Of a stretch of DNA of 50,907 nt, positions 1 to 50,907 are shown in pieces. Under the pieces are notes generated by a model, which searched no databases, was not told the DNA's origin, and saw only the letters and a list, made by a program, of their open reading frames with translations. The stretch lies in assembly GCA_964588235.1 (NCBI GenBank), contig CAZPOZ010000001.1:1-50907 (forward strand). Reading direction: 5' to 3'. Position 1 is the first letter of the stretch, and each line of letters starts with the position of its first letter. The DNA comes from an uncultured Planctomycetales bacterium. GTDB taxonomy: Bacteria; Planctomycetota; PLA2; JAEUHO01. Made by a program: the position numbers and the translations under genes.

Positions 1-582
1 GCTGCGCGCGCTCACGCGCACGCTGGCGTCCTCCGCCGTCGCGGTCCCGGGCCCGGGGGCGGGCCCGGCGACGGGCTCGGAGGCCGGCGGGGCTGCGGGG
101 GGCTCGGGCGCGGGCGGCGCGGGCGGCGCGAACGTCGGCGTGGCCGACGCCCGAGGCTCGGTGGACGCAGGCGGGGCGCGGCCCAGCGCCTGGAGCCGGG
201 CGACCAGCGCATCGATCTCCGCCGCCCGGCCGGCCAGGGCCTCGGGCGCCAGGGCCTCGGCGCGCGCGGTCACCAGCCGCAGCAGGTCGGCGCCCGCGAG
301 CAGCACGTCGATCTCGGCCGGCGGCGGGGCGCGACCGCTCTTCTGGGCGGCCACGAACACGTCCTCGAGCGCGTGGGCCACGCGCACCAACGGGTCGAGC
401 CCGACGATGCGCGCGGCGCCCTTGATCGAGTGGGCCGCGCGCATCAGCTCCTCGAGCCGCGCGGGCGCGTCGCCGGCCGACTCCAGCGCCACCAGGCCGG
501 CCTCCAGCGTCGCCGCGTAGGCTCCGGCCTCCTCGCGGAACAGGTCGAGCAGCGAGAACCCGGAGAGGTCGTCGGCGCTCAC
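1..582 (-). CDS. cheA: CheA-type histidine kinase, N-terminal HPt domain only; the gene runs off the left edge (WspE position in the operon)
   Basis: The minus-strand frame starting at GTG 582..580 reads VSADDLSGFSLLDLFREEAGAY...LEELMRAAHSIKGAARIVGL, the canonical HPt phospho-His motif (HSIKG). The start overlaps the upstream cheW stop (GTGA). It is absent from the ORF track because it has no in-window stop. Confidence 0.85.
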   Translation of the reverse strand, partial: MSADDLSGFSLLDLFREEAGAYAATLEAGLVALESAGDAPARLEELMRAAHSIKGAARIVGLDPLVRVAHALEDVFVAAQKSGRAPPPAEIDVLLAGADLLRLVTARAEALAPEALAGRAAEIDALVARLQALGRAPPASTEPRASATPTFAPPAPPAPEPPAAPPASEPVAGPAPGPGTATAEDASVRVSARS

Positions 583-1163
583 GACAGGCTCCGGGCGAGG
601 GCGGCGAACAGCCGCTCCGGGTCGAGCAGCGCGGCGCGGCCCTGCCTCGTGGCCAGCGTGGCCTCGGCGACGTGGGCCGCGGCGCGCGCCACGGTCACGG
701 GGGCGGGCGCGAGGGCCGAGCGCTCGTAGCGCCGCACGTCGAGCACGGCGTCCACCTCGACGGCGAAGCGCTGCTCCAGGCGCTCCAGGACCAGCATGCG
801 CGCCGCGCGCGAGGCCGCGGGCCGCGGGCCGGCGCCCAGCGCCGCGTGCAGGTCGGCGGCCAGCACCAGCTCGCCCCGCAGGCAGACGAGCCCGCGCAGC
901 ACGGCGTTCGTGCGCCCCGGGATGCGGTGAACGGGCCGGGTCGGATGGACCTCGCGCACGATCGCCGCCGGCAGCAGGTAGCGCTCCGTCCCCAGCAGGG
1001 CCAGCAGGCCCGGGAGGTCGCCGCGCACGTGGGGGTCGAACAGCGGCCGGGCGAGGCTGCGGGTCCACGACTCGAGGTACGCGGCCTCAGGCTCGCGGGC
1101 GAGCAGGCGCTCGGTAGCGTCGCCGGCGGCGGGGGCGTCGGCGGGGGAGGGGCGCTCGCTCAC
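579..1163 (-). CDS. cheW: CheW-like coupling protein (second CheW, WspD position)
   Basis: 194-aa ORF with CheW-domain style sequence (YLLPAAIVREVHPTRPVHRIPGRTNAVLRGLVCLRGELVL). The GTG start overlaps the cheR stop (GTGA at 1160-1163) and the stop overlaps the cheA start. Confidence 0.85.
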   Translation of the reverse strand: MSERPSPADAPAAGDATERLLAREPEAAYLESWTRSLARPLFDPHVRGDLPGLLALLGTERYLLPAAIVREVHPTRPVHRIPGRTNAVLRGLVCLRGELVLAADLHAALGAGPRPAASRAARMLVLERLEQRFAVEVDAVLDVRRYERSALAPAPVTVARAAAHVAEATLATRQGRAALLDPERLFAALARSLS

Positions 1164-2470
1164 GTGGGCAGGCTCCGCTGGCGGGCCTCAGCGCGCGTGG
1201 CGCGGGCCGTCAGCCGCTCGGCCCGCTCGTGCTCGCCCCGCTCGCGGGCGACCAGCGCGGCCAGGCGCAGCGAGGGCACGTGCTCGGGGTCGAGGTAGAG
1301 CGCCCGCGTCAGCGCCAGGTCGGCGTCGTCGCCGCGGCCGAGCGCGCGCGCCGCCACCGCACGCAGGTGGAAGGCCTCGGGGCCGGAGGGCCGGGCCGGC
1401 TCCACGGCGTGGAGCGCCGTGAGGGCCTCCTCCGCGCGGCCGGCGTCGAGCAGGGCCCGCGCGTGCTCGAGATCCCGGCCGCCGGCGCCGTCCTCCCGGG
1501 CGCCGGACGCCGGGATCGGAGGGGGCGCCGGGGCCGTGCTCGAGAGAGCCGGGCTCGGGCGGGTCGTGCTCGGGGGGGCCGGGTTCGGGCGGGCCGACGC
1601 GACCCGGGGGGGCGCGGGGGGGCGCGGGGCGGCCGCGCTCCACGGGGTCGGCGGGAGCGGGGCCGCTCCCGCAGGGGGACGCACCGCGTAGGCGTCGGGG
1701 GGCGGGGCCGGGCGGAAGCCCACGGCGCGGGCCGCCGGGACCTCCGCGTGGCCCAGCAGCAGCAGCCCGTCGGGCCGCAGCAGCCGCTCGAGGGTCTCCA
1801 GCAGGCGCAGCCGCGCCTCCTGCGTGAGGTAGATGAGCAGGTTGCGGCACAGGACGACGTCGTAGGGCGCGCCGCCCAGGCTCGCCTCGGCGCGCAGCAG
1901 GTCGGCGGTCATGAAGCGCGTGGGCGCGAGCACGGCGGGCACGAGCCGCAGGCCCCCGGGCTCGGGCAGCAGGAAGCGCGCGCGCCGCGCGTCGTCCAGG
2001 CCGCGCAGGTCGAGCGGCGAGTACAGGCCCGCCCGCGCGCGCGCCACCACGCGCGGGCTCAGGTCCACGGCGTCCAGATCCACGCGCCCGGTGTCGACGC
2101 CCGCCTCCAGCAGGGCCATCACGACCGACGCGGGCTCCTGTCCGGTGCTGCACGGGGCGCTGAGCACGCGCACGCGGGGCGCGCCGGCGTCCAGGCGCGC
2201 GCGCAGGCGGGCCGCGGCGGCCGCCAGGCTCGCCGGGTAGCGGAAGAACGAGGTCTCGTGCACGAGCAGCTCGTCCACCAGCTCGGCGCGCACGCGCGCG
2301 TCGCCCAGGACCGCGTCGGCGTAGGCCGCCAGCGTGGCCTCCTCGGGGCCCTCGGGCCCGGGGGGGTGCCCGCAGGCCGCCACGGCCCGCTCCAGCGCGC
2401 CGCGGCCCAGCGTGGCCGGGTCCAGGCCCGTCGTCTCGGCCAGCGCCTGGGCGAGCCGGCTCATGCTCAT
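1160..2470 (-). CDS. cheR: CheR-type chemotaxis protein methyltransferase with C-terminal TPR extension
   Basis: 436-aa ORF. SAM-methyltransferase CheR motifs are present (FFRYP, LSAPCSTGQEPASVVMALLE, LCRNLLIYL). The C-terminal ~100 aa are TPR-like helices. The ATG overlaps the upstream cheW stop (ATGA at 2467-2470). Confidence 0.9.
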   Translation of the reverse strand: MSMSRLAQALAETTGLDPATLGRGALERAVAACGHPPGPEGPEEATLAAYADAVLGDARVRAELVDELLVHETSFFRYPASLAAAAARLRARLDAGAPRVRVLSAPCSTGQEPASVVMALLEAGVDTGRVDLDAVDLSPRVVARARAGLYSPLDLRGLDDARRARFLLPEPGGLRLVPAVLAPTRFMTADLLRAEASLGGAPYDVVLCRNLLIYLTQEARLRLLETLERLLRPDGLLLLGHAEVPAARAVGFRPAPPPDAYAVRPPAGAAPLPPTPWSAAAPRPPAPPRVASARPNPAPPSTTRPSPALSSTAPAPPPIPASGAREDGAGGRDLEHARALLDAGRAEEALTALHAVEPARPSGPEAFHLRAVAARALGRGDDADLALTRALYLDPEHVPSLRLAALVARERGEHERAERLTARATRAEARQRSLPT

Positions 2471-3000
2471 CGGGCGCCGTCCGTCGAGCCGTCCGCGGCC
2501 GCCTCGGGGCGCTCGAGCGAGGCCCAGACCGCCTCGGGGAGCAGGTCGCGCACCTCGACCAGCTGCACGAGCCCGCGCGCGTCGCGGGTCACGCGGCCGA
2601 GCGCGGGCAGGGCCGGCGCGACGGGGCCCGCGTGGCTGCCGGGCGCCTCCGGGTCCAGGGGGCCGGCCTCGAGCATGCGCTCGGCGAGCAGGCCCAGGAG
2701 GCGGCGCGGGCGCCCGGCCTCGGCCTCGCTGCCATAGGGGCGCGAGGCGCCCTCGGGATCGACGACGGCGATGCGCGTGGAGAGCCGCGCCGGGGCCGGC
2801 CCGTGGCCGAACAGCGCGCAGAGGTCCACGACGGGGATCACCTGCCCGCGGTAGGAGAGCAGCCCGGCCACGCCGGGGAGGGTGCCGGGCACGGGCCGGA
2901 GCGGCACGCGCGGCAGCACCTCCGTGACGCGGGCGCTGGGCACGGCGTAGCGTTCGGCCCCCACGCCGAAGTGCAGCACGTGGACGGTCGGGTGGGACAC
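2467..3000 (-). CDS. cheW: CheW-like coupling protein (first CheW, WspB position)
   Basis: Only the last 178 codons of the 709-aa track ORF 2467..4596 are protein-like. GTG at 3000 gives VSHPTVHVLHFGVGAERYAVPSARVTEVLPRVPLRPVPGTLPGVAGLLSYRGQVIPVVDL, a CheW fold signature. It starts 5 nt after the MCP stop. Confidence 0.85.
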   Translation of the reverse strand: MSHPTVHVLHFGVGAERYAVPSARVTEVLPRVPLRPVPGTLPGVAGLLSYRGQVIPVVDLCALFGHGPAPARLSTRIAVVDPEGASRPYGSEAEAGRPRRLLGLLAERMLEAGPLDPEAPGSHAGPVAPALPALGRVTRDARGLVQLVEVRDLLPEAVWASLERPEAAADGSTDGAR

Positions 3001-3005
3001 CCCGG

Positions 3006-4661
3006 TCAGTCCTCGAGCTTGAACTTGCCGAGCTCGGCCTTGAGCCCGTCCACGGCCGACTTCATCGCCTCGGCGGCCTGGGTGAACTCCTGGAGCGAGC
3101 GGGCGGTGGTCTTGACGTTCTCGGTCAGGCCGCCCATGGCCTCGCTGATCTGCCGGGCGCCCAGGTTCTGGCTGGCCATGCCCTCGCTGACCTGGCCGAA
3201 GCGGTCGGTGAGCACCTCGACGCGCTCGAGGATCTGGCCGAGCTTCTGGCCGACGGCGCCGACCTCCTCGACGCTGCGGCGCACCTGGGCGGTGAAGCGG
3301 TCCATCTCCATCACGCCGGCGGAGACGGCGCCCTGCATCTGCTGGACGGTCTGCTCGATGTCCAGGGTGGCGGAGGCGGTCTGGTCGGCCAGCCGGCGGA
3401 TCTCGCGGGCCACCACGAGGAAGCCGCGTCCGTACTCGCCGGCCTTCTCGGCCTCGATGGCCGCGTTGATCGAGAGCAGGTTCGTCTGGTCGGCCACCTT
3501 GGTGATCGTGGTGACCACGCCGGTGATGTCGCGGGCCTTGGTGGCGATGCTCTCCAGCCGGGCCGAGATCGAGCCGCTGCTCTGGGAGAGCAGGCCCATG
3601 GAGGCCTGCATGTCGGCCAGGCTCGAGCGGCCGGCGGTGGCGATGGCGGCGGAGTCCTTGGCGACGGCGCCGACCTCGCTCATCGTGGTGGCCAGCTCGG
3701 CGCCGGTGGCGCTGATCTCCTTCACGGCGGCGGCGATCTGGGTGGTGGCGGCGCCGAACCCGGCGATCGTGGCCTCCTGCTCGTGGCTGGTGGCGGCCAT
3801 CTCGGTGGCGGTGCTGCGCAGCGAGATCGTGGAGCCCTTCACCGCGCGCACGAGGGTGGCGATCTTGCCCACGAAGGCGTCGATCCAGCGGGCGAGCTGT
3901 CCCACCTCGTCGTCGCCTCGCAGGGCGAGGCGGGCCGAGAGGTCGGCATCGGCCTCGGCCATCGTGCGCATGCGCTCGGTGAGGGCGCGCATGGAGGCCA
4001 GCACGCTGCGCAGGATGAGCCCGCCGACGAGGGCCAGCACGGCCAGCACGACCAGGCTGACCACGAGGGCCAGGCGCCGGCCGGAGGCGACGGCCTCCTG
4101 GGCGTCGGACTCGTGGGCGCGCACGAGCGCCTGCGCGGCCTCGACGGCCTTGCCGACGGCGGCGCGGTGGTCGGCGTCGAGGGCGTCGAGGCGGTCGGCG
4201 AGCAGCTCGGCGGCGGCGGTGCGGTCGGCGGAGGCCAGGGCGGGGAGCAGGCGTTCCTCGACGGCGCGGAACAGGTCCTGCGCGCTGCGGTGGGCGCGCA
4301 CGAGCAGCTCCTCGGCGAGCTGGCGTTCGGGTCCGGTGGCGGCGGTGCGGTCGAGGCGGCCGGCCCAGTGGGCGTGGCGTTCGTCGTACTCGACGCGGGC
4401 GCGGGCGAAGTCGCGGGCGAGCTGGTCGCGGGCGGCGGGGGAGCGGGCCGCCGCCATCTGGTGGGCGATGAGGAAGGGCTCGACGACGAAGAGGGGCGGG
4501 GGGAGGACGTCGGCGATGACATCCTTGTCCTGGACGACCTGCAGGTAGATGGGGCCGTTGATCATGACCCGCATCAGGGTGCTGCCGGCGATCCACACGA
4601 GGGCGCCGTAGCCGGCGAGGAACAGGACCCCGACGAGCAGGAAACGGCCCTTGAAGCTCAT
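3006..4661 (-). CDS. Methyl-accepting chemotaxis protein (2 TM segments, helical sensor, HAMP, MA domain)
   Basis: In-frame ATG at 4661 (MSFKGRFLLVGVLFLAGYGALVW) with GGAGG about 10 nt upstream. It has a HAMP segment and the highly conserved hairpin DQTNLLSINAAIEAEKAGEYGRGFLVVAREIRRLADQT. The upstream part of track ORF 3006..5297 is R/P/G-rich junk. Confidence 0.92.
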   Translation of the reverse strand: MSFKGRFLLVGVLFLAGYGALVWIAGSTLMRVMINGPIYLQVVQDKDVIADVLPPPLFVVEPFLIAHQMAAARSPAARDQLARDFARARVEYDERHAHWAGRLDRTAATGPERQLAEELLVRAHRSAQDLFRAVEERLLPALASADRTAAAELLADRLDALDADHRAAVGKAVEAAQALVRAHESDAQEAVASGRRLALVVSLVVLAVLALVGGLILRSVLASMRALTERMRTMAEADADLSARLALRGDDEVGQLARWIDAFVGKIATLVRAVKGSTISLRSTATEMAATSHEQEATIAGFGAATTQIAAAVKEISATGAELATTMSEVGAVAKDSAAIATAGRSSLADMQASMGLLSQSSGSISARLESIATKARDITGVVTTITKVADQTNLLSINAAIEAEKAGEYGRGFLVVAREIRRLADQTASATLDIEQTVQQMQGAVSAGVMEMDRFTAQVRRSVEEVGAVGQKLGQILERVEVLTDRFGQVSEGMASQNLGARQISEAMGGLTENVKTTARSLQEFTQAAEAMKSAVDGLKAELGKFKLED

Positions 4662-4828
4662 GGACGCGGCGCCTCCGCCCGGGCCGGCCGCCCGGCCCCG
4701 GGGAGGGGAGTGTAGCGGGGGTGGCTCGCGGGGCCGACGGGCGCCTCGAGGAGCGTGCGCCTCGCCCCGTCCGAGGCCGGTCGTCGCGGGCACCCGCGGC
4801 TCTTCGGCGGGCGCACGCCGTGGAGGGC

Positions 4829-6862
4829 CTACTTCGCCACGGCCTGCCAGTCGCCCACGGGCAGGTAGGCCCCCGCCGGGGTGACCAGCAACAGCCGGGC
4901 CTCGAGCCCTTCGCGCGGGAGGGGCGGGCGTTCCACGCGGAGCTCCGTCGCGGCCCACGAGTCCGGAAGGGGGAGGCGCTTGCGGGAGGGGCTCTCCTTG
5001 AGCAGGTCCGTACGCGCGTAGCCGTCCGTAATGATCATCGCGCTCAAGTGGTCCGAGATGCCTGCGTCGGGGTCTCCTGGCTCGAGGGCGGCGCCCGCGG
5101 GGTGCGTGGCTTGGATGGCGCGGGCGCCGAGCGTGCCGTCGGCCCGCGACGTCAAGCGAAAGAGGACCTCCCATCGCGGGGCCAGCCCCGTGCCGGTGAT
5201 CAGGCCGCGCGCGACCGCGCGGTCCCGCACGCCGATCGGAGGGCGCTCGAGCGGAACCACGGTCCCGGAGGCCGGGTCGACCAAGACTGCGGGCCACTCC
5301 TGCAGTGCGCCGTGGTGACGATCCCCGTCTCGAACGAGGCGGACCCAGGCGTGGGAGCGGGCGTCGCGCCCGAAGTAGGCCGTGCTGCGGAACTCGAGGA
5401 CCGCGTCTACGGACGGCGGAAGGCTCACGCCGCCATCGAGGTTGACGATGGGCATGTCGCTCGGGAAGCGGAACTCCGCCCGGAGGCTCGGCAGGCGCGT
5501 CCAGGTCACGGGGCAGGCGTTAGGGCAGCCTGTCTGCAGCGCCTCCAGCCAAGCGGCCCAGGCGTCCAGTCGGGCTGCGTCGATGACCGCGGTGTAGACC
5601 GCGTGCAACTCCCCCGTGGGCCGGGCATCCGGCATCCAGACCGAGAGGCCGAGGTCGGGGGTGTGCGCGGGGGACCCCGAGCGGCTCGCGATCACCGCGG
5701 CTTGGACGGCGGTTTGGAGTCCCGTGGCCGCCTTGCGCAGGCCGTCGTCCGTTGCCGAAGACTCCAGCTCCCTCGCCATCCTGCCGAGGTCGTAGGCTTG
5801 GCAGCGGAACCCCTTCCCGGAGCAGCTCGCCCACCAATCGGCCAGGTAGCCGAGCCAGCTGCCCTCCGGGCAGTAGCGTTGGTCGCACAGGGGATCGCAG
5901 GTCGTCGTCGCGACGAGCCAGGTGGTGAGTGCCTGCCCCAGCCCGGCCACTGCATCGCGCACCGTGAGTACAGCGGTAGAGTCGAGCGCCACGAGCGTGT
6001 CGAGAATCTCGGGTTCCTGGGCGCCGCCGAGGTCCCCTGGGCAGTCCCTTCGGCGGCGGGCGTTGAAGCACTCTGCGACGATGTGCCGGGCCAGCTGCTT
6101 GGGCATCAAGGTCGAGGCTGTCTCCGCAACGTGCGTGAGCACGCGGCCGTGTCGGATCCGTTGGGAGAATAGGCGGTCAGCGCTGGCTACGACGTACGAA
6201 GGAACGCGGCTGGACCCCAGGTGCTCGCAGAGCGCCGCCGCCACTTCGATCGAAGCCATGTTGCAGACGTCGAGAACGAGCACGTCGATTGGGCGCGCCG
6301 TCTCGGACGGCGCGCCCGATGGCTGGATGCCGTTCGCCACCCCGTCCATCCGCAGCGTCGTCTCGTGGACGTTGCCCCCGCCGGCCGTGTAGCCACCCCA
6401 ACCAGCGGCGTGCCCCTTGAGGGTCAGCAGGCGCCTTGCGGCGGGGCCTGCCCGCAGCATCTCCTGCACGAACCGGCGGAGGGTGTCACCCGAGCCCATG
6501 TCGCAGGTGCCCCAGTCGTCCTCCTCCGTCGAAGGGCTCAGGCCTTCCGGTCCGAAGCGAAGCAGGCGTGCACCGGCCCAGTTCCCCGCAGAGCCCACCG
6601 GACGGACATCCAGCTCCGACCCGCTCTCGCCCTGTCCCTGCCCGCGGTCCAGCAGGACGAGCACGCGCACGGACTCCGGCAGAGCCGACCGCTGCGCAGC
6701 CAGAGCCACGTCCACGCACTCGCGCTCCAGGTCTCCCTCGCCTGCCAGGTAGTACCCCAGGACCCACTGGACCCCCGCAGCTGCCCCGGCAGGAGGTCCA
6801 CTCTGGAGTGCGGCGATCAGGAGCAGCGCCGCGCGAAGGCCCGTACGGCCAACTCGGGTCAT
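4829..6862 (-). CDS. Exported clostripain-like cysteine peptidase (MEROPS family C11, clan CD) with large C-terminal extension
   Basis: In-frame ATG at 6862 gives signal-peptide-like MTRVGRTGLRAALLLIAALQSGPPAGAAAG, with GGAGG 6 nt upstream. C11 layout is present: WVLGYYLAGEGDLE...VRVLVLLDR, His-Gly dyad LTLKGHAAGWGG, catalytic Cys LVLDVCNMASIE. The family call is from motif memory, not a search. Confidence 0.75.
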   Translation of the reverse strand: MTRVGRTGLRAALLLIAALQSGPPAGAAAGVQWVLGYYLAGEGDLERECVDVALAAQRSALPESVRVLVLLDRGQGQGESGSELDVRPVGSAGNWAGARLLRFGPEGLSPSTEEDDWGTCDMGSGDTLRRFVQEMLRAGPAARRLLTLKGHAAGWGGYTAGGGNVHETTLRMDGVANGIQPSGAPSETARPIDVLVLDVCNMASIEVAAALCEHLGSSRVPSYVVASADRLFSQRIRHGRVLTHVAETASTLMPKQLARHIVAECFNARRRRDCPGDLGGAQEPEILDTLVALDSTAVLTVRDAVAGLGQALTTWLVATTTCDPLCDQRYCPEGSWLGYLADWWASCSGKGFRCQAYDLGRMARELESSATDDGLRKAATGLQTAVQAAVIASRSGSPAHTPDLGLSVWMPDARPTGELHAVYTAVIDAARLDAWAAWLEALQTGCPNACPVTWTRLPSLRAEFRFPSDMPIVNLDGGVSLPPSVDAVLEFRSTAYFGRDARSHAWVRLVRDGDRHHGALQEWPAVLVDPASGTVVPLERPPIGVRDRAVARGLITGTGLAPRWEVLFRLTSRADGTLGARAIQATHPAGAALEPGDPDAGISDHLSAMIITDGYARTDLLKESPSRKRLPLPDSWAATELRVERPPLPREGLEARLLLVTPAGAYLPVGDWQAVAK

Positions 6863-6939
6863 GCAGGCCTCCTTCGATGCGCCCTGTCGCGGAGTCGGGC
6901 GCGCGCGAGCTCGCCGCCAGGGTGCTCCACCAGGGAAGC

Positions 6940-6964
6940 GGCCCGCCGGTGGAGCCGGCGGGCC
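6940..6964 (-). terminator. Perfect 10-bp GC hairpin between the orphan lipoprotein gene and the C11 gene
   Basis: GGCCCGCCGG-tggag-CCGGCGGGCC at 6940-6949 / 6955-6964, 14 nt downstream of the lipoprotein stop (6979). There is no U-tract, so it could be a terminator, an attenuator or an mRNA-stability element. Confidence 0.4.
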
Positions 6965-6978
6965 GCCCAGGCGCGGCG

Positions 6979-8010
6979 TCAGCGCACCTGGTTTTCCTCC
7001 CAGTACCCGTTGTCGGGCGAAGCGGCTCCTGCGGCCTTGCTCTTGTGACGCATCCACCAATCGGCACGATCGTCATTGGCGGTGGCGGTGCCAGCCTCGT
7101 GCACGAACTCCACCATCTTCAGACGGAAGTCACCGCTCCACTCCATGATGTACGACGCGGACCAATTGGACCCCGCCGTGATGGTCGTCTGGATCTCGAC
7201 CTTCGTGATGTTCCGGCTCCAGGGGTCGGTGGACGGCGGGGCGAAGTCCAACTCCTGACCCTGCGCCACACCCGTGCCGCCGAACGTGGAGTCGTCCCAC
7301 TGCGCGGACCCGGTCGGGTAAATCTTGGTGCCGTTGTCTCCGAACAGGCGGAAGCGGGCGTACACCGGCGCTCCGAAGTCGGCCTGACGGGCATTGCGCA
7401 GCCGCAGCCGCTCGAAGGTGATGTCGCCCTGGGGCTTGTCGTCGTCCTTCTGGCCCCGTTCGGCGGCCCCGGGCGTAGCCGGCGAGAGTGCGGGCGGCGA
7501 TTGGCCCGTGTCGTCGTTGTACCAATCGAAGACGCGATTCGCTGGCGATCCCTCGGAGCGATAGATGACTGCGTCCACCCCGTTGCTTCCCCCGTCCGCG
7601 TGTGCCACGATGAGCGCAGCGATGATGCTCTCATCGGTCACGCTGAACTCGTGCTTCTTCGAGCCTGCGGCACCCATCATGATGAAGACCGTCACGGAGC
7701 GTACGTAGGCCCCCTGCGGCACAGCAGCAAGATCAGGTGTCAGGCGCTCACCCTGGTTCAGCGGGCTGGAGTAGACGTACTGCTGCGGGAAGCTTCCTTG
7801 GCGCGTGTGAACCTGCCAAGCCACCTGAATGGGGGTGGCTCGCTGGTTGACCAGCCTCAGCCGCTCGAAGGGCACGTCGGCGCGGACTCGGCACTGGCGG
7901 CGCGGCGCGCCCCAGCTGTCCGACTTCGATCCGAACAGGGCGCAGGCGAGCAGGACCAGCGCCAGCAACGGAAGCCGCCAGCGCGGCACGGACGACGGAA
8001 CTCGACTCAT
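6979..8010 (-). CDS. Orphan lipoprotein made of two tandem ~150-aa repeats (function unknown)
   Basis: ATG at 8010 gives MSRVPSSVPRWRLPLLALVLLAC with an LLAC lipobox. Composition is protein-like with non-repetitive aromatics. Two repeats open with PFERLRLVNQRA and TFERLRLRNARQ, 151 codons apart. I recognise no known domain. Confidence 0.7.
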   Translation of the reverse strand: MSRVPSSVPRWRLPLLALVLLACALFGSKSDSWGAPRRQCRVRADVPFERLRLVNQRATPIQVAWQVHTRQGSFPQQYVYSSPLNQGERLTPDLAAVPQGAYVRSVTVFIMMGAAGSKKHEFSVTDESIIAALIVAHADGGSNGVDAVIYRSEGSPANRVFDWYNDDTGQSPPALSPATPGAAERGQKDDDKPQGDITFERLRLRNARQADFGAPVYARFRLFGDNGTKIYPTGSAQWDDSTFGGTGVAQGQELDFAPPSTDPWSRNITKVEIQTTITAGSNWSASYIMEWSGDFRLKMVEFVHEAGTATANDDRADWWMRHKSKAAGAASPDNGYWEENQVR

Positions 8011-8068
8011 GCGCTTCCTCCAACTCGCGGCCACTTGCCGCGGAACGTCCTTCGGGGGGGGGCGGGAA

Positions 8069-8098
8069 ACCCTAGCCCCACGCGACCGGTCGCGTCAA
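8069..8098 (-). promoter_or_regulatory. Candidate sigma-70-like promoter with an embedded perfect 14-bp palindrome, upstream of the orphan lipoprotein gene
   Basis: The minus strand reads TTGACG (8098..8093), an 18-nt spacer, then TAGGGT (8074..8069). The palindrome CGCGACC|GGTCGCG (8081-8094) fills the spacer. It lies about 60 nt upstream of the ATG at 8010. Confidence 0.3.
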
Positions 8099-8164
8099 GA
8101 GGGCTCGCCGCGCATGAGACGCCCGCATCGCGCCGCGCGAGTGTCGGGGCCGTCCCGCCCGGGT

Positions 8165-11100
8165 TCACGGCAACCCCCACAGCGACCAGCCCGCCCAGAA
8201 CACCGGGTCGGGTTTGACCCGGCGAACGGCCTCCTGGGCCTCGCGCAGCGCGCGCGCCGCGTCCGCTCCGAGATGCAGGCGCCGGTGGAACTCCGTCATC
8301 AGCGTGGCCGTGGCCTCGTCGTCCACGTCCCAGAGGCTCACGAGCACGCGGGATGCGCCCGCGAACATGAACGCGCGCACGAGACCGATCACGCCCTCTC
8401 CCCGGACGAGCTCGCCCCGCCCTGTGCGGCAGGCCGAGAGGACCACCAGCTCCGCGGGCACGCGCCGGCTCCAGACCTCGCGCACGCTGAGGTAGCCGTC
8501 CTCCTCGCCCCCGGGCATCAGGGCGATCGCCGTCCCCGAGGGCAGGGCGACGTCCACCAGCCCGTGGGCCACGATGTGCAGCACCCGCAGCATCCGGTCC
8601 GGCCCTACGGCCCCCAGCTCCGCCCAGAGCCGACCCTCCGTGGCCTCGGCGCCGCGAACCACCCGGCTGTCGGGAAGGCTCGCGAGCGCCGCGAGCTCTG
8701 CGCCCGCGAAGGCGAGGTTGTTCAGGCTCGGCCCCCCGGCGCGAAGCGCGAGGGCAGGCGGCGGCTCGGCCGCCGGCCTCCCGGTCGCGGCCGCGCGGTA
8801 GTCCGGGTCGCCGAAGCCCAGCACGCCCTGACCCTGGGGGCGCGACTCGGAGCGCAGGAACGCCTGCACCGACGCCGAGGCCACGAAGGCGACGTCCAGC
8901 GCCCGGCCCTCCTCGAGCAGCGCCCGGATCGGGAGGTAGGTCAACTCCGCATCCGGGCTGAAGAGCAGCCGCTCCGTCGCGCCCGTCAGCCCGAGCGGGT
9001 TCCACAAGTGCTCCCGCAGGTACGCGCGCGCCTGGGTCGCCGCCGGGCCCGACAACCGCGGCTGGGACTCGCTCGAGGCTCCCGAGAGCGCCTGCGCGTG
9101 CGTGCGCAGCGCCTGCACCTCGGCAGCCGTGCCCGCCAGCCTCGCGCGACGGGCGCCCTGGCCGTCCACGATCAGCGCCCAGGCCTCTTCGGGTAGCAGC
9201 GCCACCGAGACGAAGGCGTCGCTGGAGCGCAAGCCCAGCGCGTCTCGCAGCTGGGCGAGCAGCGGCCGGAGCGGGCGCAAGCGCTGCTCCTGCCGGGGGT
9301 CGCGGGCGGCTTGGTCCACCGCCGACCAGGCCGCGCGCTCGTCGTCGCAGCACCGTTCGTATCCCTGCCAGGCCTCGTTGAGGGCCCGCCCGTACGCCTG
9401 GAAGGCCGACTCGCCGGCCCGACGCGGAAGCGCGGCCGCCGCCTCGGGCTTCATGGCCTTCAGGGTCACGTACTGACGGTGGGCGCGCTCCTTGCCGGCC
9501 GACGCGCGGTCCAGCGCCGAGGTCAACGCGCGGGGCACCGCGAGCTCGTTGAGCCCGCTCCGTCCGCCGAACGAGTCCAGCAGCGCCATCGAGCGCGACT
9601 CCTCGAGGAACTCGTGGAGCGCCTCCAGCGCCAGCTCGCTCTCGTCGGCCGGCAGCCGGGCCGCTGCGGCGATGCCCACGTCCACCGAGGTGAGCAGCCC
9701 CTCACGCACGCGCGCTCGGAACGTGTCGGGCAGGCCGCTCGTCAGCTGCTCCAGGCGCTCGACGTTGTCGCGAGCGGCATCCAGGGCCGCGCGCACGTTG
9801 CCCTGCGCGAGCTCCAGGCGGGCCTGGGAGGTCCCGACCACGGCCGCGAGCAGGGGCAGCTTGAGATGGCGGGCCGTGGCGGCGGCGCGGGCCAGAGCCC
9901 GGGAAGCCTCCGCATGCTGGCCCAGGGCGGTGTGGAGGGCGCCCAGGGTGTCGAGGGTCGCGACGAGCGCCAGGTTCGGCGCGACCCCGGGCTTTGCGTA
10001 GGGCGCAACCGCCGCGGCGGCCATCGCCAGCCCCTGACGCCAGTGCTTGGCGCGGGCCTCGTCGCCGAGGCGACTGCGCTTGGCCGCGTCCGGCTCTCTC
10101 ACCGCCAGCGCGTGGGCCTCGGCATGGCCTCTCCGCAGCCGTAGCATGGCCAGCGCGTTCAGCGCCGGCGTGACGAAAGACCGCGCCTCCTGGCCTTGGG
10201 ACTCGAAGGCGCGGAGCGCGGCTTGGAGGGCGGCTTCCGCTTCGTCCCACTCGCCGAGGGCGTCCAGCGCCTGGCCTCGAGCCCCCAGCGTGACGGCCCG
10301 GTCCAGCGGGTCTTCCGACTTCTGCGCGAGCTCCAGCGCCTGCTTGAGCTCCTCCAAAGCGGCCCGAGGCTCGCCCAGGAGCAGCAGCAGGTTGCCCTTG
10401 CGACGCGCGAACTCCGCCTCCTGGATCGGCCGTACGCGCGCGTCCTCGCCCGGAGCCCCCGGCGCCCGCAGCCTGCTGAGCGCGGCCTCCGCGTCCGCTC
10501 GCGCCCGCAGCGCCGCGAGGTAGTCGCCGCGCCGCGTCAGGATCGCGAGCAGGTCGCTCAGGCACTGGAACGTGTCGGCCGGGCGGTGGAGCCCTTCATA
10601 GGCCCGCACGGCCTCGCGCAGCCAGCGCTCAGCGCTCGGATCGTCGCCCTGCTGCGAGTGGAAGAGGCCGAGATAACGCTTCACCGTGGCCAGCGACGTC
10701 GGCGCACCATCCTCTGCCGCCAATGGGTAGGCACGCTGGAGGCAGCCGATCCCACGTGAGTACTCACCTGCGTAGTACCACGCCTCCGCGGCGGCGACCC
10801 AGTCTCGCTGGCCTCCGTCGTGCCAGCCCACTTCCATCGCGCTGCGCGCCGCCGCCTCGTGCACGGAGGCCAGCACCCCGGAGTCCGCCTCGTCGCTCAA
10901 CAGCGCGGCGCGCTCGCGCTCCAGGCGGATCCGGAGCACGCAGTCACGGGGCGCCGCGGACAACGCCGGCTCGAGCACCGCCCGCGCGGCGGCGAGCGTG
11001 CTGCCCGCCCGCAGCTCCTGGGCCGTGCGCAGCGCGCCGCGCAGATCGGAGAGGGCGTCCACCGCCACGGGCCGGGCCAAGTAGCTCTCCAGGCGCTCGC

Positions 11101-11419
11101 GCTCCCGACCCTTCGCCGTCGCCGCGACGGCGCGAGCTGCCGTGACCGACCCGAGGGCCAGGCATTCGTCCACGACGATCCAGAGGTCGCTGCCGTCGCC
11201 GGCTGCGAGGAGCGCCGCTGCCTCGAGAGCAGCCCCCTCGGGGGGCGCCGCGGTCAGAGCCTTGACGAACTCGCTTGCGCGCGCTTCCGGGGAGCGCTGC
11301 TCCTGGTCGGCCGGACTCCCGGCCGACGCCTCCGGCGGCTCCTCGCCCACGGCCGCGCGAAGGCCGCCCAGGGCTGCCAGCAGCACGCCGACCAGCAGGG
11401 CCCGCCGAACCACGCCCAT
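8165..11419 (-). CDS. Exported TPR-repeat protein with C-terminal CHAT (caspase-fold, clan CD) peptidase domain
   Basis: 1084-aa ORF. N-terminal signal-like MGVVRRALLVGVLLAALGGLRAAVG, then about 700 aa of TPR-like helical repeats. The C-terminal CHAT region has His LRVLHIVAHG and Cys LVVLSACRTG (Cys codon at 8429-8431), then GLVRAFMFAGASRVLVSLWDVDD. Confidence 0.85.
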   Translation of the reverse strand: MGVVRRALLVGVLLAALGGLRAAVGEEPPEASAGSPADQEQRSPEARASEFVKALTAAPPEGAALEAAALLAAGDGSDLWIVVDECLALGSVTAARAVAATAKGRERERLESYLARPVAVDALSDLRGALRTAQELRAGSTLAAARAVLEPALSAAPRDCVLRIRLERERAALLSDEADSGVLASVHEAAARSAMEVGWHDGGQRDWVAAAEAWYYAGEYSRGIGCLQRAYPLAAEDGAPTSLATVKRYLGLFHSQQGDDPSAERWLREAVRAYEGLHRPADTFQCLSDLLAILTRRGDYLAALRARADAEAALSRLRAPGAPGEDARVRPIQEAEFARRKGNLLLLLGEPRAALEELKQALELAQKSEDPLDRAVTLGARGQALDALGEWDEAEAALQAALRAFESQGQEARSFVTPALNALAMLRLRRGHAEAHALAVREPDAAKRSRLGDEARAKHWRQGLAMAAAAVAPYAKPGVAPNLALVATLDTLGALHTALGQHAEASRALARAAATARHLKLPLLAAVVGTSQARLELAQGNVRAALDAARDNVERLEQLTSGLPDTFRARVREGLLTSVDVGIAAAARLPADESELALEALHEFLEESRSMALLDSFGGRSGLNELAVPRALTSALDRASAGKERAHRQYVTLKAMKPEAAAALPRRAGESAFQAYGRALNEAWQGYERCCDDERAAWSAVDQAARDPRQEQRLRPLRPLLAQLRDALGLRSSDAFVSVALLPEEAWALIVDGQGARRARLAGTAAEVQALRTHAQALSGASSESQPRLSGPAATQARAYLREHLWNPLGLTGATERLLFSPDAELTYLPIRALLEEGRALDVAFVASASVQAFLRSESRPQGQGVLGFGDPDYRAAATGRPAAEPPPALALRAGGPSLNNLAFAGAELAALASLPDSRVVRGAEATEGRLWAELGAVGPDRMLRVLHIVAHGLVDVALPSGTAIALMPGGEEDGYLSVREVWSRRVPAELVVLSACRTGRGELVRGEGVIGLVRAFMFAGASRVLVSLWDVDDEATATLMTEFHRRLHLGADAARALREAQEAVRRVKPDPVFWAGWSLWGLP

Positions 11420-11476
11420 GGGGCGATCTCCGACCGTCTAGGTGTTCCTACGGTGTGAACCAGTGGAGCGGGCAGC

Positions 11477-13612
11477 CTAACGTGGCCGATCCGCGCTCGC
11501 CGGGGGGCCCGAGATGCGGTCGAGCCACGCGGGCAGCGTGCCCGTGCCCTCCCCCCCCTCGAGGTCCTCGGCCGCCCAGGTGCGGCTCAGCTCGAGGCGG
11601 TCGAGGCAGTGACCGACCAGGGAGCCCGCCAGGGCGGGGCAGCCACGCTCGGCGGCCGCCGCACCCAGCTCGGCCAGCGCCGCCGTAGCCAGGTCGGCCT
11701 CCAACAGGGCCAGCGCCCGCAGCAGCCGCCACTCCGCGCCCCGCTCGCCGGGCAGGAGGGCCTCCAAGCGCAGCAGCGGTTCCGCTGCAGCCTCCGCCGC
11801 GACCACCGTGAGGGAGGCCTGCTCGGCCGGGGCCCCCTCGTCCGCGCCGCCGGCTGCGGCCTCCGCCGATGGCACGAAGGCCACCGTGAGCCCCGTGCCC
11901 GGCGTCAGCGAGGCCAGGGTCGAGGCCCCGAGCTCGAAGCGGCCGAAGGTCTGCTGCTCCGTCGGGTTCAGCGCCGCCTGCGCCAGCACCTCGGCGCCGC
12001 GGCGCAGCTCGAGCCGGCCCCCCGGCCGGTAGGCCTCCGGGTCCACCTCGACCCACCACCGGCCGAGGTCCTGCGGGCGGACCGTCCCCCGCGGGGCCAG
12101 CACGCGCACGCTGGGGCTGCCCCTGGGCGGTGCCCGGACCCCCGAGGCCTCGCGCAGCGCGATCCTCGACGTGTCCAGGCGCGCATCGCGCGCGAGCCCG
12201 AGGAGCCAGGCCAGCTGCTGACGGGGCGTCGCTCCGGGATCGGGCCGCAGCGGCGGCATCAGGACCTCGCGCTCGGCCGCCGGGCTCAGCTCGACGTCCT
12301 TCACCAGGACCTCGAGCCCCTCGCGCCGCAGCTCCACCCGGTGCCGGCCTGCGCCCAGACGCACCGCGACGGGCGCTGTGCCGTGGTTCTGCCCGTCGAT
12401 CCACACCTGCGCGTCCGCGGGCAGCGTCCACGGGATCGTCAACGTCGCCGGCCGGGTCGTCCACCAGGCGCCGACCCCGACCACGACCACCCCCGCCGCC
12501 GCCAGCGGGACCCAGCGCCGGCGCGCCCAGCGGGCCGCGCGCACCAGACGCGGGACCGGGCGCCCCAGCACCTCGCGGCCCTCCGCGAAGGCGCGCAGAT
12601 CGTCGGCCATCGCCGCCGCCGTCGCGTAGCGGTCGGCCGGGTCCTTCTCCAACGCCTTGAGCGCGATGCGCGCCAACGGCGCGGGCACGTCGTGGCCGTG
12701 GACGCCCGGCGGCACGGGCCGCTGCGCCACGATCAGGCTCACCAGCTGCGGCCAGGCGTCGGTCAGGAACGGCACCCGGCCCGCCAGGCACTCGTACAGC
12801 ACCGCCCCGAGCCCGTACACGTCGGAGCGCGCGTCGATCGCGTCCTGCCGGCCCAGCACCTGCTCGGGCGACATGTAGGCGGGCGTGCCCACCATGGCCC
12901 CCGTCCGCGTCAGGGTCGCCGCTTCGGGCGTGCGCGCCAGGCCGAAGTCGGCCAGCACCAGGCGCCCGTCCTCGCGCATCAGGAGGTTGGCCGGCTTCAC
13001 GTCCCGATGCACCGTGCCGGCTGCGTGCAGCGCCTGCAACGCGTCGGCCACCCCCGCCAGCGCCCGCGCCAGCTCCCCCCGCGGCGGCAGGCGCTTCTCG
13101 GAAATCAGGCGCGAGAGCGGCGCGCCCTTGACCAGGTCCATGGCGTAGCAGGCCCGGCCCTCGAACACGCCGTGCCCGTGCACCGCCACGATGCAGTCGT
13201 GCCGCACCCGCGCGCAGGCGCTCGCCTCGCGCTGGAACCGCGCCAGCGCCTGCGCGTCGTCCTCCAAGGACAGCCGCAATACCTTGAGGGCCACCGTGCG
13301 CCCCAGCGCCCGCTCGACGGCCTCGTAGACCACCCCCGCGCCGCCTCGGCCCACCTCGCGCACCAGGGTGTAGGGACCGAAGGGCCGCGGCAGCTCCAGC
13401 GGCCCGGGAAGCTCGTCGCCCAGCGCCTCGTCCAGCATCGCCTCCGCCGTGAGCACCTCGTCGAGCTCCGCGTAGCGCGGCCCCAGCCGCGCCCGGAACT
13501 CCGCCAGGTCCACCGGTTCCCCGGCGGCCTGCCGGCGGTGGATCTCCTCCAGCGCGTCGGCCAGGTCCGAAGGATCGGGCTCGTCCGGCGGGGGGGCGGC
13601 GATGAGGTTCAT
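11477..13612 (-). CDS. Ser/Thr protein kinase, single TM, extracytoplasmic PEGA-like domain plus uncharacterised C-terminal region
   Basis: 711-aa ORF. Hanks kinase motifs are present: GRGGAGVVYEA, VALKVL, HRDVKPANLL, DFGLAR, GTPAYMSPEQ. TM segment WVPLAAAGVVVVGVGAWW is followed by LTIPWTLPADAQVWIDGQNHGTAPVAVRLGAGRHRVEL (PEGA-like). Confidence 0.9.
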   Translation of the reverse strand: MNLIAAPPPDEPDPSDLADALEEIHRRQAAGEPVDLAEFRARLGPRYAELDEVLTAEAMLDEALGDELPGPLELPRPFGPYTLVREVGRGGAGVVYEAVERALGRTVALKVLRLSLEDDAQALARFQREASACARVRHDCIVAVHGHGVFEGRACYAMDLVKGAPLSRLISEKRLPPRGELARALAGVADALQALHAAGTVHRDVKPANLLMREDGRLVLADFGLARTPEAATLTRTGAMVGTPAYMSPEQVLGRQDAIDARSDVYGLGAVLYECLAGRVPFLTDAWPQLVSLIVAQRPVPPGVHGHDVPAPLARIALKALEKDPADRYATAAAMADDLRAFAEGREVLGRPVPRLVRAARWARRRWVPLAAAGVVVVGVGAWWTTRPATLTIPWTLPADAQVWIDGQNHGTAPVAVRLGAGRHRVELRREGLEVLVKDVELSPAAEREVLMPPLRPDPGATPRQQLAWLLGLARDARLDTSRIALREASGVRAPPRGSPSVRVLAPRGTVRPQDLGRWWVEVDPEAYRPGGRLELRRGAEVLAQAALNPTEQQTFGRFELGASTLASLTPGTGLTVAFVPSAEAAAGGADEGAPAEQASLTVVAAEAAAEPLLRLEALLPGERGAEWRLLRALALLEADLATAALAELGAAAAERGCPALAGSLVGHCLDRLELSRTWAAEDLEGGEGTGTLPAWLDRISGPPASADRPR

Positions 13613-13641
13613 GGGGCTGCCGACGAAGGGGGAATCCGGGC

Positions 13642-14220
13642 TCAGGCGTTACGCGGGGGCACGGGCGGGGTCGAGACCCCGAGCAGCCTGCGCAACGCCC
13701 GGAGCGCGCGGAAGCAGCGCACGCGCACGGCTCCCGGGGACACGCCCCACAGCTCGGCCAGCTCCGCCGTCGAGCGCTCCTCGAGCTTCAGCAAGGCGAT
13801 CGCCTCCCGGTCGGCGTCCGAGAGCAGCGCCATCGCGGCCATCACCTGGGCCAGCCGCTCGTTGCGCTCCGCCCGCGCCGACGGCGAGGTCTGGCTGAAG
13901 GGCGCCGGCACCGGCAGCTGCCGCTTGAGCGCTCCGTCGTGGTCGGCCAGCTCGGCGATGCAGGAGCGGCCGATGCGGAACACCCAGGCCAGGAACGAGG
14001 CCAGCGCGTCGCCTCGGAACTCCTGGCTCCGGCGGGAGAGCTCGAGCAGCACCTGCTGCGCCACGTCCTCGGGCTCGTAGCGGGCCCGCAGCGCCGGGCC
14101 CAGGCGGGCCGAGGCCCAGAGCACGAGGCGGTTGCGCAGGCGTTCGAGCAGGACGCCCAGCGCCCGCTCGTCACCGGAGCGCCAGCGCGCGAACTCGTCC
14201 GCCGTGCTGCCGGGGGCCAT
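13642..14220 (-). CDS. ECF-type RNA polymerase sigma factor (sigma-70 regions 2 and 4)
   Basis: In-frame ATG at 14220 (MAPGSTADEFARWRSGDERALGVLLERL...). Region 2 reads EPEDVAQQVLLEL...FLAWVFRIGRSCI. Region 4 HTH reads LSDADREAIALLKLEERSTAELAELWGVSPGAVRVRCFRALRALR. The rest of track ORF 13642..15423 is junk. It ends 29 nt upstream of the kinase start. Confidence 0.88.
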   Translation of the reverse strand: MAPGSTADEFARWRSGDERALGVLLERLRNRLVLWASARLGPALRARYEPEDVAQQVLLELSRRSQEFRGDALASFLAWVFRIGRSCIAELADHDGALKRQLPVPAPFSQTSPSARAERNERLAQVMAAMALLSDADREAIALLKLEERSTAELAELWGVSPGAVRVRCFRALRALRRLLGVSTPPVPPRNA

Positions 14221-14277
14221 GGCCGGGGATTCTACGGTTGCGCGCCGCCCGCCGCCCCCGCGCCTACGCTGGGGGCC

Positions 14278-15237
14278 ATGTCGTGCCCCGCCGCCCCTCG
14301 CACTCCCTCCGCCGGCCTCCGGCCGATCCTGCTCCTGCTCGCGGGGCTGGCGGCGCCCTCCCCGTGGCCCTGTGCGCCCGACCCGGTGCGGGCCGACCCG
14401 CTGCCTGCCGACCCCGTGGAGCGCGCGCTCGAGGTGGAGGGCGTCCCCCGCTCCTACCTGATCAGCGTCCCCGCCGCCTGGGACCGGACGAGCCCCGTTC
14501 CGGTGCTGTTCGTGTTCCACGGGGCCGGCAGCGACGCCGAGAACATGGTGCGCGCCACGGGGTTCGACGCGCTCGCCGAGCGCACGCCGATGCTCGTCGT
14601 CTACCCGCGCGCCCCCGCCCGCACGCGGCGCTACGACGTCGATCCGCCCCCCGGCCGGGTCTCCGCCGACCTGCGCTTCGTGGACCGGCTGCTCGAGCGC
14701 CTGGGGGCCCGCTTCCCGATCGACCGGCGCCGCGTGTTCGCCACCGGCTTCTCCAACGGCGCCGCCCTGTGCTACCGGCTCGCCGCCGAACGCTCCCACG
14801 TGTTCGCCGCGGTGGCGCCCGTGGCGGGCTACCTCCCGTCGGGGCTCTCGAGCCCGCCGGAGGCGCCCGTGCCCCTGCTGCACGTGCACGGCAGCGCCGA
14901 CCGCCGCGTCCCCTTCCCCACGCCGACCTCGTCGGGGGGCGCTCCGGGGGCGCTCCCGCTCTGGGCTCGCTGGAACGGCTGCACGCGGGGACCCGAGCCG
15001 GGGCCCGTGGCCGTGGAGGGGGCGCTCAGGCTCCAGCGGACCACGTGGAGCGGGCCGACGCCCCGCTCCGACACGGCGTTGCTGCGCCTGGAGGGCCAGG
15101 ACCACGTCTGGGCCGGAGGTCCCGGGGGCGTCGTCTCCCGTGCCGTCCTCGAGTTCCTCTTCGCCCACCCCCGGCCCGAGCCCGCTCCGGCGAGCGAGCC
15201 GCCCGCCGGCCCGGCGGCGCCCCCCCAGGCGCGGTAG
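14278..15237 (+). CDS. Secreted alpha/beta-hydrolase, PHB-depolymerase/LpqC-like esterase family
   Basis: ATG at 14278, in frame with track ORF 13939..15237. Signal-like LRPILLLLAGLAAPSP, then VPVLFVFHGAGSDAENM and the nucleophile elbow GFSNGAALCY. Confidence 0.75.
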   Translation: MSCPAAPRTPSAGLRPILLLLAGLAAPSPWPCAPDPVRADPLPADPVERALEVEGVPRSYLISVPAAWDRTSPVPVLFVFHGAGSDAENMVRATGFDALAERTPMLVVYPRAPARTRRYDVDPPPGRVSADLRFVDRLLERLGARFPIDRRRVFATGFSNGAALCYRLAAERSHVFAAVAPVAGYLPSGLSSPPEAPVPLLHVHGSADRRVPFPTPTSSGGAPGALPLWARWNGCTRGPEPGPVAVEGALRLQRTTWSGPTPRSDTALLRLEGQDHVWAGGPGGVVSRAVLEFLFAHPRPEPAPASEPPAGPAAPPQAR

Positions 15238-15281
15238 GCTCGCCGCCCGCACGCTCCACAGGGTCGTCGCGGGAGGCTCGC

Positions 15282-16925
15282 ATGCGCCGAGGGTCCTCGT
15301 GGGGGCTCGTCCCGCTCGTGGCGCCGCTGCTGCTGGCGCTGCCGACCGGCGGCGGCCGGACGACCGGCCCGCGCGCGGCCGAGGCCAAGAGCGGCAAGCC
15401 CTCGCGCCCGCCGGGCAAGCCACCGCCCGCCGCGCCCGCGCTGCCGGTGGTCGCGGGCGAGCTGGGCCGCCGGATCGACGCGGCGCTGGCCGAGGCCCTG
15501 CCCCCGACGACCTGGGGCCTGGTCCTGGTCGCGCGCGAGGGCGAGCTGGTCTTCGCCCGCGGGTACGGCGCGGCCGACTACGCCTCGCGCCCGATCGACC
15601 TGAGCACGCACTTCGAGCTGGCCTCGGCCAGCAAGCAGGTCACGGCCACCGCGATCCTGCGGCTCGAGCAGCAGGGGCGGCTCCGCCGCAGCGATCCGCT
15701 GGCGAAGCTGCTCCGGGGCGTGCCCGCCGACAAGGCCCGCGTCACCGTGCAGCACCTGCTCAACCACACGGCCGGCCTGGACCCGGGGCTGGGCGTGCCC
15801 TACGCCTCCACGATCGGCCGTCCGGCGTACTTGCGCGCCATGCTGGAGCCGCCGCTGGCCGCCGAGCCGGGCGCGGCCTTCTCGTACTCGAACGTGGGCT
15901 ACGCCCTCCTGGCCGCCGTCGTGGAGGAGGTCTCCGGCAAGGCCTTCGAGGACTACGTGCAGCGCGAGCTGTTCGCGCCCGCCGGGCTCACCGACTCGGG
16001 CTTCGTCAACGACGGGCGGTTGGAGGCGCTGGGCCGCGCGGCCGTCCGGCGGGGCGAGGAGCCCGGCTCCTGGACGGCGGCCCGCTGGCACTACGGCTGG
16101 GGCTACCGCGGCATGGGCGGCGTGGTGACCACGGGCCTGGATCTGCTGGCCTGGGACCGCGCGTTGCGCGGCGACGCCGTGCTCGGGGCTGCGGCGCGCC
16201 AGCAGCTGCACGCGCCGGCCCTGGAGGGCTACGCCGCGGGCTGGAAGGTCGAGACGACCGATCGCGGCACCCTGCGCGCTCACCACTCCGGCGGCGTCAT
16301 GGGCTTCCGCTGCCAGCTGAGCCGCTGGCCCGACGAGGACGCCTTCCTGGCGGTGCTCACCAACGGCGAGGGCGACCCGTTCCTGGCCGAGCGCGTGATC
16401 CTGCCCCTGCTCTTCCCGCCCGCGCGCCTGGAGGCCACGCTCGAGGCCGGCCCTCTGCCCCTGGACGGCAACGGAGCCGTGATCGCCCGCGCCGACGTGC
16501 GCGTGACGCTCTCCCGCGAACGAGGGGGGTTCGGGCTCGAGGTCGCGGTCGGCCGCCACGCGCTGGCGCGGCTCGCGCTCACGGGGGGCCACCTGGCGCG
16601 GCTCGCCGAGGGCCTGGCGCAGGCCTTGGCCGGCCGGCCTGAGGGTGACGGCCCGGCCGACGTCGAGGCCGGCCTCTACCTGGGACCCTACGGGCGCGTG
16701 GCCCGCCAGCAACTGACCGAGCAGCTCTCCCTGGACGTGCGCAGCCGGTACGAGGGCGTCGGTGCCGACGGGCGGGCGGTGGTGGACGAGCGCACGCTGA
16801 TCGTCCTCGTGGACGGCCGGCGGGGGGCCTGGCCCCTGATGCTCAAGCTCGACGCGGGCACGGCGCGCAGCCTCTTGGCCCGGGCGCGGGACCTGCTGCC
16901 CGCCGCGCCGGCCGCCCCGCGCTGA
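15282..16925 (+). CDS. Secreted serine hydrolase of the beta-lactamase/PBP (class C-like) family with C-terminal extra domain
   Basis: ATG at 15282 with GGGAGG at 15271-15276. Signal-like MRRGSSWGLVPLVAPLLLALP. It has the SxxK motif (ELASASKQVTA) and the YxN motif (FSYSNVGYALL). Confidence 0.85.
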   Translation: MRRGSSWGLVPLVAPLLLALPTGGGRTTGPRAAEAKSGKPSRPPGKPPPAAPALPVVAGELGRRIDAALAEALPPTTWGLVLVAREGELVFARGYGAADYASRPIDLSTHFELASASKQVTATAILRLEQQGRLRRSDPLAKLLRGVPADKARVTVQHLLNHTAGLDPGLGVPYASTIGRPAYLRAMLEPPLAAEPGAAFSYSNVGYALLAAVVEEVSGKAFEDYVQRELFAPAGLTDSGFVNDGRLEALGRAAVRRGEEPGSWTAARWHYGWGYRGMGGVVTTGLDLLAWDRALRGDAVLGAAARQQLHAPALEGYAAGWKVETTDRGTLRAHHSGGVMGFRCQLSRWPDEDAFLAVLTNGEGDPFLAERVILPLLFPPARLEATLEAGPLPLDGNGAVIARADVRVTLSRERGGFGLEVAVGRHALARLALTGGHLARLAEGLAQALAGRPEGDGPADVEAGLYLGPYGRVARQQLTEQLSLDVRSRYEGVGADGRAVVDERTLIVLVDGRRGAWPLMLKLDAGTARSLLARARDLLPAAPAAPR

Positions 16926-16982
16926 CGGGGCGGCGCCAGGAGGCGGCGCCCATGGGCGGCGCGACCGACGGCGGGTCGAGCC

Positions 16983-18551
16983 CTACCCGCCGGGGGCGGG
17001 TGTGCCGGGCAGGCCCGTCAGGCTGGTCAGCTCGCGGCGCACGCCGTCGGCGCAGCGGTCGCAGATGCAGTGGGTCACGCGCAGCCCGCGCGCGGGAGCC
17101 AGCGGGAAGAACTGCTGCACGGTGAGCCAGCGGGCCCCGCGGATGCGCAGGCGCTGGCACCAGGCGCAGACGGGCACGAGGCCGTCCTCGCAGGGCAGGT
17201 GGGCCGAGACGGGATGCCCCTCGGCCAGCGCCCAGGCCAGGTGCCGCGCCACGGCGGCCGGCAGCGCGCGGTGGCGGGCGTGCATGCGGGCCCGGTACGA
17301 GTTGAGCAGCGCGAGGTCGCGGTCGGCGGGCTGGGCCAGCTCGGGCAGCTCGCGGCAGAAGCGCTCCACCTCGAGCAGCCGTTCGAGCGAGAACGAGGCG
17401 GCCAGGTCGTAGGCCCGGCGGGCCAGGGGGCTGCACCCGGGCAGGCCGTCGAGCATCGTGGCCAGGCGGGTGGCCAGCCCCCGGCGGGCCGCCGGGCGCA
17501 GACGATGGTCTTCCGGCGTCGAGCCCAGCAGCGTGAGCAGCGCCTCGGCCTCGCCCTTGAGCGCCCCGGGCTCCGCGCCCAGCGCCCTTGCGGCGTCCAG
17601 CGCCGCGAGCCGGAGCGGGACGGTGCGCAGGTCGTCGGCGGCCGCGCTCCACAGGTTCAGGCGGGCCCGCTGGTCGGCCTCCCCGGGGCGTCCGGCGGAC
17701 ACCAGGGCGCGGACCCGGTCGGCCTCGAGCGCCAGGCGGGCCTCGGCGCTCAGGCCGCCGAAGGGCGCCCAGCCGGCCTCCACGCGCTCGAAGGCCTGCA
17801 GGGCCTCGGCCGGGTCGCCCAGGGAGAGCGCTCGCTGCCCCTCCAGGTCGGCGACGTCGGGCGCCGCGCGCAGGCGTTGCAGCTGCGTGGAGTCAGCGGC
17901 CAGCGCGGCGAAGCGCTCGGTGGCCTCGCGCTGGCGCGGCCAGTCCTCGAGCTGCGTGGCGATGCGCGCCTCGATCCAGGCCGTGAACGCGCGGTGCCAG
18001 GCGGGCGCGCCTGCGTCCAGCAGCGGCGCGGCCCGGCGCACGTAGGCCAGGGCCTCGAACTCGCGGCCGTCCTGGATGGCGTCGGCCGCGCAGGAGGCGA
18101 GCACGTCGCCGGCCACGCGGCCTCCCAGGGGCAGGGCGTTGAGCAGGGCCCAACGCAGCTGGGCCTCGGCCTCCTCGTGCTCGCCGGCGCGCCGGGCGAT
18201 CGTGGCCAGCCGGTCGGCGGCCTGCACGGCCAGGCGCGGCTCGCCGGAGGCGCGGACCCGGCGCCACAGGGGGGCGAGCGACGGCGCCGCGCCGCAGCCG
18301 CCCACCAGCAGCGCTCCGATCCGCGGGAGGTCCTCGGGGCGGGCCGGATCGAGGGTCGGGCCCAGGGCTAGGTAGCAGGCGTGGGCCCGCTCGGCGTCGG
18401 CGGGCTCGCCGTGCACCGCGGCGTCCGCCAGGCGCAGCAGCGCCTCGCGGACGGCCGGCTCGAGGGCGCGGACGGCGGCGCCCCAGGTCGCGTCGAGCGG
18501 GTCGGCCTGCGCGAGCAGGGCCTCCGACGAAGGCGTGGGCGGTCGCACCAT
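16983..18551 (-). CDS. Hypothetical alpha-helical (TPR-like) protein with C-terminal 4-Cys module
   Basis: 522-aa ORF with Ala/Leu/Arg-rich helical repeats and no signal peptide. The last ~50 aa read VPVCAWCQRLRIRGARWLTVQQFFPLAPARGLRVTHCICDRCADGV (CxxC ... CxxC). Confidence 0.7.
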   Translation of the reverse strand: MVRPPTPSSEALLAQADPLDATWGAAVRALEPAVREALLRLADAAVHGEPADAERAHACYLALGPTLDPARPEDLPRIGALLVGGCGAAPSLAPLWRRVRASGEPRLAVQAADRLATIARRAGEHEEAEAQLRWALLNALPLGGRVAGDVLASCAADAIQDGREFEALAYVRRAAPLLDAGAPAWHRAFTAWIEARIATQLEDWPRQREATERFAALAADSTQLQRLRAAPDVADLEGQRALSLGDPAEALQAFERVEAGWAPFGGLSAEARLALEADRVRALVSAGRPGEADQRARLNLWSAAADDLRTVPLRLAALDAARALGAEPGALKGEAEALLTLLGSTPEDHRLRPAARRGLATRLATMLDGLPGCSPLARRAYDLAASFSLERLLEVERFCRELPELAQPADRDLALLNSYRARMHARHRALPAAVARHLAWALAEGHPVSAHLPCEDGLVPVCAWCQRLRIRGARWLTVQQFFPLAPARGLRVTHCICDRCADGVRRELTSLTGLPGTPAPGG

Positions 18552-18638
18552 GGGGCCGGTCTAACGCAGCGGGCCTGCGGAGGCAATGGGCGGAGGCGTG
18601 CTCGTCGCCGGGGGAACGGGTTCGTTGCGGGTTCCGGC

Positions 18639-19766
18639 CTACCGTGGCCTTCGGGCGGCCTCGAGGACGAAGGCGTCGGACGCCGACGGACGGCCGTTGA
18701 GCAGCACGGTCAGGGCGTGGCGGCCCGGGTGGTGCCTGCGCGTGGTGTGCTGCGCGAGCGAGATGCGCTTGCGGAGGCTCACGCGCTCGCCGGGGGCCAA
18801 GGTGAGCGCGCGGAGCTTGAACACCTTGGCGGAGGTCGTGCCGCGCGCCTTGACGAAGGCCACCGAGAGATCGGCCACCAGCCGCCGGGGCACGCGGGCC
18901 CGGTTCTCGAGGTCCACGCGCACGTGCACGGCGCCGCCGATGCGCGCGCGAGCGGGATCGACGGCGACCGATCGCACGCGCACGCCGCCCGTCGCGCCGT
19001 AGCCCAGGGCGCGCAGCGCGCCCGGGTCGCCGCGCTTCACGGCGGTCCGCAGGGCGTGGGTCACCAGGCGCCGCCGCTCGGGCGAGGCCCCCGCGAGCCA
19101 GCGTCGCGCCACCTGGACCAGCAGCGCCGGGTGGTCCTTGCCGACGTCGGCGAGGTTGTTGGCCACGCTCCTGCGCACGTAGGGGTGCGGGTCGTCCTTC
19201 AGCCGTTCGAGCAGCCGCAGCACGGGCGTCGGGTCGCGTTGGAAGGCCCGGAGCCGTCCCGCCCAGGGCAGGCGGGGGCGGGTGCCCTCCGAGACGAGGC
19301 GGCGCACGTGCGGGCTGGGGTCGAGGGTCCAGGCCTCGAGGCGCGCGAGGGTGGGGCCGGGGGCCTGCTCGAGGAAGGGCCGGATGCTGAACTCTGCGCT
19401 GAAGCGCTGGGTGAGCGCGTGCTGGGCGTCCAGGGCCGCTTCGACGCAGGTCAGGCCGTGCTCGGCCACGAACAGCACGTGCGGCAGGTAGACGAAGGGC
19501 GCCAAGCCGTGGCCCTCGGTGCGGGCGAGCGGGGGGCCGAGGGAGCGCACGATCACGTCCAGGGCCCGCTCCGGCTCGGGGGGCAGGTGCCGGTGGAGGG
19601 TCCGCGCGAGGTGGCGGGCCCGGTCGAGCAGCTCGAGGCGCGCCAAGCCCCGGCAACCCTCGCGAACGAAGGCCTCGCGCGGGAAGGCCGGGTGCGCGCG
19701 GGCGATCTCGTCTCCGATGCGCGCCACGACCCGCGCATCGAAGAAGTGCTTGAGGGCGGCGGCCAC
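18639..19766 (-). CDS. DNA alkylation repair protein, AlkC/AlkD-like HEAT-repeat family with C-terminal Ig-like domain
   Basis: HEAT-like repeat signature DPHPYVRRSVANNLADVGKDHP and N-terminal LKHFFDARVVARIGDEI. The C-terminal ~110 aa are beta-rich. I use the GTG at 19766 because the track start (GTG at 19874) would overlap the divergent gene starting at 19858. The start is uncertain. Confidence 0.75.
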   Translation of the reverse strand: MAAALKHFFDARVVARIGDEIARAHPAFPREAFVREGCRGLARLELLDRARHLARTLHRHLPPEPERALDVIVRSLGPPLARTEGHGLAPFVYLPHVLFVAEHGLTCVEAALDAQHALTQRFSAEFSIRPFLEQAPGPTLARLEAWTLDPSPHVRRLVSEGTRPRLPWAGRLRAFQRDPTPVLRLLERLKDDPHPYVRRSVANNLADVGKDHPALLVQVARRWLAGASPERRRLVTHALRTAVKRGDPGALRALGYGATGGVRVRSVAVDPARARIGGAVHVRVDLENRARVPRRLVADLSVAFVKARGTTSAKVFKLRALTLAPGERVSLRKRISLAQHTTRRHHPGRHALTVLLNGRPSASDAFVLEAARRPR

Positions 19767-19857
19767 GGGGGGAGGGTACCGTCGCCCCCTGGCCTCGAGG
19801 CGGCGTACCCTGGAGCCCTGCCCGGCGCCGGCCGTCGGGCCCGTCCGGAGGACTCCG

Positions 19858-20508
19858 ATGCGCCCGCTCCTCACGCTCGCCGTCGTCGCGCTGCTCGTCG
19901 CCGGGGGTCGAGGGACCCCGGTCGCGGCCGAGGACGCGCCGACCCCGGCCGTGACGGTCCCCGCCTACGTCAACCCCACCTGCCCGATCATGGGCAAGCC
20001 CGCGTCCCGCGCCCTGTTCGCCGAGACGCCCACGCACGGGCGCATCTACGTCTGCTGTCCGCCCTGCATCGTGAAGATCAACCGGGACCCGGAGAAGGCG
20101 TACGCCGCCGCGTTCCCGGTGACCAAGCGGGCCGGCAACGCGACCTGCCCCGTCAGCGATGCGCCGCTGGGCGCCGACGCGGTCACCGTCGTGCTGCAGG
20201 GCTACGAGGTACGGGTCTGCGCGACCTGCGCGGCGCAGGCGCAGCAGGACAGCCAGATCGTCTTGGCCAAGGCGCTGGACTCTCGGCTCACCGAGTTGCG
20301 CAACCGCACCTGCCCGGTCAACGGGGCGCCCGTGGCCACGAACGCCTTCTGCGTGATCGGCACCGAGCTGGTCCACCTGTCCTCGCCCCGAGCGGTCGAA
20401 GACGTGCGCAAGGACCCCACCCGGTACCTGACGGCTGCCCGCGAGATCGTGGCGCGCCAGGCGCCCCCGGCCCCGCGCCCCGGAGGGGCTCCGGGGGCGG
20501 CCCGCTGA
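19858..20508 (+). CDS. Periplasmic protein with three tandem YHS/TRASH-like Cys motifs (putative copper-binding or chaperone protein)
   Basis: ATG at 19858, in frame with track ORF 19519..20508. Signal peptide MRPLLTLAVVALLVAGGRGTPVAAED. Three repeats are present: NPTCPIMGKP...YVCCPPC, NATCPVSDAP...VCATCA, NRTCPVNGAP...FCV. Confidence 0.75.
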   Translation: MRPLLTLAVVALLVAGGRGTPVAAEDAPTPAVTVPAYVNPTCPIMGKPASRALFAETPTHGRIYVCCPPCIVKINRDPEKAYAAAFPVTKRAGNATCPVSDAPLGADAVTVVLQGYEVRVCATCAAQAQQDSQIVLAKALDSRLTELRNRTCPVNGAPVATNAFCVIGTELVHLSSPRAVEDVRKDPTRYLTAAREIVARQAPPAPRPGGAPGAAR

Positions 20509-20554
20509 TCGAGCCGCAACGGCGGGCGTCGCGCCGCGCTCACGAGGAGCTGCC

Positions 20555-21934
20555 ATGGGCAGGAGGCTGATCGCGCTGGCGGTGGTCGTGACGGTGGGGC
20601 CCGGGTGTGCCCGGGGGAGGGCCGGACCCGGCGTCCGCGACTCGGTCAGGAGCGACCTGGAACGGCGTGCCCAGGTGGTCCCGGCGCTCGTCCTCGCCCC
20701 GGGGGACGGGGTGGCCGGGCCCCTCGCGGTGGAAGACGCCGTCCGGCTGGCCCTGCTCCACAACCCGGAGGTGCGTGCGGCGTACGAGCGCCTGGGCATC
20801 GCCTGCGCCGACCTCGTGCAGGCAGGGTTGCTGCGCAACCCGATCTTCTCGGTCGAGGCCAAGGCGTTCGGCGCGGGAGCGGAGGTCGAGCTCGGGCTGG
20901 CCCAGTCCTTCGTCGAGCTGTTCTTCGTCCCGCTGCGCCGGCGCGTCGCGCGGTCCGAGCTCTTCGCCGAGCAGTGCGCCGTCACGCGCGAGCTCGTGCG
21001 CCTGGTGTTCGACGTGCGACGGTCCTTCGCGCGCGTGCGGGCGGCCGACGCCGTCGTTGCCCTCCACGAGTCGTCCCTCGAGCGCGCCGAGGCCTCGCGG
21101 GAGCTGATGCGCAGGCTCCACGAGGCGGGCAACGCGCGGGACGTCGCGCGCAGCCTGGAGGAGGCCGAGGCGGGACGGGCGCGGCTCGACGTGGACGCCG
21201 CGCGCCTGCACGCCGCCGAGACGCGGGAGTCGCTGGTCGTGCTCCTCGGCGTGCAGGCGGAGCCCAGGGGCCTCGTCCTCTCGGCGGCGGACCCCGCCCC
21301 GAGGGCGGGTCCGGGTGAACCCGCCGTCGAAGACCTGGCGGTGGCGGCGAGCCTGGACCTGCTCGAGGGTCGGGCACGCCTCCAGTCGGCCGCGATCCGG
21401 GCCGGCCTCGCGCGCCGCGAGGGGCTGCTGCCGGAGCTGGACCTGGGGGTCGTCGGGAAGCGGGAGCCGGACGGCGCCTGGGGTCTCGGGCCCTCCCTCG
21501 CCGTGGCCCTGCCGCTGTTCGACCACGGCCAGGCGCGACGGTTGGCCGCGCACGCCGGCCTGCGACGCCTGGCGGCGCAGGTCGAGACGACGGGGATCGC
21601 CGTCCGCTCCGCTGCGCGCAGGCTGAGCCGACGTGTGGCCGCGCTCGCCGAGCGCGAGCGCTACCTCCGGGAGGAACACCTCCCTCTGCGCGAACGACTC
21701 GTCCGGGAGGTCCTGCAGCTCTACAACGCCATGCAGATCGGGGCCTTCGACGTCCTGCGGGCCAAGCGGCTGCAGATCGACGCGCAGCGCGAGCACGTGG
21801 AGACGCAACGCGAGCTGCTGCTCGCGAGGTTGGACCTGGACGAGCTCCTCGCCGGGAGCCTGAATGCGCAGCGGATCGAGGAGCTCGACCTGCCCGACCC
21901 GGCGGACGGCCCCGAGCCACCCGAGGGACACTGA
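20555..21934 (+). CDS. Outer-membrane efflux protein (TolC/CusC-like OMF), lipoprotein
   Basis: 459-aa ORF. Lipobox-like VTVGPGC. OEP-type helical repeats (AVRLALLHNPEVRAAYERLGIACADLVQAGLLRNP, and a second half with LEGRARLQSAAIRAGLARRE). The stop lies 1 nt before the multicopper oxidase start. Confidence 0.8.
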   Translation: MGRRLIALAVVVTVGPGCARGRAGPGVRDSVRSDLERRAQVVPALVLAPGDGVAGPLAVEDAVRLALLHNPEVRAAYERLGIACADLVQAGLLRNPIFSVEAKAFGAGAEVELGLAQSFVELFFVPLRRRVARSELFAEQCAVTRELVRLVFDVRRSFARVRAADAVVALHESSLERAEASRELMRRLHEAGNARDVARSLEEAEAGRARLDVDAARLHAAETRESLVVLLGVQAEPRGLVLSAADPAPRAGPGEPAVEDLAVAASLDLLEGRARLQSAAIRAGLARREGLLPELDLGVVGKREPDGAWGLGPSLAVALPLFDHGQARRLAAHAGLRRLAAQVETTGIAVRSAARRLSRRVAALAERERYLREEHLPLRERLVREVLQLYNAMQIGAFDVLRAKRLQIDAQREHVETQRELLLARLDLDELLAGSLNAQRIEELDLPDPADGPEPPEGH

Positions 21935-21935
21935 G

Positions 21936-23291
21936 ATGCGAACCCGCCAAGCGACCGTCGTCCTGCTCCTGTCCACGTCGGCCCTGCTGGGCCTGGTCGT
22001 TCCCGACCTGCCGGCGGACGAGCCGGCCGTGGACGCGGCCCCGAGCTACCGGCCGGTCGTCACACCCAACGGCGCGACGTTGCCCTACCGCCTGGTGGAC
22101 GGGGTGAAGATCTTCCACCTCGTCGCGGAGGAGGTGCTCCACGAGTTCGCACCCGGCCTCGCCGCGCGGCTGTGGGGCTACAACGGGCGCGTGCACGGGC
22201 CCACGATCGAGGCCGTGGAGGGCGATACCGTCCGCATCTACGTCACGAACAGGCTGCCCGCGCCGACGACCGTGCACTGGCACGGGCTTCACGTGCCGAG
22301 CGGGATGGACGGCGTGGGGGGGCTCTCGCAACGCCCGATCGAGCCGGGGGAGACCTTCCGCTACGAGTTCACGCTGCGCCAGCACGGCACGTTCATGTAC
22401 CACTCCCACCACGACGAGATGGTTCAGATGGCGCTCGGGCTCATGGGCATGCTCGTGATCCACCCGCGGAAGCCTCGGGGGCCGCTGCCCGACCGCGACT
22501 TCGTGCTGCTGCTGAGCGAGTGGAGCGTCGCGCCGGGCCTCCGACGCCCCGACGTCAACGAGATGACGGACTTCAACGTGCTCACCTTCAATGCCCGGGC
22601 GTTCCCGGGCACGGAGCCGCTCGTGGCCCGGACCGGCGACCGGATCCGGATCCGCATCGGGAACCTGAGCGGGATGGACCATCATCCCATCCACGTGCAC
22701 GGGACGTCGTTCAAGGTGATCGAGACCGACGGGGGGCCCATCCCCGAGGCTGGTCAATGGCCCGAGACGACCGTGCTCGTGCCCACGGGGAGCACGCGCA
22801 CGATCGAGTTCGTGGCGACCAACCCGGGCGACTGGGCGGTGCACTGCCACATGACCCACCACACGATGAACCAGATGGGCCATGGTCTGCCCAACCTCGT
22901 GGGGCTCGATCCGTCCGAGTTCGACGAGGCGGTGGCCACGCTCGTGGACGCATCCCTCCCTCCCGTGCCTCCCGCGCCGCCCGAGGACCCCATGGCCGGG
23001 CTGATCCCGCCCAACAGCATCCCCATGCTGGGCGGCGACGGCCCGTTCGGCACGATCGCCATGGGCGGCATGTTCACGGTCCTGAAGGTGCGGGAGGGGC
23101 TGGCCTCCCTTGCCGATCCGGGCTGGTACGCAGGACCCCCCGACGAGGTCGCGGGTCCGGCCGACGAGGCGCAGCTGCGTCGCGACGGCGTGGATCCGAA
23201 CGCGGGCGAGCCCCTCCCCGACGGTCGCGCCCCCGCGCCGCGCGCGCCCGCTCCACGGGGTCCGGGGCACGCGGGTCACGGTGGGAGGTAG
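21936..23291 (+). CDS. Multicopper oxidase
   Basis: ATG at 21936, in frame with track ORF 21864..23291. All four copper-ligand motifs are present: TTVHWHGL, FMYHSHH, HPIHVHG, HCHMTHHTMNQM. Confidence 0.92.
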   Translation: MRTRQATVVLLLSTSALLGLVVPDLPADEPAVDAAPSYRPVVTPNGATLPYRLVDGVKIFHLVAEEVLHEFAPGLAARLWGYNGRVHGPTIEAVEGDTVRIYVTNRLPAPTTVHWHGLHVPSGMDGVGGLSQRPIEPGETFRYEFTLRQHGTFMYHSHHDEMVQMALGLMGMLVIHPRKPRGPLPDRDFVLLLSEWSVAPGLRRPDVNEMTDFNVLTFNARAFPGTEPLVARTGDRIRIRIGNLSGMDHHPIHVHGTSFKVIETDGGPIPEAGQWPETTVLVPTGSTRTIEFVATNPGDWAVHCHMTHHTMNQMGHGLPNLVGLDPSEFDEAVATLVDASLPPVPPAPPEDPMAGLIPPNSIPMLGGDGPFGTIAMGGMFTVLKVREGLASLADPGWYAGPPDEVAGPADEAQLRRDGVDPNAGEPLPDGRAPAPRAPAPRGPGHAGHGGR

Positions 23292-23295
23292 CCGC

Positions 23296-23868
23296 ATGAC
23301 GCGGGCGAGCAGCGTCCCCGCCGACCTCGGCACCGTCCTGGCCGAGCGGGAGCGCATGCTGGCGTTCCTGCGCAGGCACGGCGCCGACCGGGTGCGGGCG
23401 GAGGACGTGCTGCAGACGGCCTACCTGAAGGCCCTGGGCAGCCTGGACACGCTGCGGCAGGGGCGCAGCGTGGTGGCCTGGTTCTTCCGCATCCTCAGGC
23501 GCGCGTGGATCGACGACCGTCGCGGGGCGGCGCGTGGCGCCCGCGCCCTGGCGGAAGCGGGCCGGCGTGCAGCCGACGCCCTCGCCCGGGACGAGGCGGC
23601 CCTGCGCAGCGCCGTCTGCCGTTGCGTGGACCGGCTCCTCGGGGGGTTGGAGCCGGGGCAGCGCGAGCTGCTCCGGAGGGTGGACCTCGAGGGCGCGTCG
23701 CCCTCCGAGGTGGCCGGGGCCCTGGGCATCACCCCGGGCAACGCGGCCGTTCGTCTCCATCGCGCCCGCAAGGCGCTGCGCAGCCGGCTCGAGGCGGTCT
23801 GCGGCAGCTGCACGCGGCACAAGTGCCTGGACTGCCACTGCGCCGAGGGCCGGGCCAGCGCCGTGTAA
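23296..23868 (+). CDS. ECF sigma factor with C-terminal Cys-rich extension (CorE-like, copper-responsive type)
   Basis: ATG at 23296 with GGGAGG at 23283-23288, 4 nt after the oxidase stop. Region 2 reads [14 protein letters not shown]...[15 protein letters not shown]. Region 4 reads [45 protein letters not shown]. The tail is [21 protein letters not shown], and there is a CRC between regions 2 and 4. Confidence 0.85.
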
Positions 23869-23921
23869 GGCCTGCGGCCCGTCGGGCGTCAGCAGGGGTG
23901 ACGCTGAACCAGGAGGCCCGC

Positions 23922-26180
23922 ATGCCGCACGCCCACGCCCACGCCCCCCACAACGACCCCGAGCACGGTTGCCACGGCCCGCACGCGGCGCCGCCCCCGG
24001 CTCCCCCCGGCCCCGGCGCCGGCGCGGCGGAGGCAAGCCGCGGGGAGCCTCCCGCTGCGGGCTTGGCGCAGGCGGTCCGCTGGACCTGCCCCATGCACCC
24101 CGAGGTGGTGGAGGACCGGCCGGGAGACTGCCCGAAGTGCGGGATGGCGCTCGAGCCCGCCCATCCGACCGCGACGGGGGCGGGGGCGGAGGCCGACGAG
24201 TCGCGCCGGCTTCGGCGCCGCTTCGCCGTGTCCGCCGCGCTGTCGCTGCCGCTCCTCGTGCTGGCGATGGGCGGCCACCTGCTCGGCGCTCCGGGCCTGC
24301 TGCGGGGCACGCAGCGCCTGTGGATCGAGCTCCTCCTGGCCACGCCGGTCGTGCTCTGGGGGGGAGCCCCGTTCCTCAGGCGCGGCTGGTACTCGATCGT
24401 GCACCGCAGCCTGAACATGTTCACGTTGATCGGGCTGGGCGTGCTCGTCGCCTACCTCTACAGCGTCGTCGTCACGATCAGCCCCACCCTCGTGCCCGAG
24501 GCCTACCGGGACGGCCACGGCGTGCCGGCCGTCTACTTCGAAGCGGCGGCCGTGATCGTCGTGCTGGTGCAGCTGGGCCAGGTGCTCGAGGGCATCGCGC
24601 GCCGCAAGACGGGCGACGCGCTCCGCTCGCTCCTGAGCCTCGCCCCGCAGACCGCCCGCAGGATCGACGCGGAGGGACGTGAGTCCGACGTGCCGCTCGC
24701 CGAGGTCGCCGTGGGCGAGCTGCTCCGGGTGCGGCCGGGGGAGCGCCTGCCGGTGGATGGCCGTGTGGAGCAGGGCCGCAGCGCGGTGGACGAGTCGATG
24801 CTCACGGGGGAGCCGTTGCCGAAGTCCAAGGACGCGGGGGACGGCGTGGCCGCCGGCACGCTCAACGGGTGGGGCAGCCTGGTGATCCGCGCCACCGCGG
24901 TGGGAGCGCGTACCGTGCTCGCGCGCATCGCTGCGCGCGTGGCCGAGGCCCAACGGAGCAAGGCGCCCACGCAGCGGCTGGCCGACCGGATCGCGGCCTG
25001 GTTCGTGCCCGCAGTCCTCGTCGTGGCGCTGCTCGCCTACGTCGCCTGGCTGCTCTGGGGCCCGGAGCCGCGCGGCGCGCACGCGCTCGCGGCCGCCCTC
25101 TCGGTGCTGATCATCGCCTGTCCCTGCGCGCTCGGGCTGGCCACGCCGATGTCGATCATCGTCGCCATGGGGCGCGGCGCTGGCTCCGGGGTGCTGTTCC
25201 GGGACGCGGCCGCGCTCGAACGCCTGCGGGACGTGGACACCGTCGTCGTGGACAAGACCGGCACCCTGACGGTGGGCAAGCCCACGCTCGCGGTGGTCTG
25301 GTCCGTCGATGGCGGCAACGACGAGCTGCTGCGGCTCGTCACGGCCGTGGAGCGGGCAAGCGAGCACCCGTTGGCGCACGCGATCGTATCGGCGGCGGAG
25401 GAGCGCAGCCTCGCTCGGAGCCGCGTCACGGAGTTCCTGTCCGTCTCCGGGCTGGGCGTGGAGGGGCTCGTGGACGGGCGACGCGTCCACGTCGGGAGCG
25501 AGGCGTACCTCGCCCGCGTCGGCGTCGACGTGGATCCGTTGCGTGCGCGGGCCGACGGGCTGCGCGAGACCGGCGCCAGCGTGGTGCTGGCCGCCCTGGA
25601 TGGTCGTGCCGCTGGCCTCCTTGCCGTGCGCGACCCGCTCAAGCCCGGGACGCCGCAGGCCCTCTCCGAGCTGACGCGTCTGGGGCTCCGCGTGGTGATG
25701 CTGACGGGGGACGGCGAGCGCACGGCTCGCGCCGTCGGGCGAGAGCTGGGGCTGTCGGAGGTGCACGCCGGCGTGACGCCCGAAGGCAAGGCCGACCTCG
25801 TGCGGCGGCTCCAGGGGGAGGGGCGCGTGGTCGCCATGGCCGGCGACGGGATCAACGACGCGCCCGCGCTGGCCCAGGCGGACGTGGGTATCGCGATGGG
25901 TACGGGCACCGACGTGGCCCTGGAGGCGGGAGCGGTCACGCTCGTCGCCGGCGACCTGCGCGGGATCGCCCGCGCCGTGACCCTGAGCCGAGCGACCGTG
26001 GCGAACCTGCGGCAGAATCTCGTGCTCGCGTTCGGCTACAACATGCTGGCGGTGCCGCTCGCGGCCGGCGCTCTTCATCCCACGCTCGGCTGGGTGCTGA
26101 GCCCGATGGTCGCCGCGGTGGCCATGACGCTCAGCTCGCTCTCCGTGATCGCCAACGCGTTGAGGCTGCGCTCCGCCTGA
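23922..26180 (+). CDS. Copper-translocating P1B-type ATPase with His-rich N-terminus and CPxH...CPxCGM metal-binding module
   Basis: ATG at 23922 with AGGAGG at 23911-23916. N-terminus [21 protein letters not shown], then [26 protein letters not shown]. Signature motifs are the TM CPC ([13 protein letters not shown]), DKTGTLT and GDGINDAP. Confidence 0.93.
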
Positions 26181-26238
26181 CGGGGGGACGTCCGGTGCCC
26201 GGCGCTGCGCGAGCACGCCCTGCGGCTACCGTGGGCGC

Positions 26239-26961
26239 GTGGGCCTCCTCCGCCCCCCCTCCGGCGCCCGCCTGCGCGAGATCGCCACGCGTTGGAGCCT
26301 CGTCCCCCGTGCGGCCGAGCAGGACGACCGGGCGCGCCGCGAGCGCTGGAGGGCCTTCCTCGACGTGTACCGGGCGCCGATGGTGCGCTACGCCGAGGCG
26401 CTGCGGCGCCGGCTCCCTGCCGCCGCGCAGCGGGCCTTCGAGGCCGAGGACGCCGTGCAGGCGTTCCTGGCAGCCTGCCTCGAGAAGGGCTGGCTCGCCG
26501 CGGCCGCCCCGGGAGCCACCCGCCGCTTCCGAGCCCTGCTCCAGACCCTGCTCCGGCGCTGGATCGGGCGGGAGGCCGACCACGCCCTGGCGGCCCGCCG
26601 CCGCCCGCCCCCGGGCGCCGACCCGGTCTCGCTCGAGGAGCTCCTCGAGGGCGACGACCGCACGGCGGCCCCCGACGAGCTCGGGCGCGCGTTCGACCGT
26701 GACTGGGCACGGGAGATGGTCGCGCGCGCGCTGGAGCGCCTGCGAGCGACGCATCCGGCCTACGCGGCTGCCGTGGAGCGGCTCATGCGCGCCGAGGCCG
26801 CCGCGCCGCGGGAGCCGTCCGTGCCCGGCATCACGCCTGTGCTCAAGCTGCGCGCGACCCGGGCCTTCGTCACGAGCTTCACCGACGTGCTCGGCGAGAC
26901 CGTCGCCACGCCCGACGACCTGCCCGAGGAGTGGCGCCACCTGGCCGAGCACCTGCCCTGA
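26239..26961 (+). CDS. Divergent ECF-like sigma factor of the Ser/Thr-kinase-associated type (ECF43-like)
   Basis: 240-aa ORF with a GTG start. TRWSLV...RERWRAFLDVYRAPMVRYAEAL...AEDAVQAFLAACLEKGWL...RRFRALLQTLLRRWI resembles sigma region 2 of kinase-linked ECFs. The C-terminus KLRATRAFVTSFTDVLGETVATPDDLPEEWRHLAEHL resembles their tail. The region-4 HTH looks degenerate. The assignment is from memory of the family. Confidence 0.6.
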   Translation: MGLLRPPSGARLREIATRWSLVPRAAEQDDRARRERWRAFLDVYRAPMVRYAEALRRRLPAAAQRAFEAEDAVQAFLAACLEKGWLAAAAPGATRRFRALLQTLLRRWIGREADHALAARRRPPPGADPVSLEELLEGDDRTAAPDELGRAFDRDWAREMVARALERLRATHPAYAAAVERLMRAEAAAPREPSVPGITPVLKLRATRAFVTSFTDVLGETVATPDDLPEEWRHLAEHLP

Positions 26962-26992
26962 GGACCGAGGCCTTGCGGTGAGTCTTCGCGCC

Positions 26993-29900
26993 TCAGCGCG
27001 GCCCGCCCCGCGGGGTCTGCCCCGGTCCTGCCGAGAGGCGCGCGTGGATCGCGGCCGCGTCCCGCTCTGCCTCGGCGTCGCCCAGCGCCGCCGAGGCCCG
27101 CGCGTAGCCGAGCCACGGCGACGGGAGCCGCGGGCAGATCTGGAGCGCGGCCGCGAAGTGGGCCCGCGCCCCGGCGGCGTCTCCCCGAGCGAGCAGGACC
27201 ACGCCCAGGTCGTTCCAGGCGAACGGCAGCGCCGCGCCCGAGGCCAGGGCGGCCCTGAGCGAGGCCTCGGCGGCCGCCGACTCCCCGACCAGGTGCTGGA
27301 GGGCCCCCAGGGTCGTCCGTCCCAGCGTGTAGCCCGGCCCGTTGGCGACGGACTCGCGGGCGGCGGCGAGCGCGCCCGCGAGGTCGCCCTGCAGCAGGCG
27401 CGCGCAGGCCACGCAGTTCCAGTGCTCGGCCGAGCGCGCCTCGAGCTCGGTGGCCCTCAGCGCGCTGCGCTCGGCGCCCGCGCCGTCGCCCAGCATGATC
27501 AGCGCCATCGAGCGGTACGAGTGGGCCAGGGCCCGCTCCGGGTGCCGCTCCACGGCCCGGTCCAGCAGCTCGAGCCCGTGCGCGGGCTCGCCGGCGTCGC
27601 TCCAGACCAGCCCTTCGAGGATCGCCGGCCAGGCCTCCTGCGGCGCGAGCCGGCGCGCGACCGCGAGATCCCGGAGCGCGCCGGCGAACTCGCCGAGCAG
27701 GCGGCGGCAGGCCGCCCGCTCGTGCCAGGCGTCCGGCTCGTCGGGCGCGAGCTCCACGGCGTGGGTGAGGGCCGAGCAGGCGTCCACCAGATCTCCCTGC
27801 CGCGCCAGGACCTGGCCGAGGTCGCGCCACGCGTCGGCCCGCGGGGCCCCCTCCAGCGTCAGGCGCCGCGCCAGGGAGGCGTCGTCCGAGCGGCCGAAGC
27901 GGTTGTCCTGGGGCATCCCCAGGCCCATCCACGACTCGACGATCACCGGCACGAGCAGCTCGGCGCCCGGGCGCTCGTCGCGCAGCGTGCCGTGGGGCCG
28001 GCGCGGGGGCGGCGGGAGCAGCGCGTCCGGGATCGCCGGCGCGAGGCCGCTGAGCGGGTGCGTCAGGTGCGCCCGCACCGTGCGACCCCAGGCGGGGTCG
28101 ATGCCGACGTGCGGCAGCTGAGCCGCGCGCTCCAGGGCCTCGAGCGCCCGCTCGCCCCCCGGCTGCCGCGAGAGGCGGGCGAGCGCCACGCCGGCCTCCC
28201 GCAACGCCTCCGGAGCGCGCGCCGAGCCCAGGTGGCGCTCGAGGGCCTCGACCGCGCCGGGGACGATGCCGATGCGCCCCAGCACCTCCGCGCAGGTGAG
28301 CGCGACGCGGTAGCTCGTGCCGGGGATCGTCCGGGCCTGGGCCTCGTGGGCCCGCCGGGTGCGTGTCGCCGCGTCGCCTCCGTCGGGGAGCCCCTCGTTC
28401 ACCTGGCGCTGGGCGGTGGTGACGGCGTCCAGGGCCCTCGCGATCACGGCCACCGTGTCGGCGTCCGCGTGCCGGATGAGCTCGAACAGGCCGTCCAGGT
28501 ACGGGATCGGCGAAGCGCTCTGGACGTGGCTCATGCCGTGCAGCGTGGAGCGCACGCCCTCGAGCCGCCGCTCCCGCTCCCGTGCCACGGCCTCGGCCTC
28601 GCCCTGGAGCCGGGACTCGCGCGCCAGCCGGCGCTGGCGCAGGCCCTGGACCAGCAGGACGGCCGCCAGCAGCAGGAGCGTCCCCACGACGACGCCGACG
28701 GCCGGGTGCCGCCGGACCCCGTGGAGCGCGCGCCGGCCCCAACCCGGAGGCCGCGCGCGGATGGGCTCGTGCCGGAGCAGGCGGTCCAGGTCGTCGGCGA
28801 GCTCGGCCGCCGACCCGTAGCGTCCCGCCGGCTCCTTCTCGAGGCACTTCATCACGATCGTGTCCAGGTCGCGCGGGACGGCCGGCGCCACCTCGCCCAG
28901 CCGGCGGGGCGCCTGCGTCAGGATGGCCCGGAAGAGCGCGACCGGGTCGCCCTCGGCGTCGGCGAAGGGCCGCCGCAGGGCCAGTGCCTCGTAGAGCGTC
29001 GCGCCCAGCCCGTAGACGTCGGTGCGGGGCTCCACGTCCCGCGTCCCGCTGGGCCGCAGCGTCTCGGGGGCCACGTACTGCGGGGTCCCCACCAGCTGGT
29101 TCGACTCGGTCAGTGTGGGCGACGTCGCGGAGCGGGCCAGCCCGAAGTCGGTGAGCACGACGCTGCCGTCGGGGTCGAACAGCAGGTTGGCCGGCTTCAC
29201 GTCGCGGTGGACGAGGTGGGCGCGGTGGCACGCGTGGAGCGCCCGCGCGACGTCGCGTCCCATCTCCGCCACCCGGCGCCAGTGCGAACCGCGCTCGGAG
29301 CGCGCCGTCGACGGGGGCCGTCGCAGCACGGCCTCGAGCCAGGCCGCCTCGCTCGTGCGCTCCGCGGGTCGCGCCGAGAGCGCGTCGAGCACGTCGTTGA
29401 GGGACGGTCCGCGGACGAAGCGCATGGCCAGCCAGGGCTGCCCCTGCCACACGCCCGCGTCGAACACCTGGACGACGTGGCGATGGTCGATCCCTGCCAA
29501 GGTCTGCGCTTCCGCGCGCATGCGGCGCACGGCGGTCTCGTCCGCCATCAGGTGGGCGTGGAGCACCTTGAGCGCCACGATCCGGCGTGGCTGGTCCTGC
29601 TCGGCCTCGTACAGCACGCCCTGCCCTCCGGCCTTCACCGCGCGCAGCAGGCGGAAGGAGGCGAAGCGCTCCCCCGGCCCCGCCGTCCCGCGCAGGACGG
29701 CGGGGCCGGGTGCGTGTGCGTCGTCCGCGGCGGCGGGGCGTGGCGGCGCGTCGGGGCCGGGCCCGCCCCAGCGGACCTCGTCCTGCTCCGGGTCGTAGAC
29801 GCCGAGAGCGCCGACCCCGACCACGCGGGTGGGCGTGGCCCACGCGAGCTGGAACGGCTGCCCCGCCTCCGGGGCGGAGCCGAGGGCGGCGGAGGGGCCG

Positions 29901-30250
29901 GCCAGGCGGACGGCCCAGGGCCCTGCCAGGGCGACCAGCCGCGGAGCGGACGCCTCGAGCAGGCCCGCGGCGACCGCTCGCAGCCGGCGACGGCGCTCCT
30001 CGGCAGGCTCCGCGGGGTCGGCGGGCGGGGTCAGGCCGTCGAGCGACGCCTGCGCCCACGCGGCCAGCGCGGCCTCGCCCGCCGTCGCGGCGGCGGCACG
30101 GACGAGCCCGAACAGCGTGGCCAGCTCGCGCTCGAAGGCGTCCAGCGCGGTGAGCGAGGCGGCCGCGTCGCCCGCCCCCAGCACGGCCGACCACGCCCGG
30201 GCCAGGGGCTGGGGCAGGCCGCTGACCAGGTCGGCGTCGCTCTCTCGCAT
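26993..30250 (-). CDS. Ser/Thr protein kinase with ~200-aa unknown N-terminal region, one TM segment and extracytoplasmic helical/TPR repeats
   Basis: In-frame ATG at 30250 (MRESDADLVSGLPQPLARAW). Kinase motifs: KAGGQGVLYEA, VALKVL, HRDVKPANLLF, DFGLAR, GTPQYVAPE. TM segment AVGVVVGTLLLLAAVLLV. The C-terminal ~450 aa are TPR-like. The upstream 151 codons of track ORF 26993..30703 are junk. Confidence 0.88.
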   Translation of the reverse strand: MRESDADLVSGLPQPLARAWSAVLGAGDAAASLTALDAFERELATLFGLVRAAAATAGEAALAAWAQASLDGLTPPADPAEPAEERRRRLRAVAAGLLEASAPRLVALAGPWAVRLAGPSAALGSAPEAGQPFQLAWATPTRVVGVGALGVYDPEQDEVRWGGPGPDAPPRPAAADDAHAPGPAVLRGTAGPGERFASFRLLRAVKAGGQGVLYEAEQDQPRRIVALKVLHAHLMADETAVRRMRAEAQTLAGIDHRHVVQVFDAGVWQGQPWLAMRFVRGPSLNDVLDALSARPAERTSEAAWLEAVLRRPPSTARSERGSHWRRVAEMGRDVARALHACHRAHLVHRDVKPANLLFDPDGSVVLTDFGLARSATSPTLTESNQLVGTPQYVAPETLRPSGTRDVEPRTDVYGLGATLYEALALRRPFADAEGDPVALFRAILTQAPRRLGEVAPAVPRDLDTIVMKCLEKEPAGRYGSAAELADDLDRLLRHEPIRARPPGWGRRALHGVRRHPAVGVVVGTLLLLAAVLLVQGLRQRRLARESRLQGEAEAVARERERRLEGVRSTLHGMSHVQSASPIPYLDGLFELIRHADADTVAVIARALDAVTTAQRQVNEGLPDGGDAATRTRRAHEAQARTIPGTSYRVALTCAEVLGRIGIVPGAVEALERHLGSARAPEALREAGVALARLSRQPGGERALEALERAAQLPHVGIDPAWGRTVRAHLTHPLSGLAPAIPDALLPPPPRRPHGTLRDERPGAELLVPVIVESWMGLGMPQDNRFGRSDDASLARRLTLEGAPRADAWRDLGQVLARQGDLVDACSALTHAVELAPDEPDAWHERAACRRLLGEFAGALRDLAVARRLAPQEAWPAILEGLVWSDAGEPAHGLELLDRAVERHPERALAHSYRSMALIMLGDGAGAERSALRATELEARSAEHWNCVACARLLQGDLAGALAAARESVANGPGYTLGRTTLGALQHLVGESAAAEASLRAALASGAALPFAWNDLGVVLLARGDAAGARAHFAAALQICPRLPSPWLGYARASAALGDAEAERDAAAIHARLSAGPGQTPRGGPR

Positions 30251-30482
30251 CGCCCGGACCCTCCCAGGGCGGCCCCGCGGGGTGGCCCTGAGCGTACACG
30301 GCGCCCGCCCCCGCCGTCCGCCCGCACCCCCTGAAAGGAAGCCGGCTCCGCGCCCTACTCTCCTGGTGGGTGCCGGATCCGGCGCCGCGGACCTCCCACC
30401 CCGACGCGCGTCCAGCGCCTTCGACCGCCCCGCCCGGATCGCCCCCCGCTCTACCCGCCCCCCCCGCTCCCGGAGAACCCCG

Positions 30483-32621
30483 ATGGCATGCTGCCCGTCC
30501 GTGAACCTGCCCCCGCGTCGGGGGCGTCCCGCCGTCCGCGCTCTCGCAGCGGCCTTGACGGCGCTCCTCTCCGCCTGCGGAGGCGGGGGCGGCTCGGGCG
30601 ACGGAGGCGGCGACCCGGGGCCGGGCGGCCGGACGGGACTCGGGCACCTGCCCGGCTCGTACGCGCGCCCGGACGCGGTGCTGCTGCTCGTCAGCGGGCA
30701 CACCGTGGAGGCCCTCGTCTCGCATCCGTCCTACCTGGACGACGAGGGCGGCGCGGGGCCGTACCTGCTCGCCGGCCTGCAGGAGGGAGCGCTCGTCGGG
30801 CAGCGCCACCTCGCGCTCCCGTACCGCGACGGGTCGGGCGACGGCGAAGACCAGAGCCCGGGGCTGCGCGGGCTGATCGCCGACCTCGAGTTCCTGGGCC
30901 GGGAGTGGCCCGGCGTGCGCGTTCTCGCCGTCGGCCACAGCCACGGTTGCCCGCGTCTGGTCCACGCGATCTCGCGCGTGCCCACCACGCGCGTGGACCA
31001 CCTCGTGCTGCTGGACGGCAACGCCACGGGGATGGGCCCTGCACTGCACGACGACGACGGGGAGACGCTCGCGGCCCTCACGGCGCGGCGCACGGTGGCC
31101 CAGCCGGGCCCGACGACCCTGCGGAGCGGCGACGTGGCGCCAGCGGAGGGCGCGCCCGTGAACGACGCCTCGCACGACCGCTTCGACCGGGGCGACGTGA
31201 TCCCCTGGAACGTGACGCACTGCCGGGAGGTCCGTCTCGGGGCGGCGGCGCCCCTCTGCGCCGGCGGCCTGGCGCCCCTGGACCTGCGCTGGAACGTCCG
31301 GCCCGACGGCTCGACGGCCGGGCTCTCCGGGCGCGTCAGCGGCACCGACACCCACTGCAGCGTGGACGACGCCCCGCCGGCCGGCGGGGCGCTGGCGACC
31401 CTCGTCCTGCCCTGGCTGCGCGCGCGGCTGGCGGCGCCGCGCTCCACGGGGTCGTTCGACGGCGGCACGCGCCATCCGCTGCGGGCCGGCGACGTGCCCT
31501 CGGGCCTGCTGCTCGCGGACGTGGACCGTGACGGGCTGGCCGACGTGCTCGTGCCGCTGGCCAACGCTCCGGAGATCGCGGTCCTGCGCTCGGTCGCTGG
31601 CCCGGGAAGCATCTTGGACGAGACGGACGGCCTGGCGACGGTTCCAGGGCCCCGGGCGGCCGGCGCGGCCGGGCGTCGGCTGGGCACGGCGACCTTCGTC
31701 GCCGCGGGCCTCTCGGCGGAGCACCTCATCGCGGCCGACTTCGACCGCGACGGCGCCGTGGACCTGGCCGCCGCCTCGGGCGACGCGGACGCGGTGACCG
31801 TGCTCTACGGCGACGGCGTCGGAGGCTTCGCGGCGCCGGTCGTGCTCGGGGGCTGGGCCGACCGCCCCGTGCGCCTGGTCGCGCCCGACGTGGATCGGGA
31901 CGGCTACCCCGACCTGGTGGCGCTGGGCGCCGGCTGCACGGTCGAGTCGGCGCGCAACCGCAGCGGCGGGCCCCGCGCGTGGGGCGGCTACCGCTCCTAC
32001 GGCGTCCTGCCGTCGGCGGGGGACGGGCTCAGCCTGGTCGCCGCGGACGTCGATCGGGACGGCCTCTTCGACCTGGTGGCCGGGCACCTGTCCTCGGGCC
32101 CCGACGGGCTCGTGACCCTGCTGCGCGGCCGGCCCTCGGGCCTGAGCCTCGACGTGCAGCTCGACGCGCCGGGCGCTGCGATCGTGCGCCAGGGCCCCGG
32201 GCTTCGTCCGAGCGACCTGCTGGCGATCGACCTGCACGGCCCCGGCGGCGACGGTCCCCTCGACCTGGTCTGTCTCTCGGGCCCGGGCGGCGACCTGCTG
32301 CTCCTGGAAGGCGATGGCGCAGGGGGCTTCCCCACGCAGCGCACGACGGACGGCAACGTGGGCGAGGGCCCGAACAGGCTGGCGTACGGCGACTTCGACG
32401 GCGACGGCCAGCTCGACGTGGTCCAGGCCGCGGGCAGTGCCGCCGTGGTCGTGGCGGGGGGCGCCGTCGGATTCCCCGTGAACCTGCTCTACCTGGACGG
32501 CACGCTCGGGGACGGGGCGGCCGAGCGCGTGGCGGTGGGCGACGTAGATGGGGACGGCCGGCTCGACGTCCTGGCGGCCGGGCCGACGTCGCCCGGCGTG
32601 ACCGTCTTCCTGGGCCGGTGA
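30483..32621 (+). CDS. Lipoprotein with N-terminal lipase-like (GHSHG) domain and C-terminal FG-GAP/VCBS beta-propeller repeats
   Basis: ATG at 30483, in frame with track ORF 29829..32621. Lipobox LTALLSAC followed by a Gly-rich linker. GxSxG reads VLAVGHSHGCP. Six or more DxDxDG calcium-type repeats are present: DVDRDGLADV, DFDRDGAVDL, DVDRDGYPDL, DVDRDGLFDL, DFDGDGQLDV, DVDGDGRLDV. Confidence 0.8.
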   Translation: MACCPSVNLPPRRGRPAVRALAAALTALLSACGGGGGSGDGGGDPGPGGRTGLGHLPGSYARPDAVLLLVSGHTVEALVSHPSYLDDEGGAGPYLLAGLQEGALVGQRHLALPYRDGSGDGEDQSPGLRGLIADLEFLGREWPGVRVLAVGHSHGCPRLVHAISRVPTTRVDHLVLLDGNATGMGPALHDDDGETLAALTARRTVAQPGPTTLRSGDVAPAEGAPVNDASHDRFDRGDVIPWNVTHCREVRLGAAAPLCAGGLAPLDLRWNVRPDGSTAGLSGRVSGTDTHCSVDDAPPAGGALATLVLPWLRARLAAPRSTGSFDGGTRHPLRAGDVPSGLLLADVDRDGLADVLVPLANAPEIAVLRSVAGPGSILDETDGLATVPGPRAAGAAGRRLGTATFVAAGLSAEHLIAADFDRDGAVDLAAASGDADAVTVLYGDGVGGFAAPVVLGGWADRPVRLVAPDVDRDGYPDLVALGAGCTVESARNRSGGPRAWGGYRSYGVLPSAGDGLSLVAADVDRDGLFDLVAGHLSSGPDGLVTLLRGRPSGLSLDVQLDAPGAAIVRQGPGLRPSDLLAIDLHGPGGDGPLDLVCLSGPGGDLLLLEGDGAGGFPTQRTTDGNVGEGPNRLAYGDFDGDGQLDVVQAAGSAAVVVAGGAVGFPVNLLYLDGTLGDGAAERVAVGDVDGDGRLDVLAAGPTSPGVTVFLGR

Positions 32622-32652
32622 TCGTCCGGCACCCGGCAACGGCCGCTTCAGC

Positions 32653-32670
32653 CCGCGCGATCCCGCGCGG
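32653..32670. terminator. GC hairpin between the convergent FG-GAP lipoprotein and HNH genes
   Basis: CCGCGCG-atcc-CGCGCGG (7-bp stem, 4-nt loop) sits in the 52-nt gap between the stops at 32621 and 32674. Confidence 0.3.
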
Positions 32671-32673
32671 CGC

Positions 32674-33708
32674 TCAGGCCGTGAAGCGCCGGTTGTGCCA
32701 CGCGAGCGCCTCGGCGCTGGGCCGTTCGGCGGGGCGCTTGGGGAGCTGCGCCAGCGGCCGGCCGTGGTACTCGCGGTAGCGCCGGCCGTTGCCCCAGCGG
32801 TCGGCCAGGGCCGAGGACACGCGCACGACGTAGTCGGGCGTGACGGTCACCAGGCCCAGGTCGAAGAGCGCGTGGAACTCCTTGGTCAGCAGGATGCCGT
32901 TCTGGATGTGGTTGCTGCGCGGCCCCAGGTAGGGCTGGATGTGCGCCGCGTCGAGCACGGGCTCCGTGTGCTCGCCCGTCACGGCGCAGGCTCGGCCGTA
33001 CGCGTCGAGCAGGCGGACCCGGAAGGCTCCCTGACCCTCGCGCTCGGCCACGGAGGCTGCTCGGCGGAGCCGTTCGTCGCCTTCGACGAGGCGGTAGGCG
33101 CCGCCCAGCTCCTCGGCCACGGCCTCGCCCTCGGCGTCGGCCCGGATGCGCGCCAGGAGCAGCGCCGCGCGGCCGGGGTCGGTCTCCTCCGCGCCCCGCA
33201 CGATGTTCGCCGCCCAGCCCTGCGCGCGGCCCCACGGGAGCCACGCCTCTGCGGGCCAGAAGTGCGCGTCCCGCAACACCGTGCAGCCGAGGGGGGCCTG
33301 CGGCGTGCGGGGATCGAGCAGGTCCAGGCCGCGGAAGCGCCCCAACCTCGCGAGGAAGGAGGCCTCGTGCTCGTCGCCGTTGCAGACGCCGAACTCCCGC
33401 CAGGCCTGGTCGAGGGTCAGGACCGTGTGGTGCGCGAAGAACCCGTAGCCGGCGATGGCGTTCCAGGGGGCCTTGAGCCGCAGGAACACGGGCGTCCCCG
33501 GCGGCATCGACTTGAGCGGCTTCGTGGCCCGGGGCGACCAGAAGTTCACCTCGTCCAGGCGTCCGCCCTCGCGCTCGGCCGGCCCCGCGCGCCTGCTCCC
33601 CGCGCGCGACGACAGGGTGTCGAACCAGGCCTTGTCGGTGAGGGCGATGAACGGGCCCACGGACGGCAGCCTACCAGGGCGCTCCGCGGAGCGTCCGGCG
33701 CTGGGCAC
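32674..33708 (-). CDS. HNH nuclease (HNH_2 / predicted restriction-endonuclease type) with ~200-aa unassigned N-terminal domain
   Basis: 344-aa ORF. The C-terminus reads GQGAFRVRLLDAYGRACAVTGEHTEPVLDAAHIQPYLGPRSNHIQNGILLTKEFHALFDLGLVTV. The track start is GTG at 33708, 7 nt after the SNF2 stop. An alternative GTG at 33660 (VGPFIALTDKAWFD) is equally plausible. Confidence 0.8.
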   Translation of the reverse strand: MPSAGRSAERPGRLPSVGPFIALTDKAWFDTLSSRAGSRRAGPAEREGGRLDEVNFWSPRATKPLKSMPPGTPVFLRLKAPWNAIAGYGFFAHHTVLTLDQAWREFGVCNGDEHEASFLARLGRFRGLDLLDPRTPQAPLGCTVLRDAHFWPAEAWLPWGRAQGWAANIVRGAEETDPGRAALLLARIRADAEGEAVAEELGGAYRLVEGDERLRRAASVAEREGQGAFRVRLLDAYGRACAVTGEHTEPVLDAAHIQPYLGPRSNHIQNGILLTKEFHALFDLGLVTVTPDYVVRVSSALADRWGNGRRYREYHGRPLAQLPKRPAERPSAEALAWHNRRFTA

Positions 33709-33715
33709 CGCAGCG

Positions 33716-36397
33716 TCAGCGCGGCGATCCGCCGTCGGGGAGCAGCGCCCGCAGCCCGCCGACCAACCCCTCCAACAGCGTCAGCAGGCGCTCCGCCTCG
33801 GCCGGGGGAGCGCTGATCTCGAGGCGGCCGTCGGCCGCGCGACGCACCGCGAGACCGGGCACGGAAGGTGCCCCCCGCCCCCCCTCCGCGGTCGGAGAAC
33901 CGGGGGCGGCCGCCGTCGGGCTCCCCTCCGGGCCGCGCGCCGGGCCCGCGTCGTCCGCGGTCGCCTCCACCAGCGCCTCCTCCCGTGCGGCGGCCGCCGC
34001 ACGCGCCTCGGGCGGCTCCACGGGGTCGTCCTCGCTCCCGGGCTTCGGGGGTTCCCCCGCCAGACGCGCCAGCCGCGCCGCGAACCGGCCCGAGCGCTCG
34101 AAGACCACCTCGTCGCTCGTGCCCTCGAACAGCCCGTCGAAGACCGCCCGCTTGGCGCCCACGACCTCGGCGATGCGCGACTCGATGCAGTCCTGCGCCA
34201 CCAGGGCGTAGACGTCCACCGGCCGCGACTGCCCCAGCCGGTGGATGCGCGCCGTGCGCTGCTCGAGCACGGCCGGGTTCCACGGCAGCTCCAGGTGGAC
34301 CGCGCACGTGGCGGCCCGCTGCAGGTTGAGTCCCACCCCGCCCGCGTCGGTGGCGAAGAGCAGGCGCACGCGCGGGTCGTCGTGGAACTCCACCACGCTC
34401 CGGCTGCGACGCGCCAGCGACTCCGCGCCGGTGAACGAGACCGCCCGGAGCCCCGCATCGCCCAGGACGTCGCCCACGGCCCAGGCCGCCAGCTGCAGCA
34501 TGCGGCGCCACTGGCTGAAGACGACCATCTTGCGACCCTGCTCGACCACGATGGCGCGCACGAGCGGGCGCAGCTCCAGGAGCTTGGGGCTCGAGAGCCC
34601 CTCGAGCGTGGACTCGTCGGGTCGGCCCAGGCGCTCGAGGGCCGGCCAGCGGCGCTCGAACTCCAACTGTGCCAGGCCGTTGGCGATGATCCGTTGCGTC
34701 GTCAGCAGCGACATCAGGCGCAGGAACTCCTCGCGCGTCAGCGGCCGCCGTCCGGCCGTGGCCGCCAGCCGCGCGATCGGGGCCGTCAGCTCCTCGTGCG
34801 CCTCGCGCTGCGCCTCGGTGAGCTCGATCGGGATGCGCGTGTCGGTGCGCGGCGGCAGCTGCCCCAGCACCTCGGCCCGGGAGCGGCGCAGCACGGCGCC
34901 CGCGATGCGCTCGCGCAGCGTACGCAGCCCGCGGACCCGCCCCTGCTCCACCGTGGTCGGGTCGTCGAGGTTCCAGGCCTCGAGCCGCCACAGCGGGTGC
35001 AGGGCCCGGTCGTCCACGAGGTCGAGCAACGAGGCCAGCTCGTCGAGCCGGTTCTCGAAGGGCGTGCCGGTCAGCACGAGCCGCCAGCGCGCGGGGACGC
35101 GCTTGACGCAGCCGGCCGTGCGCGTGGCCCAGTTCTTGATCCGCTGCGCCTCGTCCAGCACGAGCAGGTCGGGTGCGAAGGCCACGGCGGCGGGCTCGTC
35201 ACGCAGCAGCTGCTCGTAGTGCGTGAGCAGCACCCCGGGACGCCGGGCGCGGTACGTGGCGGCCCGCGCGTCGGCGTCGCCCTCCACCGCGCCGAGCGGC
35301 ACGTCGGTGAAGTGGGCCCACTCCTGCGCCCACTGGGCCCGCAGCGAGGCCGGCACCACGACGAGCGCGCGCCGCGCCTCCCCCGAGCGCAGGAGCGCGT
35401 GGCAGGCGGCGATGGCCTGCGCCGTCTTGCCCAGGCCCATGTCGTCGGCCAGCAGCAACCGGCCCTGCCCGAGGAAACGCCGCACGCCCTCGCGCTGGTA
35501 GGCGTAGAGCCGCTGCCGGAGGCCGCGCAGCGCGCGTTCCGCGGCGGGGCGGGCCCGCTCGGCCGACCTCCGCAGGCTCGCGCGCTCGCCTTCGGCCCGC
35601 AGCAGCGCCACGAGCGCCGGGTCGAGCAGCAGGCAGCGCCGGGCGGCAGGGGCGCGCAGCACGCCGGCGACGACCCCGTGGAGCGCGTCGATGAGCCGCC
35701 CCCGCGCCCCCTCGTCGGCGAGCACGCCCTGCGCCGGGGCGAAGGAGCCCGGGGCGTCCGCGACGGGGGTCCACCACCCGCCGCGGGGAGCCGCCTGGCG
35801 CCGCAGGCGCGCGCCGAGCGGGTCGGTGTCGCCGGCCGGACGGTGGCGCAGCCCCTCGAGCCAGAGGCCCGGCCCTTCGATCGCGCGGCGCGGGTCCCAC
35901 GCGAGCCGCGGGAGGGCATCACGGGCGCGGGCCGCGCGCGACCCGGGCCTTCGGGCCGTGTCGCGCAGGAGCGAGGCCGCCACGACCAGCCCGTGCTTGC
36001 ACGCGCCCAGCGAGCTCTTGAGGTAGTCGTCGCAGTCGCACGAGAGCTCGAGCGGGTCGAGCCCCGTCACCAGGACCGACCAGGGGCGCGGCGCACCCCG
36101 GCCGCGGCGCGTGCGGACGACCCAGGCGCCGGGGGCCCACGCGACCCGGTCGGCCACGCGCAGGTCCTCCCCGCCGATCTGGGCGAGGCGAGCCTCCAGG
36201 GCGGCGAGGGCCGCCTGGGCGACCCCGTGGTGCGCGCCCTGCGCCGCCGCGAGCGCGAGGTCCACGAGCGCGTGGGGCGGGACGCCGACGCGGTTGCGGC
36301 GCAGGCCGGACAGGAGCGCGTCGCGCGCGGCCAGGGGTGGGGGAGCGGGCGGCGCGGGCTGCGGCGGCGCCTGGAGCGTGGCGGGGTGAGGGCGCAT
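33716..36397 (-). CDS. SNF2-family helicase/translocase with N-terminal SWIM zinc finger
   Basis: 893-aa ORF. SWIM motif LELSCDCDDYLKSSLGACKHGL. SNF2 motifs: LADDMGLGKTAQAIA (I), LVLDEAQRIKN (II), LTGTPFENRL (III), GGVGLNLQ (V), WNPAVLEQRTARIHRLGQ (VI). Confidence 0.92.
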   Translation of the reverse strand: MRPHPATLQAPPQPAPPAPPPLAARDALLSGLRRNRVGVPPHALVDLALAAAQGAHHGVAQAALAALEARLAQIGGEDLRVADRVAWAPGAWVVRTRRGRGAPRPWSVLVTGLDPLELSCDCDDYLKSSLGACKHGLVVAASLLRDTARRPGSRAARARDALPRLAWDPRRAIEGPGLWLEGLRHRPAGDTDPLGARLRRQAAPRGGWWTPVADAPGSFAPAQGVLADEGARGRLIDALHGVVAGVLRAPAARRCLLLDPALVALLRAEGERASLRRSAERARPAAERALRGLRQRLYAYQREGVRRFLGQGRLLLADDMGLGKTAQAIAACHALLRSGEARRALVVVPASLRAQWAQEWAHFTDVPLGAVEGDADARAATYRARRPGVLLTHYEQLLRDEPAAVAFAPDLLVLDEAQRIKNWATRTAGCVKRVPARWRLVLTGTPFENRLDELASLLDLVDDRALHPLWRLEAWNLDDPTTVEQGRVRGLRTLRERIAGAVLRRSRAEVLGQLPPRTDTRIPIELTEAQREAHEELTAPIARLAATAGRRPLTREEFLRLMSLLTTQRIIANGLAQLEFERRWPALERLGRPDESTLEGLSSPKLLELRPLVRAIVVEQGRKMVVFSQWRRMLQLAAWAVGDVLGDAGLRAVSFTGAESLARRSRSVVEFHDDPRVRLLFATDAGGVGLNLQRAATCAVHLELPWNPAVLEQRTARIHRLGQSRPVDVYALVAQDCIESRIAEVVGAKRAVFDGLFEGTSDEVVFERSGRFAARLARLAGEPPKPGSEDDPVEPPEARAAAAAREEALVEATADDAGPARGPEGSPTAAAPGSPTAEGGRGAPSVPGLAVRRAADGRLEISAPPAEAERLLTLLEGLVGGLRALLPDGGSPR

Positions 36398-36454
36398 CGG
36401 TGGGGTCCTGGATGGGGCCGCACCCTACGCCCCACCGGAGACGTGCGGGCGAGG

Positions 36455-37882
36455 TCAGCCCTTGACGACGGCGAAGGGCTCCAGCCGCGCCACCAGCCGG
36501 GCCAGGCCGGCCCCCGTCACCACCTCGACCACGTCGGCCACGTCCTTGTAGGCGCCTGGGTGCTCCTCGTCCACCGTGCGGCGGCTGGCGGCGCGCACGG
36601 CGATGCCGCGCGCCTCGAGCTCGGCGGCCACGTGGCGGCCACGCATCGACGCCTGCGCCTTCGTGCGGCTCTGGAGCCGACCGGCCCCGTGGCAGCAGGA
36701 GCCGAAGGTCTGCTCGTAGGCGCCCGGCGCGCCCACGAGCACGAACGAGTAGCGGCCCATGTCGCCAGGCACCAGCACCGGCTGGCCGACCTCGCGGTAG
36801 GCGGAGGGCGTGAGCGGGTGCCCCGGCGGGAACGCCCGCGTGGCGCCCTTGCGGTGCACGAGCACCTCGCGCTCGCGGCCGCCGACGACGTGCCGCTCGA
36901 GCTTGGCGATGTTGTGGCACACGTCGTAGACCTGCCGCAGGCGCGCGCCGGGGCCGAAGACCCCTTGGAACGCGCGCCGGACGGCCGCGGCGATCACCTG
37001 CCGGTTGGCGAAGGCGAAGTTGGCGGCGGCGCGCATGGCGCCGAAGTAGCGCTGGCCCTCCTCGGAGCGGAACGGCGCGCAGGCCAGCTGCGGGTCGGGC
37101 AGCGTGAGCCCGTGGGCCGCCGCGCTGCGCCGCATCTCGGGCAGCACGTCGGTGCAGACCTGGTGGCCCAGCCCCCGGCTGCCGCAGTGGATCAGCACGC
37201 AGGTCCCGCCCGGCGAGAGGCCCAGCGCCTGGGCGGCCGGCCCGTCGAAGACCTCCGCCACCCGGTCCACCTCGAGGAAGTGGTTGCCCGAGCCGAGCGT
37301 GCCCAGCTGGTTGCGTCCCCGCGCGCGCGCCGCCTCCGAGACCAGCTCGGGCCGCGCGCCGGCCAGCGCCCCGCCCTCCTCCGTGTGCTCCAGGTCGTCG
37401 GCCTGCCCCAAGCCGCGGTCCACGGCCCAGGCCGCGCCGCGGCGCAGCACCTGCTCGAGCTCGTCCTTCGGGAGGGTGAGGTCGTCCCGCGCCGAGCCCG
37501 TGCCGCTGGGTACCGCGCGGTTGAGGGCGTCGGCCAGCTCGGCGCGGCGCGCCGCCGCGCTCTCCGCCGGCAGGGCGCAGGAGAGCAGGCGCACGCCGCA
37601 GTTGATGTCGTAGCCCACGCCCCCGGGGCTGATGACGCCCTCCTCGGGGTCGAAGGCGGCCACCCCCCCGATCGGGAAGCCGTAGCCCCAGTGCAGGTCG
37701 GGCATGCCGATCGAGGGCCCGACCAGCCCCGGGAGGCAGGCCACGTTGCGCACCTGCTCGAGCGCGCGCTCGTCCTGCATGCGCTCCACGAGGTCGGCGC
37801 TGCCGAAGACCAGGCCTTCGACCCGCATCGGCCCCCGCCGGGGGATGCGCCAGCGGTACTCGTCGAGCCGTTCGAGGTCCAT
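36455..37882 (-). CDS. rtcB: RtcB RNA 3-prime-phosphate/2,3-cyclic-phosphate ligase
   Basis: In-frame ATG at 37882 (MDLERLDEYRWRIP) with GGAGAG upstream. MPDLHWGYGFPIGGV, GGVGYDINCGVRLL and HCGSRGLGHQV are hallmark RtcB metal and His-GMP motifs. Confidence 0.93.
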   Translation of the reverse strand: MDLERLDEYRWRIPRRGPMRVEGLVFGSADLVERMQDERALEQVRNVACLPGLVGPSIGMPDLHWGYGFPIGGVAAFDPEEGVISPGGVGYDINCGVRLLSCALPAESAAARRAELADALNRAVPSGTGSARDDLTLPKDELEQVLRRGAAWAVDRGLGQADDLEHTEEGGALAGARPELVSEAARARGRNQLGTLGSGNHFLEVDRVAEVFDGPAAQALGLSPGGTCVLIHCGSRGLGHQVCTDVLPEMRRSAAAHGLTLPDPQLACAPFRSEEGQRYFGAMRAAANFAFANRQVIAAAVRRAFQGVFGPGARLRQVYDVCHNIAKLERHVVGGREREVLVHRKGATRAFPPGHPLTPSAYREVGQPVLVPGDMGRYSFVLVGAPGAYEQTFGSCCHGAGRLQSRTKAQASMRGRHVAAELEARGIAVRAASRRTVDEEHPGAYKDVADVVEVVTGAGLARLVARLEPFAVVKG

Positions 37883-37904
37883 GCGCTCTCCGGCGGCCGG
37901 GCCG

Positions 37905-38330
37905 CTACAGGTCGAGCACGATCGTCGCACGCCACGGGCGGCCCCCCTCCGCCGGGATCACCCGCAGGTCGTGGTAGGTCACCGCCTTCACCACCCGGTC
38001 GGGGGGCTCGACGCCCGGGTCGGTGGCGCGGGCGAGCAGCACGCCCCGCGCCCCGCGCTCGTCGGCGAAGGCCACCCGGGCGCCCCGCGCGACCAGCCCG
38101 CGGTCCTCGTAGGCCTGCGCCGCGGCCGTGAGCCAGGCGACCAGCACGTCCTCCCGGTCGGCGCCCGTGACCTCCACGGGCAGCTCGGTGGCCGCCGGAC
38201 GGCCGTCCTCGGCCAGGATCACGTCGCCGAGCGCCGCCGTGGCGGCGGCGAGCAGGCCCGGCCAGGAGGGCCCCTCGACCTCGAAGCCGAAGTCGGCCGT
38301 GTGGTCGATGGGGCGGTAGGGCGGGCGCAT
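37905..38330 (-). CDS. Archease (RtcB activator)
   Basis: In-frame ATG at 38330 (MRPPYRPIDHTADFGFEVEG) with GGGAGAG upstream. N-terminal HTAD motif and C-terminal VKAVTYHDLRV are typical of archease. The stop lies 22 nt before the rtcB start. Confidence 0.88.
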   Translation of the reverse strand: MRPPYRPIDHTADFGFEVEGPSWPGLLAAATAALGDVILAEDGRPAATELPVEVTGADREDVLVAWLTAAAQAYEDRGLVARGARVAFADERGARGVLLARATDPGVEPPDRVVKAVTYHDLRVIPAEGGRPWRATIVLDL

Positions 38331-38398
38331 GCGGCTACTCTCCCATGCCCGCGCGCGGCCCACCGGCCGCGGTCCGCGCGCCCGGAACCGGAGGGCCC

Positions 38399-38905
38399 AT
38401 GACCGCGTCTCAACCCGAGCCCGTCGGCGAGGCCCTCCGCGCCGCCATGCGCCGTTTCGCCAGCGGCGTCACGGTGGTGACCGCGGCGCACGGCGGCCGG
38501 CGCGCCGGGATGACCGTGAGCGCCTTCCTCTCGGTGAGCCTGGAGCCGCCCACGATCCTGGTCTCGCTCCACGGCGGGAGCGAGACGCTGGCGCTGGCGC
38601 GCGCCGCGGGCTCGTTCGCCGTGTCGCTGCTGCACGCGGATCAGGAGCAGGTCTCGGCGCGCTTCGCCGGCTTCGGCCTCCCGAAGGACGCCGACCGCTT
38701 CGAGGGCTCGCGCACGGGCGCACGCGTGACGGGGGCGCCCGTGCTGGAGGATGCGCTCGCCTGGATCGACTGCCGCGTGCGCGAGCTCCACGGGGTCGGC
38801 ACGCACGTGCTGCTCGTCGGCGACGTCGTGGCGGCCGGCGCCGCGTCCGACGCCCGGGCGCCGCTCGTCTACCACGACCGCGGCTACCGCCGGCTCGCCC
38901 CCTGA
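38399..38905 (+). CDS. Flavin reductase-like (NAD(P)H:FMN oxidoreductase, RutF/HpaC family)
   Basis: ATG at 38399 with GGAGGG at 38390-38395. FASGVTVVTAAHGGRRAGMTVSAFLSVSLEPPTILVSL and HVLLVGDVV are typical of the family. Confidence 0.85.
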   Translation: MTASQPEPVGEALRAAMRRFASGVTVVTAAHGGRRAGMTVSAFLSVSLEPPTILVSLHGGSETLALARAAGSFAVSLLHADQEQVSARFAGFGLPKDADRFEGSRTGARVTGAPVLEDALAWIDCRVRELHGVGTHVLLVGDVVAAGAASDARAPLVYHDRGYRRLAP

Positions 38906-39229
38906 GGGCGGGGGGTGTCCTGAGCCGCGGCGCGCGGGCGCGGGCGGCGCGCTGGGCTGGGGGCGCCCGGCAGGCAAGCTCTCCAGCGGCCCGGTGTGCC
39001 TCCGTCCAGCCTCCAGAGGGCGAGGTCAGGGACCTCCCCCGAGGGCGCGGGAGAGGCGTCTGCGTCGGCGGGGGTCGGCGTCCCGCGGTCGCCCTCGAGG
39101 GTTGACATGGGACTTCCGTCCTGGGAACTTCCCTCTCGGCCTGCGCTTGGAGGCGCCCCCCGCCCCCTGGGGGCTGGCGGCGCAGGCTGGAGGCCGAGCC
39201 CCTCTGTTGGCTCCGGAAGGTGTCGCTCG

Positions 39230-40486
39230 ATGCGAGAGCCTGCGATTCGTCGATGGCGCGCCTCCAGCGCGGCGGTGACCCTGTGCGCGGTCCTGCTCGG
39301 CGCGGCCCGGGCCGATGGCCTGCGTGCGCCCGCCGAGGACCCTCCCGCGGGCGTGCCGGAGGCCGCCGAGCCGCCGGCCGAGGCCGCCCCCAGCCCGCCG
39401 CCCGCCGCAGCTCCCGAGCCCGCCCCGCCCCCGGCGGCCGGGGAGCGCCCGTCGGCTCCGCCCGCGCCGCCCGCCGCGGCGATCCTGGGTCCCTCTCCCG
39501 GCGGCTCCGTCGTCGCGCGTGAGCGCATCGAGTACGTCTGGGAGTGGTGCTGCGGGTCCGAGCGTGACGAGTGCGGCTGGCCGCTGGACCGCTGCCGCCG
39601 CCGCGTGGGCCGCTTCGACGTGGCCCTGGCGGGGGGCCTCTCCCTGGCCTCCGCGCCCGAGGGCCTCCTGGGCGTCGCGCCTCCGCCGGCTGGCGCCATC
39701 GACTGGGCGAGCCTCGAGCCGCCGCCCGCGATCGCGGCCCGCGCGAGCGTCTCCTTCCGGGCAGGCGCACGCTGGGGCGTGTCCGCGCGGGGGACCTACT
39801 GGGGACGCAGCGACGACGCGGCCACGGTGACGGGCGCGTTCGTCAGCCGCACCGCGCCCGGCGGCGCCACGGACCTCTCCCGGCCGCTGACCGCCGAGCT
39901 GACGAGCGAGCTCACGCTCTGGGACGCCGGCGCGGGCGTGTGGATGGAATGGGGCTGCGATCCCTGCCTCGCGTTCCTGACGGGGCTCGGCGCCCGGCTG
40001 GCCGCCGTGGACGAGACCTCGCGGGCCGGCTTCGCCACGACGGGTCCCGGCGGCTTCCCCGCGGCCGACGGCTTCGCGGCGGCCGACGTGCGCAACGATC
40101 TGCTGTTGGGCGAGGTGACCCTGGGGCTGCGCTGGACGCCGAACTGGGACTGGGCCTTCACGCTGAGCGCGACGGGCCTCGTGGGCGGCGTGGAGACCGA
40201 GATCGACGTCACGGACTTCGGCGTGTTCAGCGGGGGCAGCCACGCCTCGCGTCGCACCCACGAGGACAGCGCCTTCGGCGTGCAACTGGACGCGCTGCTG
40301 CAGTGGCGCCCGGGCGCCCGCTGGGCGCTCACCGCGGGCTACAGCCTGCTGTTCCTCGACGGAATCCAGCGCGGCTCCACCGCGCTCGACTTCGGCAGCA
40401 GCGCCAGCGGCGCCGTGCAGGCCGCTTCGGCGACCGAGAGCCTGGTGACCCACGCCCTGCTGCTCGGCGTTGCGTTCAACTTCTGA
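39230..40486 (+). CDS. Outer-membrane beta-barrel protein with Pro/Ala-rich linker and Cys-rich N-terminal segment
   Basis: ATG at 39230, in frame with track ORF 38996..40486. Signal peptide MREPAIRRWRASSAAVTLCAVLLGAARA, then a ~60-aa P/A/E linker and EYVWEWCCGSERDECGWPLDRC. Alternating beta-strand pattern ends in LLLGVAFNF (terminal Phe). Confidence 0.7.
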   Translation: MREPAIRRWRASSAAVTLCAVLLGAARADGLRAPAEDPPAGVPEAAEPPAEAAPSPPPAAAPEPAPPPAAGERPSAPPAPPAAAILGPSPGGSVVARERIEYVWEWCCGSERDECGWPLDRCRRRVGRFDVALAGGLSLASAPEGLLGVAPPPAGAIDWASLEPPPAIAARASVSFRAGARWGVSARGTYWGRSDDAATVTGAFVSRTAPGGATDLSRPLTAELTSELTLWDAGAGVWMEWGCDPCLAFLTGLGARLAAVDETSRAGFATTGPGGFPAADGFAAADVRNDLLLGEVTLGLRWTPNWDWAFTLSATGLVGGVETEIDVTDFGVFSGGSHASRRTHEDSAFGVQLDALLQWRPGARWALTAGYSLLFLDGIQRGSTALDFGSSASGAVQAASATESLVTHALLLGVAFNF

Positions 40487-40583
40487 CCTTCCCCACCGCC
40501 TGCGGAGCGCGGCAGGGACCGCGCCCCCACTGACACGCACCGTGGCGCCCGGCAGGACCCGGACCCGGTGATCGGAGGCCGTC

Positions 40584-43283
40584 ATGCGCATCGTTCGTGG
40601 CATGCTGCGATGGGCACCCTGGAGCGGCCGCAGCCCCTCGGGCTCGGTCGGCGCGCTGGCCCTGCTGCTGGCGCTGACCGGCTGCGGCTCCGGAGGCGCG
40701 GACGGCTTCACGGCCGGCGCCGGAACCCTGGTGGTCAGCTCGGTGGCGCCGGCCACGCTCTCCGGCGTGGGCGGCACGGCGTTCACCCTCCACGGCTCGA
40801 ACTTCGCCACGGTCGCGGGGACGACGGCGCGTGTCCTGCTGCGCACCACCGACGGGTCGACGCCGTTCGGCGGGTCCTCGACGGTGGAGGTGCAGGGCAG
40901 CGTCACCGGACCCACCACGATCAGCGCCACCGCGCCGGGCGTGGCGATCTGCGGCGCGTCGGCCATCGCCGTCACCGTGGAGGTGATCCTGGAGAGCGGC
41001 CTCTCCAGCGGCCCGGTCGCGCTCGGTCTGACGATCGTCGGGCCCGACGTGGCGGCGGTGGCGCCGCCGACGCAGGCGTGCTACGCGCCCGGGCCCTTCA
41101 CCCTGACGGGCGGCACCAACCTGCCCCCGGTGGGCACCCCGCTGCTGGTCCGCTTCAGCGGCGGGCCGGCGCTGTCGTGGGCCGCCGGCACGGCCAACCA
41201 GGTGGACGTGCCGGCCACCGTGGCGACGGCGACGACCATCACCGGCGCGGCTCCCCCGAACCTGAGCACCGCCGACTTCACGGCCAACGTCCAGGCGCGC
41301 TTCACCGACGGCTCCTGCTCGAGCGTGCGCACGGTCGGCTACCTGGCCCCGCGGGTGTCCGGGATCGCACCGGTCTCCGTCCCCGCCACGCTGCCCACGG
41401 CCTTCACGTTGACCGGGGGTGCGAACCTGCCGCCGGTGGGCACCGCGCTGCTCGTGCGCTTCAGCGGCGGGCCCGCGCTGTCGTGGGCCGGGGGCACGGC
41501 CAACCAGGTGGACGTGCCGGCCACCGTGGCCACGGCGACCACCATCGCGGGAACCACACCCACGAACGTGAGCACCACGGCGTTCGCGGCCAGCGTGCGT
41601 CCGATCTTCGTGGGCGGTCCGGGCCTGGACGTGCTCCCGCTGGGCTACGACCCTCCCCCCGTGATCACCGACGTCCAGGCGCTGCGGGCCGAGGTGGTGA
41701 ACGGGGGGCGTACGTTCCTCAGCCGCTGCCCGGCGCCGCTGCGCGTGCTGGGCTCGAACTTCTCCGGGCTGGGCACGCTGGTGGTCCACACCCAGGCTGG
41801 CGGACCGGGCGCGCCCGTCGGCCCGGGGGCGCTCGGCGGGACCGTGGTCGTGACCGCGACGCAGATCGACGGGCTGAGCCCGGCGGACGCGACGGTCGTG
41901 GCCGACACCCAGATCGCGGTCACGTTCACCAACCCGGACGGGCAGAGCGCGACGTTCACCAACGCCAACCTGGTCCTGCGCACCGCCGGGCGCTACGCCA
42001 ACGCGAACGCCACCGCTGGGTACGCCGGCCTCAACGTCGAGATGGAGATGGCGGTGAACCCGACGGATGCGCGCCGGGCCGCCGGGCTGACCCACACGCG
42101 GCTGGCGACCGGCGCCGTGACCGTCTACCGCACGACCGACGCGGGCGTCACCTGGACCACCACCGACATCGACACGACGGTGGACGGACTCTCGGCCGGC
42201 GACCGGATCGACCCGCGCGCGGCCTACGACCGCTTCGGCAACCTGTACATCGCCTACTTCACGCGCACGCCGCGCAACCTCATGGTGCTGCAGAGCTTCG
42301 ACGACGGGGCCACCTTCCCCAGCCAGCAGCTCGTCACGCCGCCGTCGGCGAGCATCGACAAGGAGTTCCTGGTCATCGGCCCCGACGGCGCGAACCCGGC
42401 GCAGGACGCGATCTACGTCGGGTGGGACGACTTCCCCGGCAACTTCGTGGCCGGCGCCACGTGCACCGGCGCGGGCGCGCCGATGAGCGCCTTCTCCGCG
42501 CCGGTCCCGTTCTCCGACGCCCCGGGGGTGCGCATCTCCCAGTTCAGCAACGCCTGCGTCGGGCCGGACGGCGCGCTCCACGTGGTGTGGCAGGACCTCT
42601 TCGCCGACGGCGGCTCCGGGCCCGTGGACGTGATGTACGACGTCGACCCCGACGGCCTGTTCGGGCCCGGCACCTTCGGCCTGGACACGCTCATCGCGAC
42701 GACGAACGTGGGTGCGTTCGAGTCGGTGCCGGCGCAGGCCATCCGCACGATCTACTGCAACGCGGAGGTGGCCGTGCCGCACGCCGGGCCCCTCGCCGGG
42801 CGCGCCATCGTGGTCTACGCCGACGACGGCGTGGCCGGCGGCGACGACCACGACATCTACGCCGTCTTCGCCGACCCACCTCTCCCCGGGGTCTTCTCGG
42901 CCCCCGTGCGGATCAACGACGACCTGGGCATCACCACGCAGTGGCATCCGTCGGTGCGCGCCGACCCGGTCACCGGGGCGCTGGTCTGCGCCTGGCATGA
43001 CTGCCGCGACGACGCGGTGAACAACCGCAGCCACGGGATCTGGGCCTCGATGAGCCTGGACGGCGGCGTGACCTGGCTGGCGAACCTGCGCTGCTCCGAT
43101 GCGCAGAGCGATCCCGCCGACCTGACCGAGCCGTTCGGCAACGAGTACCTCGACTACCTGGGGTTGGCGATCTACGACGGCTGCTGCTACGTCTCCTGGG
43201 GCGACAACAGCAACTCGACCGGCGACAACGCGGACGCCCTGGGCGAGACCGACGCCTACGTGACGTTGTTCCAGCTGCGCTGA
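40584..43283 (+). CDS. Lipoprotein with tandem IPT/TIG-like Ig domains and a BNR/Asp-box (sialidase-fold) beta-propeller
   Basis: 899-aa ORF. Lipobox LLLALTGC. Four Ig-like repeats of the type P.TL...GGT.FTL.G.NL. Asp-boxes YRTTDAGVTWT and MSLDGGVTWL. The start could instead be the ATG at 40602. Confidence 0.8.
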   Translation: MRIVRGMLRWAPWSGRSPSGSVGALALLLALTGCGSGGADGFTAGAGTLVVSSVAPATLSGVGGTAFTLHGSNFATVAGTTARVLLRTTDGSTPFGGSSTVEVQGSVTGPTTISATAPGVAICGASAIAVTVEVILESGLSSGPVALGLTIVGPDVAAVAPPTQACYAPGPFTLTGGTNLPPVGTPLLVRFSGGPALSWAAGTANQVDVPATVATATTITGAAPPNLSTADFTANVQARFTDGSCSSVRTVGYLAPRVSGIAPVSVPATLPTAFTLTGGANLPPVGTALLVRFSGGPALSWAGGTANQVDVPATVATATTIAGTTPTNVSTTAFAASVRPIFVGGPGLDVLPLGYDPPPVITDVQALRAEVVNGGRTFLSRCPAPLRVLGSNFSGLGTLVVHTQAGGPGAPVGPGALGGTVVVTATQIDGLSPADATVVADTQIAVTFTNPDGQSATFTNANLVLRTAGRYANANATAGYAGLNVEMEMAVNPTDARRAAGLTHTRLATGAVTVYRTTDAGVTWTTTDIDTTVDGLSAGDRIDPRAAYDRFGNLYIAYFTRTPRNLMVLQSFDDGATFPSQQLVTPPSASIDKEFLVIGPDGANPAQDAIYVGWDDFPGNFVAGATCTGAGAPMSAFSAPVPFSDAPGVRISQFSNACVGPDGALHVVWQDLFADGGSGPVDVMYDVDPDGLFGPGTFGLDTLIATTNVGAFESVPAQAIRTIYCNAEVAVPHAGPLAGRAIVVYADDGVAGGDDHDIYAVFADPPLPGVFSAPVRINDDLGITTQWHPSVRADPVTGALVCAWHDCRDDAVNNRSHGIWASMSLDGGVTWLANLRCSDAQSDPADLTEPFGNEYLDYLGLAIYDGCCYVSWGDNSNSTGDNADALGETDAYVTLFQLR
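41151..41546 (+). repeat. Tandem 306-bp intragenic duplication (two adjacent IPT/TIG-like domains)
   Basis: The 90-nt cores at 41151-41240 and 41457-41546 differ at 5 positions by my hand alignment. The offset is 306 nt (102 codons), in frame. Confidence 0.85.
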
Positions 43284-43333
43284 CGACCCCGGAGGCGGCG
43301 CCCGGGCGTCGGCCGGCATGGCATGCTCCCGGG

Positions 43334-45172
43334 ATGAGGCCGCGCACGGTCTTCCTGCTGGGAGCGACGGTCGCCATCGGCTGGCTCGGGGCCGGCGCGG
43401 AGCGCTGCTCCCGCGAGCAGGCGCGGGCGCCCGCCCCGGGCGAGCGCGCGGCGACGGTCCCGTCGGCCGGCGTCGTCCGGGAGGGGGCCGGCCCGCGGCT
43501 CGAGGGGTCGGAGCGCATGTCTCCTCGGGAGGGCGCGGTGGCCGAGGTGATCGTGGGCGCGGCCCGTCCGACGCAGGCGCTTCCCAGCCCCTCCGGCGCG
43601 ACCGAGGTGGCGGGCGTCGTGATCGACGAGCGGGGGCGCGCGGGGCCGGCCGGCCGCGTGCGGGCCACGCGGCTCCTCTTCAGCGCGCCGGGGCCGGGCG
43701 CGACGCTCGTCGCGGCCGCCGTGCTCGAAGGGCGCTTCGTGCTGACGCTGCCCGCCGAGGGGCCGAACGACGTCCTGCTCGAGTTCGTCTCGGACGACGG
43801 CACGGCGTGGGCGTCGGCGCGCGTCACGGCGGTCCCGGGCCGGCGGCTCGAGGGCGTCGAGCTGCTGCGCGTGCTCGGCGTGCGGGTGCTGCTGCAGGTG
43901 CTGGACGCGGCGGGCGCGCCGGCGCCCGCGGCGGTCGCCGAGCTCGGGCGCGGCGGCGACCGCGGCGTCGAGCCGGTGCCCCTGGACGCCGAGGGCAGGG
44001 GCAGCGTGATCGTCCCCGCCGACGGCTCGTGCACGCTGCGGGCGAGGTCCGCCGACGGGCGCTGGTTCGCGGCCAGCCACGCGCTGGGCCTCCCGGGCGC
44101 GCAGGGTCCACTCCTCCTGAGGCTCGAAGGCCCTTGGGAGCGGGCCCGCGTCCGCGTGGTCTCCCAGCGCGCGGACCGGAGCGCGCCGGCGCGGGCTTCG
44201 GTCACCGTCGAGCGCCGTCCGGCCGTCGAGGCCCAGGTGGACGGGGAGCCCGTGGACGTGTGGGTGCCTCCCCCGGGCCGGGCGTTCGTCCTGCGCGCGC
44301 TCTCCTGGGACCTGGACGCAGGGGCGTCCGAGCACGTGCCGGACGACGCCTCCCGTGCGCGGCTGCTCGAGGGCGGCTGCGTGCTCGACCTGGGCGCCGA
44401 GCTGCGCTCGCCGCTGCCGCTCGAGGTCGTGGACGCCGCCGGCGACCCCCTGCCCCACCTGGACCTCTACGCCTCCGGCGAGTCGAGCCCGTCGCCGCAG
44501 TGGTGCGGCACCGACGCGCACGGGCGCGCCGCGCTCCGCTACCGGCGCGTGGGGGACGTGCTGCTCCTGCGGACGTCGGCGGGCGGGCCCGAGCGGGCGC
44601 GGTTCACGGTCCCGGCGGGCAGCGCGCCGCTGCGCGTGTCGTTGGCCGGCGTCTGGAGCCGCGTGGGCGGCTTCGTGCGCGGCGACTGGGCCGAGGCCCT
44701 GCCGCCGCCGGTGGCGCTCGAGCTGGCGGAGGGTCACGCCTCCGGGCGGGTGGACGTCCGCACGCGCCGCTGGGAGGCGACGCTGCTCGTGCCCGAGGGC
44801 ACGCCGGTGCGGGCGCGGGTGCCGTCGGCGACCGTGGTCCCCACGGCCGTCGAGGGCCGCACGGGGCGGCTCGACCTGGACGTGGAGGCGCGGCTGGGGG
44901 CGCTCGAGCTCGCCCCGCGGCTCGGGCCGCTGCTGCGCCCGCGGGGGCGGCTCGTGCTCGAACCCGTGGAGCGCGCGCCGGGCGCGCCGCCCCGTCGGGC
45001 GACCCAGGAGATCGACCCGCGCCACGAGCCGTGGGTCCTGTTCGTGGGGCTCGAGCCCGGGGGCTGGCGCCTCGGCTTCCAGCCCGAGAACGGCCCCGTG
45101 CGGTGGCACCCCGCGCCCGTGGAGATCGTCGAGGGGTTCCAGCGTGTGGAGCCCGACTTCGGGCCGCCGTAG
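43334..45172 (+). CDS. Hypothetical membrane-anchored or secreted protein with repeated beta-sandwich (carboxypeptidase-regulatory-like) segments
   Basis: 612-aa ORF. N-terminal hydrophobic MRPRTVFLLGATVAIGWLGAG. Recurrent G.V.D..G.P..-type strands (GVVIDERGRAGPAGRV, LQVLDAAGAPAPAA, LEVVDAAGDPLPHL). The domain assignment is tentative. Confidence 0.55.
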   Translation: MRPRTVFLLGATVAIGWLGAGAERCSREQARAPAPGERAATVPSAGVVREGAGPRLEGSERMSPREGAVAEVIVGAARPTQALPSPSGATEVAGVVIDERGRAGPAGRVRATRLLFSAPGPGATLVAAAVLEGRFVLTLPAEGPNDVLLEFVSDDGTAWASARVTAVPGRRLEGVELLRVLGVRVLLQVLDAAGAPAPAAVAELGRGGDRGVEPVPLDAEGRGSVIVPADGSCTLRARSADGRWFAASHALGLPGAQGPLLLRLEGPWERARVRVVSQRADRSAPARASVTVERRPAVEAQVDGEPVDVWVPPPGRAFVLRALSWDLDAGASEHVPDDASRARLLEGGCVLDLGAELRSPLPLEVVDAAGDPLPHLDLYASGESSPSPQWCGTDAHGRAALRYRRVGDVLLLRTSAGGPERARFTVPAGSAPLRVSLAGVWSRVGGFVRGDWAEALPPPVALELAEGHASGRVDVRTRRWEATLLVPEGTPVRARVPSATVVPTAVEGRTGRLDLDVEARLGALELAPRLGPLLRPRGRLVLEPVERAPGAPPRRATQEIDPRHEPWVLFVGLEPGGWRLGFQPENGPVRWHPAPVEIVEGFQRVEPDFGPP

Positions 45173-45182
45173 GACGCGCCGT

Positions 45183-46607
45183 TCAGCGAGGGGTCCAGAC
45201 CACGCCCAGCGGTCCCAGGTGGCTGGCGATGGCCCGGTGGGTGTCGCGCATCTGCCGGTCCACCTCGTAGGCGAGGTCGGCGGCGGTGCGGTCCAGGCCG
45301 TGCGTCCGCGCGTCCCCTCCGGCGTTCACCCGGTACAGGTCCGCCAGGCGGCGGCGCTCCGCCGAGGCCCGCCGGTCGGCCTCCGCGCGGGCCATGTCGA
45401 GGATGCGCACGCGGGTCGGATCCTCGGAGAGCAGGGCGTCGGAGAGCTGCTGGAAGCGGGAGCCGAGCACGCGCGCAGCCTCCCAGAGGACCTCCTCGAC
45501 CTCCCCTTCGCGTCCGGGGAAGGCCAGCGCCCGCAGGAAGGCCCGCGCCGCCTCCGGGTAGCGCCGCTCGAGCGCCTCCGCGAAGCCCACCTCGCTCCAC
45601 GCCGCCGCGCTCTCGCCCACCTTCGCCTGGACCCGCAGGAGCGCGGCGGCCACGTCCCCCGGCGTGCGCTCCGCCGTCCGCCGGCGGAGCGCGAGGCGCA
45701 GGCTGCGCCAGGTCGAGGCGCCGTCCGGGGCCCGGCGCAGCGCGATCTCGAAGCTGGCCAGCGCCGGCTCGACGCGTCCGGCCCGCATGCGCAGCTCGCC
45801 CAGCAGCACGTGCGCTGCCACGGTCGCCTCCCCAAGCGCGACGGCGGACTCGACCGCCGCCAGGGCGGGCTCGTAGGCCTGGCGCACGTAGGCGAAGCGT
45901 GCGTGCTCCCACCAGGCCGTGGCCGTCCCGAGGGACGCCGCGCCGTTCCGGCTGGCCTCCACCGCCTGCGCCTCGAGGCCGGCGCCGTCCAGGGCGGTGG
46001 CGTAGGTGCTCCAGAGCAGCGGCTTCTGGGGGCTCGCGGCGAGGGCCGCCTGCCAGGCGGCCTCGGCTGCCTGGGGGTCGCTCGCGCGGGTCCGGTTCAC
46101 CGCGAGGTGCACGAGCGCCAGCGTGAAGCCGGGGCGGTACTGGATCGCCCGCTCGTACTCGCGCCGGGCCATGTCGTGCTTCCCCTGCTGCTCCAGGGCC
46201 TGGGCCAGGCCGAACTCGGCGTCGGCCGAGTCGGGCTTGGCGGCGAGCGCCAGGCGCAGCTCCCGCTCGGCCTGCGGGGCCTGCGAGGCGATCAGCGAGC
46301 CGCCGATGGCCAGGTGGGCTTCGTGGACCGCTTCCGCCGGCAGCGTGCCCGGTTCCAGCGCTGCCCGGTACGCCCGCACGGCCTCGGCCACCTTGCCCTC
46401 CGCCAGCCGGGCCCGCGCCTCCGCCAGCCGCTCGGCCGGCGTGGGGGGCGGCGCCGCCGGCCGGGCGCCGCGACCCGCGCCGCCGCGGCCTCCGCCGTCG
46501 CCGCCGCCGCCGCGGGCGTGCCCGCGGGAAACGGGCAGGGCGAGCAGCCCCAGCCCCACCAGGAGGGCCAGGATCAGGCGCGCGGGGGAGAGGCGACGTC
46601 CGGCCAT
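45183..46607 (-). CDS. Secreted TPR-repeat protein
   Basis: 474-aa ORF. Signal-like RLILALLVGLGLLALPVSRG, a Gly/Arg/Pro linker, then repeated TPR-style helices (AEAVRAYRAALEP, FGLAQALEQQGKHDMARREYERAIQYRP). Confidence 0.75.
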   Translation of the reverse strand: MAGRRLSPARLILALLVGLGLLALPVSRGHARGGGGDGGGRGGAGRGARPAAPPPTPAERLAEARARLAEGKVAEAVRAYRAALEPGTLPAEAVHEAHLAIGGSLIASQAPQAERELRLALAAKPDSADAEFGLAQALEQQGKHDMARREYERAIQYRPGFTLALVHLAVNRTRASDPQAAEAAWQAALAASPQKPLLWSTYATALDGAGLEAQAVEASRNGAASLGTATAWWEHARFAYVRQAYEPALAAVESAVALGEATVAAHVLLGELRMRAGRVEPALASFEIALRRAPDGASTWRSLRLALRRRTAERTPGDVAAALLRVQAKVGESAAAWSEVGFAEALERRYPEAARAFLRALAFPGREGEVEEVLWEAARVLGSRFQQLSDALLSEDPTRVRILDMARAEADRRASAERRRLADLYRVNAGGDARTHGLDRTAADLAYEVDRQMRDTHRAIASHLGPLGVVWTPR

Positions 46608-46831
46608 GGGGGGCTCCGGCGGCCCCGCCGCGGGGCCACCTCCCGAAGCGGCGTTCCGGGCCGAACGCTACGGGTGGAGCCGCACGCCCGTGCGCTTGCT
46701 GGCGTCCAGGCGGGGGCCGGGGATGGACACCCGGCGGAACCCTCCGTCGCAGCCCCTCGCAAGGCGAGGCGCTGGGCTCTGCGACCTCCGCCCGCCGCGC
46801 GCAGCGAGGCGGCGCGCAGGGGCCGATGCGC

Positions 46832-47644
46832 CTACCTCGGCGGCGACTCCAGGGCCTGGACCACGAGCCGCGCCGTCTCGAGGCCGGAGAGGTTCTGCTG
46901 CCCCGTGATCAGCCTTCCGTCGGCCACGGCCAGCGGGCGGAACGGCGCGCCCTCCCTCCAACTCGCCCCCAGCGAGCGCAGGCGGTCCTCCAGGAGGAAG
47001 GGCAGGTACGACTTGCCGTCCTTCCCGACGATCTGCGCCTGCGCCAGGGCCTCCTCCTCGTTCGTGAAGCCCGTGACCGTGCGGCCCTTGACCAGGGGCT
47101 CGCTCCCCGACCGGAGGCCCACGAGCGCGGCGCTGCCGTGGCAGAGCGCCGCGACGACCTTCCCGCCGTCCCACATCGCCTGTCCCACGCGCGCGACCTC
47201 GGCGCTCTCGGGGAAGTCGAAGATCGCGCCGTTGCCCCCGGCGAAGACCACGGCCGCGTAGCGGGAGGGGTCGACCTCGGCCAACCGCAGCGAGGCGTCG
47301 AGCTTCGCCTTGTGCTCCGGGACGGTGAGGAAGCCCCGGGAGATCAGGTCGTGCCCGTTGATGCCCTTGGGGTTGCTCGGGTCGCTGAACGGGTCCACGG
47401 GGACCTTGCCCCCCTTCACGCTCGCGACGTCGATGTCGTAGCCCGCCTCGAGGAAGGCGAAGTAGGGGTGGGTGAGCTCGGAGAGCCAGACCCCCGTCGG
47501 GTAGCCCGTGGCACCCAGGACCGCGTGGCTGGTGGTCACGATCAGCACGCGGGGCCTGGCCGGCGCCGCCAGGGCCGGGGGCAGCGCGGCCAGGGCCAGC
47601 GCCGCGGGCAGGCAGAGTCGTCGGACGAGTAGGCTCAGCCGCAT
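46832..47644 (-). CDS. Exported DJ-1/PfpI (Hsp31-like, class I glutamine amidotransferase-like) protein
   Basis: In-frame ATG at 47644 (MRLSLLVRRLCLPAALALAALPPALAAP). VLIVTTSH...GVWLSELTHPY and the nucleophile elbow VAALCHGSAAL are present. Confidence 0.85.
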   Translation of the reverse strand: MRLSLLVRRLCLPAALALAALPPALAAPARPRVLIVTTSHAVLGATGYPTGVWLSELTHPYFAFLEAGYDIDVASVKGGKVPVDPFSDPSNPKGINGHDLISRGFLTVPEHKAKLDASLRLAEVDPSRYAAVVFAGGNGAIFDFPESAEVARVGQAMWDGGKVVAALCHGSAALVGLRSGSEPLVKGRTVTGFTNEEEALAQAQIVGKDGKSYLPFLLEDRLRSLGASWREGAPFRPLAVADGRLITGQQNLSGLETARLVVQALESPPR

Positions 47645-47720
47645 GGCAGCTCCGGGGGCGCGGGGGCTGGACGATTCCTCGCCCGCGCCCGGCACCCTAG
47701 CGACTGCCCGCCATCACGCA

Positions 47721-47759
47721 AGTACATCCCAAGTGGAATGTACTATCTATCTGGATAGT
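47721..47759. promoter_or_regulatory. Two inverted repeats in the only AT-rich patch of the window, in the DJ-1 / HxlR divergent intergenic region (candidate HxlR operators)
   Basis: AGTACAT-N10-ATGTACT at 47721-47744, and ACTATC-N6-GATAGT at 47742-47759 (inner core CTATC-tg-GATAG at 47747-47758). Confidence 0.4.
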
Positions 47760-47781
47760 TCAACGCCCTGGGAGACCGTCC

Positions 47782-48129
47782 ATGCCTGCCTTCGAGCTGC
47801 GGGGCCGCCGGTACAACAACCCCGTCGAGCTGGTGCTGGAGGTGCTGGGGGGGAAGTGGAAGATGCCCATCCTCTGGCGCCTGAAGGAGCGCGCTTGGCG
47901 CTTCGCGGAGCTGCGCCGCGACCTCGGGCGGATCACCGACAAGATGCTGGCGCAGCAGCTGCGGGAGCTCGAGCGCGACGGGCTGCTGACGCGCCACGTG
48001 GAGCGGGTCGTCCCGCCCCACGTCGAGTACGCGATCACGGCGCTCGGTCGCAGCGCCGTCCCGGCCATCGACGGCCTGAGGACCTGGGGGACTGCGCTCA
48101 AGCGGGCCCTCGCGGCGCCCCCCGCCTGA
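47782..48129 (+). CDS. HxlR-family winged-helix transcriptional regulator
   Basis: 115-aa ORF. VLEVLGGKWKMPILWRL...RFAELRRDLGRITDKMLAQQLRELERDGLLTR is the HxlR signature. It is divergent from the DJ-1 gene. Confidence 0.9.
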   Translation: MPAFELRGRRYNNPVELVLEVLGGKWKMPILWRLKERAWRFAELRRDLGRITDKMLAQQLRELERDGLLTRHVERVVPPHVEYAITALGRSAVPAIDGLRTWGTALKRALAAPPA

Positions 48130-48175
48130 GGAGGGGGCCGGGCCGGGCGACGATCCCGGCGCGCGCGACGCGTCG

Positions 48176-48832
48176 TCACGGCGCCCGGCGCGGCAGGCGC
48201 GAGAGCTCCGCGATGCGCTTGCGGAGGAAGGCCGCCAGCGCGCGCCCGCGGGCTGCGACGGCCTCCCGCTCCGCCTCGGGCACGCCCTCGACCTCCCCCC
48301 GCTGCACCGCGGCCGCCCGGGCTTCCACCTCCACGGCCGTCGTCCCGAGCCAGGCGACGTCGGCCCAGCGCTCCGGGCCGGCCGCGGCTTCCCGCAGACG
48401 CGGCACCGACCGCGGCGTGATCCCCAGCTCTTCGAGACGCTTGCGTGCCCCCTTCCTGCGGGCGGCAAGGGGCTCGAGTTCGGCCTCCAGCCGTCCGGCG
48501 TCCTGGCCGACGAGGTGCGGAAGGTGCTCGGCGATGCGCGCCTCGATCTCCTGGATCCGGCGTGCGCGCTCCACGTCGTCCAGCCCCGCGTCCCGCCGCA
48601 CGAACGCGAGATCCTCCGACCAGTCCACGAAGTCGAGGATCTCGTTGCGTCGGATCCCGGCTTCGACCTGCTCGGTGTCCAGGGCGGCGATCTCGTCGAG
48701 CACGGTCGCGCCAGGTTCCTGGTCCCCGCACCCCGCAGCCAGCAGCAGGACGAGGACCGGCGCCACCGCCCGCGCCAGGGCGCCAACCGGCGGCGACGCC
48801 AGCTCGGTGCACCGACGCGGCGGGCGGAGCAT
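48176..48832 (-). CDS. Hypothetical lipoprotein (helical, charged)
   Basis: In-frame ATG at 48832. Lipobox VLVLLLAAGC. The remainder is Glu/Arg/Ala-rich helical sequence with no recognisable domain. Confidence 0.6.
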   Translation of the reverse strand: MLRPPRRCTELASPPVGALARAVAPVLVLLLAAGCGDQEPGATVLDEIAALDTEQVEAGIRRNEILDFVDWSEDLAFVRRDAGLDDVERARRIQEIEARIAEHLPHLVGQDAGRLEAELEPLAARRKGARKRLEELGITPRSVPRLREAAAGPERWADVAWLGTTAVEVEARAAAVQRGEVEGVPEAEREAVAARGRALAAFLRKRIAELSRLPRRAP

Positions 48833-49106
48833 CCGCGGCCTCCTGCGACCGACGCCCGACCGCTGCGCACGCGCACCGCAGGTGCCCGCGCGAGGCCGGG
48901 CCGTCGTCGGGGCCAGCGTAGGCCGTGACGCCCTCGGACCCAAGGAAGCCGGACGGCGCCTGCCCTGGCCCAATCGGGAGCGCTGCTGCGCCCCAGTTCC
49001 GCGGGTCCGAAGTTCGAGGCGGGAGGGCGGAGGTCCGAGGGACCCCCGCCGGCAGGTTCCGGAGGGACGCGCCTAGCCACCGACGCGCTGGATGGCAGCG
49101 CTGCTG

Positions 49107-49178
49107 GGCGCCCCGCAAGCGGGGCGCCGTGGAAGGCCCGCAGCGGCGAGGCCGCCCCCGCCGCCGCTTGCGGCGGCG
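49107..49178 (-). terminator. Two perfect GC hairpins downstream of the McrA-type HNH gene
   Basis: GGCGCCCCGC-aa-GCGGGGCGCC at 49107-49128, and CGCCGCCGC-tt-GCGGCGGCG at 49159-49178. They lie 98-169 nt downstream of the stop at 49276. No U-tracts. Confidence 0.3.
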
Positions 49179-49275
49179 CTGGCACGCGCCGGCCTACGTA
49201 ACGAGCCGATGCGGGCCCGAGCGCCCCCAGCCCAGCGCGTCGCACCTTCCCGCCTCGAACTTGCGCCTCGCAACC

Positions 49276-50058
49276 CTAGCGGCCGAGCCTCCGTCGCAGC
49301 TCCGCAGGCGTGTACGGCGGGCTCCGCCGGTGGAGGGCCGCATGGCAGTTCGGGCACACCGGGCGCAGGTCCCTCACGGGATCGACGCGACGGGCCCGAC
49401 GCCCCGTCGAGAGCGGCACCAGGTGATGGACGTGGATCAGGCCCTTGAACTCCGTCCCGTAGGCGCGCTCGAAGGTCATGCGGCAGACGCAGCACGCGGG
49501 ACCGTGGTGGGCGAGGCAGGCCGCCTTCGCGCGGGGGCTGCGCTCGCGGGCATCGACGGTGATCCGGCGGACCTGCCCCTCGCTGTACGGGCGGCTCGGG
49601 ACGACCTCGTCGGGCGACAGGGGGGCAGCCGAGACCCGGGCGTCCCACACGGCCTCCAGCCTCGGGCAGAGCACGGGGTCGAGGCGGACGCCCGAGCGGC
49701 GCGTCCTCCAGACCGCGGCCCGCAGCGGGCCCCGGTCGAGCTCGTCGCGTCCGATGAGGGGTTCTCCCGAGAGGTGCTCCCAGCGGACGCCGACGAACGG
49801 GGCCGTCCGGCCCGGGTCCGCTCGGGGGCGGGTCGGCCTCGGCTCCCGGGTGACGCGGCCCGCACCGACCAGGCCGCCGTCCCGGGGGCCCTGCCGGAGC
49901 AGGAAGACGCGGCTCCCTCGCGGCATCTGCGTCGTCGTCCCGCAGCTCCAGGCGCGGTCCACGAAGCCCCTGCGTCGGAGGGCCTCGACGTCCCGCTCCA
50001 GCGCGCGCAGGCTCCATCGGCCCCGGGCGGGGTTCCAGGTCAGCAGGAAGGTGTCCAT
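49276..50058 (-). CDS. McrA-type HNH endonuclease with ~170-aa unassigned N-terminal domain
   Basis: 260-aa ORF. The C-terminus CCVCRMTFERAYGTEFKGLIHVHHLVPLSTGRRARRVDPVRDLRPVCPNCHAALH matches the McrA-style CxxC...HH...CxxCH HNH core. The N-terminus is MDTFLLTWNPARGRWS... Confidence 0.85.
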   Translation of the reverse strand: MDTFLLTWNPARGRWSLRALERDVEALRRRGFVDRAWSCGTTTQMPRGSRVFLLRQGPRDGGLVGAGRVTREPRPTRPRADPGRTAPFVGVRWEHLSGEPLIGRDELDRGPLRAAVWRTRRSGVRLDPVLCPRLEAVWDARVSAAPLSPDEVVPSRPYSEGQVRRITVDARERSPRAKAACLAHHGPACCVCRMTFERAYGTEFKGLIHVHHLVPLSTGRRARRVDPVRDLRPVCPNCHAALHRRSPPYTPAELRRRLGR

Positions 50059-50088
50059 GGGCGCGAGGCTACGCCGACCGCACGACCG

Positions 50089-50781
50089 TCAACGGGTCGG
50101 CAGGCGCTGGGTGAACTCCTCCACGGTGGCGGCCTTCGCCAGCGCGTCGGCGATGCCCCGCGAGCGAGCCAGGCTGGCCCGGCGCTCGGCGATGGCCTCC
50201 GGGCCCGCGCCGAAGGAGCCCCCAGACGTGAAGGCCCAGCCGTCGGCCCGCTTCACCAGGTGCCACTGGTTCTTGATGAACCAGTTGAACTGCGCCCGAT
50301 CGCCCGAGACGGTGAGCCCGTCGCCGCGCTCGTCGGCGCCCACCTCGCTGGGCGGCTGCCAGGCTCCCGCCTCCAGCGTGCGGTTCTGATGGAGGAATTC
50401 CATGCTCGTGTCCGTGCCGGGGAGGCTGCGGTCCCATGCCGGCTGACCGAACTTCGCCACGAAGTCCGTCCGCAGCCGCGCCCAGACCTGCGCCTCCTCC
50501 GCCACGAGGCTCCACCACTCGATGGTCGTCTCGGCCGCAGCCTCCTCGCGATCCACGAGCGCCGCGACCGCCGCACGGTCGCCCGTCCACAGCGCCTCGC
50601 GGAACGAGGCGAGCAGGGCGAGCGGCGTGTCGCGCCGCGCCGGCCGCCGGGCCGGGGCCGCGCCCTGCGTGGGTGACGCCTCCGCCGCGGGGGCGGGCGC
50701 GGCCGGCTCGCCGCCGCAGCCCGCCAGCCCGGCGGCGAGGAGGAGGAGCAGGGGGAGCCGACGCCCGTTCGCGTGCTGCAT
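50089..50781 (-). CDS. Hypothetical lipoprotein
   Basis: 230-aa ORF. Lipobox LLLLAAGLAGC. The composition is protein-like (WWSLVAEEAQVWARLRTDFVAKFGQPAWD, NWFIKNQWHLVKRADGWAF) with no known domain. It ends 30 nt upstream of the HNH gene. Confidence 0.7.
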   Translation of the reverse strand: MQHANGRRLPLLLLLAAGLAGCGGEPAAPAPAAEASPTQGAAPARRPARRDTPLALLASFREALWTGDRAAVAALVDREEAAAETTIEWWSLVAEEAQVWARLRTDFVAKFGQPAWDRSLPGTDTSMEFLHQNRTLEAGAWQPPSEVGADERGDGLTVSGDRAQFNWFIKNQWHLVKRADGWAFTSGGSFGAGPEAIAERRASLARSRGIADALAKAATVEEFTQRLPTR

Positions 50782-50907
50782 GGGGGATCTCCAGCGGCGA
50801 TGCTACGCCACCAGCAGCACGCAATCGGGGGGCCGACCCCCTCAGGGCCAACGCCACCAAGTTAGGGGTAGGGCCCTTCGGAGGGCGAGACCTCTCTTGC
50901 GGAAGGG

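Follow-up and report, generated by a model that had tools for sequence, protein, structure and literature searches.

Do the five genes at 4829-14220 form one signalling unit, in which two clan-CD peptidases outside the cytoplasm are coupled to a kinase and a sigma factor, or are they two units that merely adjoin? The window (the whole stretch of DNA analysed, 50,907 nt from an uncultured Planctomycetales bacterium) carries them consecutively and co-directionally on its minus strand. Their coordinates match the initial annotation exactly, as do the intergenic gaps: 29 nt between ECF and kinase, 57 nt between kinase and CHAT, 154 nt between CHAT and lipoprotein, and 116 nt between lipoprotein and C11. 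The features of the locus are as follows.

13642-14220, minus strand: ECF sigma factor, 192 aa (Pfam, NCBIfam)
11477-13612, minus strand: Hanks-type Ser/Thr kinase, 711 aa (Pfam Pkinase and PEGA)
8165-11419, minus strand: TPR-CHAT protein, 1084 aa (Pfam CHAT and TPR_12)
8069-8098, minus strand: promoter-like element upstream of the lipoprotein gene, with hexamers kept in sister strains
6979-8010, minus strand: orphan lipoprotein, 343 aa, lipobox LLAC
6936-6966, minus strand: perfect 13-bp G+C hairpin in the lipoprotein-C11 spacer
4829-6862, minus strand: C11-like (clostripain-family) peptidase, 677 aa (homology, dyad, Foldseek)

The 29- and 57-nt gaps are operon-like spacing and link the first three genes. 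The sigma factor matched Pfam Sigma70_r4_2 (2.5e-10) and Sigma70_r2, as well as NCBIfam sigma70-ECF (4.9e-18). Its best subfamily was the Planctomycete-type TIGR02984, at a score under the cut-off of that model, and its best PDB matches were ECF sigmas. Three further sequencing runs contained the identical ECF protein with the same neighbours. The kinase has an N-terminal extension of ~80 aa ahead of its Pkinase domain (Pfam 5.3e-43, residues 81-336), then a single Arg-flanked hydrophobic span at ~365-385 by hydropathy analysis, then a PEGA domain (9.3e-8, residues 396-444). The ~270 aa of predicted ectodomain beyond PEGA matched no family.

Kinases of this type are known to act on sigma factors directly. 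Ser/Thr kinases activate ECF43 sigmas in the pairs PknT/EcfP and PknS/EcfK (PMC8999054, PMC13147305). The window shares with these pairs an ECF gene directly beside that of a single-pass Hanks kinase with an apparently extracytoplasmic domain (here 29 nt after the ECF stop codon), with no anti-sigma domain found by Pfam within the five-gene cluster. The Ser/Thr-rich linker between sigma2 and sigma4, FSQTSPS, resembles the T104-S110 Ser/Thr cluster of EcfK. However, ECF43 sigmas have the acidic DxxD of region 2.2 replaced by QTTA, with its phospho-acceptor Thr (PMC13147305), whereas the window protein retains the acidic motif, reading EPEDVAQQ. Because EPED is kept, the window ECF is not ECF43-like at the defining site, and it may belong to another kinase-associated ECF group. 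No ECF-type promoter was recognisable at the locus.

The CHAT domain of the third gene product was a strong match (Pfam PF12770, 1.2e-49, 169.7 bits with a cut-off of 24) over residues 801-1080, and TPR_12 (49 bits) lies ahead of it, which makes this a TPR-CHAT protein; Pfam identified TPR and CHAT only, with no SAVED domain. Its dyad is His952/Cys997, and H948, H952 and C997 (in the motifs HIVAHG and LSACRTG) were invariant among 16 homologues. The N-terminus reads MGVVRR followed by a 14-residue hydrophobic run, from which the protein appears to be exported or membrane-anchored. About 70% of the TPR-CHAT homologues found have signal-like N-termini. The best PDB match of the CHAT-family profile was 8rot/8rw5, a chain of 991 aa whose entry simply calls it 'CHAT domain-containing protein', and the window dyad aligns with H862 and C907 of 8rot_B. 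Judging by its length and by where the dyad falls in the aligned region, we take this chain to be DdvA, discussed below.

All five gene assignments of the initial annotation held, although the C11 assignment is not supported by Pfam alone, since PF03415 (Peptidase_C11) scored 19.7 bits (E 6.7e-4; residues 120-263 only), under its gathering cut-off of 25.8. Other evidence confirmed the protein as a divergent C11 peptidase. An exhaustive phmmer search returned 503 relatives at E<=1e-3 (best 9.5e-17), and all 10 relatives scanned were strong Pfam C11 proteins (1e-26 to 1e-46). In a 32-sequence alignment, His151 and Asp198 were invariant and Cys200 nearly so (motifs KGHAAGWGG and LDVCNMAS), and a family profile that included the window protein matched clostripain 9cip at 1.7e-56. 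The assignment also stood up to structure prediction: in the AF2 model, built from an alignment of C11 proteins, pLDDT was mostly >85 over the N-domain, and the top 10 Foldseek PDB matches of the predicted structure were all C11 (9cip at 2.6e-16; target-normalised TM 0.58-0.69), which agrees with the caspase-like alpha/beta fold of that family. The protein begins MTRVGRTGLRAALLLIAALQSGPPAGAAAG, just ahead of the conserved WxxxxY with which the peptidase domain opens. It can be divided into a signal peptide (1-30), the peptidase domain (~31-445, nt 5528-6772) and a beta-rich C-terminal part (~450-677), and a strong Shine-Dalgarno sequence, AAGGAGG, stands 6 nt ahead of the ATG.

The locus might involve no proteolysis at all, CHAT being a non-catalytic TPR scaffold or C11 an inactive pseudo-protease. 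The C11 protein is unusually divergent, with HA for HG after the catalytic His, DVC for DAC, and ASAD for ASEE, and it falls under the Pfam cut-off. Moreover, the CHAT of DdvA was captured in its resting state, and cleavage has not yet been shown for DdvA (PMC11506125). Yet in the alignments (16 CHAT and 32 C11 sequences) all four dyad residues, and Asp198 two positions ahead of Cys200 in C11, fall at invariant or nearly invariant columns; both dyads are intact, as the initial annotation had judged. We consider the loss of proteolysis very improbable.

Export signals were judged by reading the sequences. On that basis CHAT, lipoprotein, C11 and the kinase ectodomain would all lie on the same, extracytoplasmic side of the membrane, with one kinase span, which agrees with their placement in the initial annotation.

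The lipoprotein had no match in Pfam, NCBIfam or PADLOC, and a search of 5.8 billion proteins returned only one homologue, at 75% identity. It apparently has two domains, each opening with a FERLRL motif. Comparison of near-identical strains shows it to be hypervariable in its N-domain (residues 31-195, nt 7426-7920), with dS 0.68 and dN 0.38, compared with dS 0.19 and dN 0.024 in the C-domain and dS 0.066 in the flanking CHAT gene. This amounts to a roughly ten-fold excess divergence of the N-domain, at a dN/dS of 0.55 versus 0.13-0.16 in neighbouring sequence.

Ahead of the lipoprotein gene are a strong Shine-Dalgarno sequence and, further upstream on the minus strand, TTGACG (8098-8093) and TAGGGT (8074-8069) separated by 18 nt. 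A strict sigma-70 scan did not report this promoter-like element. In the contigs L003 and L004 of sister strains, divergence or an indel affects most of the 154-nt spacer, but both hexamers are kept. The hairpin on the other side of the gene has no U tract, its folding energy is no better than that of shuffled sequence, and it falls within a 50-nt segment missing from L004. Base composition also changes along the locus: GC3 is 0.95-0.98 in the kinase, ECF and MCP genes, an intermediate 0.91 in CHAT, 0.83 in the lipoprotein gene and 0.86 in C11. The caveat of the initial annotation, that the last two genes have lower GC and a possible promoter of their own, has thus gained support. The housekeeping-type promoter-like element and the lower GC3 together suggest separate transcription of lipoprotein and C11, and possibly separate acquisition.

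These observations give substance to an explanation by two unrelated adjacent units: an ordinary kinase-associated ECF operon, with or without the TPR-CHAT gene, next to an independently transcribed, horizontally acquired cassette of a secreted clostripain-like protease and its cognate lipoprotein, used for nutrition or surface remodelling. The lipoprotein could then be an inhibitor, chaperone or anchor of the protease; cysteine-protease/inhibitor gene pairs occur in other bacteria. The consistently strong C11 scores of the scanned relatives fit such a cassette. The characterised C11 enzymes matched in the PDB are termed secreted in their entries, so an exported window C11 needs no special explanation. 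On the other hand, GC3 is reduced in CHAT too, so composition draws no clean divide between CHAT and the cassette.

Gene neighbourhoods in other genomes bear on the same question. We surveyed 80 genomic CHAT loci, picked by CHAT similarity alone. A catalytically intact C11 gene lay directly upstream of TPR-CHAT in 19 of them, nearly all from Acidobacteriota, and in 22 an ECF-like sigma gene lay 0-950 nt downstream of CHAT, with a putative single-pass anti-sigma. The gene for the latter adjoined the sigma gene in 16 of the 19 C11-CHAT loci. This downstream sigma family matched the window ECF by hhalign (93% probability, E 3e-7). Adjacency of CHAT to a sigma or kinase gene was also seen at loci L008, L070 and L167. 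Neighbourhoods of CHAT, C11 and sigma genes therefore recur in other phyla.

The acidobacterial module consists of C11, TPR-CHAT, an ECF-like sigma and a single-pass membrane protein (the putative anti-sigma); literature searches found no description of it. It shares with the window a C11 peptidase, a TPR-CHAT with signal-like N-terminus and an ECF-type sigma within ~7 kb, both dyads being intact. The order is opposite to that of the window, C11 preceding CHAT with sigma and putative anti-sigma downstream; the putative anti-sigma stands in the place of the kinase, and the lipoprotein is missing. The acidobacterial C11 has no signal peptide, belongs to another subfamily and often has HSC instead of DxC before the catalytic Cys. 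Given these differences in subfamily, signal peptide and order, common descent of the C11-CHAT pairing is unlikely.

The 19 independent loci, with their sigma and putative anti-sigma pairs, argue against two unrelated units, as do two published systems, described below, in which CHAT and another clan-CD protease occur with a sigma factor. Other counts point the other way. No C11 gene was found in the 17 Planctomycetota loci whose CHAT domains are closest to that of the window or in 25 cyanobacterial CHAT loci, and no CHAT gene in 80 metagenomic loci encoding the closest relatives of the window C11. On balance, two unrelated units are a possibility to be taken seriously, though somewhat improbable. 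An upstream kinase gene was present in only 2 of the 17 Planctomycetota loci, both times of a different architecture from the window kinase. The initial annotation had made conservation of the neighbourhood a test of its reading; conservation proved mixed, in that pairings of CHAT with C11 and with sigma recur, while the exact five-gene order was found only in this organism and one near-identical strain.

The first of the published systems is DdvS/DdvA of M. xanthus, an ECF sigma and a transmembrane anti-sigma with a periplasmic TPR-CHAT (PMC11506125, PMC6061681). The characterised CHAT roles named in the initial annotation are cytoplasmic, whereas the TPR-CHAT domain of DdvA is periplasmic (PMC11506125). 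After ddvS and ddvA the same operon carries an uncharacterised gene and then one for a C25 peptidase (PMC11506125), an order of unknown gene followed by clan-CD peptidase that is also that of the window lipoprotein and C11. Common to both is a co-directional cluster encoding an ECF sigma together with a TPR-CHAT that keeps its His-Cys dyad and is, in the window by prediction, extracytoplasmic. DdvA, however, has a ~70-aa N-terminal cytoplasmic zinc anti-sigma domain connected via one TM helix, whereas the window CHAT has only 6 residues before its hydrophobic segment and gave no zf-HC2 or anti-sigma match in Pfam. The window differs further in the Ser/Thr kinase between sigma and CHAT and in its second peptidase, C11 rather than C25. 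Sequence similarity between the window CHAT and DdvA is marginal (E 8e-4, by profile only).

Could the locus then be a periplasmic defence switch like DdvS/DdvA, sensing phages or predators? Once TPR-CHAT had sensed a protein of the invader, defence genes elsewhere would be turned on through the ECF, and the hypervariable lipoprotein would be an arms-race decoy or receptor. Consistent with this are the best PDB match of the CHAT profile, presumably DdvA, the parallel with the ddv gene order and the excess divergence and raised dN/dS of the lipoprotein N-domain. The EcfK/PknS pair, moreover, controls resistance to amoeba predation (PMC13147305). But the window CHAT lacks the defining zinc anti-sigma domain of DdvA. 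And while ddv controls an adjacent CBASS/CRISPR island, no CBASS, CRISPR or other known defence gene adjoining the locus came up when the window was scanned with Pfam and PADLOC. The genes around it are instead those of chemotaxis proteins, an esterase and a beta-lactamase-fold protein. PADLOC gave no match for CHAT, C11, lipoprotein or ECF, and its matches of the kinase were generic, to the kinase domain only. We regard a defence switch as decidedly unlikely.

The second published system is from Haliangium ochraceum, where a type III-B CRISPR-associated SAVED-CHAT cleaves and activates PCaspase, and where one cluster encodes both of these proteases along with a sigma factor, an inhibitor and a Ser/Thr kinase (bioRxiv 10.1101/2023.06.23.546230). 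Five functional classes are thus shared with the window: CHAT, sigma, a small protein of unknown family (there the inhibitor PCi), kinase and second clan-CD protease. The cluster is also an experimental precedent for a CHAT protease that activates a second clan-CD protease by cleavage. The Haliangium system works in the cytoplasm, its trigger being cA3 bound by SAVED, whereas the window CHAT has TPR and apparent export signals in place of SAVED. The second protease is C14 in Haliangium and C11 in the window, and the window has no CRISPR or CBASS context. A further parallel is the type III-E craspase, Cas7-11 with the TPR-CHAT Csx29; it cuts Csx30, which is in complex with an ECF-type sigma (PMC10028731). 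There too a TPR-CHAT protease controls a sigma-factor-associated protein by cleavage. Craspase is cytoplasmic and RNA-guided and has neither kinase nor second protease, unlike the window.

The ddv operon and the Haliangium cluster match the window closely enough that the initial claim of no described system with such a composition is outdated, along with its naming of cytoplasmic CHAT roles only. For a functional link from CHAT to another clan-CD protease and an ECF sigma, as the initial interpretation drew it, there is by contrast independent support, both from the surveyed loci and from two published myxobacterial systems of near-identical gene content.

Our preferred reading, held tentatively and at slightly short of an even prospect, is that the locus belongs to the 'CHAT protease plus sigma factor' type of envelope signalling module. 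The single-pass Hanks kinase and the ECF sigma, with no anti-sigma, would be its cytoplasmic output, the kinase presumably activating the sigma through phosphorylation. The exported TPR-CHAT, probably co-transcribed with both, would be a periplasmic sensor-protease. By analogy with DdvA and the acidobacterial CHAT/anti-sigma modules, its TPR region would bind a protein signal, whereupon CHAT would cleave an extracytoplasmic target; candidates are the kinase ectodomain, the lipoprotein and a C11 zymogen. The lipoprotein and exported C11 would be a second, separately promoted unit, with C11, as second clan-CD protease, acting as executioner or activator and the lipoprotein as a possible substrate, anchor or inhibitor. 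Such a module is favoured by the two intact dyads, the recurrence of C11-CHAT and CHAT-sigma loci and the published precedents. Counting against it are the restriction of the arrangement to near-identical strains, the retained acidic 2.2 motif and the Planctomycetota CHAT genes without C11.

A more far-reaching form of this reading, which we think rather unlikely, is an extracytoplasmic caspase-like cascade tied to transcription, with TPR-CHAT as its periplasmic initiator and C11 as its executioner. The two would switch the ECF by processing either the kinase ectodomain or the lipoprotein, the latter being a polymorphic ligand. The locus would then be one of a broad uncharacterised class of envelope-signalling systems, 'TPR-CHAT + second clan-CD peptidase + ECF sigma', that would include the acidobacterial four-gene module and the ddv operon. 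In either form, the locus looks, by analogy, like an outside-cytoplasm counterpart of the myxobacterial protease-controlled sigma-factor switches. It is plausibly a new extracytoplasmic, kinase-coupled version of the known CHAT/sigma modules, in which the signal would pass through a proteolytic cascade.

The five minus-strand genes singled out in the initial annotation lie exactly where it had placed them:

13642–14220, minus strand: ECF sigma factor, Pfam sigma-70 regions 2 and 4
11477–13612, minus strand: Ser/Thr kinase, Pfam protein kinase domain (5e-43), then PEGA
8165–11419, minus strand: TPR-CHAT protein, Pfam CHAT (1.2e-49) plus TPR repeats
6979–8010, minus strand: lipoprotein with lipobox LLAC
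4829–6862, minus strand: C11-like peptidase, Pfam Peptidase_C11 below cut-off, with profile, alignment and model support

Intergenic gaps along the cluster, from ECF to C11, are 29, 57, 154 and 116 nt. NCBIfam assigned the sigma factor to the ECF superfamily, the nearest subfamily being Planctomycete-type, below its cut-off. Window G+C is about 76%, and the window proteins that were looked up were all singletons at 90% identity. The same organism was met on contigs from other sequencing runs, with CHAT 98–99.5% identical and the first 61 C11 residues identical; the ECF was identical, with its neighbours unchanged, in three further runs.

Pfam Peptidase_C11 scored 19.7 bits on the window protein, against a cut-off of 25.8, and a word-indexed search of 5.8 billion proteins returned no C11 relative beyond the window protein itself. 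Exhaustive HMMER search of 1.84 billion representatives yielded 503 relatives (best about 1e-16), covering residues 25–445; those scanned with Pfam were strong C11 proteins in 10 of 10 cases. His151 and Asp198 were invariant in a 32-sequence alignment, and Cys200 nearly so; the motifs KGHAAGWGG and LDVCNMAS, originally read as catalytic, occupy the columns of His151 and Cys200. When the C11 and CHAT proteins were compared with PDB sequences by phmmer there was no match, and profiles alone matched, the C11 family profile finding clostripain 9cip at 1.7e-56. A single-sequence AlphaFold model of the C11-like protein reached a pLDDT of 34; an alignment-based model was used instead, in which the N-domain was confident and for which the ten best PDB matches were all C11 enzymes. 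By its HMMER relatives, aligned catalytic residues, profile match to 9cip and model-to-PDB matches, the C11 call survives. The protein is an outlier within its family, with HA not HG after the catalytic His, DVC not DAC, and ASAD not ASEE, and its C-terminal 230 residues matched nothing in our searches.

Topology was taken from reading of the sequence. The CHAT protein opens with MGVVRR, a hydrophobic run and, after it, acidic residues. A signal-like leader of 30 residues in C11 stands just ahead of the conserved W-x4-Y that opens the peptidase domain, and the LLAC lipobox of the lipoprotein is kept in its single homologue. The kinase has one Arg-flanked hydrophobic span (about residues 365–385), then the PEGA domain and 270 further residues. 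These topologies would put CHAT, C11, lipoprotein and the kinase ectodomain in one common extracytoplasmic compartment. Such placement is not exotic, since the N-terminus looks signal-like in 65 of 93 TPR-CHAT homologues and the PDB-matched C11 enzymes are annotated there as secreted.

The lipoprotein had no family, PDB-sequence or defence-system match, and its sole homologue in the word-indexed search of 5.8 billion proteins was that of the sister strain, at 75% identity. Divergence from the sister-strain contigs L003 and L004 was sharply confined. The N-domain (residues 31–195, window 7426–7920) is hypervariable between these near-identical strains (dS 0.68, dN 0.38, dN/dS 0.55); the C-domain is about 95% identical in protein (dS 0.19, dN 0.024, dN/dS 0.13), and the flanking CHAT gene gave dS 0.066, dN 0.011 and dN/dS 0.16. 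Because N-domain synonymous sites are about ten-fold more diverged, the pattern fits the swapping in of an old divergent allele, by balanced polymorphism or recombination, rather than recent selection on point mutations alone. The same synonymous divergence, with no template-like repeat in the window, led us to reject a diversity-generating retroelement as the source of hypervariability. Variation in the N-domain comes in stretches between short conserved blocks, an arrangement suggestive of a beta-sandwich whose loops vary. Internal duplication of the lipoprotein was also considered and had weak support, a single shared 15-residue motif.

Separate transcription of the lipoprotein and C11 genes had been raised as a caveat from the start, and it was reinforced by two observations. 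Between strains, the 154 nt that separate CHAT from the lipoprotein gene have diverged except for a block near the ribosome-binding site and a TTGACG-18 nt-TAGGGT element, whose conservation points to a housekeeping-type promoter for the two genes. GC3 falls stepwise along the cluster, from 0.95–0.96 in ECF and kinase to 0.91 in CHAT and 0.83–0.86 in lipoprotein and C11. Strict consensus scans detected no promoters or terminators between the five genes, spacer folding energies were no better than those of shuffled sequence, and inspection by eye ahead of each of the five revealed no ECF-type promoter. The lipoprotein-C11 spacer contains a perfect 13-bp G+C hairpin, within a 50-nt segment (∼6914–6963) absent from sister strain L004.

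A PDB search with the full-length CHAT profile was dominated by TPR proteins. For the window CHAT profile, the PDB entry that matched best was a 991-aa chain, which we take to be DdvA of Myxococcus xanthus. DdvA is a transmembrane anti-sigma whose periplasmic domain of ∼900 residues is a TPR-CHAT; in the model proposed by its authors, a signal induces CHAT to cleave itself, which starts regulated intramembrane proteolysis and frees the ECF sigma DdvS (PMC11506125). All five functional classes of the window locus also meet in one cluster of Haliangium ochraceum, which specifies SAVED-CHAT, a sigma factor, an inhibitor, a Ser/Thr kinase and PCaspase. A cascade has been demonstrated there, in which the second clan-CD protease is cleaved and activated by CHAT and goes on to cut sigma and inhibitor (bioRxiv 10.1101/2023.06.23.546230). 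Ser/Thr kinases can also activate ECF sigmas directly, as in PknT/EcfP and PknS/EcfK (PMC8999054, PMC13147305). The σ2–σ4 linker of the window ECF (residues ∼95–120; window 13642–14220) has a Ser/Thr cluster, PFSQTSPS, resembling linker phosphosites T104–S110 of kinase-activated EcfK, its second phosphosite region. Unlike ECF43 sigmas, the window ECF retains the acidic region-2.2 motif (EPED). CHAT-domain genes have been noted in the genomic context of the ECF54 group, and PADLOC gave the five genes generic kinase-domain matches only.

We examined neighbourhoods of CHAT relatives. The closest full-length homologues were 29–35% identical. Among five inspected neighbourhoods of such homologues, in two the relevant genes came down to another CHAT gene and a kinase gene at some distance, and a third had nothing relevant. 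Two of the closest homologues lie beside sigma-related genes: at L167 (8001–12938) the gene after CHAT encodes a 306-aa protein that matches Sigma70_r4_2 weakly, and the next an unknown 304-aa protein, and at L168 two FecR/FGE-sulfatase genes flank CHAT. Scanning species-representative genomes with the CHAT C-terminal alignment gave 80 loci, which by record title comprise 17 Planctomycetota, 25 cyanobacteria, 32 Acidobacteriota and 6 others. The Planctomycetota loci are closest to the window CHAT (49–57% identity in the C-terminal region). A kinase lies upstream of CHAT in two of the 17, in the order ECF, WD40-kinase, phosphatase, CHAT (L008) or TPR-kinase, CHAT (L070). Tandem or nearby TPR-CHAT paralogues on one contig were frequent (L002 at 3959–10623, L043, L048, L060, L075, L080).

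A C11 HMM was scanned over the 80 CHAT loci; the divergent window protein, used alone as query, had nearly missed the pairs that emerged. In 19 loci (20 pairs), 18 of the 19 in Acidobacteriota, the gene directly preceding TPR-CHAT, on the same strand, is a bona fide C11: L018, L021, L025, L026, L030, L031, L032, L040, L041, L045, L046, L048 (two copies), L051, L054, L056, L066, L072, L079 and L083. Carriers are for the most part Acidobacteriota, of the Pyrinomonadaceae and Blastocatellia. Unbiased clustering of neighbours revealed two further conserved genes just downstream of CHAT, as in L026:

5502–7361: C11
7379–10567: CHAT
10643–11203: sigma
11228–12094: membrane protein

The first encodes a divergent ECF-like sigma of ∼185 aa, with SigL as best PDB match and an hhalign match to the window ECF at 93% probability (E 3e-7); in 22 of the 80 loci it stands 0–950 nt from CHAT. 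The product of the second, of ∼260 aa, spans the membrane once, between a cytoplasmic domain at its N-terminus and a small ectodomain rich in beta structure, and is probably an anti-sigma factor. The pair may be on either strand, and it also follows CHAT in six C11-less loci (L020, L027, L034, L053, L064, L068). The CHAT-linked C11s of these loci retain the catalytic His and Cys, often with HSC rather than DxC; there is no space in them for a signal peptide, and their partner TPR-CHAT has a signal-like N-terminus. Literature searches found no published description of this module, and, among the papers searched, none mentioning CHAT domains together with clostripain or C11 in a bacterial context.

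Conservation of the neighbourhood, which bore on the proposed functional link between the two peptidases, held in part: the C11-CHAT pair recurs in those 19 loci, with no C11 gene in the 17 Planctomycetota CHAT loci and no CHAT gene among 80 metagenomic loci encoding the nearest relatives of the window C11 (a kinase was nearby in three). The last result argues that the window adjacency was not inherited from the acidobacterial pair; by these comparisons it would be either independent convergence or coincidence. That the lipoprotein-C11 unit stands beside CHAT fortuitously is conceivable, if somewhat doubtful in our estimation.

The rest of the window gave no hint of an ECF regulon; its genes are for chemotaxis and copper-resistance proteins, an esterase, a protein with a beta-lactamase fold, a further TPR-kinase and an HNH/SNF2/RtcB cluster. 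A second large Ser/Thr kinase (26993–30703, 1236 aa, C-terminal TPR repeats) has the architecture of the CHAT-adjacent kinases in L070 and L079. The copper-resistance-like cluster (20555–26180) comprises an outer-membrane efflux protein, a multicopper oxidase and a heavy-metal P-type ATPase with HMBD domain. At 32674–37930, minus strand, genes for an HNH endonuclease, an SNF2-family helicase (PADLOC ZorD/DpdE-like matches, ∼1e-54) and an RtcB RNA ligase lie in a row, possibly a cluster for defence or repair that has no relation to the five-gene locus. A 49-nt repeat whose translation gives a DxDxDG-like motif occurs four times (31723–32575) in an ORF (30731–32639) with no Pfam match above threshold, and a tandem direct repeat (41087–41648; 256 nt, 78% identity, 306-nt spacing) lies inside an 899-aa ORF (40584–43283) with no Pfam or PADLOC match.

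The most economical reading, tentative though quite possibly correct, is that the locus is a CHAT/sigma switch in a variant form, coupled to a kinase and fully extracytoplasmic; we infer its every mechanistic step. Parts fused in DdvA would be split here into separate genes, and C11 and the lipoprotein would take the roles of second protease and its partner. That CHAT proteases work as switches is a recent finding, shown for craspase (PMC10028731) and SAVED-CHAT/PCaspase (bioRxiv 10.1101/2023.06.23.546230); for DdvA this role is proposed (PMC11506125). The window locus would be a version with separable parts, in which sensor-protease, membrane transducer (a kinase rather than an anti-sigma), second protease and candidate substrate or inhibitor are four distinct genes, a separation that would open the logic of cleavage to direct test. 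The apparently undescribed module of C11, TPR-CHAT, sigma and putative anti-sigma in ∼20 acidobacterial genomes may matter more than the window locus, and its recurrence suggests that ECF signalling gated by clan-CD proteases has a far wider spread than the two examples from myxobacteria.
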